This document shows, piece after piece, positions 1 through 64,000 of a DNA stretch of 64,000 nt. The position numbers and the translations under genes were made by a program. The stretch is from Thermodesulfobacteriota bacterium (lineage in GTDB: Bacteria; Desulfobacterota; Anaeroferrophillalia; Anaeroferrophillales; Tharpellaceae): assembly GCA_024762675.1 (NCBI GenBank), contig JANTGZ010000001.1:14322-78321 (forward strand). The letters are read 5' to 3'. The notes below the pieces were generated by a model. That model was not told the origin of the DNA and did no database searches. It was given only the letters and a program-made list of their open reading frames with translations. Each line of letters starts with the position of its first letter. Positions within the stretch are counted from its first letter, which is position 1.

Positions 1-90
1 CTGGCCGGTGAATTTGCCGCCCACTTTGAGAAAGCTTATGGCAAGAAGGGTATTGCTGCAGAAATCGCGGATCAGTGCCCGGGTAGATAG
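1..90 (+). CDS. 3' end of an unidentified CDS (partial, C-terminal ~29 aa ...AGEFAAHFEKAYGKKGIAAEIADQCPGR*)
   Basis: Open frame running off the left edge and ending at TAG 88-90; too short to assign. Confidence 0.3.
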   Translation: MAGEFAAHFEKAYGKKGIAAEIADQCPGR

Positions 91-125
91 AGGTGAAGGA
101 TGAGGGATCCTTCATCCTTCATCCT

Positions 126-737
126 TCATCCTTTTTTTTTGCGGTGGCGCAGGATGTAGAAAATGCAGCTAAGCAGAAGGAAGGGTATGAGAATATAGAA
201 GGCTCTGTGGGAGTAGTTGCTGATCAGTTCTTGATTGTTGCCCACCAGATATCCGATAACGGCCAGAATGACAACCCAGATTCCGGCTCCCAGGCCGGTT
301 GCGAGGATGAACGGAACTAGTGGTAAGCGGGCTAGTCCGGCGGGAAAAGAGATGTATTGTCGGATGCCGGGAATCAGGCGACCGATGAAAGTGCCGAAAA
401 TCCCGTGATCACTGAAAAATTTTTCAACTCTACCAAAGGCTGCCGGGGTCAGGCCGACATAGCGGCCGTAACTAAGGAGGGCCGGACGTCCCATTTTTAA
501 AGCCAACCAATAGTTAAAGAGAGCTCCGAGAATGCTGCCCAGGATGCCGGCCGCGACGACTAAAAAGAAGTTCATCTCTCCGCGTTCGGCAAGATAGCCG
601 GCGGGCGGAATCACTACTTCACTGGGAAAAGGGAAGAACGAGCTTTCCAGAAACATCATGACGATAATACCGCTATAGCCGAATTTGCCGACTATAGCGA
701 CGATCGAAATTATTATTTTATAAAGTAACCCCTTCAC
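126..737 (-). CDS. DedA/SNARE-associated family inner-membrane protein
   Basis: 203-aa ORF with multiple TM segments and the DedA signature region (FFPFPSEVVIPPAGYL...GRLIPGIRQYISFPAGLARL). Confidence 0.8.
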   Translation of the reverse strand: MKGLLYKIIISIVAIVGKFGYSGIIVMMFLESSFFPFPSEVVIPPAGYLAERGEMNFFLVVAAGILGSILGALFNYWLALKMGRPALLSYGRYVGLTPAAFGRVEKFFSDHGIFGTFIGRLIPGIRQYISFPAGLARLPLVPFILATGLGAGIWVVILAVIGYLVGNNQELISNYSHRAFYILIPFLLLSCIFYILRHRKKKG

Positions 738-766
738 GTTCTTTAAATCACCAGTTTTTCTTTAAG

Positions 767-1603
767 TTATCCTGTCAGTGCTAGCAGAAGGGTTGTGCTG
801 CCGACTATCAGACAGTAGATGGCAAATATCTTAAGGCGCCGCTCTTCAATTATCATAAGTAAAAATTTAAGTGCCATGAGGCCGGTTACTAAGGCTGCCA
901 GGGCACCGCAGAGGCAGCTTAGTATTTGGTTGGAGGGGATTGCACTGATCTCACTGATATTCAAAAGTGCGGCTCCGCAGATCGCCGGTATCGAGAGGAT
1001 AAAAGAGAATCTGGCAGCAGTCCTGGGCTCTATCCCCAAAAGCATGCCGACGGCAATCGTCGATCCTGAGCGCGAGATTCCCGGAAGAATAGCTAACCCT
1101 TGAGTGATCCCGATAAGTAAGGCATCGGTCACTCGGGTACTTTTTTTTGTTGATTTTTCGGGTGTCTGTCTTTCTGCCAACCAGAGGAGTAGGGCGGTTA
1201 CCAGTAGCATTGCTCCGACCACATCAAGGCGGTCGAAGAGTGAGACAAAGATCTTTTTTCCGGCAAGTCCTATAACCCCAGTTGGAATAGTGGCCAAGAG
1301 CAGCATCAAGATAAATTTCCGTCGCTTTGCAGCTTGCGGGCCTGATGAGTAGATAGATTTTATCAGTAAGATCAGGTCATGCCGGAAAAAAATTATCACA
1401 GCCAGAAGGGTGGCAAGGTGGAGGAGAATCTCAAAGACAATTCCGGGTTGGTGCCAGCCTGGAAGTAGATGTTCGGCAATCACCAGGTGACCTGAACTGC
1501 TGACTGGTAGAAATTCTGTCAGTCCCTGGACAATTCCCAGAATGATTGCATTGATTAGCGACAATAGAGGTTCTCTTGGTGTGGGTGTTTTTAGGTCGCG
1601 CAC
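767..1603 (-). CDS. uppP: undecaprenyl-diphosphatase
   Basis: 278 aa, polytopic. Conserved UppP/BacA motifs (GIVQGLTEFLPVSSSGH; PGISRSGSTI). Confidence 0.85.
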   Translation of the reverse strand: MRDLKTPTPREPLLSLINAIILGIVQGLTEFLPVSSSGHLVIAEHLLPGWHQPGIVFEILLHLATLLAVIIFFRHDLILLIKSIYSSGPQAAKRRKFILMLLLATIPTGVIGLAGKKIFVSLFDRLDVVGAMLLVTALLLWLAERQTPEKSTKKSTRVTDALLIGITQGLAILPGISRSGSTIAVGMLLGIEPRTAARFSFILSIPAICGAALLNISEISAIPSNQILSCLCGALAALVTGLMALKFLLMIIEERRLKIFAIYCLIVGSTTLLLALTG

Positions 1604-2192
1604 TTGTTAGCAGAGCCGAAACCGGTTGTCAAGAGGCTGTTATAAATTTGTTAACATAATTTGAAAGTTGAAAAAATATTGTAGATTTGCAAAATTATTT
1701 TTTCTGTTTGTGAGAAATATCCTTTTTGAGAGATATTTTTCGCTTATTATTAAGGGCTTAGTTGTTAACAGTCTTGATAATCTCTGTCGTGTACTTTTCG
1801 CAATTGTCTGAAAATTATTTCAAGAAATAAGTTGACATTTGTAACCGCCTGAAAATAAAGGTTAAAATAAAATAGTACTAATTTCAGGGGGTTGCATAAA
1901 AAGTTAGTATTTTAAGTTGTTTAGATCATGGTATGGAGTTTGTTCACAGCCTTTCAGCAGGGTGTGTTCACTGGGTAAATGCAGCTTGTATCGCCTGCTC
2001 CGGAAAAATATAAAGCTGTTCTGTTTTTCAGTGATAAGTTTTTGGTGAAGTTTATTAGTTAGATTATTTATTTGATTTTACAGGATTTTTAAAGAAAGTT
2101 TTGTTAGTGGTCAATTTGTCAAGATTATAACCTGACACTACTGATTTCTGATCTGTAAAATAATTATTTGAAATTTGAGGAGGACGATAACG

Positions 2193-3026
2193 GTGAAAAA
2201 GATAGTTGCACTGATGCTTTCACCCCGGAGTTTGGGAAACTGTGAGATTCTGGTTAAAGAGATCTGTCGTCATGTGCCGGACAAACATGAGCTGTTGTTG
2301 ATTCGCCTTACCGATAAAGAGATAAAGCCCTGCAAAGCATGTTACGCCTGCCTGGTTAATGGCGTATGTCCTCTTGAAGATGATTTCACCTCAATAGCCG
2401 AAACTCTGGCATCAGCTGATGCCTTGCTGATCGCTTCTCCCACTTATTTCATGGGGGCTAATGGCATATTGAAAGTTTTTCTTGATCGTTGCCTGCAACT
2501 CTATCCAGCTCCTTTCAGTTTGCGGGGTAAGCCCGTGATCAATCTGGTGACGGCTGGTCTTATGGGAGAGGCGGGCTATAGTGAGATGATGCTCAATAGC
2601 TTCAGTTTGATTATGGGGCTTAAATTGAAAGCCTCAGAAGTTTTCTATGGAGCTTTGCCGGGTGAGATTTTTCTTGATAACGATGAGCAGTTAAAACGGG
2701 CTGCAGCTTTAGGAGATCTTCTCTTCAGTGATCATGAGCGGGATTTTGCGAGCTGGGCTTGTCCCTTATGTGGCAGTGATGTGATTCAATTACTCGGCAA
2801 GGATCGAATCCAATGTGTAGTCTGTCGAAACTACGGACAAATTAGTCAAAATGGGGAAAAAGTTGAGTTGGCGGTCGGGATAAATCCAGAAAATATTTTC
2901 TTTACAGAAGAGCAGTTTAGCCGGCATGGTATCTGGTTGCAGGATATGAAAGCCCGGTTTATGCGGCTACGTCGTAAATTGGCGGTTTTGACCGGTGCTT
3001 ATGCCAGTCAGGGAAAATGGTTTTGA
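2193..3026 (+). CDS. flavodoxin-like / NADPH-dependent FMN reductase-family flavoprotein with C-terminal Cys4 zinc-ribbon
   Basis: GGAGG RBS at ~2181 followed by GTG 2193 (the track ORF starts at an upstream TTG). N-terminal flavodoxin-like fold (LLIASPTYFMGANG). C-terminal CPLCG...CVVC zinc ribbon. Confidence 0.6.
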   Translation: MKKIVALMLSPRSLGNCEILVKEICRHVPDKHELLLIRLTDKEIKPCKACYACLVNGVCPLEDDFTSIAETLASADALLIASPTYFMGANGILKVFLDRCLQLYPAPFSLRGKPVINLVTAGLMGEAGYSEMMLNSFSLIMGLKLKASEVFYGALPGEIFLDNDEQLKRAAALGDLLFSDHERDFASWACPLCGSDVIQLLGKDRIQCVVCRNYGQISQNGEKVELAVGINPENIFFTEEQFSRHGIWLQDMKARFMRLRRKLAVLTGAYASQGKWF

Positions 3027-3030
3027 GTTG

Positions 3031-4074
3031 TCAGGAAGCTACCAGGTGCGCCATTTGGGTCGCAAGGGTTTCTTCGAAAACTTTCAGGAACGCTTCGACC
3101 GCCTGTGGGTCAAACTGGCTTCCCGAGCCATCTTTGATCTCCTGAATAGCGATTTTAAGGGATAGAGGTTTACGGTAGGAGCGTTCCGAAGTCATCGCAT
3201 CAAAGGTGTCGCAGACAGCAATTATCCTGGCCAGGTATGGGATGTTTTCTCCTTTCAGACCGTTGGGGTAACCGTTGCCGTCAAACCATTCATGGTGGCC
3301 TTCTATAATCGGCAGGAGATGGCCAAGAAAGTCGAGTGGCTCTAGGATTTTTACCCCTTTGTGGGGGTGGGTTTTAATGGTTTCGTATTCGACCACATTA
3401 AGTTTACCGGGTTTGTTAAGGAGTTGTTCTGAAATTCCGATTTTGCCGATGTCGTGGAGCTGGGCTGCATAGAGCAGGTCCAGTCGTTCATTTTCCTGCA
3501 AATTGAGAACGTCAGCCATCAGAGCCGAGTATTCTGCGACCCGTTTTGAGTGTCCTTGAGTGTAACGGTCTTTTTCTTCGATCGCCAGAATGAAGGAGCT
3601 GACGGTTTGGACAACCCGGTTGTGCAGGGCTTGAGTGGCCTCTTCAATTCTCTCTTCCAAAGTGTTTTGGTAGGCGATTTTATCCTCTTGGAGCTGGCGG
3701 AATTCCAGAGATCGGTTCAATAAAAGTAAAAGTTCTTTGACCCGGAACGGTTTGGTCATGTAGTCAAAAGCTCCAAGGCGTATATGGTCAAGAGCCATGT
3801 CAAGTTGTGCAAATCCGGTGAGGATGATGATTGGAATTAGAGGGTAATGCTTGGTTCCGTGGGCGATAACCTGGTCTCCTGAAACCTTTGGCATCTTGAG
3901 GTCGCAGATGACCGCGTCGATAGTGTCGTGGTGACGATCCAGCAGGCCAATCGCTTCATCGCCGTCACAGGCTGTAAGGTGTGCGAAATCCATACTCTCC
4001 AGGGTTTCGGAAAGGATCTCGCGAATATCTTCTTCGTCATCGACGATGAGGATTAATTTTTTGTCATTTAGCAT
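3031..4074 (-). CDS. response regulator with HD-GYP domain (c-di-GMP phosphodiesterase)
   Basis: N-terminal CheY-like receiver (LIVDDEEDIRE...DLKMPKVSG). C-terminal HD-GYP (HDIGKIGI...HHEWFDGNGYP). Confidence 0.85.
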   Translation of the reverse strand: MLNDKKLILIVDDEEDIREILSETLESMDFAHLTACDGDEAIGLLDRHHDTIDAVICDLKMPKVSGDQVIAHGTKHYPLIPIIILTGFAQLDMALDHIRLGAFDYMTKPFRVKELLLLLNRSLEFRQLQEDKIAYQNTLEERIEEATQALHNRVVQTVSSFILAIEEKDRYTQGHSKRVAEYSALMADVLNLQENERLDLLYAAQLHDIGKIGISEQLLNKPGKLNVVEYETIKTHPHKGVKILEPLDFLGHLLPIIEGHHEWFDGNGYPNGLKGENIPYLARIIAVCDTFDAMTSERSYRKPLSLKIAIQEIKDGSGSQFDPQAVEAFLKVFEETLATQMAHLVAS

Positions 4075-4350
4075 AGAGGTCTCTTCCGGCCTTCAGATGA
4101 TCTTTGTTGTTCACGGGAGGAGAATTGCCGTTTACAGGGTTGTGATTATCTTCGTTTTTGACTAGAGCTTTATCTTTTCACTTTTATTGATTGTTTCAAT
4201 TTTTGTCAAGTCGTTATCCCTTGCGATCATCCATTTCGTTGGTGGCTGCGGCTTCCTATGTGTTCTCTTTTTTAGATCGGGTGAGGAGAAGGCTTTGCTT
4301 TCCGTGTTGCCGGGTCAGGAGGGTTTGTTTTGGTAGTACCGAGCTCCGTA

Positions 4351-4815
4351 ATGTCAGCGCAAAAATTGGCTTTGCTGCTGGCTGATTTTCAGAAAAGTGG
4401 TAAAAAAATTGTCTTCACGAATGGCTGCTTTGACTTGTTGCATCCTGGTCATGCAAGTTATCTGGCAACGGCGCGCGAGCTTGGTGATCTCCTTGTCGTG
4501 GGTGTCAACTCTGATGCTTCCGTGCGTAGGCTTAAAGGAAAAGAACGTCCGATTATGCCCGAAGAGGCTCGTGCTCAACTGCTTGCAGCTCTCTCCAGTG
4601 TAGATTATGTAACCGTTTTTGACGAAGATGATCCTTATCAACTGATTAGTTTGTTGCGGCCGGATATCCTAGTCAAAGGTGGTGATTGGGATACCAGTTT
4701 AATTGTTGGTCGTGACCTTGTCGAAGCTCGAGGCGGTAAGGTTTACTCTCTCTCTTTTGTTGATGAGTACTCTACAACCTCTATTGTCGAGGAGATCATT
4801 CGTCGTTATAGCTGA
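4351..4815 (+). CDS. D-glycero-beta-D-manno-heptose 1-phosphate adenylyltransferase-like cytidylyltransferase (HldE/RfaE domain II-like)
   Basis: Nucleotidyltransferase motif FTNGCFDLLHPGHASYL, about 155 aa; start taken at ATG 4351. Confidence 0.7.
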   Translation: MSAQKLALLLADFQKSGKKIVFTNGCFDLLHPGHASYLATARELGDLLVVGVNSDASVRRLKGKERPIMPEEARAQLLAALSSVDYVTVFDEDDPYQLISLLRPDILVKGGDWDTSLIVGRDLVEARGGKVYSLSFVDEYSTTSIVEEIIRRYS

Positions 4816-4860
4816 TAGTCGGGCATCTGTTATGGCCGGCCCGGCAATCTAAAACGTGGG

Positions 4861-6045
4861 CTAATGTGAAGTTGGGAACAGGTAGTCCGCAGTATCAAGA
4901 TTGTTGCAGGGGGTTAAAATTATGTCCTGCCAACCCTTTTGGCGGGCACTTTGGATGGTCTTTTGCAAGGTTGCAATTGATTTCAATTTTTGTTTGCGAG
5001 AAACCCTTTGATCCGGGGTTTCAAATTTGAAAATTATCCTCTCTTTTTCGTCTGAGACTCCGTTCTCAAAGATCTTAAGCATGGTTGATGAGAGCTCTTC
5101 TAAAGGCAGCTTTAATTCTCTTCTGATTCTTTCCTGATAAGCCATAACCATCAAGTAGTCAGCCTTTGATGTTGCTAATGACTCTTTGGTACAGGCAAAC
5201 CAGTTTCGTCCCCAATCAGCATTGTAAAGAAGTTCGTAATGGATATTCTGAGCGCAGATAAGATCCGGTTTCAAGGAGCGGCAAGTCGTAAAAATTTCAT
5301 TGGCAAGGTGCTGGAGTTTTAAAGCCTGCTGTTGTCGCCAACTGTAAAAAGGGGCTTTGTAGGCGGTGATTTCAGTATGAGGTCTGCCGGTAATTCGATA
5401 GATATTTTTCGGATCTGGAAAGATAGTGTTGTTTACCAGCTCAAAACCCTGGTTGTGCCTGAGGATCAGGTCATCTTGCAGGAGAATACCGTCAATCGGA
5501 TAAGTTGCAAGATCTTTATATAGTTGTTTGAGAAAAACTATATTTTCCTGAGCTTGAGGATCAAGAAGGTTGTTTTCTCGACTGATCTTGCCCTGGTTTT
5601 CATCAAAGCTTAAAACTTGCGGTCTTAAACTACGGTCGTAGTTGGCCTTCAAAGTTGTCATCCAGGCGAAAATCTTTAGTCCGGCCCGGTGTGCGCTCTT
5701 GCAGGCCGGGGTCAAAATGTCGGAGATTACCGGGGCTTGGTCGGTGTCAAAATAGACTCCCTCCAGGCCTTGTTTGCGGGCTGACTTTTTTACAAGATTA
5801 TGGAAACGATCGCCATGGTTATGAAAGACCCTCAGAATGACGGTATTGTAACCAAGTTTTTTGAGTGTGTGAAAGTAGTCCTCACAGATACTCCAATTTT
5901 CGCCTTCAAGTACTGATATCTGAGCCCCAATCAAAGGTTTACGGGGTTCTGTCATGGCATCAGAGCAGGGGGTGAAGGTAAATAATGTAAATACTATGGT
6001 GATGATGATTGAGATAAGGTTTCTAAGCATAAGGAGACTTGCCAA
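4861..6045 (-). CDS. secreted glycoside-hydrolase-like (GH-like TIM-barrel, PgaB C-terminal-like/DUF4015-like) protein
   Basis: Signal peptide MLRNLISIIITIVFTLFTF. Motifs GYNTVILRVF...KIFAWMTTL resemble GH-like family proteins. Family assignment not certain. Confidence 0.45.
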   Translation of the reverse strand: MASLLMLRNLISIIITIVFTLFTFTPCSDAMTEPRKPLIGAQISVLEGENWSICEDYFHTLKKLGYNTVILRVFHNHGDRFHNLVKKSARKQGLEGVYFDTDQAPVISDILTPACKSAHRAGLKIFAWMTTLKANYDRSLRPQVLSFDENQGKISRENNLLDPQAQENIVFLKQLYKDLATYPIDGILLQDDLILRHNQGFELVNNTIFPDPKNIYRITGRPHTEITAYKAPFYSWRQQQALKLQHLANEIFTTCRSLKPDLICAQNIHYELLYNADWGRNWFACTKESLATSKADYLMVMAYQERIRRELKLPLEELSSTMLKIFENGVSDEKERIIFKFETPDQRVSRKQKLKSIATLQKTIQSARQKGWQDIILTPCNNLDTADYLFPTSH

Positions 6046-6054
6046 TGAAGTTTG

Positions 6055-6150
6055 AGTGCCTTGCAGGTTATTTTATGCACAAAAAAACAAGATTTAATAT
6101 TCAGAAAATGTTCTGATCGGAAGTTGTTACTTGCAAAATCCTGGCCGGAT
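6055..6150. repeat. degenerate copy (C) of a ~110-bp intergenic repeat family (agtgccttgcagg...aaatgttctgat...acttgc...gccggat)
   Basis: Shares 5' block agtgccttgcagg and internal aaatgttctgat/acttgc with the copies at 8986-9091 and 52494-52613. The central palindrome is lost. Confidence 0.45.
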
Positions 6151-6193
6151 AGTATTGGAGATTCGTAATTTTTTTGTTTCCGGTTATGCTGGG

Positions 6194-7588
6194 TCAGGAG
6201 AATAGTTCTGTAGTGAGTTCCTGCAAGGTGGATATCTCTTTTAGGCGATGATTCCCGGCTGTTTTTGAAGAGAGGTTGCCTTGCGGTACAATGATCTTTT
6301 TGAAACCGAATTTCAGGGCTTCGCTTAAACGTTGATCGATCATGTTTACGCGCCTGATCTCTCCGGTCAATCCAACTTCTCCGATAACTAATGTCGTTGT
6401 CGCTATAACCTGATCCAGGTGACTTGAAAGGATGGCGGCGATCAGGGCCAGGTCGATGGCGGGTTCTATAACCTTCAAACCACCGACGATGTTAAGGAAA
6501 ATATCTTTATTGCTGAAGCTAAGGCGCAGGCGTTTCTCCATTATAGCAATCATTAATGCGGCACGGTTACGGTCAATACCTAGGGTTGTGCGCCGCGGAA
6601 TCCCGCCGGAGACGGCAGTACTGACCAGGGCCTGAATTTCGGTCAGGATCGGTCGTGAGCCTTCAATTGTGGCACTGACCAGGGAGCCCGCCAGGTTTTG
6701 TGGTCGTTCATTGAGAAAGATACTGGAGGGGCTGTCGACTCCGACAAGCCCGCTACCGGTCATCTCAAAGACGCCGATTTCATTGGTCGAGCCAAAGCGG
6801 TTTTTGACGGCCCGGAGAATGCGGAAAGGGTATTGGGTATCGGATTCGAAATAGAGAACCGTATCGACCATATGTTCAAGAAGTTTGGGCCCAGCGATAG
6901 CTCCATCTTTAGTGACATGACCAATGATAAAGATCGGTGTATTTGTCAGTTTGGCGATCTTGACCAGGTGGGCCGCAGTCTGTCTGATCTGGCTGGTTGT
7001 ACCGGGAGGAGATTTGATCTCTGGGCTGTGGCAGGTCTGGATTGAGTCGATAACCAGAGCTTTTGGTTTGAGCCGGCGAAAATGATTTATAATCTCCTCA
7101 ATACCCGAGGCGGCCAGGAAGTAGAGATGTTCATTATTGATACCCATGCGTCGGCTGCGCATCTTGCTTTGTCCCGGAGACTCTTCGCCGGATACGTAGA
7201 GTGTAATCTGTTCAGGTGTGCTTAACCGGTCGAGGATCTGGAGCAATAAGGTCGATTTGCCGATACCTGGATCACCGCCCACCAGGACGACAGAGCCGTT
7301 GACCATGCCGCCCCCTAAAACCCGGTCAAATTCACCGATGCCAGTAGTTTGGCGAGGTTGTTCACTCTCGTCAATGTCACTTATCGGGATTGGTGCCGCA
7401 ACATTTCCCAGTTCGGTGATAGCCGCAATCATCTGCGGGGTTTCATGTTCACCTGAAGCTGAGGTTTCGGGTGGGGCCTCATGCATGGTCTCCCACTCGT
7501 TGCAGCCGGGACACTTGCCCAGCCATTTAGCGCTCTGGTATCCGCATGAAGTACAGAAAAAAGAGGTTTTATTCTTCTTGGCAGCCAA
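6194..7588 (-). CDS. radA: DNA repair protein RadA/Sms
   Basis: N-terminal C4 zinc finger (CTSCGYQSAKWLGKCPGCNEW), RecA-like Walker A (GGDPGIGKSTLLLQ), C-terminal Lon-like domain. Confidence 0.92.
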   Translation of the reverse strand: MAAKKNKTSFFCTSCGYQSAKWLGKCPGCNEWETMHEAPPETSASGEHETPQMIAAITELGNVAAPIPISDIDESEQPRQTTGIGEFDRVLGGGMVNGSVVLVGGDPGIGKSTLLLQILDRLSTPEQITLYVSGEESPGQSKMRSRRMGINNEHLYFLAASGIEEIINHFRRLKPKALVIDSIQTCHSPEIKSPPGTTSQIRQTAAHLVKIAKLTNTPIFIIGHVTKDGAIAGPKLLEHMVDTVLYFESDTQYPFRILRAVKNRFGSTNEIGVFEMTGSGLVGVDSPSSIFLNERPQNLAGSLVSATIEGSRPILTEIQALVSTAVSGGIPRRTTLGIDRNRAALMIAIMEKRLRLSFSNKDIFLNIVGGLKVIEPAIDLALIAAILSSHLDQVIATTTLVIGEVGLTGEIRRVNMIDQRLSEALKFGFKKIIVPQGNLSSKTAGNHRLKEISTLQELTTELFS

Positions 7589-7740
7589 AATGGATAATTT
7601 CCTGAAAGTTAAAATTGGGATGACAAAGTAAAATGTTCAGCTGCGAGGCGCCCGAAACCTAAGGAATGAGGCGTACAGATAGTACGCCGCAGTGACGAAG
7701 GTTGAAGGGGAACGAAGTAGGTGGGCATTTTACGAAGTCA

Positions 7741-8937
7741 TCATGCCTTGCGGCGGTAATGGATGTTTAAAAGAATGCTGATTAAAACCAGTGAGGTAAG
7801 CATCGAGGTACCGCCATAACTGAAAAGAGGCAAGGGTATACCTACCACCGGCATAAGTCCTGAGACCATGCCGATATTGATGGTTACCTGCCAGAAAAAG
7901 ATGGCTGCAATACCACTTGCCAAGTAGCTGCCGAAACTGTCTCGTGCTTCCATGGCGATATTTAAAGTTCTGAAAAGAAAGGCAAAATAGAGAGCCAGCA
8001 GGATTATGGTTCCTAAGAATCCCCATTGTTCAGCGTAGGCGGCAAAAATGAAATCAGTATGTTGCTCGGGCAAGAAGTGTAGGGTGTTTTGGGTTCCCTT
8101 GAGAAAGCCTTTGCCGAAGAGTTTGCCGGCACCGATTGCTATCTTTGATTGGGTAATGTGGTAGCCGGAGCCTAAAGGATCATTTTCCGGATTGATAAAA
8201 GTCAAAATTCGCTGACGTTGATAGTCATGCAGGAAATGCCATCCGGTAAAAGCCGCAGTCATGGCGCTGATGGTGATTGTGATGATTGTTCCTCTAGTGA
8301 TACCGGCAATGAAAATCACCACTCCCGATATGAGAATGATAAGCATGGCAGTGCCCAGGTCGGGTTGCTTGAGAATCAGGATGCTGGGCAAGGCGACAAT
8401 GACAGCCGGGGTCAACAACTCTTTCAGGTTGTAGGGTGGTGGCAGACGCCGATTACTGAGGTAGCGAGCCAGAGCAAGGATGACTGTGATTTTGGCAAAC
8501 TCCGAAGGCTGTACATTCATGCCGCCAATTGAGAGCCAGCGAGTCGCTCCCATGTGCTTGCTTCCGGCTAAATCCACTGCCAGCAGTAGTAGTAACCCGA
8601 GTCCGTAGAGCGGATAGGCAGCTTGGTAAAGGTAGTTATAGTGAAAAATGAAAAGTCCACATCCGGCTATTAGAGCTATAGCGAACCAGGTAACTTGCCG
8701 GCGACAGTAAGCTGTTAACCACCCTCCGGTTTCAGGGTTGTAGGTGGCGCTGTAGATTGTGAGAAGTCCCAATGCCACCAGAAGAAAGGCCAGCCCTAAA
8801 GTCAGATAATCAAAATCATGGAGACGGTTGCGATCGAGAGGTTGCTCGGCCAAGTTATTTTTCGATAAGGAGGCGAATGCATCTGAGTTGGCATCGACAA
8901 GGGGTGAGCGGTGCGGTGTTCGTCGTAAAAAGGCCAT
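7741..8937 (-). CDS. rodA: rod shape-determining protein RodA (SEDS family peptidoglycan polymerase)
   Basis: FtsW/RodA/SpoVE family polytopic protein located immediately downstream of mrdA in the mre cluster. Confidence 0.88.
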   Translation of the reverse strand: MAFLRRTPHRSPLVDANSDAFASLSKNNLAEQPLDRNRLHDFDYLTLGLAFLLVALGLLTIYSATYNPETGGWLTAYCRRQVTWFAIALIAGCGLFIFHYNYLYQAAYPLYGLGLLLLLAVDLAGSKHMGATRWLSIGGMNVQPSEFAKITVILALARYLSNRRLPPPYNLKELLTPAVIVALPSILILKQPDLGTAMLIILISGVVIFIAGITRGTIITITISAMTAAFTGWHFLHDYQRQRILTFINPENDPLGSGYHITQSKIAIGAGKLFGKGFLKGTQNTLHFLPEQHTDFIFAAYAEQWGFLGTIILLALYFAFLFRTLNIAMEARDSFGSYLASGIAAIFFWQVTINIGMVSGLMPVVGIPLPLFSYGGTSMLTSLVLISILLNIHYRRKA

Positions 8938-8985
8938 AAATATTTAGTCGCCAGCTGATTGATTTTAATATGGAAAAGCTTTTTA

Positions 8986-9091
8986 GTACCTTGCAGGATA
9001 TTTTCTTGTTTTTTAACAAGGAAATGTTCTGATAAGAGCACTTACTTGCGGGCCGATAAAGCCCGATTTGGTTGCGGGATTGTTCCCCGCA
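8986..9091. repeat. copy A of ~110-bp intergenic palindromic repeat element (REP/MITE-like)
   Basis: Near-identical (~90%) to 52494-52613. Contains the palindrome cttgttttttaacaag and a second hairpin gcgggattgttccccgc. Sits between the mrdA stop and the rodA start. Confidence 0.7.
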
Positions 9092-10936
9092 TTATTTGGT
9101 TTTGTTAAGATAAAATTCAATTGCCTGGCGGGCTATTGGTGCTGCGGTTGAGCCTCCATGGCCGCCATGCTCGACTAGAACCGCTATCGCAATCTCCGGG
9201 TCATTGTAGGGGGCAAAGGCGGCAAACCAGGCATGATCGCGAAAACGCCAGGGGGTATCTTTTGAACCTTTTAGATCTTCAAGACTCTGTTTGACAACCT
9301 GGGCAGTGCCGGTTTTTCCGGCCATCTCACACCCTTTAATAGTTATTCGGGATTTAAAAGCGGTTCCGCGTTTGTCATTTACCACTTGCCAGAGGGCTTT
9401 ACGTATGGCCTGCACATGTTTGTTGCTGATTTCAACCCTGGTGCCAACAGCTCTTCGGGAAGGACTCTGGTTAGTGGAGGAGTTAAGCGGTTTATTTATC
9501 TCTTTAACCAGATGCGGTTTATAGTAGGTTCCTCCATTTGCGAAAACGCTGTACATGGCGGCAACCTGTAAAGGGGTGGTCGTCAGGTAACCCTGGCCTA
9601 TGCAGATAGCAATTGTATCACCTGTATACCATTGATCATGGACATTTTTCAACTTCCATGATGAACTCGGCAAAAGACCACTTTTCTCTTCCGCCAGTTC
9701 TATGCCGCAGGTTCGACCGAGACCGAACTGGGATCCGTAAGCTGCGATCCGGTCTATAGCAATCCGGGTAGCCAGATTGTAATAATATACATCACATGAC
9801 TCCCTGAGGGATCGATACATATCGACTTTTCCGTGTCCATATCGGTTCCAGCAACGAAAACGGGTATTACCCAGCGTCATGGTTCCGCTACAGGAAAAAG
9901 AGGTTAGCGGGGTAATAATCTGATCTGTCAGAGCGACTGCTGCGATCAAAGGTTTGATGGTGGATCCGGGAGGGTAACGGCCTTGAATGGAACGATTTTG
10001 CAGGGGGCGCAGAGGGTCGTTGTTAATCCTTTGCCAATCCTTGGCTGAAATTCGGGTCGCAAAAAGATTGTTTGAAAAGGATGGGGTGCTGACCAGGGCC
10101 AGGATTTCACCGTTTTTAGGATTGATAGCAACCAGACTTCCGACATCTGCGCCCATCAGTTCAAAGGCAAGTTGTTGGAGGTCAATATCGATGGTTAGTT
10201 CAAGGTTCTTTCCGGATTGGGCCGGTTGTATGGTGTAGGCGGAAAGCTCACGACCACGTGCATTAACTTCAACATGGCGCTGGCCGTCCTCTCCGCGTAG
10301 ATATTCCTGGTAACGTGCTTCGATACCGGAGCGCCCAACCAGATCGTCTCGGGCATAACTTTTATAGGCCGGCAGTGCAAGTTCTCGATCATTTACAAAT
10401 CCCAGATAACCGATAATATGAGAACAGACTTCATCATATGGGTATTCTCGTATGGGTTCGGTTTCAATAAGGATGCCGGGCAGTTCAAGCTTGCGGGCTT
10501 CAACTCGGGCCAATTCATTGGGGCTGAGGTTCTTTTTTAAGGTTATTGGCTGATGGCGGGCACAGGTAGGGGTTTTTTGGTAGAGGTTTACGATTGTCCC
10601 GGCTTCAAGGTCTTCAATCTGAGCCGCCAGCAGGTCTGCAACCTCCTCTATTCGTTCAATGTTTTCAGGAATCAGCTGGAGGTTGAAGCCAAGAGAGTTG
10701 TCGGCCAGGATCTCTTTATTACGATCTGTAATAATACCTCTCAGAGCCCGAACCCTTCTGGTCCTGATGCGGTTATCTTGTGACTTTTGATTATAATGTT
10801 CGCCCTGAACTATCTGCAGGTACCAGAGTCGCAAAGTGATACTGGCGACTATAAGTCCCATGACAATCATGATTACACGTCCATTGGCGGCAATCTGTTC
10901 TCGTTTGCTTTTTTTGCTGTTGTCTACATTTGCCAT
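9092..10936 (-). CDS. mrdA: penicillin-binding protein 2 (peptidoglycan D,D-transpeptidase MrdA)
   Basis: 614 aa. N-terminal membrane anchor, PBP dimerisation domain, transpeptidase motifs (STIKP, SxN, KTGT). Positioned between mreD and rodA. Confidence 0.9.
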   Translation of the reverse strand: MANVDNSKKSKREQIAANGRVIMIVMGLIVASITLRLWYLQIVQGEHYNQKSQDNRIRTRRVRALRGIITDRNKEILADNSLGFNLQLIPENIERIEEVADLLAAQIEDLEAGTIVNLYQKTPTCARHQPITLKKNLSPNELARVEARKLELPGILIETEPIREYPYDEVCSHIIGYLGFVNDRELALPAYKSYARDDLVGRSGIEARYQEYLRGEDGQRHVEVNARGRELSAYTIQPAQSGKNLELTIDIDLQQLAFELMGADVGSLVAINPKNGEILALVSTPSFSNNLFATRISAKDWQRINNDPLRPLQNRSIQGRYPPGSTIKPLIAAVALTDQIITPLTSFSCSGTMTLGNTRFRCWNRYGHGKVDMYRSLRESCDVYYYNLATRIAIDRIAAYGSQFGLGRTCGIELAEEKSGLLPSSSWKLKNVHDQWYTGDTIAICIGQGYLTTTPLQVAAMYSVFANGGTYYKPHLVKEINKPLNSSTNQSPSRRAVGTRVEISNKHVQAIRKALWQVVNDKRGTAFKSRITIKGCEMAGKTGTAQVVKQSLEDLKGSKDTPWRFRDHAWFAAFAPYNDPEIAIAVLVEHGGHGGSTAAPIARQAIEFYLNKTK

Positions 10937-10946
10937 AAGAAGGGGA

Positions 10947-11552
10947 TTAGGCGGAGATGCTGTTGGGGTTGTTTGGCCAATATTTTTTCTGAATAGAGCT
11001 CAGAAAAAATAGGATGGGGATTGCAAACAGGGTTGTGGTGGCGGCTCCGCCAAACGCTTTTAAGATGGTGCCTGAATAGTGTTGGGGGACCATTGTTATG
11101 CCTAAAAAAAAGGTTATAAGGAGTTTGCCAAGGCCGGCAAAAAGAGCCTGTGGGAAGATATGGTTCATGAAAATAGTTTGATTAAGGCGACAGCCGAGAA
11201 GGAAGATGAAAAGATGGCAAAGAGGCTGCAGAATGCCGGGAGAGCTGCTGAATAGGGAGGTAACTAGAGCGATGCCGGTGGCGGATAGTAGAGAGCGCAC
11301 CCCTGGCGGACATGAAGTTAGAAAAATAATGAGTACCAGATTGAGATCAGGTGTGAAAGTGGCCGGAACGCCAAGGTTTGGGAAAAAACTTGATTCGATG
11401 GCGGTCAGGATAAAAGCTGTACAAGTAAAAAAGAGTGGTGAAAAAAGGGCCAGGGTGTTCATATTTTTCAAGTCTTTTAGGGTTGATCTCTCAGCAAAAA
11501 AATCAAGAATTTTAAGAAACTGTGAAAGTGTCGGATCTGAGGTGTGCAACAA
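10947..11552 (-). CDS. mreD: rod shape-determining protein MreD
   Basis: Small polytopic membrane protein directly after mreC. The true start may be the internal Met at ~11462, which would give ~170 aa. Confidence 0.7.
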   Translation of the reverse strand: MLHTSDPTLSQFLKILDFFAERSTLKDLKNMNTLALFSPLFFTCTAFILTAIESSFFPNLGVPATFTPDLNLVLIIFLTSCPPGVRSLLSATGIALVTSLFSSSPGILQPLCHLFIFLLGCRLNQTIFMNHIFPQALFAGLGKLLITFFLGITMVPQHYSGTILKAFGGAATTTLFAIPILFFLSSIQKKYWPNNPNSISA

Positions 11553-11576
11553 AGCCGATGGAGTTTTGCGGAGTTG

Positions 11577-12410
11577 TCAAGAGTTGGGTAGGGAGGGGAT
11601 AATAAAGACCTCCTCAATAGTGTTGAGATCAAATTCAGGTTTTACATTGATGGTTTGACTTAGTCCATTGTGGCTTTGCGTAGTAGTTACGATGGTGCCG
11701 ACGGTTATTCCCTTGGGAAAGATGTTGTCAAGGCCTGAGGTGATCAGTTGGTCGCCGACTTTTACATCGGCGGTGCGCTGCAGGTAGGCCAGTTCGCAGA
11801 GTTCGCCGCCGGTGCCTTGCAGGGTGCCGCGAATACGATTTCTTTGAATGATGACATCACAAGCACTATTTTGATCTACCAGCAACAGGACTTTGGCTGA
11901 TTGTGGCCCGCAGGCAATGATACGGCCGATAACACCACCGGGGGTGAAGACCGGATTATTTACTTCAAGATCCTGGTTGGATCCGCAGTCGATGATCAAG
12001 ATATGAGAGAGACTGTCGGTCTGGCGTCCGATTACATGGGCTGATATGCCTTGGGCCAGAGTGTCATGTTGTTTTTTGAAATTAAGGAGCTTATGCAGGC
12101 GCAGGTTTTCGAGGCGAGCTTCTTCCAGTTGGGCCAGGCGGCTTTCTGCGATGGCAAGATCTTTTTTCAGTTGAGTATTGATCTCTTTTGTGCCGACAAG
12201 GTTGATGTAGCTGTCAAAAGCTCTGCTGCCGGTGGAAAAGGTCAAATCGATGCACTTTTGGATCGGGTAGGTCATGGTCAAGGCCGCCTTTTCAGCTATG
12301 CTGATCAGGCTGCCTCCTCTTTGTAACCCAAAACTGATGCAGAGGGTAAAAAAAGTAAAAATCAGCGCCAGGCTGAGCAGCCATGGCAGTCGGCGGCTGA
12401 AAGCGGTCAT
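11577..12410 (-). CDS. mreC: rod shape-determining protein MreC
   Basis: N-terminal TM, coiled-coil, MreC beta-domains. Position between mreB and mreD. Confidence 0.88.
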   Translation of the reverse strand: MTAFSRRLPWLLSLALIFTFFTLCISFGLQRGGSLISIAEKAALTMTYPIQKCIDLTFSTGSRAFDSYINLVGTKEINTQLKKDLAIAESRLAQLEEARLENLRLHKLLNFKKQHDTLAQGISAHVIGRQTDSLSHILIIDCGSNQDLEVNNPVFTPGGVIGRIIACGPQSAKVLLLVDQNSACDVIIQRNRIRGTLQGTGGELCELAYLQRTADVKVGDQLITSGLDNIFPKGITVGTIVTTTQSHNGLSQTINVKPEFDLNTIEEVFIIPSLPNS

Positions 12411-12467
12411 GTTAGTCTCGCTCTAATGCGGGAATCACTCCCGCAACCCAAAAATTACTGAAAGGCA

Positions 12468-13502
<1,035 letters not shown>

Positions 13503-13938
13503 TTATGAAACTCTCTAAATTATATAGACTACCTTTTTTTCAAGACAGCCTGAAATATGATATTATTTACTGGGTATGCGATTGAAAATGCAAGTCTTGC
13601 GCCAATGTAACTTCAACCATCCAGAACTTCCCTGATCTTAAATCAAACAACTCTTTGTCGATTAAGAAAACTTTAATTTCAACAAGTGCCGGTATGTTAA
13701 CAGGGAAAAAGGGAAAATTCAAGAAAAATAAATGGTTCCGGACTATTTTAGAAAAAAAAAGAGTCTTGATAAAAAAATAGAAAAACGTTCGATTTCTGCA
13801 TCATGAAAAGCTGACTTGACTCCGGCATTCGGATGGATTACATCTCTTGCAGTTTTAACATAAGGGCTCACGCTGATTTTTTATGATGATCCGACTATAC
13901 AAAAAATATTATACGAAGCCGTTAAGGATTGTGCAGCC

Positions 13939-15342
13939 ATGAATCCGTTACAGTTGCCGGATGAGTTCTGGCTCGAGGATACAGTTCTTGATGATGATTC
14001 CGGGGAGTCTCGGCATGTCTATAGTGTCTCTCAGTTAAGTGGTGATATCCGCCTTATTTTAGAGGATAATTTTACTCCGGTCTGGGTCGAGGGTGAGATC
14101 TCAACACTTAGAACTCCAGCTTCTGGACATAGCTATTTTACTCTCAAAGACGAGCGCTCGCAGTTGAAAGCGGTGATTTTTCGTCGTCAACGAGTGGCCT
14201 TGAAGTATCAGCTGCAAGAGGGTGACCGGGTATTATGCAACGGCCGAATCAGTCTTTATGAGCCTCGTGGAGAGTATCAGATTATTGTCTCCAGCATTGA
14301 GCTTCAGGGGCTTGGCGAGTTGTGGCGGGCCTTTACGGATCTCAAAGAGAAACTTATGCGCGAAGGTTTATTCAAACCTGAACGTAAAAAAGCGATTCCT
14401 CAATTGCCTCAAACTCTGGCTCTGATAACTTCAGCTACCGGTGCAGCGGTTCATGATATTCTCCAGGTTGTGAGGCGCCGTTTTGTCGGAGTAGAGATAA
14501 TTGTTGTGCCGGTGACGGTTCAGGGTGAACAGGCTGCCGGCGAGATTGTTGCCGCTTTGGAACTTGTCAACCGCTATTGGAGAGAACGCATTGATACTGT
14601 GATTCTGGCTCGGGGTGGAGGCTCTTATGAAGACCTGCAGCCCTTTAACGATGAGCGGGTGGCCCGGGCAATTGCTGCCGGCTCGATTCCGTTGATCAGT
14701 GCCGTGGGCCATGAGATCGACTTTACAATAGCCGATTTTGTTGCTGATCTCAGGGCCCCGACACCGTCAGCAGCAGCCGAGTTGGTTATCGCTGACCAGA
14801 GTGAAATTGTCGATCGACTGCACCACCTGCGCCAGCGTTTACAGCAGATCGGGCGCTATCAAATATCTGTGGAGCGGCGGCGTTTACAGATGTTGGCACT
14901 GGCACTTGAACGAGGTGGCGAGACGGTTTCCTTAAGGCGTCAGGAATTTGTTGAACTTAAGATTCGTTTCCGGACGGCGATGCTCTCTCGTTTGCGTCTA
15001 GTACGGCAAAATCTTAAAATCTATGAATTTCGTCTGCAACAGGAGTCTCCTCTTTTAAGGATTAAACCACTTTTAGCCGGGATTGATCTGCAAGAACAGC
15101 GATTCAAACAAGCCCTGCGTCATCTTCTGGCCGGAAAACGACAACAGGTTACGGTCTCAAGTGATCGTCTTAAATCCGGCAGCCCCCTGGCCGTGCTGGC
15201 TCGGGGCTATACGATTGTCGAAAGAGTCGACAATGATAAGGTGGTCAGCAAAAGTTCCGACCTGGCAGTGGGAGAGCAACTGCGTCTTCGTCTACATCAG
15301 GGAGGGGCAATGTGTCGGGTCGAGAAGATTGATGAATTGTGA
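13939..15342 (+). CDS. xseA: exodeoxyribonuclease VII large subunit
   Basis: 467 aa, OB-fold N-terminus, XseA catalytic region. Typical length and motifs. Confidence 0.9.
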   Translation: MNPLQLPDEFWLEDTVLDDDSGESRHVYSVSQLSGDIRLILEDNFTPVWVEGEISTLRTPASGHSYFTLKDERSQLKAVIFRRQRVALKYQLQEGDRVLCNGRISLYEPRGEYQIIVSSIELQGLGELWRAFTDLKEKLMREGLFKPERKKAIPQLPQTLALITSATGAAVHDILQVVRRRFVGVEIIVVPVTVQGEQAAGEIVAALELVNRYWRERIDTVILARGGGSYEDLQPFNDERVARAIAAGSIPLISAVGHEIDFTIADFVADLRAPTPSAAAELVIADQSEIVDRLHHLRQRLQQIGRYQISVERRRLQMLALALERGGETVSLRRQEFVELKIRFRTAMLSRLRLVRQNLKIYEFRLQQESPLLRIKPLLAGIDLQEQRFKQALRHLLAGKRQQVTVSSDRLKSGSPLAVLARGYTIVERVDNDKVVSKSSDLAVGEQLRLRLHQGGAMCRVEKIDEL

Positions 15343-15352
15343 TTGGTGAAAT

Positions 15353-16312
15353 ATGAATAAAAAGATAACCTTTCTCTTTTTTTTATTGATGTTGCTATTG
15401 GCGGCTTCTTTCTTGCCGAGTTCGATATGGGCTGAAAACGAGGGCTTTGTTTCGGTTTCTCGATTGGATTATGAGATTTTCCACGCCCCGGAAAATCTGC
15501 GGCCCGGACAGGCTCTAGTGGTTGCTTTTCGTTATCGAGGTACAAAACCGGTGGCTGACCAGCAGCCCCTTATGTTAAATTTTATCGATCGGAAATTCTT
15601 TCTCGAACCAGTTGCCGGAGGTTGGCGAGGGGTAGCAGCGGTTCCTTTGGGAACTGTAGCCGGCAGTTATCAATTGTTGATCAAGTTTGATGATGGTGCA
15701 GAACTGGCTTTGCCGATTACTGTACTTGCTCATGACTATGGTGAACAGCGGCTGACGGTTCCAGACGAGATGGCAACTCCGGTACGACCGGAAAATCTGC
15801 AGAAAATCAAACAAGATCGAAAGAGTTTGAGGCTCGCCTATGCTTCCTCCGGCTCCGACCTTCTTCTTGAAAGAGTGGTTCGACCACCTCTTTCTACAAC
15901 TATCACTTCACCTTTTGGTCGGAGACGGTTGCTCAATGGTAAACCAAAATCTCCACATGGTGGAGTTGATTATAAAGCCGCTGTCGGAGTGCCTATAGTT
16001 GCGGCGGCAAAAGGCCGGGTGGTTCTGGCGGAAGAGCTTTATTATAGTGGTAATCTGGTGCTTCTCGATCATGGTCTAGGTATTTTTACACTTTATATGC
16101 ATCTCGATGAGATATCCTGTCGTTGCGGTGATGTTGTTGATTTCGGTCAGATTATCGGGACGGCGGGAAGTAGTGGCCGGGTAACGGGTCCCCATCTGCA
16201 CTGGGGGGTCAAGATTGCCGGAGTTTTCGTCGATCCGCTTCGTTTTGTTACCGATAGTAAACATTTGTTAAGAGTTCCGTGGGAGGGTGAAGATGGCAAA
16301 AGTAAGTTTTGA
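15353..16312 (+). CDS. M23 family metallopeptidase (secreted, LytM-like)
   Basis: Signal peptide. M23 catalytic motifs HGGVDY...LDHGLGIFTLYMHL...GPHLHWGV. Confidence 0.85.
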   Translation: MNKKITFLFFLLMLLLAASFLPSSIWAENEGFVSVSRLDYEIFHAPENLRPGQALVVAFRYRGTKPVADQQPLMLNFIDRKFFLEPVAGGWRGVAAVPLGTVAGSYQLLIKFDDGAELALPITVLAHDYGEQRLTVPDEMATPVRPENLQKIKQDRKSLRLAYASSGSDLLLERVVRPPLSTTITSPFGRRRLLNGKPKSPHGGVDYKAAVGVPIVAAAKGRVVLAEELYYSGNLVLLDHGLGIFTLYMHLDEISCRCGDVVDFGQIIGTAGSSGRVTGPHLHWGVKIAGVFVDPLRFVTDSKHLLRVPWEGEDGKSKF

Positions 16313-16514
16313 AGATTCAATGAAGAGGCTTGAAGAGGTTGTCGGCAAATTGGAAGGGGAGGAGGTCTCATTGGAAGAGTCCCTGAAACTCTTTGAACAG
16401 GGGGTTAAATTGATGCGTTTTTGTCATCTTCGCTTAAGTGAGGTTGAAGAGAAGGTCCAGACTCTGGTGGCGGATGAAAAAGGGGGTGGCCATCTAGAGG
16501 AGTTTAAGGAGTGA
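16293..16514 (+). CDS. xseB: exodeoxyribonuclease VII small subunit
   Basis: ~74 aa. MAKVSFEDSMKRLEEVVGKLE... matches XseB. Overlaps the 3' end of the M23 gene in another frame. Confidence 0.85.
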   Translation: MAKVSFEDSMKRLEEVVGKLEGEEVSLEESLKLFEQGVKLMRFCHLRLSEVEEKVQTLVADEKGGGHLEEFKE

Positions 16515-17422
16515 ACGAACAGCTAAAGGTTTTTCTGGATGAGTATGTCCCTCGAATAGATCTCTATCTGAAGAAGCTGTTGTTTGCTGATCGGGTCGGT
16601 GTCCGGTTGGCGGCACCATTAAATGATGCTATGCACTACAGTGTCGACGCCGGTGGTAAACGTTTGCGACCGGTTTTGACGGTTATGGCTTACCGTCTTC
16701 TGGCTGACGATTGGCAGCGGGCCCTGCCGGTGGCGGCTGCTTATGAATTGGTTCACACCTACTCTCTGATTCATGACGATCTGCCGGCTATGGATGACGA
16801 CGATCTGCGTCGAGGGCGGCCGACCAACCATAGGGTTTTTGGTGAAGCGATGGCAATCCTTGCTGGAGATGCCCTTTTGACCGAGGCTTTCCGCCTGCTT
16901 GCCGATGAGGTTGAGGCTGGACCTGATATTGTTGTAAAATTGGTTTCCGGTTTGGCCTTGGCAGCCGGGCGTGATGGTATGGTCGGAGGCCAGGCTATCG
17001 ATATTTTGAGCCAGGGAAGCGGTCAGGGAAAAACTGGTAAGCAGAGTGAACTTCTTAAGATTCTGCATCGACGTAAAACCGGAGCTATGATCTCCGGTTC
17101 ACTGTTGGCCGGGGTCGATCTGGCTCAAGGCGATGCCTCCTTGCGATCACGGCTGGCTGAATTTGGTGAAGTTATAGGACTTGCCTTTCAAGTGGCAGAT
17201 GATATCCTTGATGAAGTCGGCGAAGAGGAGAGTCTGGGAAAAGATATAGGTTCCGATCGCGAATTGGGAAAATTAACCTTTGTCTCCCTCTTTGGTCTCT
17301 CTAAAGCCCGGTTCAAGCTTGCCGAACTCCACCGGCAGGCACTCTACCTTCTTGAGCCCTTAGGAGAAAAGGCTGATGGCCTCAGGGCTTTGGCGGATTA
17401 TATTGTAGAAAGGGATCGATAA
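16511..17422 (+). CDS. ispA: farnesyl-diphosphate synthase / geranyltranstransferase
   Basis: Two aspartate-rich motifs (LIHDDLPAMDDDDLRRGRP; second DDxxD region). Canonical xseB-ispA arrangement. Confidence 0.9.
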   Translation: MNEQLKVFLDEYVPRIDLYLKKLLFADRVGVRLAAPLNDAMHYSVDAGGKRLRPVLTVMAYRLLADDWQRALPVAAAYELVHTYSLIHDDLPAMDDDDLRRGRPTNHRVFGEAMAILAGDALLTEAFRLLADEVEAGPDIVVKLVSGLALAAGRDGMVGGQAIDILSQGSGQGKTGKQSELLKILHRRKTGAMISGSLLAGVDLAQGDASLRSRLAEFGEVIGLAFQVADDILDEVGEEESLGKDIGSDRELGKLTFVSLFGLSKARFKLAELHRQALYLLEPLGEKADGLRALADYIVERDR

Positions 17423-18102
17423 TGCAACGTATTCATATATTAGGCTGTGGAAAATTCGGTTATCGGGCGCTGGAGTTTTACGCGCAAAAAAGAGAACCTC
17501 AAAATCTGGTCCTTGTCGATTCAGAGGAGGAGAATCTGGTCTTAGGACAACAGCTCTTATCATCCGCAAATGTGGACTTTTCAACCAGCAGCCGGGACGC
17601 AGTTGATTATCTCGTCACCCTTATAAATGATCCAGAGGCTTTACAGAATGACTGGATTATTCCCACTGTACCACTCCATCTTGCTTTTGCGGTTTTGCGC
17701 CGGCTGAGCCGGCGCGGACAACTGCCCTGGACAACCCGGCCCTCACTGCCTAATCTCTTTGCCGGAGAACGAGACGAGATCTACAGCAGCCTGGCCGATT
17801 TTCTCTGTCCCTCCGATTGCCCTCAGCCGCGAAGCCACTGCTTCCACACCGGGAAAAAGCGCGATCCCTCGCTTCTCAACCTTCTGGCTCGTCTCGATTA
17901 TCGTTTGCAACATGAACAATGTCGGAAATTACCCTCTCTTATCCTGCCCAGTACCCAGATCGGTCCCGGTCTTGGCGGTTTTCCCTTGCGGCGCCTGGAG
18001 CGAATAATTTCTTTTATAAATAATCGCTGCCCCGGCCCGCTGCTTTTTAGCACGGCCTGTCGCTGTCATGGAGTTACCAATATTCTTGCCAGTCAGCAGT
18101 GA
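17422..18102 (+). CDS. hypothetical protein, Rossmann-like N-terminus (ILGCGKFG) and Cys-rich motifs (CPSDCPQPRSHC; CRCH)
   Basis: ATG overlaps the ispA stop, so it is translationally coupled. It occupies the position where dxs is usually found. No recognisable family. Confidence 0.5.
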   Translation: MQRIHILGCGKFGYRALEFYAQKREPQNLVLVDSEEENLVLGQQLLSSANVDFSTSSRDAVDYLVTLINDPEALQNDWIIPTVPLHLAFAVLRRLSRRGQLPWTTRPSLPNLFAGERDEIYSSLADFLCPSDCPQPRSHCFHTGKKRDPSLLNLLARLDYRLQHEQCRKLPSLILPSTQIGPGLGGFPLRRLERIISFINNRCPGPLLFSTACRCHGVTNILASQQ

Positions 18103-18339
18103 AAATCCTTCGGAAAAATGTTCATAAGATTATAAGTTGCCTTGTTAAGCTCTTAGTAAGTGATTTCCCCCATTGTTACCTCTCTAAAAGTAAAAAAAGC
18201 ATACTTTTTTCATACTTTTGTCGTATTGACTTTCCCATAATAATTTGTTTTCTTAGAAATTATATAGAAAAGCATCAAATCATGTGAAAACCACACCCGT
18301 CGAAAGACGGGGTCGGAAAACCACGGGTCTTGTCACCAG

Positions 18340-18392
18340 CATTTTCAAAGACAGCCGGGTTGCCTCTCTCAAGAGCAACTCGGCTGTCTTTG
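18340..18392 (+). terminator. Rho-independent terminator-like hairpin (agacagccg...cggctgtct followed by a T-run)
   Basis: 9-bp GC-rich stem followed by tttgtttgt. Lies within the structured 5' region upstream of the PEP-CTERM gene. Confidence 0.5.
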
Positions 18393-18454
18393 TTTGTGAA
18401 GCTATTTTAAATACACCAAACAGGCATTTAATTTTATAAGGAGGGGGTCAGAGG

Positions 18455-19168
18455 ATGAAAAAGTTAACTTTAATTTATATGATTTTGTTTCTTGTGTTGA
18501 CGCTTGCCGCCGCGACGGCCTCAGCGAATTTGGTGACTATCGGTACGGCAAATTATCTTGGTTCTGACTACAATTTGATCTGGGACGATGACAACAACGG
18601 TAATTCGGTGATCTGGTTGGATTACAGCAATGGCGCAACAAATTGGGTGGCCCAGAACGCTTGGGCCGCAGGACTGAATGCCTCCGGCGTCTTGACATAT
18701 GATATAGATTCAACCTACACCGTTGACTGGGGCACAAACAGCTGGCGACTGCCGGCCACGGTTGACGGTCCGAGAGTTTTTGGCTACGACGGCACCACTA
18801 CAGCCGGTTATAATATCACCAGCTCCGAAATGGGCCATTTATATTATACGGAGCTGGGCAACCTGGGCTATCATGACACAGCGGGTAATACACAACCGGG
18901 TTTTGGTCTAAATAATACAGGAGTTTTTAATAATCTTAGGAATAATGACGGCCGCTACTGGTCCGGCACTGATTTTACAGCCTATTCTTCATCAGCATGG
19001 CACTTTTTTATGTACTACGGCAGTCAAGACACCTATCTTAAAACTAACAACCTCTATGGACTAGCAATTCGCAGCGGCGATGTTTCAGCGGTTCCAGTGC
19101 CTGCGGCTATCTGGCTCTTAGGCTCTGGTCTGATTGCTATTGTTGGAATACGGCGTAAGAAAGGTTGA
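18455..19168 (+). CDS. PEP-CTERM sorting-domain secreted protein
   Basis: Strong RBS GGAGGGGG. N-terminal signal peptide. C-terminal VPVPAAIWLLGSGLIAIVGIRRKKG is a PEP-CTERM motif variant plus TM and basic tail. Confidence 0.8.
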   Translation: MKKLTLIYMILFLVLTLAAATASANLVTIGTANYLGSDYNLIWDDDNNGNSVIWLDYSNGATNWVAQNAWAAGLNASGVLTYDIDSTYTVDWGTNSWRLPATVDGPRVFGYDGTTTAGYNITSSEMGHLYYTELGNLGYHDTAGNTQPGFGLNNTGVFNNLRNNDGRYWSGTDFTAYSSSAWHFFMYYGSQDTYLKTNNLYGLAIRSGDVSAVPVPAAIWLLGSGLIAIVGIRRKKG

Positions 19169-19380
19169 TTTTTTTTATAAGCTGAATGTCATAAGGCAGA
19201 GCTATCAAGGTTCTGCTTTTTTTTGTAATTATCCTTCCGGTTTTAAACGTGACTTTCATTACTCTCCCTGAGGGGGCGCTTTTCTTGACTTGCTTCCAGC
19301 CCTCTGTTACTTACTGTTCAATTCTATCCTGATAGTTTATGCCCTTGTAGAGGGTGTTGTCGGCTGCCAATTGAGGAATA

Positions 19381-20048
19381 TGATAAAGCCCAAGCGGGAA
19401 ACCCTGAAGGATCGTCGTCAGCGAGTGCAAGATGTGATTTTGAATTTGTCACGTCTTTATCCTCTGGCTACCTGTGGGCTTGTCTATAACAGCTCCCTGG
19501 AGTTGCTGGTTGCCGTTATCCTGTCAGCCCAGTGTACAGACGTGCGAGTCAACCAGGTGACCCCAGCTCTTTTTGCCCTCTATCCTGATGCTCGAGCTTT
19601 TGCTCAAGCGTCGCGATCAGAGCTCGAAGAGGCGATCCGAAGTACCGGTTTTTTTCGTAACAAGGCGAAAAATATTCAGCTCTGCTGTCAGCAGCTGCTG
19701 GCCCGGCACGATGGCCGGATTCCACCATCCTTAAATGAGCTGGTTAAGCTCCCCGGGATTGGTCGAAAAACCGCCAATGTTGTTTTAGGGGAGATCTATG
19801 GTTTACAGGGGGTCGTTGTCGACACTCACGTTAAGCGCTTAAGTTGTCTGCTGGGTTTAACCAAAAGTGAAGATCCCGTTAAAATTGAACAGCATCTAAT
19901 GAAAGTTGTGCCGGAGATGGCCTGGAATCTCTTTTCTCATCTTTTGATCTATCATGGGCGTAACCTCTGTCCGGCCCGGCGTCCTGGATGTGAAGCTTGT
20001 CCGGTTGTCCGACTCTGTCCGGCTGGTCACAAGAAAGTATTCTCATAA
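19381..20048 (+). CDS. nth: endonuclease III (DNA glycosylase/AP lyase)
   Basis: HhH-GPD motif (LVKLPGIGRKTANVV) and C-terminal 4Fe-4S Cys cluster (CPARRPGCEACPVVRLC). Start taken at ATG 19381. Confidence 0.85.
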
Positions 20049-20575
20049 TGTCGGATTTTACCATTATCGATATTCCAAGCCCCAATTTTGACTCTCGTCC
20101 TCCCGGAGTAACTATCGATCTTGTGGTGATTCATGCGATCAGCCTGCCGCCGGGTAAATTTGGTACGGGGCGGGTAATCGACTTTTTTACCAACTCTCTT
20201 GATTCGGAAGAGGATCCCTATTTCTCTGAAATTAGCGGGCTCAGGGTTTCATCCCACTATTTTATCGAACGTCAGGGTCGGGTTATACGTTTTGTGGATG
20301 ATGAAAAACGGGCCTGGCATGCCGGAATCAGCCGTTTTCAGGGGCGTGATAACTGTAATGACTTTTCTCTCGGCATAGAACTTGAAGGAGATGACTTTAA
20401 TTGTTTTACCGAGGTTCAATATCAACGTTTGAATGAGCTTTTAAAGTCTATAAAAAACCGCTGGCCGGCTGTGACCGGTAATCGAATTGTCGGTCATTGT
20501 CATGTTGCGCCGCAACGAAAGAGTGATCCGGGGCCTTTTTTTGACTGGAAAAGAATAGGAGTAGAGATTGCCTGA
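20048..20575 (+). CDS. ampD: 1,6-anhydro-N-acetylmuramyl-L-alanine amidase
   Basis: Amidase_2 motifs (AWHAGISRFQGRDNCNDFSLGIELEG; HCHVAPQRKSDPGP). ATG overlaps the nth stop. Confidence 0.85.
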   Translation: MSDFTIIDIPSPNFDSRPPGVTIDLVVIHAISLPPGKFGTGRVIDFFTNSLDSEEDPYFSEISGLRVSSHYFIERQGRVIRFVDDEKRAWHAGISRFQGRDNCNDFSLGIELEGDDFNCFTEVQYQRLNELLKSIKNRWPAVTGNRIVGHCHVAPQRKSDPGPFFDWKRIGVEIA

Positions 20576-21575
20576 GAGAGAGTTCAGTCAGCTCTTAATG
20601 GTCGGGGTTAGCGGAGAACGGTTGACAAGGTTTGAACGTTCGGCCTGGCAACGCTTTCCTCCGGGCGGGATCATTCTCTTTGCCCGAAACTGCGTTGATC
20701 CACAAAAAACTAAGGCTTTAGTCGGCGAACTCCAGGAAATCTCAATTGAAACCAGTGGCTTGCCGTTGATTGTGGCAGTGGATCAGGAGGGTGGTCCGGT
20801 TGTTCGTCTTCGTGAGAGTTTTCCCGATTTTCCCGGGGCTGCAACCTTAGGTAAGGATGATGATCTGAAAAAGACCCGGAGTACGGCCAAGGCTCTTGGG
20901 AAAGCTTTGTCTGAGATCGGTATAAATTGCAATTTGGCTCCGGTTGCCGACCTCCTGCAAACCTCAAGCCGAGTCCTGCATAAGCGCTGCTTCGGGGCTG
21001 ACCCGGAACTGGTTTCAGGCCACGTTAAAGCCTATATTGAGGGCCTGCAGAGCAGTGGGGTGGCGGCTTGTGTAAAGCATTTTCCCGGTCATGGAACGGT
21101 CGCTGATGACAGCCACACTATGTTACCGGTCTCACCTTTGCAGAGGTCCGAACTGGAGCCCCATCTTAAACCCTTTGCGGCAGCCATTGTCGCCGGGGTT
21201 AAGATTATGATGGCGGCCCATCTTAAATTTCCCGTAATTGATTCACGCTCGGTGCCGTTTTCATCACTTTTTTTAAATGAAATTGCCCGTCTTGAGATGG
21301 GTTTTTCCGGCCTGATTATATCGGATGATCTTGATATGGCAGCTGTTGCCGGAAGGCCTCTGCCTGAGGTGATGGTCGAGGGATTAAAAGCCGGTCTCGA
21401 TATGGCGTTGTGGGGTCGAAATCTTAAAGCGGTTGCCGACCCCGAGCTGGTGATGGCAGGTTTTGTTAATAAAATTCAAGATTGTGGTCTGACATCCGAG
21501 CTCCTGCAGAGAAAAATAGAGCGCATTCGTCTTTTACGAAAGGCTTTGGAGATGGGGTTGAGTAAGGATGGTTAA
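20568..21575 (+). CDS. nagZ: beta-N-acetylhexosaminidase (GH3)
   Basis: GH3 motifs (KHFPGHG; ISDDLDMAA). Overlaps the ampD stop. Confidence 0.85.
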   Translation: MPEREFSQLLMVGVSGERLTRFERSAWQRFPPGGIILFARNCVDPQKTKALVGELQEISIETSGLPLIVAVDQEGGPVVRLRESFPDFPGAATLGKDDDLKKTRSTAKALGKALSEIGINCNLAPVADLLQTSSRVLHKRCFGADPELVSGHVKAYIEGLQSSGVAACVKHFPGHGTVADDSHTMLPVSPLQRSELEPHLKPFAAAIVAGVKIMMAAHLKFPVIDSRSVPFSSLFLNEIARLEMGFSGLIISDDLDMAAVAGRPLPEVMVEGLKAGLDMALWGRNLKAVADPELVMAGFVNKIQDCGLTSELLQRKIERIRLLRKALEMGLSKDG

Positions 21576-22737
21576 ACTTGGTTTAGAGAGCTTTATTGAG
21601 AAGGCAAAGATACTTCCTGCAGGTTGCCGGGCTGCATTCTTAACCCACCAGGCTGCAGTTGACAGTCGTGGAATCACCTCTTTAGAGCGTGTGCGTCGGG
21701 CCTTTCCCGAGCTTGTGCAGTCGGTTTGGAGTCCGCAGCACGGTTTTTATGGTGATCGCCAGGCTAATATGATCGCCTCTAAGGATTTCTCAGATCCCCT
21801 CTCCGGTTTGCGGGTATGCAGTCTTTATGGTGAAAAGCGACAACCAACACCAGAGATGTTTTCGGGAATTGATCTGATTCTGGTTGATCTCGTAGATGTT
21901 GGTTGCCGTGTCTATACCTATATTTGGACTCTCTATCTTCTACTTGTGGAGGCGGCCGGAGCCGGTGTCAAGGTTGTGATTCTTGATCGCCCCAACCCTT
22001 TAGGCGGAGTGGAGATTGAAGGCAACCTGCCGCGCTCAGATCACAGCTCTTTTGTAGGGCTTTATCCGCTGCCGATGCGCCACGGTATGACGATTGCTGA
22101 ACTGGCTCTCTATTTTAAATATCGAGCCGGTATCGATGTTGAACTTGATATTTTTGAAATCGAAGGTTGGCGGCGGTCATCATATTTTAATGAAACCGGA
22201 CTTTTCTGGGTCTTGCCGTCACCCAATATGCCGACTCCGGCAACGGCTATGGTCTATCCGGGTCAGGTACTGCTCGAGGGAACCAATCTCTCCGAAGGGC
22301 GGGGAACAACTCTGCCCTTTGAGTTGTGTGGGGCTCCGTTTATTGATCCAAGGGCTTTATTGGCGGAGATCGACCAACAAGCTGCAAGCGGATTATTTTT
22401 GCGCCCGACCTGGTTTACACCGACTTTTGATAAGTGGGACGGTGAACTTTGCGGCGGTCTCCAGCTTCATGTTATTGATTCGCAGAAGTTTTCTCCTTAT
22501 CGTTTTACACTGGCGCTGCTTAAAGCTGTGATCAAGCTCTATCCTGATAATTTTGCCTGGTTGGCGCCGCCTTACGAGTATGAGTATGAAAAACTTCCCA
22601 TCGATATCCTGACTGGCGACCCGCTTATCCGTAAGGCTCTTGAAAGTTCAGGCGATCTTGATCATCTTAAGGAGTCCTGGAAAGATAGCCTTGAAGTTTT
22701 TTACGAACAGCGCACTAATGCTATAATCTATCTTTAA
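21568..22737 (+). CDS. namZ: DUF1343-family protein (exo-beta-N-acetylmuramidase NamZ-like)
   Basis: 389 aa. Conserved DUF1343 core (LVDLVDVGCRVYTYIWTL...ILDRPNPLGG). Overlaps the nagZ stop. Confidence 0.7.
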   Translation: MVKLGLESFIEKAKILPAGCRAAFLTHQAAVDSRGITSLERVRRAFPELVQSVWSPQHGFYGDRQANMIASKDFSDPLSGLRVCSLYGEKRQPTPEMFSGIDLILVDLVDVGCRVYTYIWTLYLLLVEAAGAGVKVVILDRPNPLGGVEIEGNLPRSDHSSFVGLYPLPMRHGMTIAELALYFKYRAGIDVELDIFEIEGWRRSSYFNETGLFWVLPSPNMPTPATAMVYPGQVLLEGTNLSEGRGTTLPFELCGAPFIDPRALLAEIDQQAASGLFLRPTWFTPTFDKWDGELCGGLQLHVIDSQKFSPYRFTLALLKAVIKLYPDNFAWLAPPYEYEYEKLPIDILTGDPLIRKALESSGDLDHLKESWKDSLEVFYEQRTNAIIYL

Positions 22738-22843
22738 CGGCTGGAAGTTTTTTTTTAGGGTTTTGGTTTTTTCGGACACCCTGTTTGACAAGTTCTACTA
22801 TCTTTCTTATAATTCTATGCGAAATATATTTTGGGGAGGGAAA

Positions 22844-23341
22844 ATGAATAATCAGTATAAAGTTATTTCGGTTCTATTGTTGTTTGTTGTTGCCGGTGTT
22901 ATTTTTTCCGGCTGTGCCGGTTGTGCCGGTTATGAGCGCGGTGCTCGGGTAACCCCGGTTTTTGTCGCGGCTTCCGGAGCTAAAGTCTACGTTCATCCGC
23001 CGAAAGATCAAACCCTTTCCGGCTGGATGGAGACCTATATCGATATTGAGCTTGAACATTTAGGCTTTAAAATTGTCGAAGACCCCCATGCCAGTGATCT
23101 GCTGGCCTACTACTCTTACTCCTACGATTGGGAGGAACCCTCCTATATCCGTGATTTTTTGATTGTTTTCAAGCCCTATCCGGGTGACGACCTGGAGCTG
23201 CTGGCCTCGGCCAGCTGCTATCATCGTTGTTCCTGTTCATTTACTCAGGCCGGCGGCCAGGAAGTGCATGAAGCTTTTACGGCCCTGCGTGAAGAGCTCA
23301 ATGCGGCCTCGAAAACCAAGACCAAGGATTCATGGCAGTGA
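22844..23341 (+). CDS. hypothetical lipoprotein
   Basis: Start at ATG 22844 gives the signal plus lipobox ...VIFSGCAGCAG. No family recognised. Confidence 0.5.
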   Translation: MNNQYKVISVLLLFVVAGVIFSGCAGCAGYERGARVTPVFVAASGAKVYVHPPKDQTLSGWMETYIDIELEHLGFKIVEDPHASDLLAYYSYSYDWEEPSYIRDFLIVFKPYPGDDLELLASASCYHRCSCSFTQAGGQEVHEAFTALREELNAASKTKTKDSWQ

Positions 23342-24252
23342 GAAAAATGACGGAATCTGGTACCGGAGCCCGCGGTTTCACTCTGGTTGAACTTCTCTTA
23401 GCCCTTGGGATTGCCGGAATAATTGCCGCATTTTCCATTTCGATTTCAAGCTCCATCAGCAATTTAAGTAAACAGGCCATGACCAAAGCTCGCATGGGGA
23501 CGATTGCGGCAAAAGCCAGGCAGTATTATCGCTCACATAAACTTCAGGTTCCTGCAGCCACCACTCCGACCGATTCGATACCTGTAGATTCGAGCAACCT
23601 TAATTTGGAGCAGAAGTATCGTCTTGATGGTTGGGGAAAGTATCTTTACTACCGAGTCTCTCCGGCAATTAATGGTATAAAAGTTAATGGCAGCAGCACC
23701 GGGGTCGGGGCAATAATTATCAGTGGTGGCCCAAATCAGCAGATTGATATCGTTAATCATACGACGGCCTCTAGCCTGCTGGTGGCCGGGGACGATCTTA
23801 TAGTCGGAGTAAACTTCAATCAGGAAGCGACCGAGATTGTACTTGAAGATCTACAACTTTTACAGAGTAAGGTTGAGGCCTTTGATGCTCAGTTTGAGGG
23901 AGTAGATAATGATAGTTCCGGTGGTATCGATGAGGATGGCTGTATCGCTGACAGTGGTACCGGATGTCCTCCAACAGGTGATAATGATCCAAACTGTGGT
24001 CGCGCAACTCTTGATAATATAACCTTTTATGACTGCGGTAGTGGCGCCGGAGTCAATGAAACTGCTTCAGCCGCAGCCTTTATGACTTATCTATACAATC
24101 TTTCCAGTCACTATATTGCCGACTCCTGGGGCAACCCCTATCAATGGAGTGATCCGGCAGATCCTTTGAAACATCACAAGTTCTGGTCCTATGGTCCGGA
24201 TGGTTCTAGTGGAACGGTTGCCGGTGATACTGCCGACGACATAGTTTTTTGA
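23332..24252 (+). CDS. prepilin-type N-terminal cleavage/methylation domain protein (large pilin/pseudopilin-like)
   Basis: Canonical class III signal ...GARGFTLVELLLALGIAGIIAAF (G|FTLVE). The true start may be ATG 23347. About 300 aa. Confidence 0.75.
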   Translation: MAVRKMTESGTGARGFTLVELLLALGIAGIIAAFSISISSSISNLSKQAMTKARMGTIAAKARQYYRSHKLQVPAATTPTDSIPVDSSNLNLEQKYRLDGWGKYLYYRVSPAINGIKVNGSSTGVGAIIISGGPNQQIDIVNHTTASSLLVAGDDLIVGVNFNQEATEIVLEDLQLLQSKVEAFDAQFEGVDNDSSGGIDEDGCIADSGTGCPPTGDNDPNCGRATLDNITFYDCGSGAGVNETASAAAFMTYLYNLSSHYIADSWGNPYQWSDPADPLKHHKFWSYGPDGSSGTVAGDTADDIVF

Positions 24253-24327
24253 CCACGAAATAATCAAAAAAATTTGATTGGTGTTTGTTGCAGTGTCTCG
24301 TGCTGTTTAAAACAGGTGGAGTTGTTC

Positions 24328-25905
24328 GTGAAATGTAGTAAAGCGGCCGCCGATAACCGTGGATTTTCTCTTTTATTGGTTCTGATCATGATGTCAGCGG
24401 TAACCATTGGTCTGGTTATGTTGACGAGGAGTGCTTTCAAAGGGGAGAATTTTAGTAAAAATGAAGTGACCGTTGCCCGAATGAACGTGGTTGCTAAAGC
24501 TTTGGGACAATACTATCTCGGTCATCGAAATCTTCCAGGTCCAGGCGCAAATTCGCGGGTTCCAGTGGCGCGGTTGTCTCTGCAGGCAAAGTACGGCCTT
24601 GACGGTTGGGGCAAGTTTTTGCACTATAATTATGATTCTATCTCCAGTTTGCGAGGTATCAGTGTTGACGGTAAAGCGGTGGCCGCTGTTTTGGCCAGTA
24701 GCGGTTCCAATCAGGAGATTGAGGCGGCGACTCGACCCGGAAATGGAACTATCTATCTTGATGTCGGTAATGACGATATTCTCATGCCGGTTACCTTGCA
24801 ATCTGAGGCTGTAGCTCTGGCAACCACAACCCTGCACAACCTGGCCCGCAAAACCTGTTCGTATATCTGTGTCAATGGTGAGTCGGTTCTCGATGATGAT
24901 GATCTTGATGCGACGGATGCAATGGGGGCTCTGGATGGAGATGGTTTTACAGGTGGATTGTCACAGGTCGGTTTATTTCTGGAATTTTCTTTAAATACTG
25001 CGACTTATGCCATTGATCCCTGGGGTAACAGCTATCAATGGTTGGGGGATAGTTCATTACCGGCCAACTCTTTTCGTTCATTGGGACCGGATGGCGTGGT
25101 CAGTGGTGATGATATTATTGTTGGTGCCCGCACGACCTTGGTAGCGTGCGGTTGCTCATTCCCCCCTCCGTTGAGTCTGTTCACCTTTGAAGCTAATCAA
25201 ATTCAAGGAAATATAATAACTGTGAAGACTCCATATGGTGAAAGTATTGGGACATTGGAAGGTGATACATCCGTTGTGGCCTATCAAACGGGGGCCGATT
25301 ATGATGGCCCTCCTACTTCATCTGCCGGAGAGTACGCAGTCTATTTTGATGGCAACCATGATTATATTATAATGGATCAGCCCCCCTATTTTGTTCTTGA
25401 CGAAGATTTCACCTTGTCGGCTTGGTTTAAGACAACCGGCGTGTTGAATCAATATGCGAAAGTGATTTCTCGAAGAATTGGAAGTTATAAATACTATTTT
25501 CTCGGTTCCAAAGGTAACAGTGGCACAACCAGATGTGATAACGGAGGAGTGGCGCATCCCTATGGCGGTGTTTTGGGAGGCCAAGATGATTATAATATGG
25601 GTGGTCATCAGACTAGCACCAGAACGATTATCAGTATGCCTTGCGGTGAGTGGCATCATGTAGCGGTGGTTTTTGATCACGAACTTGCAGGATCATCACT
25701 CTCTATCTATTATGACGGTATACTGCAGGAGATTCGAAGTGGTTTGCCGGTGTCAGCTCCGAATGATGAAGATATCAAATTAACTATCGGAGCTGACAGT
25801 GGTGGAGGGAGTGGTTTTTTTCAGGGCTGGATCGATAATGCTGCACTTTTTGATGAGGCTTTGACCGGAGAACAGATTATTTCAGTGATGGATCGGAGTG
25901 AATAG
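24328..25905 (+). CDS. pilin-like N-terminal domain protein with C-terminal LamG/concanavalin-A-like lectin domain
   Basis: RBS AGGTGGAG followed by GTG 24328. N-terminus RGFSLLLVLIMMSAV is pilin-like but lacks Glu+5. Shares motifs with the upstream gene (KYGLDGWGKFLHY; DPWGNSYQW). C-terminus has LamG-like motifs (FTLSAWFKT...WHHVAVVFD...LSIYYDG). Confidence 0.65.
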   Translation: MKCSKAAADNRGFSLLLVLIMMSAVTIGLVMLTRSAFKGENFSKNEVTVARMNVVAKALGQYYLGHRNLPGPGANSRVPVARLSLQAKYGLDGWGKFLHYNYDSISSLRGISVDGKAVAAVLASSGSNQEIEAATRPGNGTIYLDVGNDDILMPVTLQSEAVALATTTLHNLARKTCSYICVNGESVLDDDDLDATDAMGALDGDGFTGGLSQVGLFLEFSLNTATYAIDPWGNSYQWLGDSSLPANSFRSLGPDGVVSGDDIIVGARTTLVACGCSFPPPLSLFTFEANQIQGNIITVKTPYGESIGTLEGDTSVVAYQTGADYDGPPTSSAGEYAVYFDGNHDYIIMDQPPYFVLDEDFTLSAWFKTTGVLNQYAKVISRRIGSYKYYFLGSKGNSGTTRCDNGGVAHPYGGVLGGQDDYNMGGHQTSTRTIISMPCGEWHHVAVVFDHELAGSSLSIYYDGILQEIRSGLPVSAPNDEDIKLTIGADSGGGSGFFQGWIDNAALFDEALTGEQIISVMDRSE

Positions 25906-25978
25906 GAGGCCATTTGAAAAAAATTGCTCTTCTCAGATAGCCTCCTATGTAAGGCCGGTTAGATTAGTCGTTGTCCAC

Positions 25979-26740
25979 TTACTTTAGAACTTCACCTTTA
26001 AGGTTAATGACCATCTCTTTAACTGGAAGGGTTTGACCGGCTTTTTGCAGGGCGTTTTTAACGGCCACCGGCAGACCCGAACAGCAGGGCACTTCCATGG
26101 TGACAACGGTTACACTTTCGACTTCGTTTTTCGCAAACATCTCGGTAAAACGTTCTTCATAATCGGGCAGGTCATCAAATTTGGGGCAACCCATCATGAC
26201 GACACGGTCGGCCAGCAGCTCCTGATGCAAGGCCGCATAAGCAACGGCAGCGCAGTCAGCCAGGATAAGAATATCCGCATTTCTAAGGAATGGAGCATGG
26301 GCCGGAATCAGACGGATCTGAACTGGCCAGTGGCCGAGGGCGGAAGTCGGGGCGGGGCCTTTGGAAATTTCTTGCTTGTTATTATCTTTACAGCTTGTTA
26401 AGGTCTGCATCTGGGTAGAGGGGCAACCGCAGGCCAGGGTTTCAGGTGCATTAATCTGACTCTTCTCACTGGATGCGCTATTATCACTGGCGTCACGACT
26501 TTTGAGATACTCCTCGACGGCTTCAGGGTCGAAATCATCAGCCACCCTTTCAACTATCGAGATCGCCCCCTGCGGGCAGTCTCCCAGACAAGCCCCGAGA
26601 CCGTCACAATACTTTTCGGCGACAACTTTGGCCTTGCCATCAATTATCTGAATGGCGCCTTCATCACAGGCCGGAACGCACTGTCCGCAACCATCGCACA
26701 ACTCTTCATCGATCTCGATAATTTTTCGTAAAATCTTCAT
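25979..26740 (-). CDS. 4Fe-4S ferredoxin-domain protein with C-terminal domain of unknown function
   Basis: Two CxxCxxCxxxCP clusters at the N-terminus (CDGCGQCVPACDEG; CDGLGACLGDCPQG). Additional Cys-rich C-terminal domain. Confidence 0.7.
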   Translation of the reverse strand: MKILRKIIEIDEELCDGCGQCVPACDEGAIQIIDGKAKVVAEKYCDGLGACLGDCPQGAISIVERVADDFDPEAVEEYLKSRDASDNSASSEKSQINAPETLACGCPSTQMQTLTSCKDNNKQEISKGPAPTSALGHWPVQIRLIPAHAPFLRNADILILADCAAVAYAALHQELLADRVVMMGCPKFDDLPDYEERFTEMFAKNEVESVTVVTMEVPCCSGLPVAVKNALQKAGQTLPVKEMVINLKGEVLK

Positions 26741-26765
26741 CTTAAATCTCCATTATTTTTGATGT

Positions 26766-27518
26766 TTAATTTATAATCACACTTTTTCTTGCCACCTCGC
26801 GGCCGCTGTTGGTCGAGAGATCTTCTTTTATATGAGCCGCAAATTCAGCCTGAGAAAAAGGTGTCTCTTTATTCTGGTTTTGTAGTCGGTATATTTGGAT
26901 GGCATCATGAACGCATCTAAAGTTCAGGGTCTCATTGTCACCAGGGTGAAAGATGTGGTCAAGGATGGCTAGAACTTCTTCGGTCAACTCCTCTTTCGCT
27001 TTGAGTCCTTCAAGTATCTCCCGACCCAAGCGGACAGCTTCTCTCTCTAAATCTTCTAAAGAAGGTGTGGTCTTATTTTTCTTCGCCAGTTTGGCTCCGA
27101 TATTATGGAGGTAGGCGGCGCAAAGGACAACGGCCGGGTTGGCGCCCTCTTCAGGAGCTATTTTAGCGGCAAAGCGGGCCACTTTGGTGGCTTGGCCGAC
27201 GTTTTTAAAATCTTTATGGAAATGCATCTTCATTTTAAGGGCGACCCGATCTTTAAGCAGGTCGTCCCTGCCGGCAAGCAACTCAGGTGGTAACTCTCCC
27301 ATACACTGCTCAGCGTATTGGCAGTAAGAGGCACAACCGAAATCCATTTTAGGATTAACCACCTGCTTTCCGCAATTTTTACACTTGCAAGTGGTCTGGT
27401 CCTTGAAAAATTCGATGTCGGTGCCGCATTCGGGGCATTTTGAGTCAAATATTGCATCATGTTTCCAGTAGCGGGAATCCTGACCGGGACAGCGCATGGC
27501 GTTTTCTCCAATTGTCAT
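26766..27518 (-). CDS. HD-domain phosphohydrolase with N-terminal zinc-ribbon
   Basis: N-terminal CPECG...CKNCG zinc ribbon. HD motif region (LHNIGAK...). Co-directional and adjacent to the ferredoxin gene. Confidence 0.65.
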   Translation of the reverse strand: MTIGENAMRCPGQDSRYWKHDAIFDSKCPECGTDIEFFKDQTTCKCKNCGKQVVNPKMDFGCASYCQYAEQCMGELPPELLAGRDDLLKDRVALKMKMHFHKDFKNVGQATKVARFAAKIAPEEGANPAVVLCAAYLHNIGAKLAKKNKTTPSLEDLEREAVRLGREILEGLKAKEELTEEVLAILDHIFHPGDNETLNFRCVHDAIQIYRLQNQNKETPFSQAEFAAHIKEDLSTNSGREVARKSVIIN

Positions 27519-27570
27519 AGAAATATATTGTTCTTAGAGAGTTTAGCGGATTTAATTCCGCAGCAACTAC

Positions 27571-27652
27571 TTTTAAAGTGTATCGATTTTTAAAGTGTAT
27601 CGATATTGTCTTTTTATTCTGTTTGAGGCAGATTATCATTGACTTAAGTCAA
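27571..27652. promoter_or_regulatory. divergent promoter/operator region: perfect 17-bp tandem direct repeat (ttttaaagtgtatcgat x2, 27571-27604) and perfect 14-bp palindrome TTGACTTAAGTCAA (27639-27652)
   Basis: Read directly from the sequence. Lies between the divergently transcribed HD/ferredoxin genes and the Crp/Fnr regulator. The palindrome has the TTGAN-N4-NTCAA Crp/Fnr architecture. Confidence 0.55.
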
Positions 27653-27726
27653 TCGGCTGAAATATTGTTATTATGAATGTATCGTTGATAGCAAAATGTG
27701 ACTGGGTTAGTAATTTATGGTGAAAT

Positions 27727-28425
27727 ATGGTTGATGACCGAGATAGATCGTTGGTGAAATGGCTTGGTGAGACTACACTGTTTTCCGGAATGGCGGACCA
27801 ACATCTCAGGGATTTGAGTGGGATCGCCATGGTTGTCAGTTATAAACGCCGGGCAACCATTTTCAGTGAAGGAGATCAGGGTAATGGTTTTTACTTGGTG
27901 AAAGAAGGAAAGGTGAAGATATTTATGATCTCCCCGGATGGCAAGGAGCAGATTCTGCATATCTTCGGGCCCGGTGAGCCCTTCGGGGAAGTGCCGGTTT
28001 TTGCCGGTCAAAGTTTTCCGGCGCATGCCGTGGCTCTGGAAACCAGTCGCCTGGTCTTTTTACCACGTGATGATTTTATTGCATTGGTCGCTGCTAATCC
28101 GGCTCTGGCACTCAATCTGTTGGCAGCCCTCTCTCAGCGTCTGCGTCAGTTTACGAAGATGATAGACGCACTCTCTTTAAAAGAGGTTCCCGGTCGTCTT
28201 GCGGCTCATCTGCTTTTTCTGAGCAAGAAACAGTCTGCGGGAGATCAATTACAGTTGGAACTCTCAAAAACCCAGTTAGCCAGCCTGCTGGGTACGATTC
28301 CGGAAACTCTTTCAAGGATGTTAAGTAAACTGCAGCGGGAGGGGTTTATCACGCTTGAGGGGGCCAGTATCGCTATTGTCGATCGGGAGGGACTTGAAGA
28401 GCTCGCCGAAATCGGCAAATTTTGA
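27727..28425 (+). CDS. Crp/Fnr family transcriptional regulator
   Basis: cNMP-binding beta-roll (GEPFGEVPVFAG) plus C-terminal HTH (TQLASLLGTIPETLSRMLSKLQREGFI). Confidence 0.85.
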   Translation: MVDDRDRSLVKWLGETTLFSGMADQHLRDLSGIAMVVSYKRRATIFSEGDQGNGFYLVKEGKVKIFMISPDGKEQILHIFGPGEPFGEVPVFAGQSFPAHAVALETSRLVFLPRDDFIALVAANPALALNLLAALSQRLRQFTKMIDALSLKEVPGRLAAHLLFLSKKQSAGDQLQLELSKTQLASLLGTIPETLSRMLSKLQREGFITLEGASIAIVDREGLEELAEIGKF

Positions 28426-28438
28426 TTTTTTTAAATTC

Positions 28439-29596
28439 TCAGCGTCCTAAACTAAGTCTTTGCCCGATCATTATTTTTGAGCTATTAAGCTTATTGATTT
28501 TTTTCAGTCTCGTGATCGGGATCTGAAAGCGACGGCTGATAGCCCCTAAAGTGTCTCCGTTTTTAACGGTGTAATATGGTTGGCGGTAATTTTTTTTATC
28601 GGGTAATGGTTTTAATGTCTTAAAAACTGTTGCCATTTTATGACTGGAGCCTTTTGGGAGGAGCAGATTGAACCTGCCGCTGGGTAATTGTTTGCTGATC
28701 AGGTGGGGGTTAAGTTTTTTCAGGGTGTGATAGGTGGTTCCTAGCTGCAGGGCGAAATCGGTCAGCAAAAATTCATTTTTCAGCTTTAATGAAACCGGCT
28801 CTCCGGTCAAGGGTTGATAATATTGGTCGGCTGAGACGTTGAAACCATAAATTTCCGGATTAGTGAGGATTATTTTAATGGCTGCCAGGCGATATAGGTA
28901 GCGTTCGCTCTCCTGGGGTAGAGAGAGGTGGTAGTAATCGCTGGATTTCTGTTCATCCATGGCGCTACTGACCCTCTGTTCTCCGCAATTATAGGCTGCT
29001 AAAGCCAGGGACCAGTGTGAAAATTTTTCTTTTAAAAAGGAGAGATAAGAGAGAGCTGAGCGGGTTGCAGCGAGAAGGTCAAGTCGTTCATCGATGGTGG
29101 TAGTGATGCGCAGGCCCTGACGGCGACCGGTATGTTTCATGAACTGCCAGAGTCCGGCGGCCCCGGCCCGGGAATGGATATCTACAATCAGTGAACTTTC
29201 AGCAACCGGCAGATATTTCAGATCATCAGGCAGGTCGGCGGCCTTTAGCTCTTTTGCAAAAAAAGGGAGGTATCGGGAACTGCGTTTAAGCCACATTTCA
29301 ACTTGAGCGCGATTATGAACTGCAATCGTAAATTCACGGTCAAGCATTTCACGGCAGTGACGCTCACTCAACGGCAGAGGTTCACCGCAGAATGAGAGGG
29401 TTTTCGGTATCTTGAAGCTGGGAAAGATTTGGCCGGCGTTTTTATGTGGTAGGGATGGTTGGTTTTCAGGCAGGGCCGCAAGCGGTGTTGCCTGAATCAA
29501 GAAGATCCCGAGGGCAAAGAATATAATATGTTTGATTTTATATGGTTTTTTGTTGTACATATCAGCATTTTTAATGTTTTTTCCGGTATTCGTCAA
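28439..29596 (-). CDS. mltD: membrane-bound lytic murein transglycosylase D-like (SLT domain + LysM)
   Basis: SLT motifs (ESSLIVD...AGAAGLWQF...AYNCGEQRV). C-terminal LysM (YTVKNGDTLGAISRRFQIPITRLKKINKL). Confidence 0.8.
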   Translation of the reverse strand: MTNTGKNIKNADMYNKKPYKIKHIIFFALGIFLIQATPLAALPENQPSLPHKNAGQIFPSFKIPKTLSFCGEPLPLSERHCREMLDREFTIAVHNRAQVEMWLKRSSRYLPFFAKELKAADLPDDLKYLPVAESSLIVDIHSRAGAAGLWQFMKHTGRRQGLRITTTIDERLDLLAATRSALSYLSFLKEKFSHWSLALAAYNCGEQRVSSAMDEQKSSDYYHLSLPQESERYLYRLAAIKIILTNPEIYGFNVSADQYYQPLTGEPVSLKLKNEFLLTDFALQLGTTYHTLKKLNPHLISKQLPSGRFNLLLPKGSSHKMATVFKTLKPLPDKKNYRQPYYTVKNGDTLGAISRRFQIPITRLKKINKLNSSKIMIGQRLSLGR

Positions 29597-29608
29597 GTTT
29601 GAAAAAAG

Positions 29609-30325
29609 ATGTTTCTGAAAAGCCGAAAAAAGAAAAAATCCAGATCCTGGCGCAGTCGTTTTTTGATTTTGTGTCTTTTTGTGGTTCTGCTGACGGCATT
29701 GCAGGTTTTTATTTTTGGTTTTATAAAACCGCCCTTAACTATTCCTGTTGCCCGGGCCTGGATTGCCTATGGATTTAAGCAGGAAAATTATCCACAACCT
29801 CGTCAGTGGGTTGAGCTTGAAGGTTTTTCACCACATTTACGGCGGGCTGTGCTAGCCTCTGAAGATCAGCGTTTTTTACGTCATCACGGTTTTGATTTTA
29901 TTGAACTTGGACAGGCTCTGCGGTCTCTGCATGAGGGAGGTGCTTTGCGTGGGGCCAGTACCATCTCTATGCAGACGGCCCGGACCATGTTTTTATGGCC
30001 GGCCCGTAGTTGGTGGCGGAAGTTCGGTGAAGCTTACTATACGTTGTGGCTGGAACTGCTCTGGAGTAAAGAGAAAATTCTTGAATTCTATTTAAACAGT
30101 GTTGACTGGGGACCCGGAATCTTTGGCGCAGAAGCTGCATCCTTGAAATACTTCAATTGTCATGCCCTCTACCTTGATGCCCGGCAGGCAGCTTTGCTGG
30201 CTGCGGTACTTCCGGGACCTCACCTTTGGCGGCCGGACAGGCCGACTGAAGCTGTCATGCGCCGGGTCGAAAGGATCCAACAAGAGATGGAAAAAATGCC
30301 TCTGGTAGAAAATGGGAAATCTTAG
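29609..30325 (+). CDS. mtgA: monofunctional biosynthetic peptidoglycan glycosyltransferase
   Basis: GT51 motifs (ASEDQRFLRHHGFD; ISMQTAR; TLWLELLWSKEKILEFYLN). Confidence 0.88.
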   Translation: MFLKSRKKKKSRSWRSRFLILCLFVVLLTALQVFIFGFIKPPLTIPVARAWIAYGFKQENYPQPRQWVELEGFSPHLRRAVLASEDQRFLRHHGFDFIELGQALRSLHEGGALRGASTISMQTARTMFLWPARSWWRKFGEAYYTLWLELLWSKEKILEFYLNSVDWGPGIFGAEAASLKYFNCHALYLDARQAALLAAVLPGPHLWRPDRPTEAVMRRVERIQQEMEKMPLVENGKS

Positions 30326-30489
30326 TTGGTGAGACCTAGTATGACGTTTTAAGCGTGTCCGACTTGTCGGTAGTTTTTTATATGGTCATCCTGGGTCGTA
30401 ACAATAGTCTTTATACTTGACAAGGTTCAGTTAACCGTTGTAGTCAGCGTCTGTTTCTATATCTAGAAGAGAATTTTGATAGCATATTT

Positions 30490-31278
30490 ATGGGTTTTTT
30501 GAAGAATCTCAAGTTTTGGCATAGGGACTCATCCTACTTGCCTTCGGTTGACGAAAATCTTGTTTCAACCGAGTTGCTTGAAGAAGAGTTTTCGGGTGAC
30601 GGTCGTGAACTTCGTGATCATGGGTCTGGAAAAGCTCTTTATCAGAGTGGGGAAGGCCGGGTTTTTCTGCTTGGACTGCTACTCAGTGTTGTTTTTGTTG
30701 TTCTGATCACCTACTCTCTGGCAATTGATATAAAAGCCGGGCAGACCCTCTTGTTGGCCTTTGTGGCCCATACTTTAGGTGGTAGGGCTGCTGGTATCGG
30801 GCTCTGTATTGCCTTTGAGTTTTCAACCTGGGTTACGATAGCTTACAATATGTTTCTTGAAATATTGATTGTTTGTTACTGTTATTCGCTTTTTGTTTTC
30901 TCATTTAAAAATTATCTCAATTGTAAATGGCTCACAATTGCTTCAAAAAATGCTGAAAAACAAGCTCTTAAACATAAAAATGTCGTCGCTCGTTACGGCT
31001 GGCTGGGGATCTTTGCTTTTGTTATGATTCCACTGCCGATTACGGGCCCGGCGGCGGGGTCAATTATTGCCTATTTTCTAAAGTTCAGTATTAAGCGTAA
31101 CTTCGCTGCGGTATTTTCCGGGACTTTGGCATCAATTGTTATCTGGACCTTTTTCTTTGACTATCTCGACCGCCATATTGCAATCTTTAAGTATGTAGTG
31201 GTTGGGGCGCTTTTAATTGTCTTTATCTACTATTTTAAGACTCTTAAGAGATGGTTTACGCAAGAGATAGAGGAGTGA
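30490..31278 (+). CDS. polytopic membrane protein (COG2426 small-multidrug-export-like family) with N-terminal soluble extension
   Basis: Several TM helices. IPLPITGPAAGSIIAYFLK motif resembles the COG2426 family. Assignment tentative. Confidence 0.45.
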   Translation: MGFLKNLKFWHRDSSYLPSVDENLVSTELLEEEFSGDGRELRDHGSGKALYQSGEGRVFLLGLLLSVVFVVLITYSLAIDIKAGQTLLLAFVAHTLGGRAAGIGLCIAFEFSTWVTIAYNMFLEILIVCYCYSLFVFSFKNYLNCKWLTIASKNAEKQALKHKNVVARYGWLGIFAFVMIPLPITGPAAGSIIAYFLKFSIKRNFAAVFSGTLASIVIWTFFFDYLDRHIAIFKYVVVGALLIVFIYYFKTLKRWFTQEIEE

Positions 31279-31332
31279 CGGTTTTTTGCATTAATATCAA
31301 AAGTAATTTTTATACCTTGATGGAGGGCTCTG

Positions 31333-31611
31333 ATGGAAACAAGATTGGCACTTAAAGGTGATGTTGCAAACGTTGAAACCTGGGATGAATTTTCACAAGA
31401 CCTTACGGCTGCAACTGATGCCGGGGTGGGCAAACTGGTTCTCGATATGGAAAGGGTAACTTATCTCAATTCGAGCGCTCTCGGATCTATTGTGAGTGCT
31501 CAGAGAAAGGTTGCTGATCGGAATGGTGAAATGGTTTTGGTTAATGTTTCAAAAAAGTTGCTCCAGTTTTTTGAGCTCTATAATCTGACGGAAATTCTGA
31601 CGATCGAATAG
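31333..31611 (+). CDS. STAS-domain anti-sigma-factor antagonist (SpoIIAA-like)
   Basis: 92 aa STAS fold (VLDMERVTYLNSSALGSIVSAQRK...LYNLTEIL). Confidence 0.75.
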   Translation: METRLALKGDVANVETWDEFSQDLTAATDAGVGKLVLDMERVTYLNSSALGSIVSAQRKVADRNGEMVLVNVSKKLLQFFELYNLTEILTIE

Positions 31612-31727
31612 CCTGTTGTAAAATATTCCGGGCACTTATTGCAGCATTCGATGTTGTGTAGTGCCCGCAATCTTTTCTCTATACTCTTCTCCTGTTATCA
31701 CATGTCGGGAAAATCTCGTTCTTTCGT

Positions 31728-32564
31728 TTAAAACAGTTCCGATTTTAAGTATTCCTTCACTTCACTGAGACTTTCAACGATTAAATCACGTTTTTTGGGG
31801 AGTTCCGTTGGGCTCAATTCCAGGGTGACGGCACCTTCGTAGTTGCGCCCCTTGAGCATATAGAGGAAACGGGTTAATGGTAGGATCCCGCGCCCCGGAA
31901 AGAGGTGCTCCCGGCCGTGGCCGTAATCACTGAAATGGATATTTTTAATTCGACCGGTAACCAGAAGGCGTTGGAATTCACCGAGGAAGTTGGGGTTGTG
32001 AGAACCTATATGGGTCGTATCAAAGGTCATGAAAAGGTTATGCTTTTCGATGAATTCAAGCATATCTTCCGATTTTCTAAGAATGTTAGGGTTAAAGCGA
32101 ATACGGTTTCCGACATAGGGCATGTTTTCAAGGGTGACGATGACTTTGCTGTCTTTTACCAGGGTCTGGTAGTCTTTAACTTTATGGAACCAGCGACGGA
32201 AGGCGAATTCGGGAGGGAACCAAAAAGGGGGGTGAAAATTGACTAGCGGAATCTCAAAATCTCTCGCCAACTCAATACATCTAATGAGTGACTTTCCGCT
32301 GTGCCCCCAGCCGTGAAGTTTGAAGAAAGGGGCATGGATTGAGAGTATCGGACAGAGTGGAAGCAACTTCTCAATAATTTTGTGAGGGTTGCCACTCTCG
32401 AAAAGAGCGTTGATGATTAATTCGACCCCGTCATAACCACTCTCAGAAGCGATCTCGAAGATCTCTGAAAGTTTCCTCGTGTAGAGGGTTCCGGCGGAGA
32501 GGACAACTGCTCGGCGCGGGGCGATGGTCCGAGGCGGAAGGTTGGTTGTAGATTGCGAATTCAT
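31728..32564 (-). CDS. sugar phosphate isomerase/epimerase (xylose-isomerase-like TIM barrel)
   Basis: AP endonuclease 2 / TIM-barrel family features. 278 aa. Confidence 0.6.
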   Translation of the reverse strand: MNSQSTTNLPPRTIAPRRAVVLSAGTLYTRKLSEIFEIASESGYDGVELIINALFESGNPHKIIEKLLPLCPILSIHAPFFKLHGWGHSGKSLIRCIELARDFEIPLVNFHPPFWFPPEFAFRRWFHKVKDYQTLVKDSKVIVTLENMPYVGNRIRFNPNILRKSEDMLEFIEKHNLFMTFDTTHIGSHNPNFLGEFQRLLVTGRIKNIHFSDYGHGREHLFPGRGILPLTRFLYMLKGRNYEGAVTLELSPTELPKKRDLIVESLSEVKEYLKSELF

Positions 32565-32729
32565 GGATATTTTTAAACAGGGTTAACTGTTGAATATTTA
32601 CCTTATAGTTGTTAGGGAGAGGTATTAATCTGAGCATAAATCTTTTGATTGATGAATATCCTCTCATTTATAATAACAAGAGTAGCAGGGAATTAAAACC
32701 AAAATCTTTAAAAATTAATCTACTTTACC

Positions 32730-33656
32730 ATGGGCAAGGTTATTACAACAATTATTCCGATTTTCATGCTGATTATGTTGGGAGCAGGGGCGCGACGTTT
32801 CGGTTTTATGAAGGCCGATTTTATTGCTGCAGCCAATCGTTTGGTTTTTTATCTGGCCATTCCGGCCCTGGTCTTTCGGGCCTTGACAAAAGCTTCATTG
32901 CGTTCAGAGTTTGATCCCTGGTCGGTGATCATGATGGTCATCGCAGTGCTCTTGGTTGTTGTGTTTACCGTATTTTATAATCGAAGTCGAAAAGTTGTTG
33001 ACGGGCCGCTACAGGGAACCTTTGCTCAGGCGGCAATCCATGGAAATCTCGGCTATATCGGCCTGGCGGTCGCCTTTTATTATCTCGATGAGAGTGGGTT
33101 TGCTCGGGCAAGTATGATGGTCGGTTTTTTGATGATTTTGCAGAATCTTTTAGGGGTTGTTTTACTGCAATATTATTGTTGTGAAAAATCAATTTCCCGT
33201 AGAGGCCGGGATCTGCTCGCCCCGGTACTACTTAATCCAGTTATCCTCGCCGCCTTATCTGGAATTGTTTTTAATTTAAGTACTCTGCCGATGCCGCAGA
33301 TAATCGATCGTTTTTTGATGATTCTAAGCGGTTTAGCTCTGCCTATGGGGCTTTTGCTGATTGGTGCATCGATCTCCTTTGCATTGCTTAGGCAGTGGCT
33401 GCCACAGGCTGCATTAGTCGCTTTGTTCAAACTTTTCTTGCTGCCGGCGGTCGGTTTACTGTTCTTCCGTTTAGCTGGTGTTGACGCCCAAACCTTTACT
33501 CCTGGGTTGATTCTGTTGGCCGCACCGACCGCGACTCTGACTTTTGTTATGGCCCGGGAGATGGGTGGGCATGTTGATTTGGCAGTCGCCTCTATCTCTT
33601 TAACGACGATCCTTTCGGCTTTCAGTTACGCTTTGTGGCTGGGCTTGTTGAATTGA
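32730..33656 (+). CDS. AEC (auxin efflux carrier) family transporter
   Basis: 308 aa, ~10 TM. N-terminal IIPIFMLIMLGAGARRFGF typical of AEC/malate-permease family. Confidence 0.8.
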   Translation: MGKVITTIIPIFMLIMLGAGARRFGFMKADFIAAANRLVFYLAIPALVFRALTKASLRSEFDPWSVIMMVIAVLLVVVFTVFYNRSRKVVDGPLQGTFAQAAIHGNLGYIGLAVAFYYLDESGFARASMMVGFLMILQNLLGVVLLQYYCCEKSISRRGRDLLAPVLLNPVILAALSGIVFNLSTLPMPQIIDRFLMILSGLALPMGLLLIGASISFALLRQWLPQAALVALFKLFLLPAVGLLFFRLAGVDAQTFTPGLILLAAPTATLTFVMAREMGGHVDLAVASISLTTILSAFSYALWLGLLN

Positions 33657-33678
33657 TGGAGATCGTCGGCCTCAGGCC

Positions 33679-34527
33679 TTAGGGGAAAAAGTTTTTTATA
33701 ACTTTGCTGAACGGCCCGGGATGGCCGTTAGCGATTGTCGAGTCGTCGATTTTTACGACCGGCAGGAGATCCACGGTTGAACTGGTGATAAAGACCTCGT
33801 CCGCTTTAAGAGTTTCCTGTAGAGTGCACTCCCTCTCAATCTGTTTGATACCATGTATGGCCGCTTGCTGCAGAATATAGCTTCGGGTGATGCCGTTCAA
33901 GATATACTGGTCAGCTTGAGGTGTGTAGAGGGTTTTATTCTTGATAAAAAAAATATTGCCGGCCGTACCTTCGTGTATCAGACCTTCTTCGGTGACAAAG
34001 AGAGCTTCCTGACATCCGCTCTCAACAGCCCTCTGTTTCATCATGATATTGGGCAGCAGGGAGATACTTTTTATGTCACAGCGGCTCCAGCGGATTTCAG
34101 GTACGGTGATTATAGAGACCCCTTGGGCTAGTTGTGGGTCATATTCAGGGTGCGGTCTAAATGTCATTGTCAGGTTGGCCCGGAGTTTTGCAGAGTAGTT
34201 ATGGCGTCGCGGTTCGATACCTCGGGTTATCTGGACATAGACCATGGTTTCGGTGAAGCCGGCCTTTCTGATACCGGTTTCGATGATTTCGGAAAGTTCG
34301 GGTAATGACGCGGGCATCTCTAAAATAATGCCGTCGGCACTTCGCTGTAACCTCTCGAGATGTTCTTTGATGAGGAAGGGTTTGCCGTTGCGTGTGACAA
34401 TTACTTCGTATATACCGTCAGCGAAGAGATAGCCGCGGTCATTTATTGGTATAAAGGCCTTCTCCAAGGGTATAAAATTATTATTGATGTAGGCAATTTC
34501 CGGCATTCTCGTGTTTCTCCTATTCAT
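33679..34527 (-). CDS. class IV aminotransferase (branched-chain / D-amino-acid aminotransferase or aminodeoxychorismate-lyase family)
   Basis: PLP fold-type IV motifs (DRGYLFADGIYEV...ERLQRSA; TRGIEPR). Confidence 0.8.
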   Translation of the reverse strand: MNRRNTRMPEIAYINNNFIPLEKAFIPINDRGYLFADGIYEVIVTRNGKPFLIKEHLERLQRSADGIILEMPASLPELSEIIETGIRKAGFTETMVYVQITRGIEPRRHNYSAKLRANLTMTFRPHPEYDPQLAQGVSIITVPEIRWSRCDIKSISLLPNIMMKQRAVESGCQEALFVTEEGLIHEGTAGNIFFIKNKTLYTPQADQYILNGITRSYILQQAAIHGIKQIERECTLQETLKADEVFITSSTVDLLPVVKIDDSTIANGHPGPFSKVIKNFFP

Positions 34528-35291
34528 TTGTCAGGCTTGTTTCCCGTTCTGAGGCCTGGTCGCAGGCTGTTCCAATAGATTCTGGCCTTCTCATTTCTAC
34601 TGTTGATAACCTTGTCCAGCCGGGCAAGGGTACTCTGTCGGCAAGCTTCATCCTCTCTCTCCTCGAGAAGCTGAATTTCATCTTCGATTAATTCCACCGC
34701 TCGCTCAAGGGGGTTGGGGTCGGCAATATTAGAGGGGAGCTTTTTTTGACCGAGCTCTTCAAATAGTTTTGCTGTTTCACAGTTCAGAACTCTCTTTTTT
34801 TCGACAATAAGCGGATTTTTTTCACTATCATTGAGGATTACCAGAGCGCTTTCCATGGCTTCAGTGTAGTCTTGAGCAATCAGGCAGGTAAAGGGTAGCA
34901 GGTGAAAAAGGCGGCCAATTTTAACACTTAGCTTTAAAAATGGTGAGAGGCCATAAAAGATAGCCGCCAGCATCTGGTTTCGGCTTTTCAATTCATTTAT
35001 AACATATCGACGAGTATCAAGTGAGAAGTTTTTGATTTCAGTATAATTTATAATGTGAATGTAGGGGCGATTCTGAAAGTATTGATCAATAATCTGAGTC
35101 GTGAAATGCATGAGGCTCTGGGCATCATGTAAGGTGGGTTTGCCGAAACTATGAGTCAAGAGAATCTGTTCACCGATAATGTCGGCGGAGATTTTATACT
35201 CATTACCAAAATCTATTCTATTCCATTCCGGCTTGTTGAGAATGGTTAGCTTGGTGACCGGGCAGGTATAGGTGTTGCGGGATTCACTCAT
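34524..35291 (-). CDS. hypothetical protein, translationally coupled upstream of the class IV aminotransferase
   Basis: 255-aa ORF whose stop overlaps the aminotransferase start (ATGA). No recognisable family. Confidence 0.5.
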   Translation of the reverse strand: MSESRNTYTCPVTKLTILNKPEWNRIDFGNEYKISADIIGEQILLTHSFGKPTLHDAQSLMHFTTQIIDQYFQNRPYIHIINYTEIKNFSLDTRRYVINELKSRNQMLAAIFYGLSPFLKLSVKIGRLFHLLPFTCLIAQDYTEAMESALVILNDSEKNPLIVEKKRVLNCETAKLFEELGQKKLPSNIADPNPLERAVELIEDEIQLLEEREDEACRQSTLARLDKVINSRNEKARIYWNSLRPGLRTGNKPDK

Positions 35292-35519
35292 GGATGATTT
35301 CTAAGCATAACGAAGAGTTGGATGAAATTGGCACTCTCAGGTAGTTTCCTGAGCCCGGGGAGGATGGCTCAGGAAATGATATATTTAGTGAGAGTCTATA
35401 AGGTGTGAGGGCTTGTAAAGTCAAGTTTTTATTGATAATTGTAACAGTGTCTGCGACTGAAAAATCCAGTCGCAGACACTATCGCAGTGAGGAGGCGGGG
35501 TGTTTGGGCGTCTGCTTGA

Positions 35520-37127
35520 TCAAAGAACAAAGACATTGCCGCGATTTATCAGAAAATCCGGATCAATGGCGGCTTTGCACTGTTTCAGTTGCTCGATTGC
35601 AGCCTGGTTGTAGAGGGTGATAAAATCTTTTCGTTTGCGTTTCCCGGTACCATGCTCGCCCGAATAGACACCGCCCAGCTCGACTGCTTTGGCAATGAAA
35701 AGATCGTAGAGTTGGGCGGCCCGTTTCAGTTTTTCCTGCTCCGGCAGCAGAGTGAAGTGAAGATGGCAGTCGCCAAAATGGCCGAATGATAGATAGTCGA
35801 TACCTTCGGTTTTGAGCAGGGTGTGAATGTACTCAAGGAACTCGGCAAAACGCTCAGGGGGTACGACTGTGTCGGTCATGATTGTATAGGTGCCGTGTTT
35901 CTGGATGACCTCGAGGGCGTTGGCCGGCATCGAGTGGCGTGACTCCATGAATATTCGGCGTTTGGGTTCATTGTCGAGAAGAAGAACAGCTTCCGGATCA
36001 ATGCCGCAATCAGCCGTCAGGAGGCGGTTAAACCAGAGCTCTATCTCCTGGTCGGGACTCTTTTCACCTATTGGTATCTGGAGGTAGATGGCAACCTGAT
36101 TATCACCATAAAAGAGGCGTTCTTTGTGGTCCATGTAGCTTAAGGAGTTGACGCCGAAATACTCAAAAGCGCTTAAGGTGCCGAAATTTCCGTCGAGCTC
36201 TTTATCGAGGAATTGATAAAAGGCAATCGCCTGGTTTTCATCAGGAAGTGAGAAAAAGAGGTCGAGGTACGCTTTTGGACGCGGGGCAAGTTTTAAAGTG
36301 CAACCAGTAACCAGCCCAAAGAGGCCTTCGCTGCCGATAAACATATCGATCAAATCGATTTTGCCGTCAGGGGATGAGAATGGACCACTGGCATTTTTAA
36401 TCTCGGGCCTTTGGTAGGTCGGTACTGGCCAGTACCTTTTATTATCTCCATCAGCCAGAATGAACTCCCCGTTTTCAGATATATACTGGCCCCGCACGGC
36501 GCTGATTTTTAGGCTATCGGGCAGGAGTATTTCAAGACCTTCAACCCAGTCTCTGGTGGCTCCAATCTCGCCTGGGGTAAAGCCGGAAGCGTTACAGGCG
36601 ATGCTTCCACCGACCCACGCATCACCTCGGCTGGTAGGGTCGATCGGGTAATAGAGACTTTTGTTGGTCGCTTCGAGAATCTTTTCACGCAGTTCCTCAA
36701 GGATAATATTGACAGGGCTGGTTACTTTAAGATTCTCTCGGTTAATAACAACATCAGGTTCATCAAGTTTTGCTGTTGAAAGGACAATGCCGCCTTCTGC
36801 AGTTGCGCTGCCGGTCAAATTGGAACGACCGGCGGAGAGTGTAATCGGGATCTTTGCTGCGCGCCCGGCCCTCAGGATGATTGCTGCCTGCCGTTCATTG
36901 CTCGGTCTGCAGAGGGCTTCGGCCTGGGCCGGAAGGTTGGAGCTGTCAGATGCGAATCCAGCGATAATCTCAGGATCTAAAACCAGCGTTAAAGAGAATT
37001 TTTCATTTAGGAATTCAGCGATCTCAAGCAGATTTTCGACTCCTTGATGAGTGCTGCAGAAATCGTCGATTTCCTGGTATTCAAGATCGCTCAGAACTTT
37101 GCTCAGGGGTATGATGTTTGTACTCAT
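35520..37127 (-). CDS. FAD-binding oxidoreductase (GlcD / D-lactate dehydrogenase-like FAD-linked oxidase)
   Basis: FAD PCMH-type domain and FAD-linked oxidase C-terminal region (EHGTGKRKRKDF...AIDP). Confidence 0.8.
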   Translation of the reverse strand: MSTNIIPLSKVLSDLEYQEIDDFCSTHQGVENLLEIAEFLNEKFSLTLVLDPEIIAGFASDSSNLPAQAEALCRPSNERQAAIILRAGRAAKIPITLSAGRSNLTGSATAEGGIVLSTAKLDEPDVVINRENLKVTSPVNIILEELREKILEATNKSLYYPIDPTSRGDAWVGGSIACNASGFTPGEIGATRDWVEGLEILLPDSLKISAVRGQYISENGEFILADGDNKRYWPVPTYQRPEIKNASGPFSSPDGKIDLIDMFIGSEGLFGLVTGCTLKLAPRPKAYLDLFFSLPDENQAIAFYQFLDKELDGNFGTLSAFEYFGVNSLSYMDHKERLFYGDNQVAIYLQIPIGEKSPDQEIELWFNRLLTADCGIDPEAVLLLDNEPKRRIFMESRHSMPANALEVIQKHGTYTIMTDTVVPPERFAEFLEYIHTLLKTEGIDYLSFGHFGDCHLHFTLLPEQEKLKRAAQLYDLFIAKAVELGGVYSGEHGTGKRKRKDFITLYNQAAIEQLKQCKAAIDPDFLINRGNVFVL

Positions 37128-37284
37128 GTTGTTTCCTCTTTAGTTTTTTTGTAACATTTAGGTTCCGTAATCGTATTGTCTCGATGTGGGGACATACCTC
37201 CAGGCCGGGCTTTAGCCCGTGACAGGTTGAGTTGTGTCCCCAGTAGAAGAGGGTGAAGCAAAGTTTACAGCTATCTGCTGTAAC

Positions 37285-38562
37285 TTAATTTTTGAGTTGC
37301 AGAATCTGTAGCGGACCGTCGGGAACTACGGCCCAGCGAGCTTGCGGTCCATGCTTATTGAGTAACTCAGCAATTGCCTTTTCCAGAGACTTGACCGGTT
37401 TCATATGGTAGCTTTCGATCTCATCACTACTTAAGCCGTCACTGTAAAGCCAGACCGGGTGATCAAGCATCACCTGATAGGTCTCCTGGGCACACCACTG
37501 ATCGGGAATAAAAAATTCTCGATCTAGAAGGCGCTCAATAAAATTTTTCGGGGTATCAACCATTTTCAGGATCTCAATATACTCCGGGCTTCCGGCACCC
37601 TCACTGCAGGCGCTGGCAATCACGATCTCACCGCCGGATTTAACGACCGGCGCAGCCCCGGTAATGCCCTTGACGGATTGGTAGAGGTTGCAGTCAAGAG
37701 GTGCGCCGGAGTTGGTTGTGACAATGAAATCCAGTGGTTTCTCAAGCTCTTTGGTGCAAAAAGGAGCAAGAAAACGACACCCTTCAAGGTGGGCCTTAAC
37801 TGGATCGCCGGCAAAAACCCGGGTGATCTTTTTGGCGGTATTAAGAGTTACGTTTACTATGAAATCGGCACCGGCTTTTTTCATGATCGCAAGCCCGGAC
37901 TCATGAAAAGGATTACCTTCCAGGGCTCCGTAAACCGTCATAGGATGGGCGATCATCTCCGGGCCATGCATATATTCAAGAGTCTCTATTGATGAGATGC
38001 CGGGTAGAATCGATTTGCGGCCGCCGGAAAAACCGGCCCACATATGGGGTTCTATAAAACCGGTTAAGACTTTAAGGTCGGCGGCAACATAGTGTCGGTT
38101 GATCAAGGCCGGGACGCCGTCATTAATCTCACCTACCAGAACCATATCCTCTGCTGCTTTTGAGAAATGGTTGATGATGCAGTAGTCTTTAGCAATTTCA
38201 TCTCCGACCAGGGCGATCAGCTCGTCTCCTTCATTGGGGCGATGGATACCGGTGGCGATGAGGATAGTGATAGCTTCTCTTTTTATACCAGCTTTCTCAA
38301 TTTCTGCAAGCAGAGGCGGAAGGATCATTTTATTGGGCACTGGACGGGTAATGTCACTGATAACTACACAGGCGCTTTTGCGCCCTTTTGCAAGATCGAC
38401 CAATGGTTTTGCTGCAATCGGGTTGAGTAAAGATTGCAGGACTGCATCTTTAGAGTTTTCGACGACCGGTGCTTCGCCTGGTTGCAATACGCCTTGGAAT
38501 CCAAGGCTTTCCGGAATCTCAAGCGCCAAACCGTCAAGGCCGTAACTCAGTGTGACTTCCAT
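37285..38562 (-). CDS. larA: LarA-family nickel-dependent lactate racemase-like protein (DUF2088)
   Basis: 425 aa. N-terminal LarA-type motifs (VVISDITRPVP...ILIATGIHRP). Confidence 0.7.
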   Translation of the reverse strand: MEVTLSYGLDGLALEIPESLGFQGVLQPGEAPVVENSKDAVLQSLLNPIAAKPLVDLAKGRKSACVVISDITRPVPNKMILPPLLAEIEKAGIKREAITILIATGIHRPNEGDELIALVGDEIAKDYCIINHFSKAAEDMVLVGEINDGVPALINRHYVAADLKVLTGFIEPHMWAGFSGGRKSILPGISSIETLEYMHGPEMIAHPMTVYGALEGNPFHESGLAIMKKAGADFIVNVTLNTAKKITRVFAGDPVKAHLEGCRFLAPFCTKELEKPLDFIVTTNSGAPLDCNLYQSVKGITGAAPVVKSGGEIVIASACSEGAGSPEYIEILKMVDTPKNFIERLLDREFFIPDQWCAQETYQVMLDHPVWLYSDGLSSDEIESYHMKPVKSLEKAIAELLNKHGPQARWAVVPDGPLQILQLKN

Positions 38563-38608
38563 TTTATCTCCCTTAGATCAGGTTTTGTTGTTTTGATATT
38601 GAACTCTT

Positions 38609-39949
38609 TTAATGGCTGAAGATTACTTCCGGCAGCCAGGTAATTATTTCAGGAAAGATGATTAACAATGCCAATCCCAGTAACTGCAGGGCGACAAAAG
38701 GGATAATTCCACGATAGATATGGCCGATGCTTATGCCTTCGGGGGCGACTCCTTTAAAATAGAAGAGGGCGTATCCGAAAGGCGGAGTCAGAAATGAGGT
38801 TTGCAGATTGACGCACATCAGCATCGCAAACCACAAGGGGTTGAAGTCAAGTTCCATGGCGATTGGCGTAAAAATAGGAACGGTAACCAAGAGAATGGCA
38901 GCCCAGTCGATGAACATTCCCATAAAAAAAACAATGGCCATCATAATTGTTAAAACTACATAACGGTTGAGGCCGCCGCCCAAAAGAAAGTTGGCAACCA
39001 CATCACCACCGCCCATGCTCAAAAAAACGGTGCTGAAGAATTTTCCGCCAATGAAGAGCATCATGATCATGGCCGTGGTTCTGTAGGTTGAGATGCTGGC
39101 TTCTTTCAGGACCTTCCAGTTGAGTTGTCGATTGGCTAAGGCGAGAATCATAGCGCCAACTACACCTAAGGCCGCAGCTTCAGTGGGGGTGGCAATACCG
39201 GAGAGGATGGTACCCATGACGGTCAGGATCAGCCCCAAGGGCGGAATCAGTGATTTTAAGGTCATCCCCCATTTCTGAACAGCACTGTGGGTTCGATCAC
39301 TTTCCGGAATTGGTGGACCGATTGTAGGCTTAAAGTGGCAAAGAATAACAATGTAAAGAAAATAGAGCGACGAAAGTAGAATGCCCGGCAAAATAGCTCC
39401 GGCGAAGAGATTGCCAACTGAGGTCTCTTTGAATCCGGTCAAGCCACCATAGACAACCAGCATGATGCTTGGAGGAATAAGGATTCCCAAGGTTCCGGAG
39501 GCGCAGATAATACCTGAAGTGAGCTCTTTCTGATAACCTTTTTTGATCAAAGCGGGGCCGGCCATAAGTCCCATGGCGACAACTGAAGCCCCGATAATTC
39601 CGGTGGTTGCGGCAAAGACCGTACTGACAACGACTACGGCTAAGCCGAGGCCCCCTTTTAAGCCGCCCAGGACGATGTAGAGTGATTCAAAGAGCTTTTC
39701 TGATACTTTTGAGCGGTCTAAGACCTGAGCCATCATAATAAAGAGGGGGACCGCAACAATGACATAGTTTTGCATTAGTCCCCAGGAGTTATTGGCAAAC
39801 ATGTCAAAGAGCATGGGAATATTAAAGCCGTTGTCGATGAGGCCGAAAAGGGCAGCGACAGCGGCCAGGGTGTAAGCCAGAGGATGACCCAGGGCGATAG
39901 CGATAATCAGGGTGACGAACATCAGGATGGTGAGGATTTCCGGACTCAT
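38609..39949 (-). CDS. dctM: TRAP transporter large permease subunit
   Basis: 446 aa, 12+ TM, DctM family. Confidence 0.88.
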   Translation of the reverse strand: MSPEILTILMFVTLIIAIALGHPLAYTLAAVAALFGLIDNGFNIPMLFDMFANNSWGLMQNYVIVAVPLFIMMAQVLDRSKVSEKLFESLYIVLGGLKGGLGLAVVVVSTVFAATTGIIGASVVAMGLMAGPALIKKGYQKELTSGIICASGTLGILIPPSIMLVVYGGLTGFKETSVGNLFAGAILPGILLSSLYFLYIVILCHFKPTIGPPIPESDRTHSAVQKWGMTLKSLIPPLGLILTVMGTILSGIATPTEAAALGVVGAMILALANRQLNWKVLKEASISTYRTTAMIMMLFIGGKFFSTVFLSMGGGDVVANFLLGGGLNRYVVLTIMMAIVFFMGMFIDWAAILLVTVPIFTPIAMELDFNPLWFAMLMCVNLQTSFLTPPFGYALFYFKGVAPEGISIGHIYRGIIPFVALQLLGLALLIIFPEIITWLPEVIFSH

Positions 39950-40503
39950 GACAGCTCCTCCTCAGGTTTTGTGGTAATCGTCTTCCAGTCCTGTATCAGT
40001 TTAGTAATCATCTGTATAAATAATAAGGAGAACCCAATGGCCATTATTGTTTTAAAAGGGTAGATTGGAGGTCCCCAACTGGTCGATTGATGTTCCCAGT
40101 TTTTCCATGAGTCTAAGGCATAGCGCCAGGAGAAGATGGTCATGCAGGCGAAGGTCGGAAAAAATATGACCAAGTTGGTGATGACACCAAGTATGGCACG
40201 CTTTCTGGTTGCCAGTCGGGCTTCAAAGATATCGATTGAAACGTGGCCGTTATGGAGCTGGGTATAGCTCATCCCGAGAATATAGTGGATGCCGTAAATG
40301 AAAGTTGTTGTTTCAAAACCCCAGGAGGTAGGCGCGGTAAAGATGTAGCGCATTATAACCTCGTAGACTACCACCGCAACCATCGGCAAGATCATCAGGG
40401 CTCCCAGCTGACCGACTTTTTCATTGATGTAATTTATCCCATTGGATACTGAATTGCTCATTATTTCACCGGGTAGTGCAGGAAAAGTTATGGGTATCGG
40501 CAT
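39946..40503 (-). CDS. dctQ: TRAP transporter small permease subunit
   Basis: 185 aa, 4 TM. Stop overlaps the dctM start. Confidence 0.8.
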   Translation of the reverse strand: MPIPITFPALPGEIMSNSVSNGINYINEKVGQLGALMILPMVAVVVYEVIMRYIFTAPTSWGFETTTFIYGIHYILGMSYTQLHNGHVSIDIFEARLATRKRAILGVITNLVIFFPTFACMTIFSWRYALDSWKNWEHQSTSWGPPIYPFKTIMAIGFSLLFIQMITKLIQDWKTITTKPEEELS

Positions 40504-40557
40504 CCGGTATGAGTTGAACCCATACCGGATGCTTTAGCTAGATTTGTTACGATTTCA

Positions 40558-41721
40558 TTATTCGTTGGTCTTGCCGCCGATAAAGGTTTCATAAGGCCAG
40601 GGTGTGACACCTGAGCGGATTTCGCGCCAATCAGCAAAGTCTTCCATCAGCGCTTCCTGAGAGTCGAGAGCCTTTTTAACGTCGGGATATTTGGCCTTTA
40701 AAGAATTAAGATGGGCTTGGGTGGTCTTTTTGAAGGCGATAATGGTGTCTTTGTTCATTTTCACGAATTCGACATTTTTCTTAAACATTTCGATCGCTTT
40801 GATATTGAGGTTGGTTGTCCAGTTGTAGCTCCAGAGTTGAGTTTCCTTGGCGCAGATTTTGACAATCCATTTGAGATCTTCAGGTAGTTTGTTCCAGGCA
40901 TCTTTGTTGAAGAAGAGGCCGAACTGACAGCCGGGCTGATGGACGCCGGGTTCGATGACGAACTTTGTGATCTCATCAAAACCCATCGGGTAGTTAAGCG
41001 CCGGAGCAGAAAACTCAGCCGCATCGATAACGCCGCGTTCGAGGGCGAGATAGACTTCACCACCGGGCAGTGGGCTGACTGAGGCGCCCATCTGATTCAT
41101 GATATCCATGAACCAGCCCGGAGTCCGGACTTTCATACCTTTGAAATCTTCGAGTTTGGTGGCTCTTTTATTGGAAAAAAGACCCATCTCCTGACCACAC
41201 TGACCGCCGGGCATGGCAACCATGTTGTAGCGACCGTAGAGTTCGTTCATCATCTCGGCGCCGCCGCGTTCATAGAGCCAGATATTATAGAGTTCAGCAT
41301 CGATTCCCATGGGCACTGAAGCAAAAGCGACAAAGGCTTCATTTTTACCCTTCCAGTAGCCTGGCCAGTCGTGGCCGCATTGGGCTGAACCTTTGCTGAC
41401 GGCATCAAAACTCTGCATCGCGGGGACCAATTCGCCGGCAGAGAAACATTTGATGTTTAAGCGACCACCTGAGGCCAGACGCACCGAGTCGGCAAAGTGC
41501 TGGGCGTAGTCAAAAAAGAGTAGTCCTTTGGACCAGGGCATAACCATCTTCCAGCGAATTGGTTTTTCACTGGAAGCTTCAACCTTTAGACGTTTAACGG
41601 TCTGATGTCTTGCGTCAGTGCCGAATTTTTCTCGTTTTCCGGCTTCGGCGCTGGTGGTGATTGTGAAAAGCGACAGGGTGAAAATAATTGCGACTAGTAA
41701 CCATAAACTCTTTTTCATCAT
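40558..41721 (-). CDS. dctP: TRAP transporter substrate-binding protein
   Basis: Signal peptide. Periplasmic solute-binding fold. Immediately upstream of dctQM. Confidence 0.75.
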   Translation of the reverse strand: MMKKSLWLLVAIIFTLSLFTITTSAEAGKREKFGTDARHQTVKRLKVEASSEKPIRWKMVMPWSKGLLFFDYAQHFADSVRLASGGRLNIKCFSAGELVPAMQSFDAVSKGSAQCGHDWPGYWKGKNEAFVAFASVPMGIDAELYNIWLYERGGAEMMNELYGRYNMVAMPGGQCGQEMGLFSNKRATKLEDFKGMKVRTPGWFMDIMNQMGASVSPLPGGEVYLALERGVIDAAEFSAPALNYPMGFDEITKFVIEPGVHQPGCQFGLFFNKDAWNKLPEDLKWIVKICAKETQLWSYNWTTNLNIKAIEMFKKNVEFVKMNKDTIIAFKKTTQAHLNSLKAKYPDVKKALDSQEALMEDFADWREIRSGVTPWPYETFIGGKTNE

Positions 41722-41803
41722 CTTCTCCTTTTTTGTATCAGTTTGATTAAAATGTTTGAAGTAAATTCCTCAAACACAGTTGCAACTAAATTGTATTATT
41801 TAT

Positions 41804-42580
41804 TTAAGAATAGGTCCAGCCGCCGTCTATACTCAAGGCCTGGCCGGTAATACATTGGGCTGCCGGTCCGGCGAGATAGAGAGCCAGGGCGGCGAGATCT
41901 TCAGTTGAAACCAATTTTTTCAAGGGTTGGTTTTTCAACAGAACCTGTTCCGGAACCTGCTCTTCGCTGATGCCGTGCTGTTTGGCCAGATCGACGATCT
42001 GTTTTTCAACCAGCGGAGTTAGAACATAGCCCGGACAGATAGAGTTGGCAGTAATGTTCCATTCTGCCAACTCACAGGCCATCACCTTGGTAAAACCAAC
42101 AATTCCGTGTTTGGCTGAAACATAGGCGCACTTCCAGGGTGAAGGCGCTTTGCCGTGGGCTGAAGAGATATTGATGATACGTCCCCAGTTGGATTTTTTC
42201 ATGTGCGGCACACAAGCTTTAGTGCAGAGAAAGGTCCCGGTTAGCATGACTGAAATCAGCTGGTTCCATTTTTCAAGTGGAAACTCTTCAATTTTGCTGA
42301 TGAATTGCAGGCCGGCATTATTGACCAGTATGTCGACCGTGCCAAAGCTTGCAACCGCTTTTTTAACCATCTCCGTGACGCTTTCCTCGTTAGCTACATC
42401 GCAACCTACAGCTAGAGATGTGCCATTTTGCTCACTGATTTCGTTAGCACTTGTCTGGGCCGTAGCTTCATTGAGATCGGCGACCACAACCTGGGCTCCA
42501 TGTTTAGCGAGTTGGGTTGCAATCTCTTTGCCGATACCGCTACCGGCACCTGTGATGATTGCAGTTTTGTTACTGAGCAT
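41804..42580 (-). CDS. short-chain dehydrogenase/reductase (3-hydroxybutyrate dehydrogenase-like)
   Basis: Start at ATG 42580 with RBS AAAGAGG. TGAGSGIGKEIA Rossmann motif, NNAG, YxxxK catalytic tetrad. Confidence 0.85.
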   Translation of the reverse strand: MLSNKTAIITGAGSGIGKEIATQLAKHGAQVVVADLNEATAQTSANEISEQNGTSLAVGCDVANEESVTEMVKKAVASFGTVDILVNNAGLQFISKIEEFPLEKWNQLISVMLTGTFLCTKACVPHMKKSNWGRIINISSAHGKAPSPWKCAYVSAKHGIVGFTKVMACELAEWNITANSICPGYVLTPLVEKQIVDLAKQHGISEEQVPEQVLLKNQPLKKLVSTEDLAALALYLAGPAAQCITGQALSIDGGWTYS

Positions 42581-43073
42581 GATTTTATCCTCTTTGTTGG
42601 ATTTTTCTGGAAAAAGGTTGCCTGTATAACTTGTCAAGCAAACTAACTTTTTGTTTAAAAATATGTTTTTCCTTTTAGGGTAGGAGGTGGCCCGCGATTC
42701 CATCTGCCTGTGGTTGTCTTGAGCACCAGGCCGTCAAGAGTCGTCATGCTCACTTTCCTTTTCTTTTTTTAGTGTCAAAATCTATAACGCAGTATTATCT
42801 CTAACTTGGACTGAATGTACGACTAAAATAGCAACAAGCAGGCCAAGGGCTGCGGGATTTTTTACAGAGGCCTGCAACGAAGAAAATTAGCTTTATAAAA
42901 CAACTATTTAGTATAATTGTACGGATTTGTGCTGAGTTGTAATAGTTATTATGTTGACGAATTTATCCTCTCTATAGTATGTTTATGTAGCAAATGGTCT
43001 ACAATGAAAATTTATTGTAATTTGACTTTCAGCCGGGCTTTTAAATAGGCAGCAAAGCTGTCAAAAGGATAGT

Positions 43074-44492
43074 GTGGGGGGAGCGGTGTCGAAAAGATCT
43101 TCAAAGGCAGATTTAGAGTCAGCTCTGAAGTTTTCTCATCTGATTATCGACAGTATTCACAACGGTGTCATTGTGACAAATGCCGAAGGAAAGGTTATCT
43201 TTTTTAATAAACCCTACGGTCGTTTTTTAGGGATTGATCCAGCTGCCCAGATTGGCAAACATGCAACTGAGGTTATTGAAAATACTCGCATGCATATCGT
43301 TGCCAAGACTGGTAAGGCTGAGATCAATAAAGCCCATCGTATGAAAAACCAGGATATGGTGGTTCAGAGAATTCCGATTAAGAAAAATGGCAAAGTGATA
43401 GCGGTTTTCGGTCAGGTGATGTTTAAGGATGTTGGTGACGTGCGCAAGTTGGCAGATCGTCTCTCTCTGCTTGAGAGCAAAGTCAAGCTTTACGAGGAGG
43501 AGATATTCTCTCTGCGTTCGACTCGCTATACCTTCGATAGTATTATTGCCGAAAGCTCGGTTATGGAGCAACTTAAAAAAGAGGCTTTAAAGGCGGCGGC
43601 GACGGCTCTGCCGGTTTTGATCACCGGGGAGTCTGGAACCGGCAAAGAGATGTTTGCCCAAGCCATACACCACGCCAGTAATCGTCGAGTTCATCCTTTT
43701 GTGCGGATTAATTGCGCTTCTATCCCGCGAGAGTTGCTCGAAGCTGAACTTTTTGGCTACGAGAAGGGGGCTTTTACCGGGGCCCGCACCTCAGGCAAAC
43801 CAGGTAAATTCGAACTGGCTAACCAGGGCTCAATCTTTCTTGATGAGATTGGGGATATGCCTCTTGAAATGCAGCCGAAGTTATTGCGGGTTCTTGAAGA
43901 GAAAGAGTTTGAAAGAGTCGGGGGGATTTCATCGATCCGTTCAGATTTCCGACTTATTGCCGCGACCAATCATATCCTGGCTGAAAAAGTGGCAAGCGGT
44001 TCTTTTCGGGCTGATCTCTACTACCGCCTGAAAGGTATTCCTTTAGTTATTCCACCGTTGCGAGAGCGCCGCGAAGATGTTATCTTTCTAGCTAGAAGCC
44101 TCCTGAAGCAGATGGTCCAGGATTCATTTATTCCTGAGATCTCTTTAAGCTCCGAGGCGGCCAATGTCTTGCTCATGTATGACTGGCCCGGTAATGTGCG
44201 GGAGTTGAATAATGTCTTAGGCCAGATTCTTGCAACTATTGAACGTGACGTTATTGAATTGGACGATCTCCCTTTTTATCTGCGTAAGCAGCCGGGGCAA
44301 CCTGGAGATCAAGGGCCCGGAAAGAGCTTGGCTGAGATTATGGCTCAAGTGGAGCAGAAAACTATTAAACAAGCTCTGGACCTGGCGCATGGGAATAAAA
44401 GTATGGCGGCTCGCCAACTCGGTATCCATCGTACCCTTCTCTATAAAAAGATGAAGCGGCATGGCATGCAGGTCTCAACCGAGAATGGTTAG
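43074..44492 (+). CDS. sigma-54-dependent transcriptional activator with N-terminal PAS domain
   Basis: PAS domain, then AAA+ sigma-54 interaction domain (GESGTGKE; GAFTGA), C-terminal Fis-type HTH. Divergent from the SDR/TRAP/lactate block. Confidence 0.88.
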   Translation: MGGAVSKRSSKADLESALKFSHLIIDSIHNGVIVTNAEGKVIFFNKPYGRFLGIDPAAQIGKHATEVIENTRMHIVAKTGKAEINKAHRMKNQDMVVQRIPIKKNGKVIAVFGQVMFKDVGDVRKLADRLSLLESKVKLYEEEIFSLRSTRYTFDSIIAESSVMEQLKKEALKAAATALPVLITGESGTGKEMFAQAIHHASNRRVHPFVRINCASIPRELLEAELFGYEKGAFTGARTSGKPGKFELANQGSIFLDEIGDMPLEMQPKLLRVLEEKEFERVGGISSIRSDFRLIAATNHILAEKVASGSFRADLYYRLKGIPLVIPPLRERREDVIFLARSLLKQMVQDSFIPEISLSSEAANVLLMYDWPGNVRELNNVLGQILATIERDVIELDDLPFYLRKQPGQPGDQGPGKSLAEIMAQVEQKTIKQALDLAHGNKSMAARQLGIHRTLLYKKMKRHGMQVSTENG

Positions 44493-44617
44493 TGATCACT
44501 TTGTAGGTAGTGAAAAAGATACATAGGTGTAGCGTATTTGGTTCACTCAGGGTTGCCTTATTAACCCGAGCTATTTGGAAGGCAAATTTTTTGCCATTTT
44601 ATTAAGGAGTTTTTTTG

Positions 44618-45178
44618 ATGGATTTTACTATAAATAGCGACATCGAAGGCGTCTGTTTGATAAAACCCGATATATTCCGTGACCAGCGCGGTTTTTTCAT
44701 GGAGACCTTTAATCAGGAGAAATATGTTGATGGGGGGGTACCTTACAGCTTTGTGCAAGATAATATGTCATATTCAGGGCGGGGGACGGTGCGTGGCCTG
44801 CATTATCAGCTCAAACAGCCCCAGGGTAAACTGGTCTTTGTTCTGAAGGGGGAGATTTTTGATGTGGCGGTTGATATACGGCGCGGTTCGCCGACGTTCG
44901 GTCGCTGGATCGGTTATAATCTGTCAGCTGGTAACCGGTATCAGCTCTTTGTGCCTCCAGGCTTGGCGCATGGTTTTATGGTGCTCAGTGAGACCGCCGA
45001 AGTCTACTATAAATGTACCGATCTTTACTCTTGTGGAGATGAGTATGGCTTACTCTGGAGTGATCCGGAGATCGGGATAGAGTGGCCCGGCCAAGAGGTT
45101 ATCCTTTCGGAAAAAGATACCTCTTGGCCGACACTGGCCATGATCAATGAAGAGCATCTGCCGATTTGGTCAAATTAA
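44618..45178 (+). CDS. rfbC: dTDP-4-dehydrorhamnose 3,5-epimerase
   Basis: RBS AAGGAG. RmlC cupin motifs (FRDQRGFFMETF; RGLHYQ). Confidence 0.88.
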   Translation: MDFTINSDIEGVCLIKPDIFRDQRGFFMETFNQEKYVDGGVPYSFVQDNMSYSGRGTVRGLHYQLKQPQGKLVFVLKGEIFDVAVDIRRGSPTFGRWIGYNLSAGNRYQLFVPPGLAHGFMVLSETAEVYYKCTDLYSCGDEYGLLWSDPEIGIEWPGQEVILSEKDTSWPTLAMINEEHLPIWSN

Positions 45179-46545
45179 TAACCAGCGGCTTTCCAAGTAC
45201 TCATACCGCCAATGACGCTGTAAACATTTTTATAGCCCCGCTGTTTCAGGATCGAGGCTGCGATGTTGGAACGGTAACCGGACATGCAGATGACGCTGAT
45301 ATGTTGATCCAGGTTACGGCTGAACCCTTGATTAATAAGTTCCGGCAGCGGAATGTGTTCAGCGTTTTCGATGTGGCCACTAAGCCATTCAGATTCATTG
45401 CGGACATCCAGAACCGTATGGTTGCCATATTTATTGAGGACATGGTTGAGGGAGTGGACGGTGATTTGGGGCAGGAAGCCAGTCTCTTCAGCCGCCAGAA
45501 TCCAGCTGCTTAATCCAATGATATAGCCCTTGATATTGTCGTACCCGACTCTGCGGAACATGGTTGTTGCATCTTCTATTTCCTTATGATTGTTGGCCAG
45601 GAGCAGGAGTTCGCTCTCCGGTTTAACCACATTTCCCATCCAGGTGGCCGAGTTTGGGGCCATGCCTATATTAAAACTTGAGGGGATATGGGCGCCGCCA
45701 AAGGCGGTCGCCTCCCTTAAGTCGATGAGTAACCTCTCCGAATCGGAGGCCAGAAAATTTTTACAGGTTAATGGTTTATACTCATTTATCGCCGGTAACT
45801 CCCCAGTAAGTTTTGCTCCCTGCAAGTTGGTGTCGATGATGTGGGTGAAGTTGATTGGTCGATGTGGGGTGTTCTGGCTTAGTTGTTTCCTGAAATCTTC
45901 GAAATCGAGTTGCATAAAAGGGTTGGTACGGCGTTCAAAACCTAAGGTTGATGAAGGTTTTGCACTGATTCCGGCGCCACAGAGGGACCCCGCACCATGA
46001 GCGGGATATACTTCTACGTAGTCAGGAAATTCGTCCAGTTTAACTTTCAGGCTGTGATAGGCATTCCTGATCTGCTCTTCCAGGAGTTCACCTCCGGCCA
46101 GATCGGGGCGACCGATACTGCCGACGAAAAGAAGGTCGCCGGTTAAAAGCATCTCGACAAGATCGCCGCGGACCAGATCGGTGAGCGCCAGGGAAATAGA
46201 GTTGGGGGTATGGCCGGGGGTTGAAATTACCCTTATTTTAGCGTTGCCGATAACTATTTCAGCCCCGTCATGCAGAGGTATATGATCATAGTCAACCGGT
46301 GAACCGGCGCCTATATGGATCGGGGCGCCGGTTTGATGCTTAAGCTCAGCCGCTCCGGAGATATGATCGGCATGGACATGGGTTTCTATGATGCCGGTGA
46401 TTTTCAATTTGTTGATCTGGGCCGCTCTAAGATAGTCGTCAACATCTCTTTTGGGATCAACAACAATGGCGCGGCCATCTTGCGGACAGCCGATCATATA
46501 CGACAAACAGCCAAGGCCTTCGACTTTAAATTGCTGAAAAAACAT
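45175..46545 (-). CDS. MBL-fold metallo-hydrolase fused to two rhodanese domains (persulfide dioxygenase/sulfurtransferase-like)
   Basis: HxHxDH motif (ETHVHADHISG) at the N-terminus. Two rhodanese-like modules at the C-terminus (active-site Cys region CMSGYRS). Confidence 0.75.
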   Translation of the reverse strand: MFFQQFKVEGLGCLSYMIGCPQDGRAIVVDPKRDVDDYLRAAQINKLKITGIIETHVHADHISGAAELKHQTGAPIHIGAGSPVDYDHIPLHDGAEIVIGNAKIRVISTPGHTPNSISLALTDLVRGDLVEMLLTGDLLFVGSIGRPDLAGGELLEEQIRNAYHSLKVKLDEFPDYVEVYPAHGAGSLCGAGISAKPSSTLGFERRTNPFMQLDFEDFRKQLSQNTPHRPINFTHIIDTNLQGAKLTGELPAINEYKPLTCKNFLASDSERLLIDLREATAFGGAHIPSSFNIGMAPNSATWMGNVVKPESELLLLANNHKEIEDATTMFRRVGYDNIKGYIIGLSSWILAAEETGFLPQITVHSLNHVLNKYGNHTVLDVRNESEWLSGHIENAEHIPLPELINQGFSRNLDQHISVICMSGYRSNIAASILKQRGYKNVYSVIGGMSTWKAAGY

Positions 46546-46588
46546 AATTGTCTCCTGTAAGATTATAATTTTTTTCTGGAGTTATGTT

Positions 46589-49162
46589 TTAGTTTCCAGC
46601 CGGCAAAGCGTCAAGCATTAAATTGTCGCCAGAACCGTTATTCTGAAAACCGACGATTTCATCGGTTGCCGAGTAGGTGACAAAGGTCGCTTCGTTCAGC
46701 TCTTCGCTGTCGGGAAACAGTTCTTCGACCATGTCGACAAATTTTTCACCGGGGGTCAGGGTCATCAGCGTTGACCCAGACCCGACAATACTGCCGTCGT
46801 CTCGTCGTGCCTTAAGTTCTACGTTGACACTGCTGGTGCCGGGGTTGACGAAGGCGATGCCGGTCCAACCTTGATGGTCGATTTTCGGAAAAACTCCTTT
46901 GCTGGCACTTATGCCGACTCCGGTGTAGCCCCCGAGCTGAGCCCCAAAAGAGAATAGCTCAAAGCCGGTGATGCCGCTGTTGGCCTCAATTTTAAGCCAG
47001 TCAGTGCCGCTCGGCAGGCCGAGCTGGGACGCCAGGCCGATGTATTTCTTTACGCCGGCTTCCATCTCAACGTTTATCGCTGTAAGGGCAGTTCCGTCAC
47101 TTTGATAGGGTGTTACCGTGAAATGATCGTTGGCCGCAGTCGGATCGTAAGCTACGATTCCGGTCCACCAGCCGTTGTCACTGGCAATATGAGGGTAGAT
47201 GATGGTTGTCGTGAGCTCATTTTTGAGCAGGATGCCGCTCATCTGTAACGGGGGCGGACCGCTGGTGCCAAAGAGTTCGAGGCCGACAATGCCGTCGGCA
47301 TTTTTGATTTCTGCTGAATGGATATCGGGTTGTGAAATACCGTCGAAAAGTTGGGCAATTGTGAATGCCTGGTGGGTGCCGGCGGCCATGCTGACAGTTT
47401 TACTTGATCCGTTATCAAACTGTATCGTCAGGTTTTTGGTTTCCGTGGTGGTGTTGACCAAAGAGATTCCGGTCCACCAGCCGGGGAGGCTGGCAACATG
47501 AGAAATATAGAGAGACCCACTGTTGACTTCGGCCACTGTTGGTACTGCAACCCGGTAACCGCTGACCTGGTGCGAGAATTTAGTGTAGCCGGTTATGTCG
47601 TCGGCGGTAGTTGCAAAGACGATAAATCCGATTTGGGAGGGGTTGCTCAGTTCAGTGCCGACTGTTATCTGGCGCCGGGCCATTGTGTTTAAATTTATAG
47701 TTATGGGTGTGCCGATCTGATAGCCGGCATCACTGTAACTGATAAGTTGACCGCTGACGGCAGTTTCTCCAGTGTTGATGAGGGCTATTTCAGTCTCCCA
47801 GCCGCTATGGCTGGCGACGTGGGGGAAATAGATGCCGCTGGCAATAGGAGGCTTAGCAGCACTGTCAAAAAGATAGGCCGCCCCAGTCATGTCATCTTGT
47901 TCAGGTACCCCGACAAGGGCGTCACGGTTGCTGCTGATGTCGGCTGAAGCACCAAAAAAATCAAAATTATTAGCGTCGCTCGCCGTCAGCTTCTCCTTGA
48001 TGCCCCAATTGTTGCTGCCACCTTCATTACGTTCCAGTATATAAGCGGCTCCATTTGCTGTTCTTGGACCTAAGGTGTCGTGTCCCTGGGCGCCAACTAT
48101 TGCATAATCTCCGGCAATGCCAATCGATGTGCCGAAGTAATCAAGGGCAATGCCATCATTACTTGTGACTTTTTTAAGTTCTCCCCAGGAATTTGTACCG
48201 CCATTGTCTTTCTGATAGATGAATACAGCGCCGGCGCTCGAACCGTTAGGGTTGTTGTCGTTTGGACTTCCTGCTAAGGCAAATTCTCCGGAGATGGCAA
48301 CCGCAGTAGCAAATTCGTAGTAGGCAGCCCCGTCACTGGCGGCTAAGTCGGCGACTTTGCCCCAGTTATTACTGCCGCCCTGGTTACGGTTGAAAAGGTA
48401 GGCGAGACCGGAGTCGATACCGCTGTCATCAGTGCCAGGAGCTCCAACTACAGCATTGTCACCATCAAGGGCAACTGCGAAGCCGAAATTTTCAGCCCCT
48501 TCAAGGTTGAATAGGGTGGTGACACTGATTTTGCTCTCCTGCCCCCAGTTGTCATTGCCGCCTTGGTTGCGGTAAAAAATATAGGCGGCCCCAGCATTGG
48601 TGGTGTTGTCATCATCGCCCGGCATGCCAACAATAATGCGGTCGCCAGAGATTCCTACAGCGGTGCCGAAACCATCATCAGCATTGCCCTGGTCGGCTAC
48701 AAGTTTTTTAACTTGACTCCAGCTATCGCCCTGGCCTCGGGCAAATACAAAAGCTGTTCCCGAGGCGGAGCCGTTGTCGTCGTCTCCAGGAGCGCCTATG
48801 ACTATAAAATCGCCGGAAATAGCAACTGTCCAACCGAAAGCATCTCCGGATGCCCCATCACTAGCAGTGATTTTGCTTAACTGCCCCCAGTTATTACTGC
48901 CCCCCTGGTCGCGGGCAAAGATAAAAGCGGCTCCAGCCCCGGAGCCCTTATCATCATCTCCGGGTACGCCGACCACAGCATAGTCACCGGCAATAGCCAC
49001 CGCGTGACCAAAACTGTCGTCATCGGAGAGTCCGGTTGCGGCCAATTTGTGCTCAGTGGCAGAGACAGTGAGGGATGTGCAGACAAGGATTGTTGTTGCA
49101 ATAAACATCATTATTGCCAGGCGATAAAAGTTCTTCATGGTTTTACTTCCTTCAGAGTTCAT
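46589..49162 (-). CDS. large secreted FG-GAP/integrin-alpha-like repeat protein with a C-terminal array of unassigned ~100-aa repeats
   Basis: Signal peptide. ~8 repeats of (GD..VVG.PGDDD.GS.AGAAFIF.R.QGG.NNWGQ). Then 4 repeats containing [Y/F]PH[IV]AS..GWWTGI. Confidence 0.7.
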   Translation of the reverse strand: MNSEGSKTMKNFYRLAIMMFIATTILVCTSLTVSATEHKLAATGLSDDDSFGHAVAIAGDYAVVGVPGDDDKGSGAGAAFIFARDQGGSNNWGQLSKITASDGASGDAFGWTVAISGDFIVIGAPGDDDNGSASGTAFVFARGQGDSWSQVKKLVADQGNADDGFGTAVGISGDRIIVGMPGDDDNTTNAGAAYIFYRNQGGNDNWGQESKISVTTLFNLEGAENFGFAVALDGDNAVVGAPGTDDSGIDSGLAYLFNRNQGGSNNWGKVADLAASDGAAYYEFATAVAISGEFALAGSPNDNNPNGSSAGAVFIYQKDNGGTNSWGELKKVTSNDGIALDYFGTSIGIAGDYAIVGAQGHDTLGPRTANGAAYILERNEGGSNNWGIKEKLTASDANNFDFFGASADISSNRDALVGVPEQDDMTGAAYLFDSAAKPPIASGIYFPHVASHSGWETEIALINTGETAVSGQLISYSDAGYQIGTPITINLNTMARRQITVGTELSNPSQIGFIVFATTADDITGYTKFSHQVSGYRVAVPTVAEVNSGSLYISHVASLPGWWTGISLVNTTTETKNLTIQFDNGSSKTVSMAAGTHQAFTIAQLFDGISQPDIHSAEIKNADGIVGLELFGTSGPPPLQMSGILLKNELTTTIIYPHIASDNGWWTGIVAYDPTAANDHFTVTPYQSDGTALTAINVEMEAGVKKYIGLASQLGLPSGTDWLKIEANSGITGFELFSFGAQLGGYTGVGISASKGVFPKIDHQGWTGIAFVNPGTSSVNVELKARRDDGSIVGSGSTLMTLTPGEKFVDMVEELFPDSEELNEATFVTYSATDEIVGFQNNGSGDNLMLDALPAGN

Positions 49163-49361
49163 GTTGTTTTACTTCGTTATGTTTAAATCATACTCTTTAA
49201 GTTTACTATACCACAAAGGGCACCGAGATCACAGAGAAAAAATGATTCAATTTTCTCCAGTTTCCAGGTGCCCTTGATTCGCTGCTCTTGATAATAAATA
49301 TTTTATTAAATATTTAATTTTTCGGTTGGAGTCTCTTCTGCTTGGCTTTGAGCCGGCCGGT

Positions 49362-51281
49362 TTATGGCAGGGGGAGGGTGATGGTAAATGTGGTGCCCTT
49401 GCCGGGTGTGCTTTTAACTGAGATGTTACCATTATGTTGCTCGATAATTCGATGTGCGATGGCCAGACCGAGGCCGGTGCCCAGGCTCTTGGTTGTAAAG
49501 AAAGGGTTGAAAATCGATTCCAGATCGGTTTTGTCAATACCCGACCCGGTGTCGCTGATTTCGATGGTTAAGTAGCAAATCTTAGGTGCACAGTAGATGG
49601 TTTCCGCAGTCGTATCTTGAGCATTTTCCGGCCACTGGGTTCGTATAGTCAGGTTGCCATTGTCTTCGGTAGCATCAAGGGCATTGATGATGATGTTGAG
49701 TAATACCTGTTGCAGGAGACCTTTATCGCCCTTAATTTGTGGTTGTCGGTCAGGTCCGTGGTTAAGTTCAAGGGTGATATTTTTCTGGCCAATTCTATTG
49801 GAAACCAGAAAAAGGGCATTGTCGATAACATCTTTGATGGTTAGAGCTTCGAACTTGGGATTACTGGGTCGGGCAAAACGAAGAAGATTTTTTATGAATT
49901 CATCAAGCCTTTTTACCTGGCTGAAGACCTCGTTGAAAATCTCTTGGTTAGGATCCTGTTTGTCAAAGTTTTTACCGATTATCTGGAGGGCTGCGGCGAT
50001 ACCGGCCAACGGGTTGCGGATTTCATGGGCGATGCCGGAGGCCAGTTCTCCCAGGGAAGCCAGGCGGTCCATGCGCGCCAGATTAGTTTCCATCTTTTTG
50101 CGTTGGGTGATGTCGATAAACATGCAGCTTAGGCCGGAGGTCTCTCCCTCCTTGTTTGTGATATTTGAAAAACAGACTTCAGTAGGTAACCTGGTCTGGT
50201 CGGCGCAGATCAGGTCAAACTCAGATAAGTATCCGGTTTTCTGGTCGATACCTTTGCCGCCACCGCTGAAAATTTCTCGGATTTCCTCCTCTTCAGCACT
50301 GAACAGGTCTATTAGTGAAGTACCGACCAGATCTTTTACTGAATGTCCCAGCAGGATACTGGCAGAATTATTTGAATGGGTGATTTTCAGGTTGGTATCG
50401 GCTGTAATCAGGCCGATTCTTAGGCCCTGGATGATGCTTTCATAGAAACTTTTAAGTTCTTCATTCACTTCCAGGTGTTGGGAAAGTTCTTTATTCTGGC
50501 GGGCGATCCGCATTACCATTTCGTGATGCTTCATGGCTCGGCCGATGGCCATCGCTGAGTGGGTGACGATGGCTGTGGCCATGCGGGCCTCTTCGTAACT
50601 GACCGGTTTGTCGCTTTCAGGTTTGTCGGCCAGAACGTAGCCGTAGAAGTTATGATCATCACAGATCGGGATGATCAAAAAAGCGGTCGCATTACCGATC
50701 ATGGACTCGATGGTTTCGTCATGCTGGTAGTAGGTCAGGATTGAATAATGGCGAAAGCGGCCTTCATTGCTCAGCAGTTTGTCGAAGGCGCAGGCCTTGT
50801 CCACTCCTTTAAAACAGACATTGATGTTCTGTCTCTGTTTACGGCCTTGACGGCCACGGAAATTATCTTTGAAGATTCCGCATTTGACTTCAAGTGAGTT
50901 GGGCTGCAACTCTTCTTCTGTTTTTTCTGAAGGTTTTGATTTTATAACATTTAACGGTTCTCGATCAGCATAGGCTCTTTTCAGTAAGCCATTTACCTGG
51001 GCAAAGGGGACATTGATTTCCTGAGCGCTGTCAAAGCCATAGCTGGCCCGGCTTTCGAGGTTTTTGTCCTGCTGGTCATAATAGAGTACTACAAGGCGCT
51101 CCAGATCGGTGGTGCTGATGATATCTTCAGCAACATGGTTTAATAGAGTGTCGACGACATCAGCCCGAGCCATGCGGGTGACGCTGCGGTAGAGATAGCG
51201 AAGATCCTGTACGCGCTGGTCGCTATCTTCCATTGTCGTTTGATCGCTCATGAGATCACTTTTGTCTTGTGGTGGGCACAA
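49362..51281 (-). CDS. cytoplasmic sensor histidine kinase with GAF/PAS sensory domains
   Basis: HisKA H-box (HEIRNPLAGI) and HATPase_c (G-boxes DTGSGI; GTGLGLAI). No TM segment. Confidence 0.85.
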   Translation of the reverse strand: MCPPQDKSDLMSDQTTMEDSDQRVQDLRYLYRSVTRMARADVVDTLLNHVAEDIISTTDLERLVVLYYDQQDKNLESRASYGFDSAQEINVPFAQVNGLLKRAYADREPLNVIKSKPSEKTEEELQPNSLEVKCGIFKDNFRGRQGRKQRQNINVCFKGVDKACAFDKLLSNEGRFRHYSILTYYQHDETIESMIGNATAFLIIPICDDHNFYGYVLADKPESDKPVSYEEARMATAIVTHSAMAIGRAMKHHEMVMRIARQNKELSQHLEVNEELKSFYESIIQGLRIGLITADTNLKITHSNNSASILLGHSVKDLVGTSLIDLFSAEEEEIREIFSGGGKGIDQKTGYLSEFDLICADQTRLPTEVCFSNITNKEGETSGLSCMFIDITQRKKMETNLARMDRLASLGELASGIAHEIRNPLAGIAAALQIIGKNFDKQDPNQEIFNEVFSQVKRLDEFIKNLLRFARPSNPKFEALTIKDVIDNALFLVSNRIGQKNITLELNHGPDRQPQIKGDKGLLQQVLLNIIINALDATEDNGNLTIRTQWPENAQDTTAETIYCAPKICYLTIEISDTGSGIDKTDLESIFNPFFTTKSLGTGLGLAIAHRIIEQHNGNISVKSTPGKGTTFTITLPLP

Positions 51282-51349
51282 TTGTCAGTATGTTCAGAGT
51301 TCAGTTTTTTTGGTTTAACTCTAAACATACTGAACTCTGAACGGTAAAT

Positions 51350-52126
51350 TTACAGATTCAGATTGTGTGCGGTGCTGTGGCACTCTCCGCAAGTCGGGAA
51401 TTTCTTCATGATGCCAGGTGAATGCGGGACGCCATGGCAATCCTGGCAGGCCGGAACCATTTTGTGCTTCTCTTTGTGGCAAGCGGCGCAGGATAGAGCA
51501 TGGTGTTTAGTCGTACTGGCAGTCAGCTGGCTTAAAGCTTCATCGTGACATGAGCCGCAGCCCTCCGATGGCGTGGCGTCGTTGTAGACCACGACCAGGG
51601 GTTTATGGGCCTGATGACACTGGGCACAATCAGCCTGAACCATGGTTTCGCCGTGGGGTTCGTGACAGCTTACGCAGAGTGGTATCTGAGCATGTTCCTG
51701 GTGACAGGCGGTACATGCCATGGTTGTATGGAAGCTTTTGTTTTCCTGGAGTAGGGTTCCCTGTTCCTGGTGGCAGGTCAGGCAGGCCCCGGTGATATCC
51801 TTGGCTAGCTGCAGAACCAGGGGCATATGAGGGTTGTTGTGGCAGCTTAGGCAGTTTTCCAGTTCATAATGGGATTTGCCACTGTGACAGCTGTCGCAGG
51901 TGGGGATGTTTTCGCGAACAGTGGGGGGGTGGCCTTCGTGGCACTCCATACAGGTCACTGCTGTTTTATGGGCTCCGCCCTGGGCTTCAATGTCGGCCGG
52001 AGGCTGGGTGTGGCACTTGATACAGTCATCATTGCTGAGTTCGGCTGCCAAGCTTAAAGATGTGAAAGTCAGGATCAGCCCAGCGCTGATTATAAGTGCC
52101 ACCAGGATTGTCGTCAGCCTTTTCAT
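51350..52126 (-). CDS. dodecaheme c-type cytochrome (c7-type polymer-like), periplasmic
   Basis: Signal peptide plus 12 CxxCH motifs counted in 258 aa, many as CxxCHxxH. Confidence 0.9.
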   Translation of the reverse strand: MKRLTTILVALIISAGLILTFTSLSLAAELSNDDCIKCHTQPPADIEAQGGAHKTAVTCMECHEGHPPTVRENIPTCDSCHSGKSHYELENCLSCHNNPHMPLVLQLAKDITGACLTCHQEQGTLLQENKSFHTTMACTACHQEHAQIPLCVSCHEPHGETMVQADCAQCHQAHKPLVVVYNDATPSEGCGSCHDEALSQLTASTTKHHALSCAACHKEKHKMVPACQDCHGVPHSPGIMKKFPTCGECHSTAHNLNL

Positions 52127-52493
52127 GTTTTTTTCTCCCCATTTTTAACAGTTTAAAATAATTGTTTTTATAAGAAATCCGCACTATTAAAAAATATCCC
52201 CAAACTCAACAGCAATGATTGTACCTTGATGATTCCATGTTTAAATTTACTCTGGAGATCCTTTTTCGAAAGTTTTATGTTTCAGTTGCAGCTATGCTTT
52301 TGCCCTCAATCTTATTTTTATAGACTCTCTTATTGGGCTTGGCATTCAAAACGATATGATGTATTAAATTACGCCACCACTCTATGCCATATGACCCATT
52401 CGGGTTAAATGCCGCAGTGCGTAGATGTTTGAGGACTATTATTTTATTGGCTTACGTGGCTTTCGCATAAATATTGCTAGGCTATAACGGTTT

Positions 52494-52613
52494 AGTGCCT
52501 TACAGAACATTTTCTTGTTTTTTTTAACAAGAAAATGTTCTTATAAGAGCACTTATTTGCGGGCCGATAGGGCTTGGTTGGATTGCGGGATTGTTCCCCG
52601 CATTAGATATTTC
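52494..52613. repeat. copy B of ~110-bp intergenic palindromic repeat element (REP/MITE-like)
   Basis: Contains the perfect 15-bp inverted repeat gaacattttcttgtt/aacaagaaaatgttc and the gcgggattgttccccgc hairpin. About 90% identical to 8986-9091. Confidence 0.7.
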
Positions 52614-52703
52614 ACATGAGTATGTTACGGTTGATTTTTGTTTCCCCTCTCTGCTACATTAATATATAGTTAAACAGTCAACTTTTCTGGAGGTAAGACG
52701 GGA

Positions 52704-54116
52704 ATGTCAAGTAAACGGGTTCTGGTTGTCGATGATGAACACCTGATACGCTGGTCTTTGGTCAGGGCCCTTGATGAAGCGGGATATCAAGTTGAGGCGG
52801 CAGAGACCGGAGCCGAAGCTCGCACTAAATATCGCGATTTCAGGCCTCATGCGGTGCTTCTTGATATATGTTTGCCTGATGCTGTTGGGACTGATCTCTT
52901 GAAGGAGTTCAAGGCCGATGACAAAGATTTAGTTGTCATTATGATCACAGCCCATTCCGATGCCGACTCTGCCGTCAGCGCTCTCAAGATTGGGGCTACT
53001 GATTATGTCGGTAAGCCTTTTGACCTCGAAGATGTCCTGCATTCAATTGAGCAGGCTCTTGAAAAACAGCGGCTACAGGATGAAAATGCCTATTTTCGTC
53101 GAGTCCTTAAAGATAAAATAGAACGTGACAACCTGGTTGGTAACTGTCCAAAAATGATCGAGGTCTATAAGCTTATCAAGATTGCGGCCGATGCCGATGC
53201 CAAAACTGTTCTGATTACCGGCGCCAGCGGTACCGGTAAAGAGTTGGTTGCCCGGGGAGTCCACATGCACAGCTCTCGTTCGAAAGAGCCTTTTATAGAT
53301 GTCAATTGTGCCGCCATTCCTGAATCACTGTTGGAAAATGAACTTTTTGGTCACGAACGAGGAGCCTATACAGATGCCTCCCAGAAGCAGAAAGGTATTT
53401 TTGAGATGGCCGGGGGAGGCACTGTTTTTCTTGATGAGATTGGAGATATGCCTATCGGTATGCAGGCCAAAGTTCTGAAAGTGATTGAAAATCGGAGTTA
53501 TCGGCGCCTCGGTGGCGATAACGATGTCCTTTCCGATGCCCGGATTGTGGCTGCGACCAATCAGGATCTAACAAGCATGGTCAAGGAAGGGAAATTTCGC
53601 GCAGATCTTTTTTACCGCTTGAATGTGATGCCCATCAAACTGCCTTCTCTGGTCGAGCGGAAAATGGATATTCCTCAACTGGCGGCCTATTTCATCAACC
53701 GTTTTAATGAAGAGTATGGTCGTAATATTGATGGGGTTGATGCTCAAACTATGCATCACCTTATGTCATATGACTGGCCCGGTAATGTTCGTGAGCTCCG
53801 TAATGCCATTGAACGGGCGATGATGCTCGAGCGTGGCAGCAGTCTCACTTCACAACATTTCAGCTCGGAAATTATTAATGCCGGCAAGTCTGCAGAGGGT
53901 AGCAGCGCTGATGAAGCTACGGCTGAAGATGATTGCTTCTCCTTTGGACAGGTAAAGCTGCCCAAAGATGGAATCTCTCTCGAAGAAGTTGAAAAACAGC
54001 TCATCCAGATGGCCTTGAAGCGTTGGAATGGTAATCAGACCAAGGCTGCCGAATGCCTGCGCATGAGTCGAGATACTTTGCGCTACCGGATGAAGAAATT
54101 CGGTCTTCCGAAATAG
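52704..54116 (+). CDS. sigma-54-dependent response regulator (NtrC family: receiver + AAA+ + HTH)
   Basis: Receiver (VLVVDDEHLIRW...D) plus sigma-54 activation domain (GASGTGKE; GAYTDA) plus C-terminal HTH. Confidence 0.9.
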   Translation: MSSKRVLVVDDEHLIRWSLVRALDEAGYQVEAAETGAEARTKYRDFRPHAVLLDICLPDAVGTDLLKEFKADDKDLVVIMITAHSDADSAVSALKIGATDYVGKPFDLEDVLHSIEQALEKQRLQDENAYFRRVLKDKIERDNLVGNCPKMIEVYKLIKIAADADAKTVLITGASGTGKELVARGVHMHSSRSKEPFIDVNCAAIPESLLENELFGHERGAYTDASQKQKGIFEMAGGGTVFLDEIGDMPIGMQAKVLKVIENRSYRRLGGDNDVLSDARIVAATNQDLTSMVKEGKFRADLFYRLNVMPIKLPSLVERKMDIPQLAAYFINRFNEEYGRNIDGVDAQTMHHLMSYDWPGNVRELRNAIERAMMLERGSSLTSQHFSSEIINAGKSAEGSSADEATAEDDCFSFGQVKLPKDGISLEEVEKQLIQMALKRWNGNQTKAAECLRMSRDTLRYRMKKFGLPK

Positions 54117-54214
54117 CTTTTCAGTTTATTGTTTTAATAGAAGCACCACAGAGAACACAGAGAAAAACTTAATTTTGCCTTTTTGGTTCCGGCCTTGCCG
54201 GATTGGGGATAGGT

Positions 54215-55573
54215 ATGAAAAATCATAAAATTATCTTTCATTTTGCGAGGCTGATCAGTTTTTTTGTTATTGTGATTTCGCCTCTTTTTTTTACGCAATC
54301 GATTTTGGCCGCCTGTCTGACCAGCTCCTGTCATCAGCAATTAAAAACTTTTGCCCAACTTCACGAGCCTTTGGTTGAAGGAGAGTGCCAGGCCTGTCAC
54401 GAGCGTGTGGTTGAAGAGCATCCCTTAAAAAAAGGGTCAAGTTTCAAATTGGTCGCTGATGGGGCAGCCTTGTGTCTTGAATGTCATGACGCTTTTGATC
54501 CAGCCTCCGGTAAGCTTCATGATGCTGTGGCTGAGGGTGAATGTTTGGCCTGTCATAACCCCCATGGCAGTAACGGTGACGGTCTGTTGCAGGCAGGTGG
54601 CGATCTTAAAGTGATCTGTTTCGAGTGCCATGACGGAACTCCTTTTGCACAGGAATTCGTCCATGGTCCGGCTGCAGCCGGGGTTTGTCTCGAGTGTCAT
54701 GATCCTCACCAATCAAATAATGAGGCGCTCCTACTGCATGATTCCAAATCTTTATGTCTACGTTGTCACGCTGACCTGGCTACAGGCCTGGAAGATGCAA
54801 CCGTCATTCATGCACCTCTAAATGATGAAGCTTGTAACTCCTGCCATGAAGTCCACGCTAGCCCTTTTGCTCATCTTCTTAAAGGGGATGGCCCCAAATT
54901 CTGTTTTTCCTGCCATAAAGAGCTGGCTGACAAATATAATAAGGCCGGTACTAAACACACTGCTCTCTATAAGGATGGTCGTTGTGGTAATTGTCACGCC
55001 CCCCATTTTTCAAGTTACGCAGCCTTGCTGCCGGAACGTGAAAGTGATGTCTGTCTGCGCTGTCATGGCAAGGATGATTTCCATCGTTCGAAGGCCTTGA
55101 AAAATATCCGTACCGAACTGACCGAAAAAGAGCATCTGCACGGCCCCTTGAACGACGGAGACTGCTCAGCTTGTCATGATCCGCACGGTTCCGACTTCTA
55201 TCGGCTCCTGGTTAATGACTATCCTGAAAGTTTTTACGCTCCCTATCGTAAAGGGACTTACGCTTTCTGCCTTAGCTGCCATGAAGAGAATCTTCTGCGT
55301 TTTCCGGAGACCTCCATCTATACCCTTTTTCGGGATGGCAAACGCAACCTGCACTACACCCATGTTGCTGACCCTCGCAAAGGCCGCAGTTGTCGGGCCT
55401 GTCATCAGGCTCATGCCAGTAACGGCCCCAAGTTGGTAAACGAGGATGGGGCTCCTTTTGGGAACTGGAAAATCCCTCTGCGACTGGTCCTGACCGAGAC
55501 CGGCGGCAGTTGTTCTCCCGGTTGTCATCGTCGCATGTCTTACGATCGTAAAAATCCTGTAATAAAAAAATAG
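54215..55573 (+). CDS. periplasmic multiheme c-type cytochrome (13 CxxCH + CxxxCH + Cx4CH)
   Basis: Start at ATG 54215 (the track's upstream TTG is unlikely). Signal peptide. 13 canonical CxxCH motifs. One CSPGCH near the C-terminus and one CLTSSCH near the N-terminus. Confidence 0.88.
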   Translation: MKNHKIIFHFARLISFFVIVISPLFFTQSILAACLTSSCHQQLKTFAQLHEPLVEGECQACHERVVEEHPLKKGSSFKLVADGAALCLECHDAFDPASGKLHDAVAEGECLACHNPHGSNGDGLLQAGGDLKVICFECHDGTPFAQEFVHGPAAAGVCLECHDPHQSNNEALLLHDSKSLCLRCHADLATGLEDATVIHAPLNDEACNSCHEVHASPFAHLLKGDGPKFCFSCHKELADKYNKAGTKHTALYKDGRCGNCHAPHFSSYAALLPERESDVCLRCHGKDDFHRSKALKNIRTELTEKEHLHGPLNDGDCSACHDPHGSDFYRLLVNDYPESFYAPYRKGTYAFCLSCHEENLLRFPETSIYTLFRDGKRNLHYTHVADPRKGRSCRACHQAHASNGPKLVNEDGAPFGNWKIPLRLVLTETGGSCSPGCHRRMSYDRKNPVIKK

Positions 55574-55900
55574 TATTAAACAGTTCAACGTTCAAAGTTA
55601 AAAGTTCAGGGTTAAGGTCAAAAGCAAGTTTAAGGGCAAAAGCAGTGCAAAAGTCAAACTCGGAGCTGCTTTGGCCTTTTTTTCTCATCGAGAAAACTTA
55701 AACATTGAACTTTGAACTGCCTGAGCGATATCCCCCTTGTGCCTGACCGTTATGGTGGGGTAAGTGCCCCACTTGGGTGTCGACCAGTTCTCAGGGGCTT
55801 TTTGCCGGCTTTTTATGTTTCTCAAGCGGTCTCTTTAAACTGTTGAATATATTTGCTTTTTTAAAGTTGTAGTGCTCTTTTTCACTGACTTTATGAATTT

Positions 55901-55916
55901 TGGCACAATATATGCT
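55901..55916 (+). promoter_or_regulatory. candidate sigma-54 (-24/-12) promoter TGGCAC-aatat-ATGCT
   Basis: Perfect -24 TGGCAC with correct spacing to a GC-containing -12. Lies ~160 nt upstream of the tetraheme cytochrome start. Palindrome GTGGGGtaagtGCCCCAC at ~55758-55775 upstream could be an activator site. Confidence 0.45.
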
Positions 55917-56078
55917 CTCTGTCATTATAGATTTGCTTAGATCAGCATTTTAAGTTGTTTTAGGTCTTTTGGGGAAGATCTTGATTTTTGAAATGTTGCG
56001 ATAAAAAGACTGCACGTACAACTGGAAAAGAGAGTGGGAGCTTAACAACAAATAAATATGCCTGAGAGGAATATAATT

Positions 56079-56759
56079 ATGAAGAGATATATGATAATTT
56101 TCTTGTGTGTTGCCGCCCTGGCTTTTACTGCCACGCAGGTTTTAGCTGGTGCCGCACCCGGAACCGGGATTGTCGGTTCTAAACATGATATGAATGTTGT
56201 TTCTAATCCGGATAGCCAGAATCGTGTCTGTGCTTTCTGCCATACCCCGCATCACGCCCTTGATGATGCTTCGGCCGATTATCTGCCTTTGTGGTCGCAT
56301 GAACTTACCAGTCTAACCTACACTGACTATAGCTCAATCACATTTGATGGTGCCGGATTCCCGGCTGGTGATACCTTGACCGGTCCTTCCCGTCTCTGTA
56401 TGAGCTGTCATGATGGTGCGGTCGCGGTTGACCAGCATTATGGCGGCATTGGTACTGACGTCCGTTCCGGTGACAGCTGGGGTGAAATCGGCGTCGGCGC
56501 CGGTGGTGACTTGAGCAATGACCATCCGATCGGTTTTGATTACACCGCGATTGCCGGTGTGGTTGATGATGAGATTCGTTTGGCTACAACTCCGGTTGCT
56601 AATCCCAGTGTAAACACGATTACCGAACTGTTGTGGGATGACCAGTGGATGACTTGTGCCTCCTGTCATGATGTTCATAACACTGATGCCAACGAAGACT
56701 ATTTTCTCTATGGTCCGCAGGCTAACTCCGATTTCTGCCTGATCTGTCACGACAAATAA
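56079..56759 (+). CDS. tetraheme c-type cytochrome, secreted
   Basis: Start at ATG 56079 (MKRYMIIFLCVAALAFTATQVLA signal). Four CxxCH motifs (CAFCH, CMSCH, CASCH, CLICH). Confidence 0.85.
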   Translation: MKRYMIIFLCVAALAFTATQVLAGAAPGTGIVGSKHDMNVVSNPDSQNRVCAFCHTPHHALDDASADYLPLWSHELTSLTYTDYSSITFDGAGFPAGDTLTGPSRLCMSCHDGAVAVDQHYGGIGTDVRSGDSWGEIGVGAGGDLSNDHPIGFDYTAIAGVVDDEIRLATTPVANPSVNTITELLWDDQWMTCASCHDVHNTDANEDYFLYGPQANSDFCLICHDK

Positions 56760-56790
56760 TAACCTTTTAAATTAGTCCAGTCACGATAAA

Positions 56791-56824
56791 GGCTGCCGGT
56801 AGTATCTGCCGGCAGCCTTTTTTA
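56791..56824 (+). terminator. Rho-independent terminator (ggctgccgg-loop-ccggcagcc followed by a T-run)
   Basis: Perfect 9-bp GC-rich stem followed by T6, directly after the tetraheme cytochrome stop. Confidence 0.8.
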
Positions 56825-56878
56825 GGTTGCGTAAAAACTTGAGTAAATGGTATAGTTATTAAAATAACAAAACCGATT

Positions 56879-58003
56879 ATGGAGTTGTCGATGCCTGTAG
56901 ATGTTGTCGTAAACCGTCCTGGTTCGATTAGATTGGCCTTTTTGCTGGTTCTTATCTTCTTCCTCTTGTTGCTTTTTTCTGCCTGTACCGGCCCTGAGGT
57001 GGTTCGTCCTCAAGGTTCGGTTTTTTTCCCGCCGGTTCCCAACCCCCCCCGGGTTCAATACCTGACCCGGATCTCCAGTTCAACCGATGTTGATGGTAAA
57101 AAACTGGGCGGGCTTTCAATTATTGCCGTCGGAGATAGCCGGGCTGAAAAACCCAAACCTATCATTAAGCCCTATGGAATTACCGTGCGTGATGGTAAAC
57201 TATATGTCTGTGATACTTCACCCGGGCGTCTGATTGTCATCGATCCGGCCCGTAAGACTTTTGAATTTTTGAAAGGTAACTACAGTTTCGGTAAACTGAA
57301 AAAACCGATTAATTCAGCCTTAGACAGTGAAGGCAACCTCTATGTTGCCGATACCATGCGCAAAGAGGTGCTGGTTTATGGTCCGAGTGGCAGCTTTCTG
57401 CGCGCCTTTGGTAAAGGTCTCGAGATGAAACCGGTCGATGTTGCTATCGATGGTGACTATCTTTATGTTCTTGATCTCAAGAATCATGATATCAAAATAC
57501 TTGATCGGAAAAGTGGAAAGCTATTGGAAACTATTGGTAATGATTCTGATAATAAACACCTTTTGTCGATGCCCATCAGCCTTGATACCGATCCCAAAGG
57601 CAGCATCTATGTCTCCAATATGACTTCCGGTAAAATTATCAACTTGGATCGTGATGGTCACCTGCTGGGTGAATTCGGCAAACTTGGTGATGGTTTTGGC
57701 CAGTTCGGTCGGCCCAAAGGTTTGACGGTGGATGACCAGGGGCGTATCTACGTCGTTGATGCGGCCCATCAGAATGTTCAGATTTTTAATAAAGATGGCC
57801 GGCTGTTGATGTTTTTCGGTGATCCCGGGCTTCCTTTTGGCTCCCTCAATTTGCCGGCTGGGATTGCAGTTACCTCTGAAGGGATTGATCTTTTTAAAGA
57901 ATATATCGATCCCGCTTTTCAAGTTGAGCAGCTGATTTTCGTTACCAGTCAGTTCGGTCCGGCCAAGATCTCGGTTTATGGACTCGGAGAACTGAAAAAC
58001 TGA
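56879..58003 (+). CDS. NHL-repeat (six-bladed beta-propeller) lipoprotein
   Basis: Signal plus lipobox (LLFSAC). Repeated NHL motifs (GNLYVADT; GSIYVSNM; GRIYVVDAAHQNVQIFNKDGRLL). Confidence 0.8.
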   Translation: MELSMPVDVVVNRPGSIRLAFLLVLIFFLLLLFSACTGPEVVRPQGSVFFPPVPNPPRVQYLTRISSSTDVDGKKLGGLSIIAVGDSRAEKPKPIIKPYGITVRDGKLYVCDTSPGRLIVIDPARKTFEFLKGNYSFGKLKKPINSALDSEGNLYVADTMRKEVLVYGPSGSFLRAFGKGLEMKPVDVAIDGDYLYVLDLKNHDIKILDRKSGKLLETIGNDSDNKHLLSMPISLDTDPKGSIYVSNMTSGKIINLDRDGHLLGEFGKLGDGFGQFGRPKGLTVDDQGRIYVVDAAHQNVQIFNKDGRLLMFFGDPGLPFGSLNLPAGIAVTSEGIDLFKEYIDPAFQVEQLIFVTSQFGPAKISVYGLGELKN

Positions 58004-58040
58004 TTACTGCGGAATATTTTACAGTGATTTTTTAATAAAT

Positions 58041-58093
58041 ACCACAGAGAGCACAGAGGATGGTTTTCTCTGAGACCTCTGTGCTCTCTGTGG
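58041..58093 (+). terminator. perfect 19-bp inverted repeat hairpin (accacagagagcacagagg / cctctgtgctctctgtggt), terminator/REP-like
   Basis: Read from the sequence. Located directly after the NHL gene. The half-site motif accacagaga(g/a)cacagag recurs at ~54143. Confidence 0.6.
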
Positions 58094-58123
58094 TGAAAAA
58101 TATGTGGTCTAAAAACCATTTTT

Positions 58124-58729
58124 ATGGTCAATTTATTTAAAAATTGTCGAATTATTTTGTTGATCGGCTCTCTGGCCGTGGTTTTCTTTCTTGCCGGTTG
58201 TGATGCCACTGCCCGTTATAAGGTCTTAACGACGATATTTGACGGGGTGCCAAGCCCGATTCCGCCGGAAAAAGTCCTTGAGGAGTATTATGCTAAACGG
58301 CTTCAGGCCGAACGCGATGCAGCTGCCGGCAAAGTTTCAGCCGACGCTTCGACCGGGCTTTTGCATGTTTCCAAACATCTTCCCTATACGCAAAAAAAAT
58401 GTAAGGATTGTCACGATTTCAGCACCGCAGTCGGCCTTATCCGGCCGCCTAGAGAGCTCTGTTTTGTATGTCATCGCAAGTTTCGTGACCATATTCGTGA
58501 ACCCTTTGTTCATGGTCCGGTTGCAGTTGGTGACTGTTCTGCCTGTCATCTGCCGCACTCTTCTGAAAACACCTCTCTGCTGGAGCTTGATCGGAATAAA
58601 ATCTGCGATAAATGTCATCATGAAGAGCGCCTTGCGGTCGAGATGCATGATAAAATTATGACCCACGGTATGGCCTGTGTTGATTGTCATGACGCCCATT
58701 ACGGCCAAGCCCGCTACTTTCTCAAATGA
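58124..58729 (+). CDS. pentaheme c-type cytochrome lipoprotein
   Basis: Signal plus lipobox (FFLAGC). Five CxxCH motifs (CKDCH, CFVCH, CSACH, CDKCH, CVDCH). Confidence 0.85.
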   Translation: MVNLFKNCRIILLIGSLAVVFFLAGCDATARYKVLTTIFDGVPSPIPPEKVLEEYYAKRLQAERDAAAGKVSADASTGLLHVSKHLPYTQKKCKDCHDFSTAVGLIRPPRELCFVCHRKFRDHIREPFVHGPVAVGDCSACHLPHSSENTSLLELDRNKICDKCHHEERLAVEMHDKIMTHGMACVDCHDAHYGQARYFLK

Positions 58730-58752
58730 TTATCTATTCAGGAAGAGTGTAG

Positions 58753-60735
58753 ATGCGGCCGACCCTGGTTATTTTATTCTGCCTGTTAACGGCTCAACTC
58801 ATGCTGGCTGGTCAATCGCAGGCTCGGGCTCTTTTTATGATCCGGGATTTTCGTAACTGGCTTGAACTTGAATATGAGTATGAAGGTTCCAGTTCCGATA
58901 GTGCCGGCAGCAATCAGGATCTGACGGAACAGCAGTTATGGGAGACCTACCATTTTGAGATGGCTTACGCTATCTATAGCCCACGTTGGCTTAACGGCCA
59001 TTTTGAGGTCGATCTTGGCTTTCTGCAGGAGTGGTATGACGGCACCAGTGACGGTTCCGGCTCCGATAACGACTTTGTTCTCGGTTACCGTCTGGATGGT
59101 ATTATCTTGGATCGTAAATCTTTTCCCACAACGTTTTTTGCCGAGTCGGAGAGTACTCGGGCCGACCGCCGTTTCGCCCGTAATTACGATCTGCAAACTG
59201 AAAACTATGGTATCGCTACAACCTACAAAAATCGCTTTGTACCGGTTCACTTAAGCTATTTTTCCAACCGCAGTGAAACTGACGGGCTCGAACTTGATCG
59301 CGAGATTACAACCGAGACCTTTTCGGCAGATCTCTCCCACCAGACTGATGATGGCTTCAGCCTTAGTGAAATAAACTATTTCTATACCGACGACAAAACT
59401 TCATTTTCCGGTTCTCAGCCCTCAGATAAAAATAATGTCGAGGAGTATTTTCTCCGTAATTCACTGACCTGGGGAGAGCATCTCAAGCGCAGCTACTTTA
59501 TCTCCAGCTATCGTTATCGTGAGGAAGAGGGCAGTAATCCGATCAAATCTACGGACTGGTTTGAAACTATTGACTGGCGACCGGGACTTGCCCTGCGCCT
59601 GGGACTCGAATATCAGTTCAGCAAAGATGAAACTGAAACTTTAAATCGTAAAGATAACCGCTATCGGGGTTGGATCGAGCATCATCTTTATGAGAGCCTT
59701 ACAACCTCCGCCCGGGCCAGTAGCCGTAACCTCGAATTTGACGGCGGTAGCGAAGATGAGAACGGTTTTGTTTTAAGTCTTTCCTACCGTAAAAAATTAC
59801 CGGCTGATTCCTATTTTACCATGGGCTATTCCTACGGATATGAAGAGACCGAGCGGGACTTGGATGATAACCTGTTCTTCGTCGTCAATGAGGAGATGAT
59901 TGTCGATCTCTTTGAGAGAAACCTCTTAAATAATCTTGATGCTGTAGCTGAAACCATTGTTGTTTACAATGAGGATCGACTCATTACCTATGTTGAGGGA
60001 GCCGATTACACAATTGAACAGGTTGGTCGCGAAACCGAGATTATTATCCCCTCCGGCAGCCTTATCAATGAAGGAGACAAACTTTCGCTCGACTATGAAT
60101 ACCTGGTTAACCCTGACATCGATTTTTCCACTACCGTCCATCAGGCCAGTACAACTTTAACCCTTTTTGACCGTCATTACCGAATCTATGCCAACTATGT
60201 CAATTCAAAACAGAAATTACTCTCTTCGGCCGATGATCCGGATCTTTATGACAGTCTCTACAATCTTGAGACCTGGACTGTCGGGGCTGAAGGCGAGTGG
60301 AACTATGTGACTTGCGGCCTCGAGTACACAGATTACAACTCAACCACCGATATTCGCCAATATCTCGAAGGTTTCATTAATTATAGACGCTATTTCAGGC
60401 GTAATTTTATCTTTTTTTACCTGCGTGATCGCATAACCAGCCATGATGATTTGGATAATGGTACTGACAGTAATGGTGGCAGTGAAAATGTTCTGACCAC
60501 CGGTTTTCAGTATAAGCGAAAATTCCCGCTTGGGGCGATCGGTGAAGTCAACCTCGATTATTTAAACCAGAGCGGTCGTAGTAACGACCGTCAGGAACTC
60601 GATCTCGAAATAGCCTATCAGCTTCGGGTTGGGAAGCTTGTCTTTGAAGCCAGCATTGAAGAGGAGTGGGCCTGGACCGATAATCGCGATGAACGTAATG
60701 ATAAGGTTATGTTCAGAATCCGCCGCTACTTTTGA
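58753..60735 (+). CDS. putative large outer-membrane beta-barrel protein (porin-like; candidate conduit component)
   Basis: Cleavable signal (AGQSQA). 660 aa rich in Y/D/N/G/T with amphipathic alternating stretches (GFVLSLSYR; YFTMGYSYGYE; LEIAYQLRV). C-terminal ...RIRRYF ends in Phe, the OMP signature. No Cys pairs or enzymatic motifs. Confidence 0.5.
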   Translation: MRPTLVILFCLLTAQLMLAGQSQARALFMIRDFRNWLELEYEYEGSSSDSAGSNQDLTEQQLWETYHFEMAYAIYSPRWLNGHFEVDLGFLQEWYDGTSDGSGSDNDFVLGYRLDGIILDRKSFPTTFFAESESTRADRRFARNYDLQTENYGIATTYKNRFVPVHLSYFSNRSETDGLELDREITTETFSADLSHQTDDGFSLSEINYFYTDDKTSFSGSQPSDKNNVEEYFLRNSLTWGEHLKRSYFISSYRYREEEGSNPIKSTDWFETIDWRPGLALRLGLEYQFSKDETETLNRKDNRYRGWIEHHLYESLTTSARASSRNLEFDGGSEDENGFVLSLSYRKKLPADSYFTMGYSYGYEETERDLDDNLFFVVNEEMIVDLFERNLLNNLDAVAETIVVYNEDRLITYVEGADYTIEQVGRETEIIIPSGSLINEGDKLSLDYEYLVNPDIDFSTTVHQASTTLTLFDRHYRIYANYVNSKQKLLSSADDPDLYDSLYNLETWTVGAEGEWNYVTCGLEYTDYNSTTDIRQYLEGFINYRRYFRRNFIFFYLRDRITSHDDLDNGTDSNGGSENVLTTGFQYKRKFPLGAIGEVNLDYLNQSGRSNDRQELDLEIAYQLRVGKLVFEASIEEEWAWTDNRDERNDKVMFRIRRYF

Positions 60736-61301
60736 TGGGCAGAGGTGAAATAGTGGAAAAGCAACTCTTTACAGACTCTTACCAACATAGTTTTTTCCTT
60801 AAAGTCAGTTGTGCCCTGCTCCTGACCTTGAGCCTTTGCGGTCTGGGTCTCTATCTTTATCTTAACCGACCTTTTGGTGGTGACTTCCTGCTGGCTATTG
60901 CCGAACTTGATCGTCTGCGAAAGAGTATTGTCTGGGCTGTGGGGGTCTCAGTTACGGTTCAGCTTGTGATCTTTGCCCTGCTCCTCTATCTGGCCTCACT
61001 TTTCTGGACCCATAAGGTGGCCGGTCCGCTCTATCGCTTGAAAATGACTTTTTTGCGTCTTGCCGATGGTGACTGGACGCCGATGTATCAGGTGCGGAAA
61101 AATGACCAGCTCAAAGAGATTCCCGGTTTGCTCAATCGTGGTCTCAAAGCCGTGCGTTCAATTGACGATGAGATAAATAGTGAGCTTTTTGAAGTTGAGG
61201 AAAAATTGCAGAAATTTCACGTCGGTGAAAGTGATTGCGAAGTCATAACTGAGGCTCGGAGTCGCCTGATTCGGTTGCTTGATAGGCACTGGCCAATGTA
61301 A
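60732..61301 (+). CDS. small membrane protein: 2 TM helices + HAMP-like domain, no output domain
   Basis: Two hydrophobic helices followed by HKVAGPLYRLKMTFLRLADGDW...NDQLKEI, which fits HAMP heptads. Paralogous to the 62196 gene. Confidence 0.55.
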   Translation: MMGRGEIVEKQLFTDSYQHSFFLKVSCALLLTLSLCGLGLYLYLNRPFGGDFLLAIAELDRLRKSIVWAVGVSVTVQLVIFALLLYLASLFWTHKVAGPLYRLKMTFLRLADGDWTPMYQVRKNDQLKEIPGLLNRGLKAVRSIDDEINSELFEVEEKLQKFHVGESDCEVITEARSRLIRLLDRHWPM

Positions 61302-61386
61302 TTGATACAGGGTTAACCTTCACTCTGAGTGGTCAAAATTAAAAAATTAAAATAAACGTGGTCCGAACTTTGCTCTATTGTGATCT

Positions 61387-62220
61387 ATGAATAACCGACT
61401 TTCGCTATTTTTCTATTTATTGATATTTGCTCTGGCCTTGGGCCTTGCCGGTGTTCTTATATCGGACAGTGGTAATCCTCACAGCATGAAAACTGACTGC
61501 GCAGATTGTCATCTGCGAGCTCCGGCACAGGATGAGGCCGGCACCAATCTTTTTGTTGCCGATATCGAAACCCTCTGTTTGCGTTGTCATACCGAGGTCA
61601 AGGTGACCATGTCCCATCCTGTAGGAGTTAAGCCGACTTTTAAACTCCCGCTCGATATGCCGCTTGACTGGAAAGGTGAGATGACCTGCACAACCTGTCA
61701 TCGTATGCATGGTGATGACGATAACCGCTTCTTTTTTAATAATAAATTTTTGCGGCGTAACTCCACCGGCAAGGCCTTTTGTCTTGAATGTCACCAGAAT
61801 AACTTTCTCTCCAACCGTAGCATGGGCCATAGCGTTGCTCAGAATGCGGCGCACTACACTCCGAGAGATTCTTTTGCAGGAGAGGCTAAAATAGATGAGT
61901 CCTCAGCTTCCTGCTTGACCTGTCACGACGGCTCTCTGGCTAAGGATGAGGGCAGTGCCATAATCGAAAGAACGGCCGGTATCTGGCGCCATGGAGGTCA
62001 AAGTAATCGTAGCAGCCATCCTTTGGGCGTAAGTTACAGCAGGGCCCATGCGAGAAAACCTCACGCCTATCGACCGATGGCTGAATTGCCGAGGACAGTC
62101 CGGCTCCCGGGTGGGAAAGTGGAGTGTGTCTCATGTCATAATCTATATGCAAAAGATGAATGTCTGTTGGCCGTCTCAAATGAAAGAAGTAGACTATGTC
62201 TGACCTGTCATCGAAAATAA
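61387..62220 (+). CDS. heptaheme c-type cytochrome with N-terminal membrane anchor/signal
   Basis: N-terminal hydrophobic segment. Seven CxxCH motifs (CADCH, CLRCH, CTTCH, CLECH, CLTCH, CVSCH, CLTCH). Confidence 0.85.
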   Translation: MNNRLSLFFYLLIFALALGLAGVLISDSGNPHSMKTDCADCHLRAPAQDEAGTNLFVADIETLCLRCHTEVKVTMSHPVGVKPTFKLPLDMPLDWKGEMTCTTCHRMHGDDDNRFFFNNKFLRRNSTGKAFCLECHQNNFLSNRSMGHSVAQNAAHYTPRDSFAGEAKIDESSASCLTCHDGSLAKDEGSAIIERTAGIWRHGGQSNRSSHPLGVSYSRAHARKPHAYRPMAELPRTVRLPGGKVECVSCHNLYAKDECLLAVSNERSRLCLTCHRK

Positions 62221-62807
62221 AACACCCCTATAAACGGAGCCGCTATCTGGTTGATCGGGCTCTACAGTTGCGTTTTATGCTCCAGTTGGCGGGCAGCGGG
62301 TTGCTGCTGGTGGTGATGGCTGGTGTCAGCATGTTTCTATGGGGGCGCTACCTGCTTGAAAAAGAGCTCTACAGCCCCCATTTAAGCCATGCCGGTTCCG
62401 GTGAATTGCTTTTGCCTTTATTGTTAGGGCTAAATTTGGTCTTCGCGGCTCTGATCGTTGTCGTGGTGGTTCTCTTGGGCCGCCGTCATCTTAGGAAAAT
62501 AACCGGCTCTTTACTGCGTCTTGAAGACAACCTTGAGCAGATGGGGCAGGGAGAGGTTCCGGCAGAACTAGTTTTGCGTAATGATGACCCTTTACAATCG
62601 GTAGGGGAGACTTTTAATTCCTTTTCGTCAGGAGTTAACCAACGTCGTGATCTGGTTCGCATAGAGATTCGTAGTGCAGTTACTGCTCTACAACATGCAC
62701 TTGAAACCGGTTCCTCAGGTACAGCTGTCGTAAGCGATCTGGATAACGCCAAAACAGCCCTGGAAAAAGCCCGTAAAACTCTTAATTATAGACAAGTCGG
62801 ACCATAA
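62196..62807 (+). CDS. small membrane protein: 2 TM helices + HAMP domain, no output domain (paralogue of 60732-61301)
   Basis: 2 TM followed by ITGSLLRLEDNLEQMGQGEVPAELVLRNDDPLQSVGETFNSF, a near-consensus HAMP. Overlaps the 3' end of the heptaheme gene by 25 nt. Confidence 0.55.
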   Translation: MSDLSSKIKHPYKRSRYLVDRALQLRFMLQLAGSGLLLVVMAGVSMFLWGRYLLEKELYSPHLSHAGSGELLLPLLLGLNLVFAALIVVVVVLLGRRHLRKITGSLLRLEDNLEQMGQGEVPAELVLRNDDPLQSVGETFNSFSSGVNQRRDLVRIEIRSAVTALQHALETGSSGTAVVSDLDNAKTALEKARKTLNYRQVGP

Positions 62808-62864
62808 CCTTAAACTCCAAACCCCGAACTTTAAACTTTGAACTGTCCCAAATAGAGTAATGTT

Positions 62865-63905
62865 TTGTTGAAAAAGTTTAATTTATTTCTTGTTTTATCC
62901 TTCCTCTTTCTGGCGACTTGCTTTCTGGCGGCCTGTGTTGAGTCGTCAAAGCCCTCGATTGAGACTGAGGCGGTACTGGAGAAACCGGTTTGGCCGGCTT
63001 CACCGGCACCACCTCGTATTGCCTGGCAGGGTGAAATTAAAGATTTTCGCGATTTCCGCAGACAGGAAAGTTTCTGGCAGCGTCTCGCCGGTCTCGTTGT
63101 CGGCCAGCGCCAGAGTGGACTTGTCAAGCCTTACGGGATCTATGCCGATGATCACGATCATATTTTTGTCGTTGATACCGGGGCCCGCCGGGTCTATTTT
63201 CTTAACACCAAAGACGGCAGCTATAAAACAATACCCGAAGAAGATGAAAACCCTTTTCTTTCACCGATTGATATCACTGGAGATGGTGCGGACACTCTTT
63301 TTATCTCTGATTCAAAAAATGCCAGGCTCTTTCGTTATACTCTTAATGATGGCCGTTTAGTTGAGTTTCCGACGGTCGACCTGCAGCGACCTACCGGGAT
63401 TGTCTACTGCCTTAAAGAGCGGCTTCTTTATGTTGCCGATACGCTGGCCCACCAGGTCGTTGCCTTAGAGTACAATGGCCGTGAACGTTTTCGTTTCGGC
63501 GAGCGCGGGGTTGGTCCCGGCCAGTTTAATTTCCCGACGGCTGTGGCTATAAGTGAGTGTGGCATGCTGGTGGTTACCGATGCCCTTAACGGTCGGATCC
63601 AGATATTTGCCACCGACGGCACCTTTGAGCTTGAAGTTGGTCGACCAGGTGATACCTCCGGAACTTTTGCCAAGCCCAAAGGTGTGGCTTTAGACAGTGA
63701 CTGTAACATCTATGTTTGTGATGCCCTGTTTGACGCAGTCCAGGTTTTTGATAAAGGCGGGCGCTTGCTGTTGACTTTTGGTGACAGCGGTTCCCGGCCC
63801 GGTCAGTTCTGGATGCCGACCGGAATCTTCGTTGACGGTAAGGACAATATCTACGTCGCCGACAGCTATAACCAGCGTATTCAGATCTTTCGTTATTTAA
63901 AGTAG
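62865..63905 (+). CDS. NHL-repeat lipoprotein (paralogue of 56879-58003)
   Basis: TTG start. Signal plus lipobox (FLAAC). NHL repeats (HIFVVDTGARRVYF; RLLYVADTLAHQVV; NIYVCDALFDAVQVF; NIYVADSYNQRIQIF). Confidence 0.75.
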   Translation: MLKKFNLFLVLSFLFLATCFLAACVESSKPSIETEAVLEKPVWPASPAPPRIAWQGEIKDFRDFRRQESFWQRLAGLVVGQRQSGLVKPYGIYADDHDHIFVVDTGARRVYFLNTKDGSYKTIPEEDENPFLSPIDITGDGADTLFISDSKNARLFRYTLNDGRLVEFPTVDLQRPTGIVYCLKERLLYVADTLAHQVVALEYNGRERFRFGERGVGPGQFNFPTAVAISECGMLVVTDALNGRIQIFATDGTFELEVGRPGDTSGTFAKPKGVALDSDCNIYVCDALFDAVQVFDKGGRLLLTFGDSGSRPGQFWMPTGIFVDGKDNIYVADSYNQRIQIFRYLK

Positions 63906-64000
63906 ATGCATTCGTAAAAAGTTTGAGATCACTTTGAAACGTCATTCCGGCGAAAGCCGGAATCCAGTAAATTCAACGACTTCTGGATACCGGATCAAGT

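Follow-up and report, generated by a model that had tools for sequence, protein, structure and literature searches.

A three-hairpin, TTAG-flanked repeat family, probably transposable, in the mrdA–rodA junction and at other intergenic sites of an uncultured Desulfobacterota/Thermodesulfobacteriota clade

In the 64,000-nt stretch of DNA analysed here (hereafter the window), the genes mrdA and rodA are separated by a gap of 154 nt, most of which is filled by a foldable repeat. What kind of sequence is this, and does it serve the operon in which it lies or has it simply landed there? A preliminary description of the same DNA had counted three copies of a palindromic repeat of about 110 bp, and had likened it to MITE or REP elements as well as to small-RNA or terminator modules. 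We therefore begin with the copies themselves, whose extents were taken from a covariance model built on 58 copies of the family and run unfiltered over the whole window. The model found the four copies listed below and nothing beyond them.

8983–9095, plus strand: copy 1, full length, 113 nt (covariance model 103 bits, E 1e-17)
8983–8986, plus strand: TTAG of copy 1
8985–9042, plus strand: long hairpin of copy 1
9049–9065, plus strand: hairpin 2 of copy 1
9073–9091, plus strand: hairpin 3 of copy 1
9092–9095, plus strand: terminal TTAT of copy 1
52492–52606, plus strand: copy 2, full length, 115 nt (covariance model 106 bits)
~6053–6172, plus strand: copy 3, old and decayed, of the subfamily with inner loop CTGCACAAAAAAACAAGA (covariance model 13 bits, E ~1; nhmmer E 6e-4)
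12423–12471, minus strand: copy 4, a short derivative of 49 nt between mreB and mreC (covariance model 26.6 bits, E 0.003)
9092–10936, minus strand: mrdA, penicillin-binding protein 2, 614 aa (Pfam PBP_dimer and Transpeptidase in the syntenic loci)
7741–8937, minus strand: rodA, 398 aa (FTSW_RODA_SPOVE and the same length in the syntenic loci L008–L010)

The near-identical pair of the preliminary description, placed there at 8986–9091 and 52494–52613, is thus present, at the extents given above, and all three of the copies that it counted exist; a fourth, on the minus strand at 12423–12471, had been overlooked. A repeat finder paired 8998–9094 with 52509–52605 and 8982–9014 with 52491–52523. 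In addition, the 3' hairpin motif GCGGGANTGNTYCCCGCATTA occurs three times in the window, where 0.03 matches are expected, and the 5' motif TAGTGCCTTNCAG, with at most one mismatch, four times against an expected 0.25. Two other families returned by the repeat finder, D1 and D3, correspond to the seven FG-GAP repeats of an 857-aa protein (46589–49162, minus strand) and have nothing to do with the element.

Copies 1 and 2 are 85% identical and mutually closest among the 58 aligned copies, and a hairpin-3 variant, GCGGGATTGTTCCCCGC, is common to the two and found in no other of the 58. The terminal TTA of copy 1 (9092–9094) is at the same time the mrdA stop codon, TAA on the minus strand. Copy 2 carries TTAG at both ends (52492–52495 and 52603–52606) and lies in a divergent spacer, between a small multihaem cytochrome gene (51350–52126, minus strand) and a sigma-54 response regulator gene (52704–54116, plus strand). 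The degenerate copy reported at 6055–6150 is real, but its score is weak and the match is clear in the 5' part alone: the nhmmer hit covers the 5' ~70 nt, only the 5' ~75 nt are recognisable and the rest has decayed. This 5' part matches the longer-inner-loop subfamily in an alignment with L013, L063 and L077. Copy 3 sits in the spacer between radA and a glycosyl hydrolase gene, which is partly conserved in the relative L008, and is therefore an old relic. Finally, copy 4 consists of the 5' end TTAGTGCCTTTCAG fused to the 3' hairpin GGGTTGCGGGAGTGATTCCCGCATTAG, and of nothing else; it looks like what a long copy of the L002 type would leave after a deletion between the direct repeats GCCTTRCAG. 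Its first TAG (12470–12468) serves as the stop codon of mreB, and the start of mreC follows 12 nt past its end.

The surroundings of these copies hold other features of interest. The region from 51350 to 63905 is a dense multihaem cytochrome cluster (Paired_CXXCH_1, Cytochrome c7/c3 and an MtrC/MtrF-like domain) with NHL-repeat beta-propeller genes, and it adjoins the sigma-54 response regulator gene, located 97 nt downstream of copy 2, and a PAS histidine kinase gene. Elsewhere in the window, a c-di-GMP-I-GGC riboswitch aptamer (18281–18368, plus strand; 59.4 bits, just over the gathering score of 59) precedes a 237-aa open reading frame with no Pfam match (18455–19168), followed by type II secretion pseudopilin-like and Laminin_G_3 genes. 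This riboswitch class is associated with Geobacter-type extracellular electron transfer genes.

The preliminary description left room for the case that only these copies exist, which is not so. By means of an invariant 22-nt motif from the centre of the element, at least 100 loci were collected from JGI metagenomes, nearly all of them true copies carrying the whole element; conservation at the centre of these copies is therefore given by construction. Contig ends are a frequent position of these loci, and single samples contributed dozens of them. They yielded 58 distinct canonical full-length copies. An nhmmer search of 0.46 Mb gave 166 hits at E <= 1e-3, partial matches and reverse-strand matches to the hairpin being counted among them; 76 of the hits are full length. 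Three further copies were found in metagenome-assembled genomes (MAGs) of a one-genome-per-species collection (L002, L004, which is partial, and L007); in this case the pattern was the window's own 3'-hairpin variant, which is too narrow, and three of the seven loci returned were real. No match to the element was obtained in viral contigs, plasmids and phage collections, and a text search of the literature did not find the sequence strings of the element.

As for the hosts, the relatives of MrdA with 53–91% identity are labelled 'Deltaproteobacteria bacterium' or 'Desulfarculaceae bacterium', after which identity drops to ~44%; one relative, labelled 'Thermodesulfobacteriota bacterium', is the same MAG as L007. 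The element family resides in the chromosomes of an uncultured, sulfate-reducer-like Desulfobacterota/Thermodesulfobacteriota clade.

The unit of this family is 113–114 nt long (consensus TTAGTGCCTTACAGGTTATTTTCTGGTTTGAAAAACAAGAAAATGTTCTGATAAGAGCACTTATTTGCGGGCCGAAAAGCCCCGTTTGGGTTGCGGGATTTGTTCCCGCATTAG) and non-coding, and the absence of any open reading frame agrees with what had been said of it before. It folds into a long hairpin of ~25 bp with the base AGTGC/GCACT, a short and variable second hairpin, and a third formed by GCGGGA/TCCCGC. The strong hairpins of the preliminary description are thus borne out, but they are three in a row and not one palindrome. Specifically, copy 1 folds at -43.4 kcal/mol on the plus strand (z -4.8) and at -33.9 kcal/mol on the minus strand, and copy 2 at -49.2 kcal/mol (z -6.9); in general, folding energies are 4–7 standard deviations below those of shuffled sequence (z -4.3 to -6.9). 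Across the 58 distinct canonical full-length copies, 92.7% of the pair cells hold standard pairs, compared with 41–58% when the partners are slid. Double changes number 17 against 8.5 +/- 2.4 in shuffles, about a twofold excess, and are concentrated in the inner stem, where an A-T to G-C exchange occurred nine times at one pair. This covariation is modest, and palindromes can also covary by template switching rather than by selection.

RNAalifold favours a long-range GCGGG...CCCGC pairing around hairpins 2 and 3. The short natural variants GCGGGCAACGCCCGCGTTAG, found at four loci (L036, L048, L049 and L098), correspond to this pairing with the middle deleted. The sporadic mismatches were considered as a signal of the active strand, but at 65 G-T against 46 A-C they are not decisive, and most G-T pairs are fixed in the consensus.

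The ends of the element are sharp, with TTAGTGCCTTACAG at the 5' end and a hairpin of the form GGGTTGCGGG-loop-CCCGCATTAG at the 3' end. The two ends differ in how strictly the flanking tetranucleotide is kept. Of 56 copies, 55 have TTAG at the 5' end, and in 53 the base just before it is A or T. The 3' end has TTAG in 40 of 58 only and otherwise TTAA, TTTG, TTGG, TCAG, TTTA or TTAT, variants that turn up in different subfamilies. The two tetranucleotides consequently differ within 18 of the 58 copies, although the 5' one is almost invariant, and this asymmetry argues against a 4-bp target-site duplication of TTAG; the preliminary description had proposed to look for target-site duplications in general. 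The asymmetry suggests instead that only one TTAG is part of the element, the second being the target. A 2-bp duplication (TT) may still be compatible with the ends, no pair of filled and empty sites compared being more than 95% identical in DNA. Where copies stand head to tail they share a single TTAG (L016, L067, L080, L081, L084, L093 and L108). The element lands at TTAG-type sites. Terminal inverted repeats were not found: the 5' end TTAGTGCCTTACAGGTTA and the reverse-complemented 3' end CTAATGCGGGAACAAATC match at 7 of 18 positions, and the ends have just TA-TGC in common.

Orthologous sites were compared between the window and its relatives. The mre/mrd region is syntenic in L008, L009 and L010, with a RodA of 398 aa in all three. 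The mrdA–rodA gap of 154 nt, which had been measured correctly, is 60, 46 and 53 nt long in these relatives, MrdA being 91, 88 and 83% identical, respectively. The covariance model found no copy anywhere over 59 kb of the three loci, and the mreB–mreC copy (copy 4) is likewise absent from them. Copy 2 is exactly missing in L114 and L115, where the adjacent sigma-54 regulator is 87% identical and the flanks align on both sides; in L115 the empty site reads ...CGTACCTTAG joined to CAGGTAAC..., with a single TTAG at the junction. Furthermore, the pheS–pheT junction is filled in L025 and empty in L087. On these comparisons copy 1 is a recent insertion on the mrdA stop codon, specific to the lineage of the window.

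A separate observation was made next to the empty copy-2 site: a relative without copy 2 carries a decayed copy of its own (L114/L113, 3573–3688; 24 bits, E 0.004), ~300 nt away in the same intergenic region.

Short-read assemblies of the same strain (Logan contigs, SRR19843167) break within the element: contig L111 ends (9135–9208) inside the long hairpin of copy 1, and contig L112 starts (1–95) inside copy 2. Besides this strain, SRR19843167 contains a relative in which the adjacent sigma-54 regulator is 87% identical. Such breaks are explained by the behaviour of assemblers at a dispersed repeat. Together with the occurrence at no fewer than 100 loci, the presence/absence at two sites and the tandem and nested copies, they strongly uphold the mobile-repeat part of the earlier comparison with MITE and REP elements. 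The specific classes do not hold, since a classical MITE has terminal inverted repeats and a canonical REP has a GT[AG]G tag, and the present unit has 113 nt and three hairpins.

The same data bear on whether the element could nevertheless be a classical MITE whose parent was an insertion sequence of the DDE-transposase kind, for example an IS5-like one (YTAR targets) or an IS630-like one (TA targets), and which moved by cut-and-paste with a short duplication of TTAG, TTA or TA. The TTAG at both ends of most copies and the single TTAG at the insertion point of the empty L115 allele would fit this origin, as would the size, the absent coding capacity, the multi-copy intergenic spread and the presence/absence polymorphism. 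It is unlikely, in our view, given ends without terminal inverted repeats; the 18 discordant pairs of flanking tetranucleotides are not what a duplication formed on insertion would be expected to give, the 3' variants are spread among the subfamilies, and no related insertion sequence was seen in the collected loci.

How does the element sit with respect to genes? The mrdA–rodA operon is on the minus strand, so that copy 1 is antisense to the family consensus orientation. In gene orientation the junction reads AAA TAA / TGCGGGG ... GGTAC TAA / AAAGC; the element thus starts right after, or includes, the mrdA stop codon, and the C-terminus of MrdA is kept. The rodA start lies 45 nt beyond the other end of the copy. 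Over the family as a whole, orientation relative to neighbouring genes is even (upstream 27 same and 32 opposite, downstream 24 and 27, in 73 non-redundant full-length copies). Sixteen of these 73 lie exactly on the stop codon of a neighbour, 11 of them with a co-oriented upstream gene ending in the 5' TAG and 5 with a converging gene ending in the 3' TTA (TAA). When open reading frames of 100 codons or more are considered, 15 of 88 cases stop at the 5' TAG, and the control frames give 2 and 4. Since both ends are inward stop codons, TAG on the left and, on the other strand, TAA on the right, the element can occupy a stop codon without any change to the protein.

An active preference for stop codons was considered, and is not needed. 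In the window, about 7 of the 55 TTAG/CTAA sites outside coding sequence touch stop codons, which is of the same order as 16 of 73 elements; a TTAG target and the removal of gene-disrupting insertions are therefore enough to account for the overlap.

A position between the genes of an operon raises the possibility of a cis-acting RNA module (a terminator, attenuator, mRNA stabiliser or RNase III site) that selection would retain in junctions such as mrdA–rodA and mreB–mreC to tune the expression of the neighbouring genes. The very stable hairpins (z -4.3 to -6.9), a long stem of ~25 bp that would in principle suffice for RNase III, the many copies that begin at a stop codon and the presence of two copies inside one cell-shape operon are in keeping with such a role, and the available text of PMC3733652 provides a precedent in REP elements that affect mRNA stability. 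Nevertheless, the same junctions lack the element in three relatives, the orientation is even, and copies also occur in divergent promoter regions, in tandem and nested, and Rfam has no matching family. In addition, a search for terminators (a G+C-rich hairpin with a U-tract) found no site on the minus, or operon, strand at copy 1, and at copy 2 neither strand has one; the terminator-like hairpins at copy 1 are weak, are on the plus strand only, antisense to the operon, and owe their T-rich tail to flanking sequence. We consequently judge a selected RNA module to be highly improbable, and the terminator reading of the preliminary description finds no backing in the orientation of the copies either.

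The other function proposed in the preliminary description, a small RNA, would make the element a multi-copy gene family with its own promoter. The plus strand does fold better than the minus strand (-43.4 against -33.9 kcal/mol), and weak terminator-like hairpins are present at copy 1. Yet no promoter-like site was found in or beside copy 2, and near copy 1 there are just weak promoter-like matches (9 of 12), located on the operon strand at the 3' end of the element. What resembles a terminator tail at copy 1 is flanking sequence and has no counterpart at copy 2, and the excess of G-T pairs is mostly fixed in the consensus. A search of Rfam 15 at gathering and permissive thresholds gave no relevant match, the best being a generic microRNA hairpin model, which scored 30.9 bits where the threshold is 47, so that no family was at or above its gathering threshold. 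Moreover, the copy numbers and the tandem and nested arrangement are those of mobile DNA. A small-RNA gene family is, on this evidence, next to incredible.

For the operon itself, the insertion means that the minus-strand transcript gains three hairpins (-33.9 kcal/mol) without a U-tract. Two copies in opposite orientations within one essential operon, together with this lack of a U-tract, lead us to expect read-through: the element in the mrdA–rodA transcript should be read through, with at most altered processing or stability. Any such effect, which is possible, would be a by-product; we see no sign of operon regulation.

The interior of the element is exchangeable. L004, for example, retains both ends but has 150 nt in place of the hairpin-1 tip.

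Several related repeats were seen among the collected loci. Eight loci (L022, L035, L042, L044, L052, L086, L090 and L109) have copies with a paralogous hairpin of 63 nt (AAGTGTTTCACAGGTTCTTTGCC...CTGATGAAAAAACTTATGCAGAGCT) nested within hairpin 1, between its AAAATGTT and CTGATAAGAGCAC. A second repeat family of ~270 nt has the same termini, starting with TTAGTRCCTTAC and ending in a hairpin of the TTTGGGTTGCGGG-loop-CCCGCCTTGG type, and a different, G+C-rich interior. Often found directly after a copy of the 113-nt family, it occurs at L014 (1042–~1310), L015 (465–~700), L037 (from 1456), L060, L109, L044 and L105. A further repeated segment of ~150–230 nt (L094, L101, L038 and L021), 93–99% identical between contigs of one metagenome, adjoins truncated copies of the element; no open reading frame or transposase is evident in it.

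All together, these data support the view that the repeat belongs to a small, non-autonomous transposable element family, probably moved by a single-strand transposase (HUH/Y1, REP- or IS200/IS605-like), a reading to which we assign a probability of roughly 0.78. The features that point to an HUH/Y1 enzyme are the hairpin ends without inverted repeats, the tetranucleotide at the hairpin foot and insertion at a fixed tetranucleotide. In the available text of PMC6006769 and PMC3733652, hairpin ends lacking inverted repeats and an adjacent fixed tetranucleotide are hallmarks of elements handled by such enzymes. We picture a transposase acting in trans, putatively an HUH/Y1 enzyme of the REP-RAYT or IS200/IS605 type, that would recognise the hairpin ends on single-stranded DNA, the hairpins being its recognition features. 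It would integrate the element beside a TTAG/CTAA tetranucleotide without a true target duplication, and the interior, especially the tip of hairpin 1, would be free to vary.

Searches for the enzyme were made in the material at hand. No transposase domain was detected by Pfam among 40 proteins of the window, and none in the syntenic gene tables of L008–L010. A tblastn search for Y1 proteins in 0.59 Mb of collected DNA, with sequences of IS608 TnpA, IS200 TnpA and E. coli RAYT as queries, gave noise, with a best E of 0.05 (L094) and no matching open reading frame. Within the same 0.59 Mb of loci, no gene was enclosed by two element ends separated by over 200 nt, as would be the case in an autonomous parent. 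In view of the lack of a Y1 match, it is the anatomy of the ends that argues for the single-strand mechanism.

More tentatively, uncultured Desulfobacterota may have an undescribed HUH/Y1 (RAYT-like) system of which the element is the substrate, distinguished by a TTAG tag in place of GTAG, the three-hairpin unit, the exchangeable interiors and a 'safe landing' on stop codons; we hold this to be possible rather than probable. If true, the inward stops at both ends would let the element colonise harmlessly the stop codons of essential operons, those at mreB–mreC, mrdA–rodA and pheS–pheT, a distinct strategy for a single-strand transposon.

The family has some practical bearing. For annotation, it accounts for broken contigs and for the variability of intergenic spacers in the MAGs of this clade, and awareness of it should prevent its hairpins from being called terminators or small RNAs. 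For the study of mobile DNA, it offers a natural series of full, deleted, tandem, nested and cargo-swapped copies with common termini, and its combination of missing inverted repeats with a TTAG target overlapping stop codons could lead to a new hairpin-recognising transposase. With regard to cell shape, the mre/mrd operon is shown to accommodate, between its genes, stable hairpins that amount to more than 100 nt.

It remains to place the family among known systems. Classical bacterial MITEs such as Correia/NEMIS, RUP and ERIC/RU-1 have terminal inverted repeats and fixed target duplications (PMC3184786). Our element resembles them in being ~100–150 nt long, intergenic, foldable and strain-polymorphic, sometimes located in operons and sometimes supplying stop codons, but it has no terminal inverted repeats, and for this reason it is not a classical MITE; a fixed 4-bp duplication of TTAG is also contradicted by its ends. 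The BOX elements of Streptococcus pneumoniae are modular in the same way, with conserved outer and variable or repeated inner modules, and to our knowledge their mobility is also unexplained; they have no sequence relation to the present family and a different host range.

A closer likeness in several respects is to the REP/REPIN-RAYT systems, which are also extragenic, high-copy and non-coding, with a conserved tetranucleotide at the hairpin foot and no terminal inverted repeats, and which form lineage-specific subfamilies that persist vertically, often just downstream of genes. Canonical REPs, as the accessible text of PMC6006769 and PMC3733652 describes them, are 20–40 bp long, bear a 5' GT[AG]G tag and are usually arranged as inverted doublets. 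With 113 nt, three hairpins, a TTAG (CTAA on the other strand) in place of GT[AG]G, and adjacent copies that stand head to tail sharing TTAG instead of forming the inverted doublets of a REPIN, our element fails this definition; nor was a RAYT gene found in the window or in the collected loci.

The elements of the IS200/IS605 group and their miniature derivatives (PATEs) likewise have hairpins at both ends and no inverted repeats. The pattern at the ends of our element fits their insertion beside a specific tetra- or pentanucleotide without real duplication, with a similar short sequence at the far end. In IS608 the hairpins are subterminal, and a guide sequence lies between the cleavage site and the hairpin; here, by contrast, the hairpins abut the ends, and no TnpA or TnpB partner was seen. 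In conclusion, this previously undescribed family adds to a known kind of bacterial mobile repeat, and its unusual details are the TTAG tag, the stop codons at both ends and the modular interiors.

Follow-up and report, generated by a model that had tools for sequence, protein, structure and literature searches.

In a 64,000-nucleotide stretch of DNA from a Thermodesulfobacteriota bacterium (GCA_024762675.1, JANTGZ010000001.1:14322-78321; hereafter 'the window'), open reading frames on the (+) strand at 22844-25905 define three consecutive genes, encoding a lipoprotein of 165 aa and two large pilin-like proteins, pilin1 (306 aa) and pilin2 (525 aa), the second of which ends in a LamG module (Table 1). 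The most likely role of pilin2 is that of a sticky cap at the tip of a type IV filament. Specifically, we consider it fairly probable that pilin2 is a first-incorporated tip adhesin with pilin1 directly beneath it, and that the filament machine is encoded elsewhere in the genome. The gene structure, the pilin and LamG domains, the paralogy of the two pilins, the conserved loss of Glu5 alongside a retained Gly-1, the machines beside the pair in related genomes and the promoter are direct observations on which this reading builds.

Table 1. Features of the lipoprotein-pilin1-pilin2 locus. Positions count from the first nucleotide of the window; a slash marks the putative processing site.
Feature	Position	Strand	Remarks
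Perfect sigma-70-type promoter, TTGACA-17-TATAAT	22785..22813	+	31 nt 5' of the lipoprotein ATG
Lipoprotein gene, 165 aa	22844..23341	+	ATG preceded by GGGGAGGG; RBS read in the sequence; most plausible choice of start
Pilin1, canonical type IV prepilin/pseudopilin-like, 306 aa	23332..24252	+	Alternative starts GTG 23338, ATG 23347
Pilin1 class III signal peptide/N-methylation motif, ..ARG/FTLVELLLALGIAGIIAAF	23368..23433	+	Glu5 present; regex match at 23374
Pilin1 GspG-like lobe 1, LNLEQKYRLDGWGKYLYY...SGGPNQ...GDDLIV	23593..23802	+	Inside the TIGR01710 alignment (residues 14-141)
Pilin1 Asp/Cys-rich loop, GVDNDSSGGIDEDGC...GCPPTGDNDPNCGRATLD	23893..24066	+	4 Cys; family-conserved motif
Pilin1 GspG-like lobe 2, YIADSWGNPYQW...HHKFWSYGPDG...ADDIVF	24088..24246	+	T2SSG match; profile match to GspG chain 5wda
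Pilin2, paralogue with Glu5-less class III-like signal and C-terminal LamG, 525 aa	24328..25905	+	
Pilin2 class III-like signal, ..DNRG/FSLLLVLIMMSAVTIGLVM	24361..24423	+	Regex match at 24361; +5 is Leu (24376-24378)
Pilin2 pilin module	24328..25146	+	Alpha1 helix, lobes LDGWGKFLHY.. and IDPWGNSYQW..; aligns end to end with pilin1
Pilin2 LamG/concanavalin A-like jelly-roll module	25174..25902	+	Pfam core 25348-25878

Gene structure and transcription

The promoter is the only 12/12 match to its consensus in the whole 64-kb window, where shuffled sequences predict 0.02, and it is identical in a Tharpella sp. contig (L001/L010) and in L009, while L028 has the version TTGACA-17-TATAAC. No terminator-like site occurs in the short intergenic gaps of the trio or 3' of the pilin2 stop codon; two weak matches lie inside its coding sequences, and the total found is at the level of chance. 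As part of the joint reading given here, the trio is best explained as one transcription unit with its own strong sigma-70 promoter. All three genes are under purifying selection, with 70-93% identity to their orthologues in L010 and L028, a range like that of the neighbouring NagZ and NamZ.

An overlap of the lipoprotein stop codon with the start of pilin1 had been claimed in the original prediction, and this depends on which start is used: the lipoprotein TGA (23339-23341) produces an overlap of 10 nt with ATG 23332 and of 4 nt with GTG 23338, which is the start of a database protein (P0009), but ATG 23347 leaves a gap of 5 nt. In the Tharpella sp. contig, 4 nt separate these genes. For pilin2 the most plausible start is GTG 24328, which follows AGGTGGAG and is also used by a database homologue (P0001).

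A canonical pilin and its Glu5-less paralogue

Pilin1 bears the canonical prepilin signal G/FTLVE that had been read from it originally, with matches above cut-off to N_methyl (PF07963; residues 13-34, 24.1 bits, cut-off 21.2) and TIGR02532 (24.6 bits, cut-off 16.3), and a further match to T2SSG (PF08334) at residues 258-297 (26.1 bits, cut-off 21). All 45 of its homologues carry G/F[TSA]L[VLI]E, and G15, F16, L18 and E20 (Glu5 of the mature protein) are invariant in 25 of them. The GspG model TIGR01710 aligns over positions 1-131 of its 134 but scores 40.4 bits, below the cut-off of 88.85, and pilin1 is therefore no GspG equivalog. Each of the two pilins has two GspG-like lobes that arose by internal duplication; in pilin1, lobes 1 and 2 are recognizable as a repeat (hhalign E 2e-5, probability 77%), and E93, R97, D99, W101, G102, S131, G133 and Q136 are invariant columns of lobe 1. 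In the loop between them N193, D200, E201, D219, P220, G223 and T226 are nearly invariant and L227 is invariant. This loop is modelled by AF2 with low confidence (pLDDT 42-59), and its pattern of Asp residues suggests that it may bind Ca2+, while its cysteines could form disulfide bonds.

The AF2 model of pilin1 as a whole (mean pLDDT 77, moderate) has a long alpha1 helix (residues 18-69) and a beta-sheet. Its top Foldseek matches in the PDB are CofA, TcpA, PilE and GspG, the first two with probabilities of 1.00-0.99 and weak E-values (7e-3 and 3e-2), and a sequence profile search of the PDB returned geopilin, PilE, TcpA and GspG chains. That the best structural matches are the major type IVb pilins CofA and TcpA could mean that pilin1 is itself the major subunit of an unusually thick filament, with pilin2 as its dedicated cap. 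The perfect consensus promoter, suggestive of high expression, fits this, as does the constancy of the pilin1-type gene, which is the most constant member of the family and often, for example at L014, L015, L016 and L018, lies directly 5' of an mshI-like assembly operon; major pilin genes are, moreover, often unlinked from assembly genes. We nonetheless find a major-subunit role doubtful. In the related clusters the platform gene is immediately followed by 3-4 pilins in tandem, each 221-268 aa long; in Vibrio MSHA this is where the structural genes mshBACD lie, and these pilins are better candidates. With its 300 aa, two lobes and disordered Asp/Cys loop, pilin1 is also far larger than any solved major pilin that it matched.

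The tandem, paralogous arrangement first proposed for these large proteins is borne out by BLASTP, which aligns the entire pilin1 to residues 2-261 of pilin2 (28% identity over 300 aa, E 2e-23), and both of the shared motifs named at the outset, QxKYxLDGWGKxLxY and DxWGNxYQW, lie within this alignment. By eye, pilin2 begins with a short basic leader, Gly-1, Phe+1 and some 20 hydrophobic residues (NRG/FSLLLVLIMM), retaining Gly-1 and lacking Glu5. The N_methyl domain sought in both proteins was found only in pilin1, as pilin2 has no match to PF07963 or TIGR02532 at E<=1; T2SSG gives 16.1 bits (gathering score 21), TIGR01710 24.5, and GspG chains in the PDB match residues 228-264 at E 0.06-0.15. 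Its membership of the superfamily accordingly follows from homology to pilin1, an N_methyl match of its own being absent. The AF2 model (pLDDT 68.6, moderate, with low-confidence loops) has helices at 11-38 and 44-66 and strands to about residue 266, in the same layout as pilin1.

Homologues of pilin2 are few (a word-index search gave just 8, and 6 of these are full length). In an alignment of 12 pilin2-type proteins, the distant ones drawn from five loci and reaching down to about 23% identity, Gly-1 (G12) never varies, whereas L, V, T, A or F occupies position +5, which is never acidic; the same holds for a pilin2-type protein without LamG at L030. The description of this signal as degenerate, made in the original prediction, is thus correct as to the missing glutamate and wrong if taken to mean decay. 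Judging from the alignment, the combination of an invariant Gly-1 with a never-acidic +5 argues for processing, and for a location of pilin2 at the tip.

The LamG module

The C-terminal module of pilin2 matches Laminin_G_3 (PF13385) over profile positions 1-150 of 151, with 72.4 bits (cut-off 27.6) and E 5.8e-20, in agreement with the domain assignment that was to be checked. AF2 predicts a beta-sandwich with strands over residues 283-508, for which Foldseek returned 252 PDB matches at E<=1e-3, with at their head domain 4 of AbnA (E 1.5e-9) and including the lectin-like Hc domains of clostridial (botulinum, tetanus) neurotoxins and the Streptococcus sanguinis minor pilin PilC (7oa7, E 2.4e-8). 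Structure prediction, like the profile searches, is consistent with the architecture first suggested for both proteins. A match to TafC (NF052521), a subunit of haloarchaeal Tat-fimbriae, reached 42.9 bits against a cut-off of 410 and was rejected as an identity; it reflects the shared domain only, since it is confined to the LamG region and TafC belongs to Tat-dependent archaeal fimbriae. In three other loci, too, the Glu5-less paralogue carries a fused LamG module, and among relatives the C-terminal modules vary, comprising one or two LamG domains or LamG together with GLUG. LamG domains bind proteins as well as glycans.

Genomic setting and the assembly machine

It had been noted that the pair does not adjoin pilus-assembly genes. 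This holds in the window and across the Candidatus Tharpella-like lineage, its closest named relative, but not in Desulfobacterota relatives, where the same pair adjoins an MSHA-like type IV filament machine. A tblastn search of the 64-kb window with the ATPase, platform, secretin, PilM/N-like, PilO-like and TPR proteins of related clusters (six kinds of query) recovered the two pilins only, and neither Pfam scans of 20 other ORFs nor the synteny table revealed type IV filament genes in the window; the ORFs at 30490-41721 and 56879-63905 were covered by tblastn alone, and partly by the synteny table. Family members have machine neighbours in twelve loci, these being a secretin (top match MshL), a PilB/MshE-type ATPase, a GspF/PilC platform, PilM/N-like and PilO-like proteins and more pilins. 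Sequence scores suggest that this machine is MSHA-like, no equivalog threshold being reached: the secretin matches MshL with 234.9 bits (cut-off 250.2) and the ATPase matches PilB with 541.9 (cut-off 675.65), with the MshEN c-di-GMP-binding motif of the latter above its cut-off (54.4 bits, 38).

Given that GspG is the sole specific pilin-family similarity (PF08334 passed, TIGR01710 nearly full length, GspG matches in the PDB), the pair might alternatively be pseudopilins of a T2SS-like endopilus, a short periplasmic piston, with LamG serving not for adhesion but to recognise either the substrates of secretion or the vestibule of the secretin. A Glu5-less cap is a hallmark of GspK (PMC9934059, PMC8179133), GspF is the best-scoring profile for the platform in the related clusters, one cluster protein has a weak match to GspC_delta (E 0.0015), and no PilT-like retraction ATPase was seen in these clusters. 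Yet the GspG, GspE and GspF scores all fall far under equivalog cut-offs, the best secretin match is MshL and the best ATPase match PilB with an MshE-type motif, and no GspL/M, GspH/I/J or T2SSK profile matched. The gene order of the relatives (I-J-K-L-N-E-G-like) resembles that of Vibrio MSHA, and variable lectin-type C-terminal modules are more in keeping with adhesins than with the conserved tip of a piston. An endopilus therefore seems to us unlikely.

Only in the Tharpella-like lineage is the pair detached from the machine, and there it follows ampD-nagZ-namZ. The order nth-ampD-nagZ-namZ-lipoprotein-pilin1-pilin2 is shared by the window, L009, L010, L011, L028 and L029, down to 54% identity in pilin1, and the wider region contains further peptidoglycan genes (mreB, PBP2, rodA, an M23 peptidase, SLT-LysM, mtgA). 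In L028 an additional SLT-TPR gene lies directly 3' of pilin2. The stable setting of the trio among peptidoglycan rather than pilus genes in this lineage counts against the reading that we favour. So do the lack of machine matches in the window, the sub-threshold pilin profile scores of pilin2, the moderate AF2 models, the weak Foldseek E-values of the pilin1 fold and the ability of LamG domains to bind proteins.

It is conceivable that in this lineage the pair and lipoprotein have been co-opted to a filament-independent role, anchored in the inner membrane with LamG on the glycan strands of peptidoglycan and linked to AmpD-NagZ-NamZ. Gene order conserved across six loci, the abundance of peptidoglycan genes (with the extra gene in L028), a tblastn search of 64 kb that found no machine, and a lipoprotein confined to the lineage all point this way. 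However, the trio has its own promoter, and in L011 and L029 inserted toxin-antitoxin-like genes stand between it and namZ, so that the trio and the recycling genes are not a single operon. What use AmpD and NagZ, whose site of action is the cytoplasm, would have for a lectin in the periplasm is not obvious. Continued selection for peptidase processing and polymerisation is indicated by the invariant Gly-1 and by a pilin1 signal that is intact, Glu5 included, and outside this lineage the family always goes with type IV filament machines. We regard co-option as very improbable.

The lipoprotein

The lipoprotein has a signal peptide and the lipobox FSG/C, in which MNNQYKVISVLLLFVVAGVIFSG/C fits [LVI][ASTG][GA]C on inspection; Cys24 (codon 22913-22915) is invariant in 7 homologues. 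At E<=1 no Pfam or NCBIfam profile matched, the PDB holds no sequence relative, and just 3 cluster representatives among 1.84 billion are related. Its gene lies 5' of pilin1 in L009, L010, L011, L028 and L029, with 75-88% identity, and is not present at the pilin loci of other lineages that were compared. Its sequence distribution makes it a lineage-restricted orphan. The lipoprotein that the original prediction described as coupled to the pilins is therefore no general partner of the pilin family. Homology to a lipoprotein within the MSHA-like clusters was considered and rejected (hhalign probability 18%).

A proposed mechanism

We hypothesize that the products of the trio are a lipoprotein of the cell envelope together with two subunits of an MSHA/T2SS-like type IV filament. 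Each pilin would be inserted into the inner membrane through its hydrophobic N-terminal helix and cut after the conserved Gly by a prepilin peptidase whose gene lies elsewhere. Without Glu5, pilin2 could not neutralise the N terminus of a subunit above it, and so would enter the filament first and remain at the tip, as is proposed for GspK and other K-type cap pilins. There it would display its LamG lectin-like module, which may bind a glycan or other surface ligand. Pilin1 would sit directly under pilin2, its Glu5 paired with the N terminus of pilin2, and join the cap to the remaining filament. The assembly machine would lie outside the window, and an MSHA-like cluster is its probable counterpart in relatives. 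Precedent exists for both elements of this scheme, as a K subunit without Glu5, part of the HIJK complex, caps the filament (PMC9934059), and modular pilins that carry lectin modules are located at the filament tip (PMC9934059, PMC8179133). Overall, the minor-pilin or tip-adhesin role first suggested for the pair withstood the profile, structural and comparative tests.

Comparison with known systems

Pilin1 has in common with GspG (PF08334, TIGR01710; PDB 5wda, 1t92, 3gn9) an N-terminal helix and the C-terminal DPWGNPYxY...SxGxDG...D, but is twice the size, with the lobe duplicated and a loop of about 55 Asp/Cys-rich residues between the copies; and the machines beside relatives of this GspG-like pair are MSHA-like rather than T2SS-like. 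Pilin2 in turn resembles the K-type caps, GspK of T2SS and PilX/PilK of T4aP, in a class III-like signal with Gly-1 and without Glu5, and its RG/FSLLLVL is similar to the GspK-type RG/VALLxVL. Like pilin2, these caps are enlarged by an added domain, and they are proposed to be first incorporated and to cap the tip (PMC9934059, PMC8179133). The added domain is a C-terminal LamG in pilin2, whereas that of GspK is an alpha-domain inserted in the beta-sheet, and no H, I or J partners adjoin pilin2, the nearest paralogue being a GspG-like pilin. Neither T2SSK nor PilX_N matched pilin1 or pilin2 among Pfam and NCBIfam profiles at E<=1.

In the relatives' cluster the parts follow the order of Vibrio MSHA (mshIJKLMNEGF/mshBACDOPQ), with a PilM/N-like protein of about 480 aa, a PilO-like protein, a small protein, the secretin, a TPR protein, the ATPase, the platform and tandem pilins, and with an ExeA/MshM-like AAA ATPase nearby. 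Unlike MSHA, an ABC transporter module is inserted in the cluster, and in the window the MSHA-like cluster is unlinked from the pair. In Vibrio MSHA, large accessory pilin-like proteins and the LamG-containing MshQ follow the structural pilins; MshO, MshP and MshQ profiles did not match pilin1 or pilin2.

A close architectural parallel is PilC of S. sanguinis, which acts with PilA and PilB (PDB 7oa7; PMC9934059, PMC8179133) and likewise joins a concanavalin A-like/LamG lectin to a pilin module, with a predicted tip location. Its gene also shares an operon with further minor pilin genes, and one of those pilins has no Glu5. The pilin parts of PilC and pilin2 share no sequence homology, however, and the division of labour differs, as in S. 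sanguinis the lectin carrier PilC has Glu5 and the small, separate PilA lacks it, whereas here the Glu5-less subunit itself bears the lectin. PilC further contains an Ig-like module, while the pilin module of pilin2 is large and two-lobed, and S. sanguinis is a monoderm, whereas the host here is a diderm, Desulfobacterota/Tharpellota-like. The pair is a lineage-specific form of the known modular-pilin theme, and no new kind of system.

Results

The product of the first pilin gene (pilin1) exceeds the curated thresholds of Pfam N_methyl, Pfam T2SSG and TIGR02532, and it aligns to profile positions 1-131 of the 134 in the GspG model TIGR01710, though its 40 bits fall short of the 89-bit cut-off. 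For the product of the second gene (pilin2), the curated Pfam N_methyl profile gives no match and Pfam T2SSG one below threshold, so that of the two proteins originally predicted to begin with a prepilin signal the profile recognizes pilin1 alone. In BLASTP, nevertheless, pilin1 pairs over its whole length with pilin2 residues 2-261 (28% identity, E 2e-23), and the two are therefore paralogues, as had been proposed.

An AF2 model of pilin1 built from a 25-sequence alignment (mean pLDDT 77) comprises, from N to C terminus, a 52-residue helix, a beta-sheet lobe, a long helix (163-187), an Asp/Cys-rich loop modelled at low confidence and a small second lobe. The only sensible Foldseek matches to this model in the PDB, all with weak E-values, are the type IV pilins CofA, TcpA and PilE, and GspG; a profile search of PDB sequences returned geopilin, PilE, TcpA, GspG and MshA. 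When the two halves of the family alignment were compared by hhalign, the lobes around LDGWGKYLYY...SGGPNQ...GDDLIV and ADSWGNPYQW...SYGPDG...ADDIVF emerged as repeats of each other (E 2e-5, probability 77%), so that each pilin carries two GspG-like lobes. That the pair instead serves a T2SS-like endopilus is a reading to be weighed beside these GspG matches, and we regard it as very unlikely.

The pilin2 model (pLDDT 68.6) repeats the pilin1 layout and adds a beta-sandwich from approximately residue 283. Foldseek matches it to ConA-like and LamG jelly rolls, among them domain 4 of AbnA, which binds carbohydrate, the lectin-like subdomain found in clostridial neurotoxins, and PilC, a minor pilin of S. 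sanguinis (7oa7, E 2.4e-8). Since Pfam Laminin_G_3 also matches clearly (E 5.8e-20; 72 bits, cut-off 27.6), profile and predicted structure agree on the C-terminal LamG domain of the original prediction. Identification of pilin2 as TafC, described in the literature as a Tat-dependent haloarchaeal fimbrial subunit, was rejected; the NCBIfam hit reaches a tenth of the cut-off and extends over LamG only.

The signal of pilin2 was initially called degenerate, and Glu5 is indeed absent, but there is no sign of decay. All close homologues read [RH]G/F[AS]LL[LV]V, with the slash at the putative cleavage site, while the distant pilin2-type paralogues begin G/ITLVA (locus L007), G/YSLVT (L021), G/FSLIT (L023), G/ISLLL (L022), G/MALIF (L020) and G/SALLL (L030). 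All 12 aligned pilin2-type sequences have the Gly and none has an acidic residue at position 5, whereas G-F-x-L-x-E is kept in 25/25 aligned pilin1-type proteins. A conserved Gly-1 with Glu5 consistently missing is described for S. sanguinis PilA and for subunit K in the HIJK tip complex, which enter first and cap the filament, with no subunit above them needing charge neutralisation (PMC9934059). The conserved pattern is thus an argument for processing of pilin2 and for its place at the tip. Some loci also hold, beside pilin1-type genes, a third type of paralogue in which Ala replaces Gly at -1; the one in L022 still passes Pfam N_methyl.

Read directly, the DNA of this region holds three ORFs on one strand, a lipoprotein gene followed by the two pilin genes (Table). 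Three starts are plausible for pilin1, and P0009, a database protein, begins at the GTG; the first two candidates are overlapped by the stop codon of the lipoprotein gene (23339-23341) and the third begins 5 nt after it, so that the earlier description of these genes as coupled is fair with any of them. The trio has its own promoter, the sole perfect TTGACA-17-TATAAT in 64 kb (expected 0.02), which is kept in the Tharpella contig and nearly kept in related contig L028. Two relatives (L011, L029) carry insertions of small toxin-antitoxin-like genes at the junctions of namZ, the lipoprotein gene and pilin1, and the junctions of the locus thus tolerate insertions. Promoter and insertions together weaken the case for the trio as part of an ampD-nagZ-namZ operon. 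Identity of the trio proteins to orthologues (70-93%, L010 and L028) falls in the same range as that of NagZ and NamZ, so that the genes are under ordinary purifying selection; given intact ORFs and housekeeping-like conservation in five related contigs, we rejected pseudogenes or decay.

The lipoprotein matches no family in Pfam or NCBIfam and has no relative in a profile search of the PDB. Among 1.84 billion cluster representatives, scanned in full with HMMER, it has three relatives, each of them a small lipoprotein. It is an orphan. Equivalence with the lipoprotein of MSHA-like clusters in relatives (153 aa in L003, 177 aa in L007) was considered and dropped, as tblastn found nothing and hhalign gave a probability of 18% over 12 columns.

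Coordinates of the features discussed (window positions unless a related locus, L, is named)
Feature	Position	Strand	Details
Trio promoter	22785-22813	+	TTGACA-17-TATAAT
Lipoprotein gene	22844-23341	+	ATG start, preceded by GGGGAGGG; 165 aa; signal peptide ends at lipobox FSG/C
pilin1	23332-24252	+	306 aa; most plausible start ATG 23332; alternatives GTG 23338, ATG 23347
pilin2	24328-25905	+	525 aa; most plausible start GTG 24328, preceded by AGGTGGAG
Cell-wall stretch	767-13502 (-), 15353-16312, 20046-22737, 28439-30325		uppP/bacA, rodA, PBP2, mreB, M23 peptidase, ampD-nagZ-namZ, SLT-LysM lytic transglycosylase, mtgA
Sigma-54 activators	43074-44492, 52704-54116		flanking cytochrome cluster
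FG-GAP protein	46589-49162	-	857 aa; seven FG-GAP_2 repeats, E 4e-93
PAS histidine kinase	49362-51281		flanking cytochrome cluster
Multihaem cytochrome cluster	51350-52126 (-), 54203-55573 (+), 56058-56759 (+)
Inserted genes	L011 5105-5890; L029 8150-8374, 9626-9844		MazE-type antitoxin, DUF2283 protein
SLT lytic transglycosylase with TPR repeats	L028 11653-12636		directly 3' of LamG pilin gene, same strand
Four-gene module	L003 10909-14489
PQQ-like beta-propeller protein	L007 6985-9783		932 aa; several CarboxypepD_reg domains
Ala(-1) paralogues	L019 3560-4915; L022 3857-5344; L017 9986-11107		370-495 aa; ..RA/F[ST]LLE

By word-index search pilin1 has 45 homologues and pilin2 only eight, and a second such search with a profile including distant pilin2-type proteins gained only generic LamG proteins, leaving the pilin2 family small in that database. 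Scanning one genome per species gave 18 pilin loci, in Desulfobacterota-type or loosely labelled delta/Pseudomonadota MAGs, in 'Candidatus Tharpella sp.' (89% identity) and, as a weak match (26% identity), in one Terriglobales MAG. Tharpella, from Auka vent sediments, has been proposed as the type genus of a candidate phylum Tharpellota (PMC9213671).

Within the Tharpella-like lineage (the window, L009, L001/L010, L011, L028, L029) the order nth-ampD-nagZ-namZ-lipoprotein-pilin1-pilin2 is kept. Pfam scans and synteny place the trio among cell-wall genes, probably including mreD/mreC, and the entire arrangement is syntenic in L001, L028 and L029. This conserved peptidoglycan neighbourhood suggests a cell-wall role for the pair that is independent of any filament, a reading we hold to be most improbable. 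In L028, a relative at 69% identity, an extra SLT lytic transglycosylase follows the LamG pilin gene; it may help filaments to pass by remodelling peptidoglycan, or its place there may be coincidental. Elsewhere in the window, a multihaem cytochrome cluster may form a module for extracellular electron transfer; one of its members combines an MtrC/MtrF-like domain II/IV with seven Paired_CXXCH_1 stretches. The FG-GAP_2 protein is large and of beta-propeller type, and is probably a surface protein.

Searching the 64-kb window by tblastn with all of the relatives' machine proteins recovered the two pilins only, and the pair's reported separation from pilus-assembly genes holds within the window. 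Outside the Tharpella-like lineage the pilins adjoin a type IV filament machine, consisting of a PilM/N-like protein of ~480 aa, a PilO-like protein, a small protein, a secretin best matched by MshL (235 bits, cut-off 250), a TPR protein, a lipoprotein, a PilB-like ATPase bearing a c-di-GMP motif of the MshE type, a GspF/PilC platform protein and three to four tandem pilins of 221-268 aa, with an ExeA/MshM-like AAA ATPase and an ABC transporter. These last form a four-gene module (the AAA ATPase, an ABC ATPase and a pair of membrane proteins that match nothing in Pfam) that accompanies the pilin family and MSHA-like machine in many Desulfobacterota loci (L003, L017, L020, L021, L022, L024, L025, L030). 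The best NCBIfam match of its AAA ATPase, TIGR03015 (PEP-CTERM-associated ATPase), is below cut-off, and an ABC transporter within a type IV filament locus is unusual.

In L007, pilin1-type and LamG-pilin2-type genes lie directly upstream of the machine; a PQQ-like beta-propeller protein encoded immediately upstream of both may be a non-pilin partner at the tip, similar to PilY1. The Glu5-less paralogue carries a fused LamG in L007, L021 (two copies) and L023 but none in L020, L022 and L030, and LamG is thus an exchangeable add-on module.

Discussion

We propose that a tricistronic operon would supply a lipoprotein and two filament subunits. Cleaved after Gly and without Glu5, pilin2 would for these reasons be the first-incorporated cap, displaying its LamG lectin-like module; we infer the class of its ligand, as we do any role of the lipoprotein. 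Pilin1, likewise processed, would lie beneath, stacked via Glu5 and a homologous two-lobed head, in a filament built by an MSHA-like machine encoded elsewhere. Pilin1 might alternatively be the major subunit, which we consider unlikely. It is tempting to speculate further, as something of a long shot, that these are a new class of double-lobed GspG-derived pilins found only in Desulfobacterota and Tharpellota, with a Glu5-less cap bearing interchangeable lectin modules, and that in Tharpellota the pair, no longer coupled to the MSHA-like machine and now associated with an orphan lipoprotein amid peptidoglycan synthesis and recycling genes, works as a periplasmic or cell-wall-associated glycan-binding endopilus and not as an external adhesive pilus.

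Since surveys based on the N_methyl signature would miss a pilin2-type subunit, such proteins are probably under-counted. The pair offers a testable cap and adaptor for how tip complexes nucleate filaments without a recognisable HIJK set, and adds to the few leads on surface structures in the uncultured Tharpella-like lineage of hydrothermal sediments. It should be useful to type IV filament specialists, while being unsurprising and overturning no current concept.

MshQ carries LamG; a literature search on MshQ and LamG returned unrelated material only. The design is that of a modular pilin (PMC8179133), one route by which bacteria diversify type IV filament binding. S. sanguinis PilC is closest to pilin2 in idea, and GspK shares its missing Glu5. 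Unlike in either, cap and lectin are here merged into one subunit on a scaffold made of a duplicated GspG-like module, in a family confined to Desulfobacterota- and Tharpellota-like genomes, with the pair in the lineage of the window separated from its machine and associated with an orphan lipoprotein.

Follow-up and report, generated by a model that had tools for sequence, protein, structure and literature searches.

The locus raises the question of what is controlled by a sensor histidine kinase and an NtrC-type sigma-54 activator whose genes lie on opposite strands, with a 12-heme cytochrome gene between them and a series of further cytochrome genes on one side. The window, a stretch of 64,000 nucleotides, comes from an uncultured sediment bacterium. 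A reading of the sequence alone had described this arrangement as a split two-component system, and all of its genes are present. We propose that the locus is probably the control module for a cluster of OmcE-type cytochrome-nanowire genes, working by the mechanism set out below, and that the kinase and the activator adjoining omcE very probably switch omcE on. A circuit of this type is ordinary and real; its target is new and useful, since the familiar wiring here provides cytochrome "nanowires" with a control region that is both concrete and conserved.

The omcE cluster and the activator gene

The activator, the genes that follow it and their transcription signals are as follows.

52631-52660, plus strand: sigma-70-like promoter of the activator gene, TTGATT-N18-TACATT (consensus match only)
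52704-54116, plus strand: NtrC-family sigma-54 activator (Pfam Response_reg (REC), Sigma54_activat (AAA+), AAA_lid_14 and HTH_8)
54215-55573, plus strand: multiheme (about 14-heme) cytochrome (13 CxxCH and variant motifs)
55632-55686, plus strand: terminator-like hairpin and T-run after the 14-heme gene (inverted-repeat search)
56079-56759, plus strand: homologue of omcE, coding for a tetraheme cytochrome-filament subunit (PDB match, 4 CxxCH)
56788-56826, plus strand: strong intrinsic terminator directly after omcE (15-bp stem, 9 GC pairs, T-run)
56827-56856, plus strand: sigma-70-like promoter of the assembly operon, TTGCGT-N18-TATAGT (extended -10, TG upstream)
56879-63905, plus strand: OmcE-cluster accessory genes (Pfam, heme counts, synteny)

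The sequence-only reading had called the product of 56079-56759 a tetraheme cytochrome, which its four heme motifs bear out, and had missed its identity as the OmcE nanowire subunit. The protein matches the G. sulfurreducens OmcE filament (PDB 7TFS) over its full length (E=5.9e-23) as well as PDB 9yuq (8.4e-20), and the distal histidines H43, H65, H156 and H207 are invariant. Its true start is 56079, because an upstream ATG is out of frame in the related locus L001. The accessory genes encode an NHL propeller lipoprotein, a 5-heme lipoprotein cytochrome, a 660-aa putative outer-membrane barrel, a 189-aa membrane protein, a 7-heme cytochrome, a 203-aa membrane protein and a second NHL propeller. 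The cluster is syntenic with loci L001-L004 and with Desulfuromonadales clusters, and its composition agrees with the published minimal OmcE cluster (bioRxiv 10.1101/2025.10.22.684050). The locus is a canonical, complete OmcE-type cluster.

The omcE terminator is kept with compensatory changes in L001-L004, and the promoter block of the assembly operon, GGTTGCGTAAAAACTTGAGTAAATGGTATAGT, is nearly invariant in the alignment of relatives (A10). With a strong terminator and a separate sigma-70-like promoter in place, sigma-54 control covers omcE itself and not the downstream cytochromes generally; the earlier claim of sigma-54-like promoters in front of the downstream cytochrome genes thus holds for omcE, and fails for the genes beyond it.

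The activator has the REC, AAA+ and HTH_8 domains listed above, with D54 as predicted phospho-acceptor. Its best NCBIfam matches, AtoC and NtrC, are both under their cut-offs. The sigma-54 contact loop reads GAYTDA, a departure from the canonical GAFTGA that counts against the sigma-54 reading; nearly every orthologue with 50% identity or more keeps this loop. Upstream, the promoter block GTTGATTTTTG...CTCTCTGCTACAT is kept in the alignment of relatives (A3). The about 14-heme cytochrome, called as a 452-aa product on a public contig, contains seven Paired_CXXCH_1 repeats (Pfam), and its gene is probably co-transcribed with that of the activator; in L001 the gap between the two is only 25 nt. 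The hairpin that follows is nested within a longer GTTCAAAGTT inverted repeat (55581-55719).

Probable sigma-54 promoter and tandem enhancer sites upstream of omcE

Four elements lie between the 14-heme gene and omcE.

55722-55737, no strand assigned: distal enhancer site (UAS) TGAGCGATATCCCCCT, left half degenerate
55755-55772, no strand assigned: proximal enhancer site, the palindrome GTGGGG-TAAGTG-CCCCAC (rank 3 with the UAS matrix)
55836-55851, no strand assigned: IHF-like bending site between enhancer and promoter (reverse strand ATTCAACAGTTTA vs WATCAANNNNTTR)
55901-55916, plus strand: sigma-54 promoter of omcE, TGGCAC-N5-ATGCT, TGGCACAATATATGCT (matrix scan and conservation)

The -24/-12 element lies exactly where the sequence-only reading had placed it. 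A matrix scan, the check proposed there, ranks it first among the sigma-54 sites on either strand of the window (15.1 bits, with an approximate matrix), but by itself the match is no more than chance would give in 64 kb: the 2-mismatch pattern is found 33 times against 32.2 expected, and a site of at least 15 bits arises in 26 of 60 shuffled windows (43%), its expectation being 0.001 inside one given 250-nt upstream region. The -12 half is ATGC rather than TTGC. It is the comparative data that settle the question. The match could have been fortuitous, omcE being transcribed from a sigma-70-type promoter such as TTGGCA-N17-CATTAT while the activator serves other targets; that frequency in shuffled windows would allow it, and a sigma-70-like match (55900-55928, 9/12 with TG) does overlap the site. 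Against this, L001-L004 keep the element in the same position; GG-N10-GC with TGGCAY and TGC is invariant among them and the putative -10 hexamer is not. Within 400 nt upstream of omcE, forward sites of at least 12 bits occur at 47 of 75 loci of the gene family, and reverse-strand sites at 3 of 75. An RpoN promoter, TTGGCGTGCTGTTGCA, was independently predicted upstream of G. sulfurreducens omcE (Leang et al. 2009, PMC2725144, Additional file 4), and the promoter occurs together with the activator and its site. We therefore regard a sigma-70-type promoter as most improbable and retain the sigma-54 promoter, from which transcription is predicted to start near 55927.

The rpoN gene is absent within the 64-kb window. 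A second enhancer-binding-protein gene (43074-44492) faces an operon with the fourth-best sigma-54 site of the window (42830-42845), so the organism evidently uses sigma-54. Two weaker TGG-N8-TTGC matches, at 54184-54198 (TGGTTCCGGCCTTGC, 69th in the window with the sigma-54 matrix) and 61359-61373 (TGGTCCGAACTTTGC, 11th), are present as described, and the doubt first expressed about them was right: neither was found conserved in relatives, and as promoters they are most likely chance.

The palindrome noted earlier upstream of the promoter is also real, although its position and arms need correction: it lies 3 nt to the left of the coordinates first given, and its arms, slightly mis-transcribed as 6 and 7 nt, are of 6 bp each around a 6-nt spacer. 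It is invariant as TGGGnTAnGTGCCCCA in L001-L004, with two copies in L004, and about 140 nt separate its centre from the -24 GG downstream. The distal site, which the first reading missed, is a perfect dyad, GGGGGATATCCCCC, at the same position in L001. Both tandem sites fit the dyad consensus TGGGGSATATSCCCCA, which, like the UAS matrix, was derived only from other clades, with seeds picked by eye; that matrix places 14 of 32 non-training loci above the 95th background percentile (1.6 expected). In the window the pair ranks third and fourth, 34 bp apart. The distal site and the two sites on the 12-heme side described below are degenerate (11.1, 10.1 and 8.7 bits), and no individual score in the window exceeds the best in shuffled sequence (mean maximum 13.5), so that the case for the enhancer rests on clustering, position and conservation.

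Since the GGGG-N6-CCCC dyads are located downstream of the 14-heme gene and a G4/C4 dyad is able to fold, they could be small RNA or DNA hairpins left from termination of that gene, or else unrelated repressor operators; the symmetric change in L001 (ATGGGG...CCCCAT) would also preserve a hairpin. Yet no T-run follows the dyads, a separate terminator-like hairpin lies upstream, and the divergent region, in which no gene terminates, contains the motif as well. The conservation of their AT-rich centre (ATAT or AAAT) is what one expects of a protein site, and in many clades they form pairs whose distance from a sigma-54 promoter is typical of enhancers. The motif goes with one type of cluster, that with the first NHL propeller gene after omcE; a second layout, in which the propeller, barrel and 5-heme genes precede omcE, has sigma-54 promoters but lacks the motif. 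Hairpins or repressor operators are thus very unlikely, and binding sites for the activator are preferred. Between these sites and the promoter, TAA-N6-GAATATA is invariant in five aligned omcE-upstream sequences (A2), and its resemblance to the consensus makes 55836-55851 a candidate IHF site.

The kinase operon and its probable link to the activator

The divergent operon comprises the following.

49362-51251, minus strand: sensor histidine kinase (GAF-like N-terminal domain, PAS, HisKA, HATPase_c)
51292-51342, minus strand: intercistronic stem-loop of the 12-heme/kinase genes (GTTCAGAGTTCAG repeats)
51350-52126, minus strand: periplasmic dodecaheme c-type cytochrome (leading gene of the operon that diverges from the activator gene)
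52211-52226, minus strand: sigma-54-like -24/-12 element (AGGTACAATCATTGCT) that precedes the 12-heme gene by 84 nt
52383-52416, no strand assigned: enhancer (UAS) pair for the 12-heme/kinase promoter, a degenerate copy in the window

The kinase open reading frame spans 49362-51281; the ATG at 51251, where orthologues begin, is the likely true start. Of the GAF and PAS domains named in the sequence-only reading, PAS is recognised by Pfam (1.3e-11), together with HisKA (1.9e-13) and HATPase_c (3.6e-27), while GAF stays below threshold (0.0055, 17.7 bits vs a cut-off of 22.4). AtoS is the best NCBIfam match, yet under its cut-off. A structure of the sensor domain modelled from the single sequence reached a pLDDT of only 31.5. 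No hydrophobic membrane segment was seen on inspection of the protein sequence, which suggests a soluble, cytoplasmic kinase. Five cysteines are invariant among orthologues, C124 and C146 in the N-terminal domain and C349, C360 and C376 in PAS.

The kinase gene is second in its operon, after that of the 12-heme cytochrome, which has exactly 12 CxxCH motifs, a signal peptide and Pfam matches to Cytochrom_c3_2 and Cytochrome_C7, and is syntenic in L001-L003, L008 and L017. The stem-loop between the two genes is an inverted repeat with 20-nt arms of 90% complementarity, and repeats of the GTTCARR family are over-represented in the window (10 matches vs 1.4 expected).

A conserved enhancer and a sigma-54-like promoter, both missed by the first reading, belong to this operon itself. 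The -24/-12 block is invariant in L001-L003 as AGGAACAATCATTGCT, with AGGTATAATAATTGCT as its counterpart in L008. Its -24 half is non-canonical (AGGTAC), and the sigma-54 assignment is tentative because a sigma-70-like match, TTTAAA-N16-TACAAT, overlaps it. Among the 64,000 positions scored with the UAS matrix, the two sites of the pair come 5th and 12th; in L001-L003 the block consists of near-perfect dyads and reaches 17.5-19.5 bits (TGGGGCATATGCCCCA in L003). Its distance from the -24 element downstream is about 160-170 nt in the window, L001 and L003, and in L002, owing to an insertion, about 360 nt.

Activator orthologues (51-88% identity) are found 1.6-4.7 kb upstream of omcE, on the same strand, at 20 loci spanning Ca. 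Tharpella relatives, Malonomonas, Desulfuromusa, Desulfuromonas and Geotalea/Geobacter. This synteny and the conservation described above back the core of the earlier reading, a two-component pair with a sigma-54 promoter and a palindromic enhancer. The place of the kinase is more debatable: the activator could control omcE under another kinase or none, the linkage to 49362-51251 being a lineage-specific accident. The opposite strands in the window would fit such an accident, as would the Malonomonas, Desulfuromusa and Desulfuromonas loci, where, as at most Desulfuromonadales loci with an activator orthologue, no kinase homologue is adjacent to the activator gene; at L040 and L065 only a distant kinase-core match lies about 2 kb away. 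On the other side, the kinase is syntenic in L001-L003, its operon carries an enhancer of the omcE type, and in the more distant L008 the 12-heme, kinase, activator, 14-heme and omcE genes all follow on one strand, the kinase directly upstream of the activator by 33 nt, so that the "split" layout is a local rearrangement of an ordinary pair. We consider an accidental linkage unlikely and favour the kinase as partner of the activator, a partnership that the comparisons support within the window's own clade only.

Proposed circuit and the omcE transcript

The logic proposed for the module is that of PilS-PilR at a pilin gene. Domain content, motifs, synteny and conservation are what the comparisons show; phosphotransfer, DNA binding, dependence on sigma-54, the start of transcription, the signal and the feedback are inferred. 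The soluble kinase, with its GAF-like and PAS domains and five invariant cysteines, would sense an intracellular cue, possibly redox-related, and phosphorylate D54 of the divergently encoded activator, itself transcribed from the sigma-70-like promoter together with the about 14-heme cytochrome. The phosphorylated activator would assemble on the tandem dyads, about 140-175 bp upstream of -24, and with the DNA bent by the IHF-like site its AAA+ domain would open the sigma-54 promoter. The product would be a monocistronic omcE mRNA that starts near the predicted position, carries a conserved leader hairpin and ends at the strong terminator. The downstream assembly and secretion genes would use a sigma-70-like promoter of their own. 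The divergent 12-heme/kinase operon is probably a further target of this activator, which would result in positive feedback.

Three elements of this cluster are new here: the conserved omcE terminator, the separate sigma-70-like promoter of the assembly genes, and, in the omcE leader, a covarying hairpin whose loop reads UUGGGG.

55962-55981, plus strand: leader RNA hairpin AGGTCUU-UUGGGG-AAGAUCU, in the ~152-nt 5' UTR of omcE

This hairpin matches no Rfam family. Its covariation score is 0.49 (0.23 in shuffles, none of 500 of which reaches 0.49), and of the 33 strict hairpins in 2.6 Mb, 16 are in omcE leaders, where 0.22 would be expected.

A kinase, an activator and a 12-heme cytochrome beside an OmcE cluster

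The ORF map, Pfam, NCBIfam and the CxxCH count bear out, at the gene level, the arrangement proposed in the sequence-only reading, in which a histidine kinase and an NtrC-type sigma-54 activator on opposite strands bracket a dodecaheme cytochrome gene.

Features of the region (coordinates in the window, strand, description)
46589-49162, minus strand: FG-GAP repeat protein (ORF map, Pfam and NCBIfam)
49362-51281, minus strand: histidine kinase (Pfam PAS, HisKA and HATPase_c); the ATG of the orthologues corresponds to 51251
51350-52126, minus strand: 258-aa 12-heme cytochrome (signal peptide, exactly 12 CxxCH)
52704-54116, plus strand: activator with REC, Sigma54_activat, AAA_lid_14 and HTH_8 domains (Pfam)
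54215-55573, plus strand: cytochrome of about 14 hemes (Pfam, heme count)
56079-56759, plus strand: tetraheme cytochrome, omcE homologue (heme count)
56879 onward, plus strand: NHL propeller, 5-heme cytochrome, 660-aa protein without a family, 189-aa membrane protein, 7-heme cytochrome, 203-aa membrane protein, second NHL propeller

The catalytic core of the kinase is made of HisKA (PF00512, 1.9e-13) and HATPase_c (PF02518, 3.6e-27) domains; its H-box, AHEIRNPL, is invariant among the orthologues, as are five cysteines, and no membrane segment was seen on reading the sequence. It had been described as a GAF/PAS kinase: the PAS domain is found by Pfam, while the GAF domain is unproven, with a match of 17.7 bits against a Pfam cut-off of 22.4 and an N-terminal domain profile that retrieved 3oov alone from the PDB (E = 0.24). 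A single-sequence structure model of the sensor domain was unusable (pLDDT 31.5).

The activator comprises a receiver domain (PF00072, 2.7e-27, residues 6-115), in which the acidic pocket and phospho-acceptor residues D10, D11, D54 (LLD) and K104 can be read in the translation, an AAA+ domain (PF00158, 4.8e-66, residues 144-312) with Walker motifs GASGTGKE and FLDEIG, an AAA_lid_14 domain (1e-26), and a C-terminal Fis-type HTH (PF02954, 9.8e-16, residues 425-466). The sigma-54 contact loop (residues 220-225) reads GAYTDA instead of the canonical GAFTGA, with Phe-to-Tyr and Gly-to-Asp changes, and is kept in nearly all activator orthologues of at least 50% identity, in several orders. Phe-to-Tyr variants of this loop can be active. 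By domain content the kinase and the activator are an NtrC/AtoC-type system, whose best NCBIfam matches all fall below the equivalog cut-offs: AtoS (297.6 against 646), AtoC (448.6 against 714) and NtrC (432.8 against 558.6).

The tetraheme cytochrome matches over its full length the Geobacter sulfurreducens OmcE filament subunit (PDB 7TFS, E = 5.9e-23), reportedly the OmcE nanowire structure of Wang et al. 2022, and another filament entry, 9yuq. More than 7,400 matches make this a very large family. All four CxxCH motifs are present, and H43, H65, H156 and H207 are invariant in the family alignment and aligned to histidines of 7TFS. The true start of omcE is at 56079, since an upstream ATG is out of frame in L001, the closest related locus. 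Species-representative genomes were scanned with the OmcE alignment and 76 of 161 loci were kept; the closest come from the uncultured relatives L001 (95% amino-acid identity), L002 and L003, together with L004 from Candidatus Tharpella aukensis.

As published, the minimal OmcE cluster consists of OmcE, two multiheme cytochromes, two beta-propeller lipoproteins and a large beta-barrel (bioRxiv 10.1101/2025.10.22.684050). The neighbours of omcE in the window agree with this set. The NHL repeat proteins (56879-58003 and 62865-63905) carry the lipobox-like motifs LFSAC and LAAC, and the additional multiheme cytochromes include those at 54215-55573 and 58124-58729. The 660-aa protein, a putative outer-membrane barrel with a signal peptide and a C-terminal ...RRYF, belongs to no family in Pfam or NCBIfam; other OmcE clusters have a homologue of it (22-68% identity) in the corresponding position. 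Two layouts of the cluster were found: in one, as in the window, the first NHL propeller follows omcE; the other has the propeller, barrel and 5-heme genes before omcE. Beyond the published cluster, whose hosts are Desulfuromonadia, the window, from a Ca. Tharpella relative, adds the kinase, the activator, the 12-heme cytochrome, two small membrane proteins and a 7-heme cytochrome.

The small membrane proteins (60732-61301 and 62196-62807) lie on either side of the 7-heme gene; the one at 62196-62807 weakly resembles HAMP (E = 0.049), and both occur in L004 and L007 but not in L002 or L003. In L002 (15709-16341), L007 (8000-8581) and L018 (9648-10220) the second NHL propeller gene is followed by another, divergent OmcE-like gene (30-35% identity). 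As the window ends at 64000, just past the second propeller gene, such a paralogue may lie just outside.

The association of the activator with omcE extends well outside the immediate relatives. In L001-L003 the gene order is identical to that of the window, with the FG-GAP, kinase and 12-heme genes on one strand and the activator, 14-heme, omcE, NHL, 5-heme and barrel genes on the other. In the more distant L008 (OmcE 68% identical) the 12-heme, kinase, activator, 14-heme and omcE genes lie on one strand, with only 33 nt between kinase and activator, and the split layout can therefore be read as an ordinary kinase-regulator pair that has undergone a local inversion. At 20 loci, including those of Malonomonas rubra, Desulfuromusa, Desulfuromonas, Geotalea and Geobacter, an activator orthologue (51-88% identity) is found 1.6-4.7 kb upstream of omcE on the same strand, and in 16 of them a 14-heme gene stands between the two. 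No kinase adjoins the activator in the Desulfuromonadales loci (Malonomonas, Desulfuromusa, Desulfuromonas and Geotalea/Geobacter clades). At four further loci (L009, L028, L047 and L061) other OmcE paralogues are immediately preceded by a different kinase-activator pair, with 35-38% identity in the activator; the linkage of a sigma-54 activator to OmcE-family genes therefore seems to have arisen more than once.

A predicted sigma-54 promoter of omcE and its upstream dyads

The TGGCAC-N5-ATGCT element at 55901-55916, TGGCACAATATATGCT, has one mismatch to TGGCAC-N5-TTGCW and keeps GG and GC at the exact spacing. Matches to this consensus with at most two mismatches number 33 in the window against 32.2 expected, no better than chance, so that the pattern alone proves nothing. 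With an approximate sigma-54 weight matrix the element is the best site in 128 kb (both strands), at 15.1 bits. An equal or better site occurs somewhere in 26 of 60 shuffled windows, and the expectation of one inside a single chosen 250-nt upstream region is 0.001. A TTGGCAY-N5-ATGCW block is kept at the same place in L001-L004. Of the 75 loci with enough upstream DNA, 47 have a best forward-strand site that reaches 12 bits or more in the 400 nt before the OmcE homologue, and 3 have one on the reverse strand; the usual distance to the start codon is 115-210 nt. The OmcE gene family thus has sigma-54 promoters as a conserved feature. The element also agrees with a -24/-12 element upstream of G. 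sulfurreducens omcE, RpoN promoter 47, TTGGCGTGCTGTTGCA (Leang et al. 2009, PMC2725144, Additional file 4). That element is a PromScan prediction in one species, to which no activator or enhancer was assigned (PMC2725144); here the promoter is a family-wide conserved element, linked to a syntenic activator as well as to a dyad site.

Two weaker TGG-N8-TTGC strings, 54184-54198 and 61359-61373, had been noted with some doubt, and the doubt was justified: they rank 69 and 11 in the matrix scan, and neither is conserved, the former among the aligned relatives and the latter in L007. Both are most likely chance matches.

All four DNA motifs cited in the sequence-only reading are present in the window. 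The palindrome that it had taken for an enhancer-binding-protein site is GTGGGG-TAAGTG-CCCCAC at 55755-55772; it is real and conserved, lies three bases to the left of the position first reported, and has 6-bp arms. Its block, TGGGnTAnGTGCCCCA, is invariant in the alignment of omcE upstream regions, L004 having two copies. L001 has a second, perfect dyad, GGGGGATATCCCCC, about 30 bp upstream, of which the window counterpart, GAGCGATATCCCCC, is degenerate. Similar dyads, usually paired, precede the sigma-54 promoter in the 24 loci inspected. We built a symmetric weight matrix for these upstream activator sites (UAS) only from loci outside the clade of the window, with consensus TGGGGSATATSCCCCA. 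Among the 64,000 window positions it ranks 55756-55771 and 55722-55737, 34 bp apart, third and fourth, and two positions of the divergent control region between the 12-heme and activator genes, 52383-52398 and 52401-52416, fifth and twelfth. No single score in the window exceeds the best of shuffled sequences (mean maximum 13.5 bits), and the evidence therefore lies in clustering and position. Of 32 loci not used for training, 14 score above the 95th percentile of background 200-bp windows, against 1.6 expected.

The two dyads agree with the cross-clade consensus and stand about 140-175 bp before the -24 element, which makes them candidate sites for the activator and is consistent with the enhancer role first proposed for the palindrome. 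Loci of the second layout, with propeller, barrel and 5-heme genes upstream of omcE, lack the dyad despite having sigma-54 promoters; the motif is therefore specific to the clusters of this activator family. Between enhancer and promoter, an invariant TAA-N6-GAATATA block (55836-55851) resembles an IHF site with one mismatch and may be one.

Predicted transcription units and the omcE leader hairpin

The activator gene is preceded by a conserved sigma-70-like promoter, TTGATT-N18-TACATT (52631-52660), and the gap of 25 nt between activator and 14-heme genes in L001 argues for their co-transcription. After the 14-heme gene come a hairpin and T-run resembling a terminator (55632-55686). Directly after omcE stands a terminator with a 15-bp stem (56788-56820), conserved with compensatory changes, and directly after it, before the NHL gene, a nearly invariant sigma-70-like promoter whose -10 is extended (TTGCGT at 56827-56832 and TATAGT at 56851-56856, N18). 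This arrangement suggests that omcE is monocistronic and the assembly genes have their own promoter, so that filament subunit and assembly genes would be transcribed separately. The proposal of sigma-54 promoters in front of the downstream cytochrome genes would thus hold for omcE, with its conserved site, and would not extend to the genes after it, which have the sigma-70-like promoter and, at 61359, a site that is not conserved.

On the other strand, L001-L003 share an unchanged element AGG(A/T)ACAATCATTGCT (52211-52226 in the window), 61-84 nt ahead of the 12-heme gene. About 160 nt further upstream, L001 and L003 carry a near-perfect dyad of 17.5-19.5 bits, TGGGGCATATGCCCCA in L003; that of L002 is equally strong and displaced to about 360 nt by an insertion, and the copy in the window is degenerate (10.1 bits). 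L008 has an equivalent arrangement upstream of its 12-heme gene. We lean slightly towards the view that the activator also drives the 12-heme/kinase operon, tentatively because the element departs from the canonical sequence in its -24 half and is overlapped by a sigma-70-like match.

Two other features were observed in this control region. A near-palindrome, CGCAYAAATATTGC (52464-52477), lies upstream of the activator promoter, is conserved in the window and L001-L003, and resembles a sigma-54 site with CG in place of the -24 GG. An insertion of about 120 nt (52479-52600) is found only in the window, being absent from L001 and L003, while that of L002 is unrelated and elsewhere. Lying between conserved blocks, it includes a perfect palindrome (52504-52541) whose arms are 16 nt long, and could represent a small mobile or hairpin element.

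The predicted 152-nt leader of omcE contains a hairpin, AGGTCTT-TTGGGG-AAGATCT (55962-55981). The loop Y-U/G-GGGG and the closing CUU/AAG are kept in the clade of the window and in Malonomonas, Desulfuromusa, Geotalea and Geomonas, and the outer stem changes in a compensatory manner. In 20 sequences picked by the loop only, 81% of pairing cells can pair, compared with 66.5% in shuffles, and the covariation score is 0.49 compared with 0.23, a value that none of 500 shuffles reaches; slid registers score lower. Under a strict definition the hairpin occurs 33 times in 2.6 Mb of loci, 16 of them in an omcE leader where 0.22 would be expected (about 70-fold enrichment). Besides the window, it is found at L001 (9889-9906), L005 (2045-2068), L017 (Malonomonas rubra), L018, L019, L022, L024, L031, L038, L040, L055, L056 (Geotalea toluenoxydans), L060 and L065. 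All 16 lie between the upstream promoter region and the OmcE homologue, and 14 have a sigma-54 site of at least 12 bits within 120 nt upstream; that of L060 reaches 11.5 bits, and none was found at L056.

A search of 49000-64000 against Rfam with E up to 1 returned nothing apart from one noise match, so no known riboswitch explains the leader, and RNAalifold on whole leaders recovered the one hairpin and no larger shared structure. The hairpin may be a new cis-regulatory RNA; an mRNA-stabilising element and a protein-binding element are both possibilities.

Relation to known regulators and other sites in the window

The finding of the sequence-only reading is real and its interpretation is supported. 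The circuit logic would be that of PilS-PilR at pilA and of BccR at cbcBA. PilS-PilR is the two-component system controlling the type IV pilin gene pilA in Pseudomonas, Myxococcus and Geobacter. As there, a kinase and an NtrC-family activator would act through a sigma-54 promoter on a short, highly expressed gene for an extracellular filament subunit. Unlike the membrane-bound PilS, the kinase described here has no apparent membrane segment and would be co-transcribed with a 12-heme cytochrome; furthermore, the activator carries GAYTDA, the enhancer sequence differs, and the target is a tetraheme cytochrome, not a pilin. With the archetypes NtrB-NtrC at glnAp2 and AtoS-AtoC the system shares domain architecture and tandem upstream activator sites, whereas its scores are well below the equivalog cut-offs and its predicted regulon is unrelated to nitrogen or acetoacetate. 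The IHF-like block lies between the predicted enhancer and promoter, as at many sigma-54 promoters.

BccR (GSU0598) of Geobacter sulfurreducens has experimental support as the activator of the sigma-54-dependent cbcBA cytochrome operon (bioRxiv 10.1101/2021.04.15.440034). In both cases a REC/AAA+/HTH activator is divergent from a cytochrome operon of extracellular electron transfer, sigma-54-dependent in the case of BccR and putatively so here. The BccR target is an inner-membrane bc-type quinone oxidoreductase, whereas here it would be a surface filament subunit; unlike BccR, our activator has a 14-heme cytochrome in its operon and a linked kinase.

The timing of cytochrome nanowire production in cells is poorly defined. 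The OmcE cluster literature that we searched deals with structure and gene content and names no regulator: the cluster paper nowhere mentions sigma-54, and mentions regulators once, among glycosylation genes (bioRxiv 10.1101/2025.10.22.684050). Searches for an omcE activator (PilR, sigma-54) gave nothing specific, and the only earlier hint of sigma-54 control of omcE that we found is the 2009 promoter prediction in one species (PMC2725144). No regulator or enhancer of OmcE clusters was described in the literature searched, the coverage of which was incomplete, so that a prior description is possible.

With less than even confidence, we propose that the activator, the TGGGGSATATSCCCCA enhancer pair, the sigma-54 promoter and the UUGGGG-loop leader hairpin might form a dedicated, previously undescribed master switch for OmcE nanowires, from Ca. 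Tharpella relatives to Desulfuromonadia, the hairpin being a new cis-regulatory RNA (the target of an RNA-binding protein, or a stability element) for post-transcriptional control of filament subunit supply. If so, the module has four named parts (activator family, DNA site, promoter and conserved leader RNA), all of which recur in the culturable Malonomonas rubra, Geotalea and Desulfuromusa, making the regulation of OmcE filaments directly testable, and it would offer parts for controlled nanowire expression. The target, OmcE, is of current interest; the finding is useful rather than surprising, because a two-component system with an NtrC-type activator and sigma-54 is a textbook circuit of an already known kind.

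Elsewhere in the window, a second activator gene (PAS-AAA+-HTH_8, 43074-44492, plus strand) is divergent from an operon for an SDR, a TRAP transporter (DctPQM), LarA and an FAD-oxidase, whose upstream region holds the fourth-best sigma-54 match of the window, TGGCCTGCTTGTTGCT (42830-42845, minus strand). Sigma-54 is therefore clearly in use in this organism, and the sites picked by the matrix make sense. A mirrored cytochrome cluster with a sigma-54 site at 13589-13604 was considered and rejected, the region being mreBCD, PBP2 and rodA; the site itself, TGGCGCAAGACTTGCA (minus strand), has one mismatch to the consensus about 87 nt upstream of mreB (12468-13502, minus strand) and could be due to chance. 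Finally, GTTCARR heptamer repeats form long hairpins in spacers of the cluster (51292-51342, 55581-55719, 62832-62843 and 49150-49161). They look like a REP-like intergenic element family, with 10 matches against 1.4 expected, and L001 has similar repeats after its 14-heme gene.
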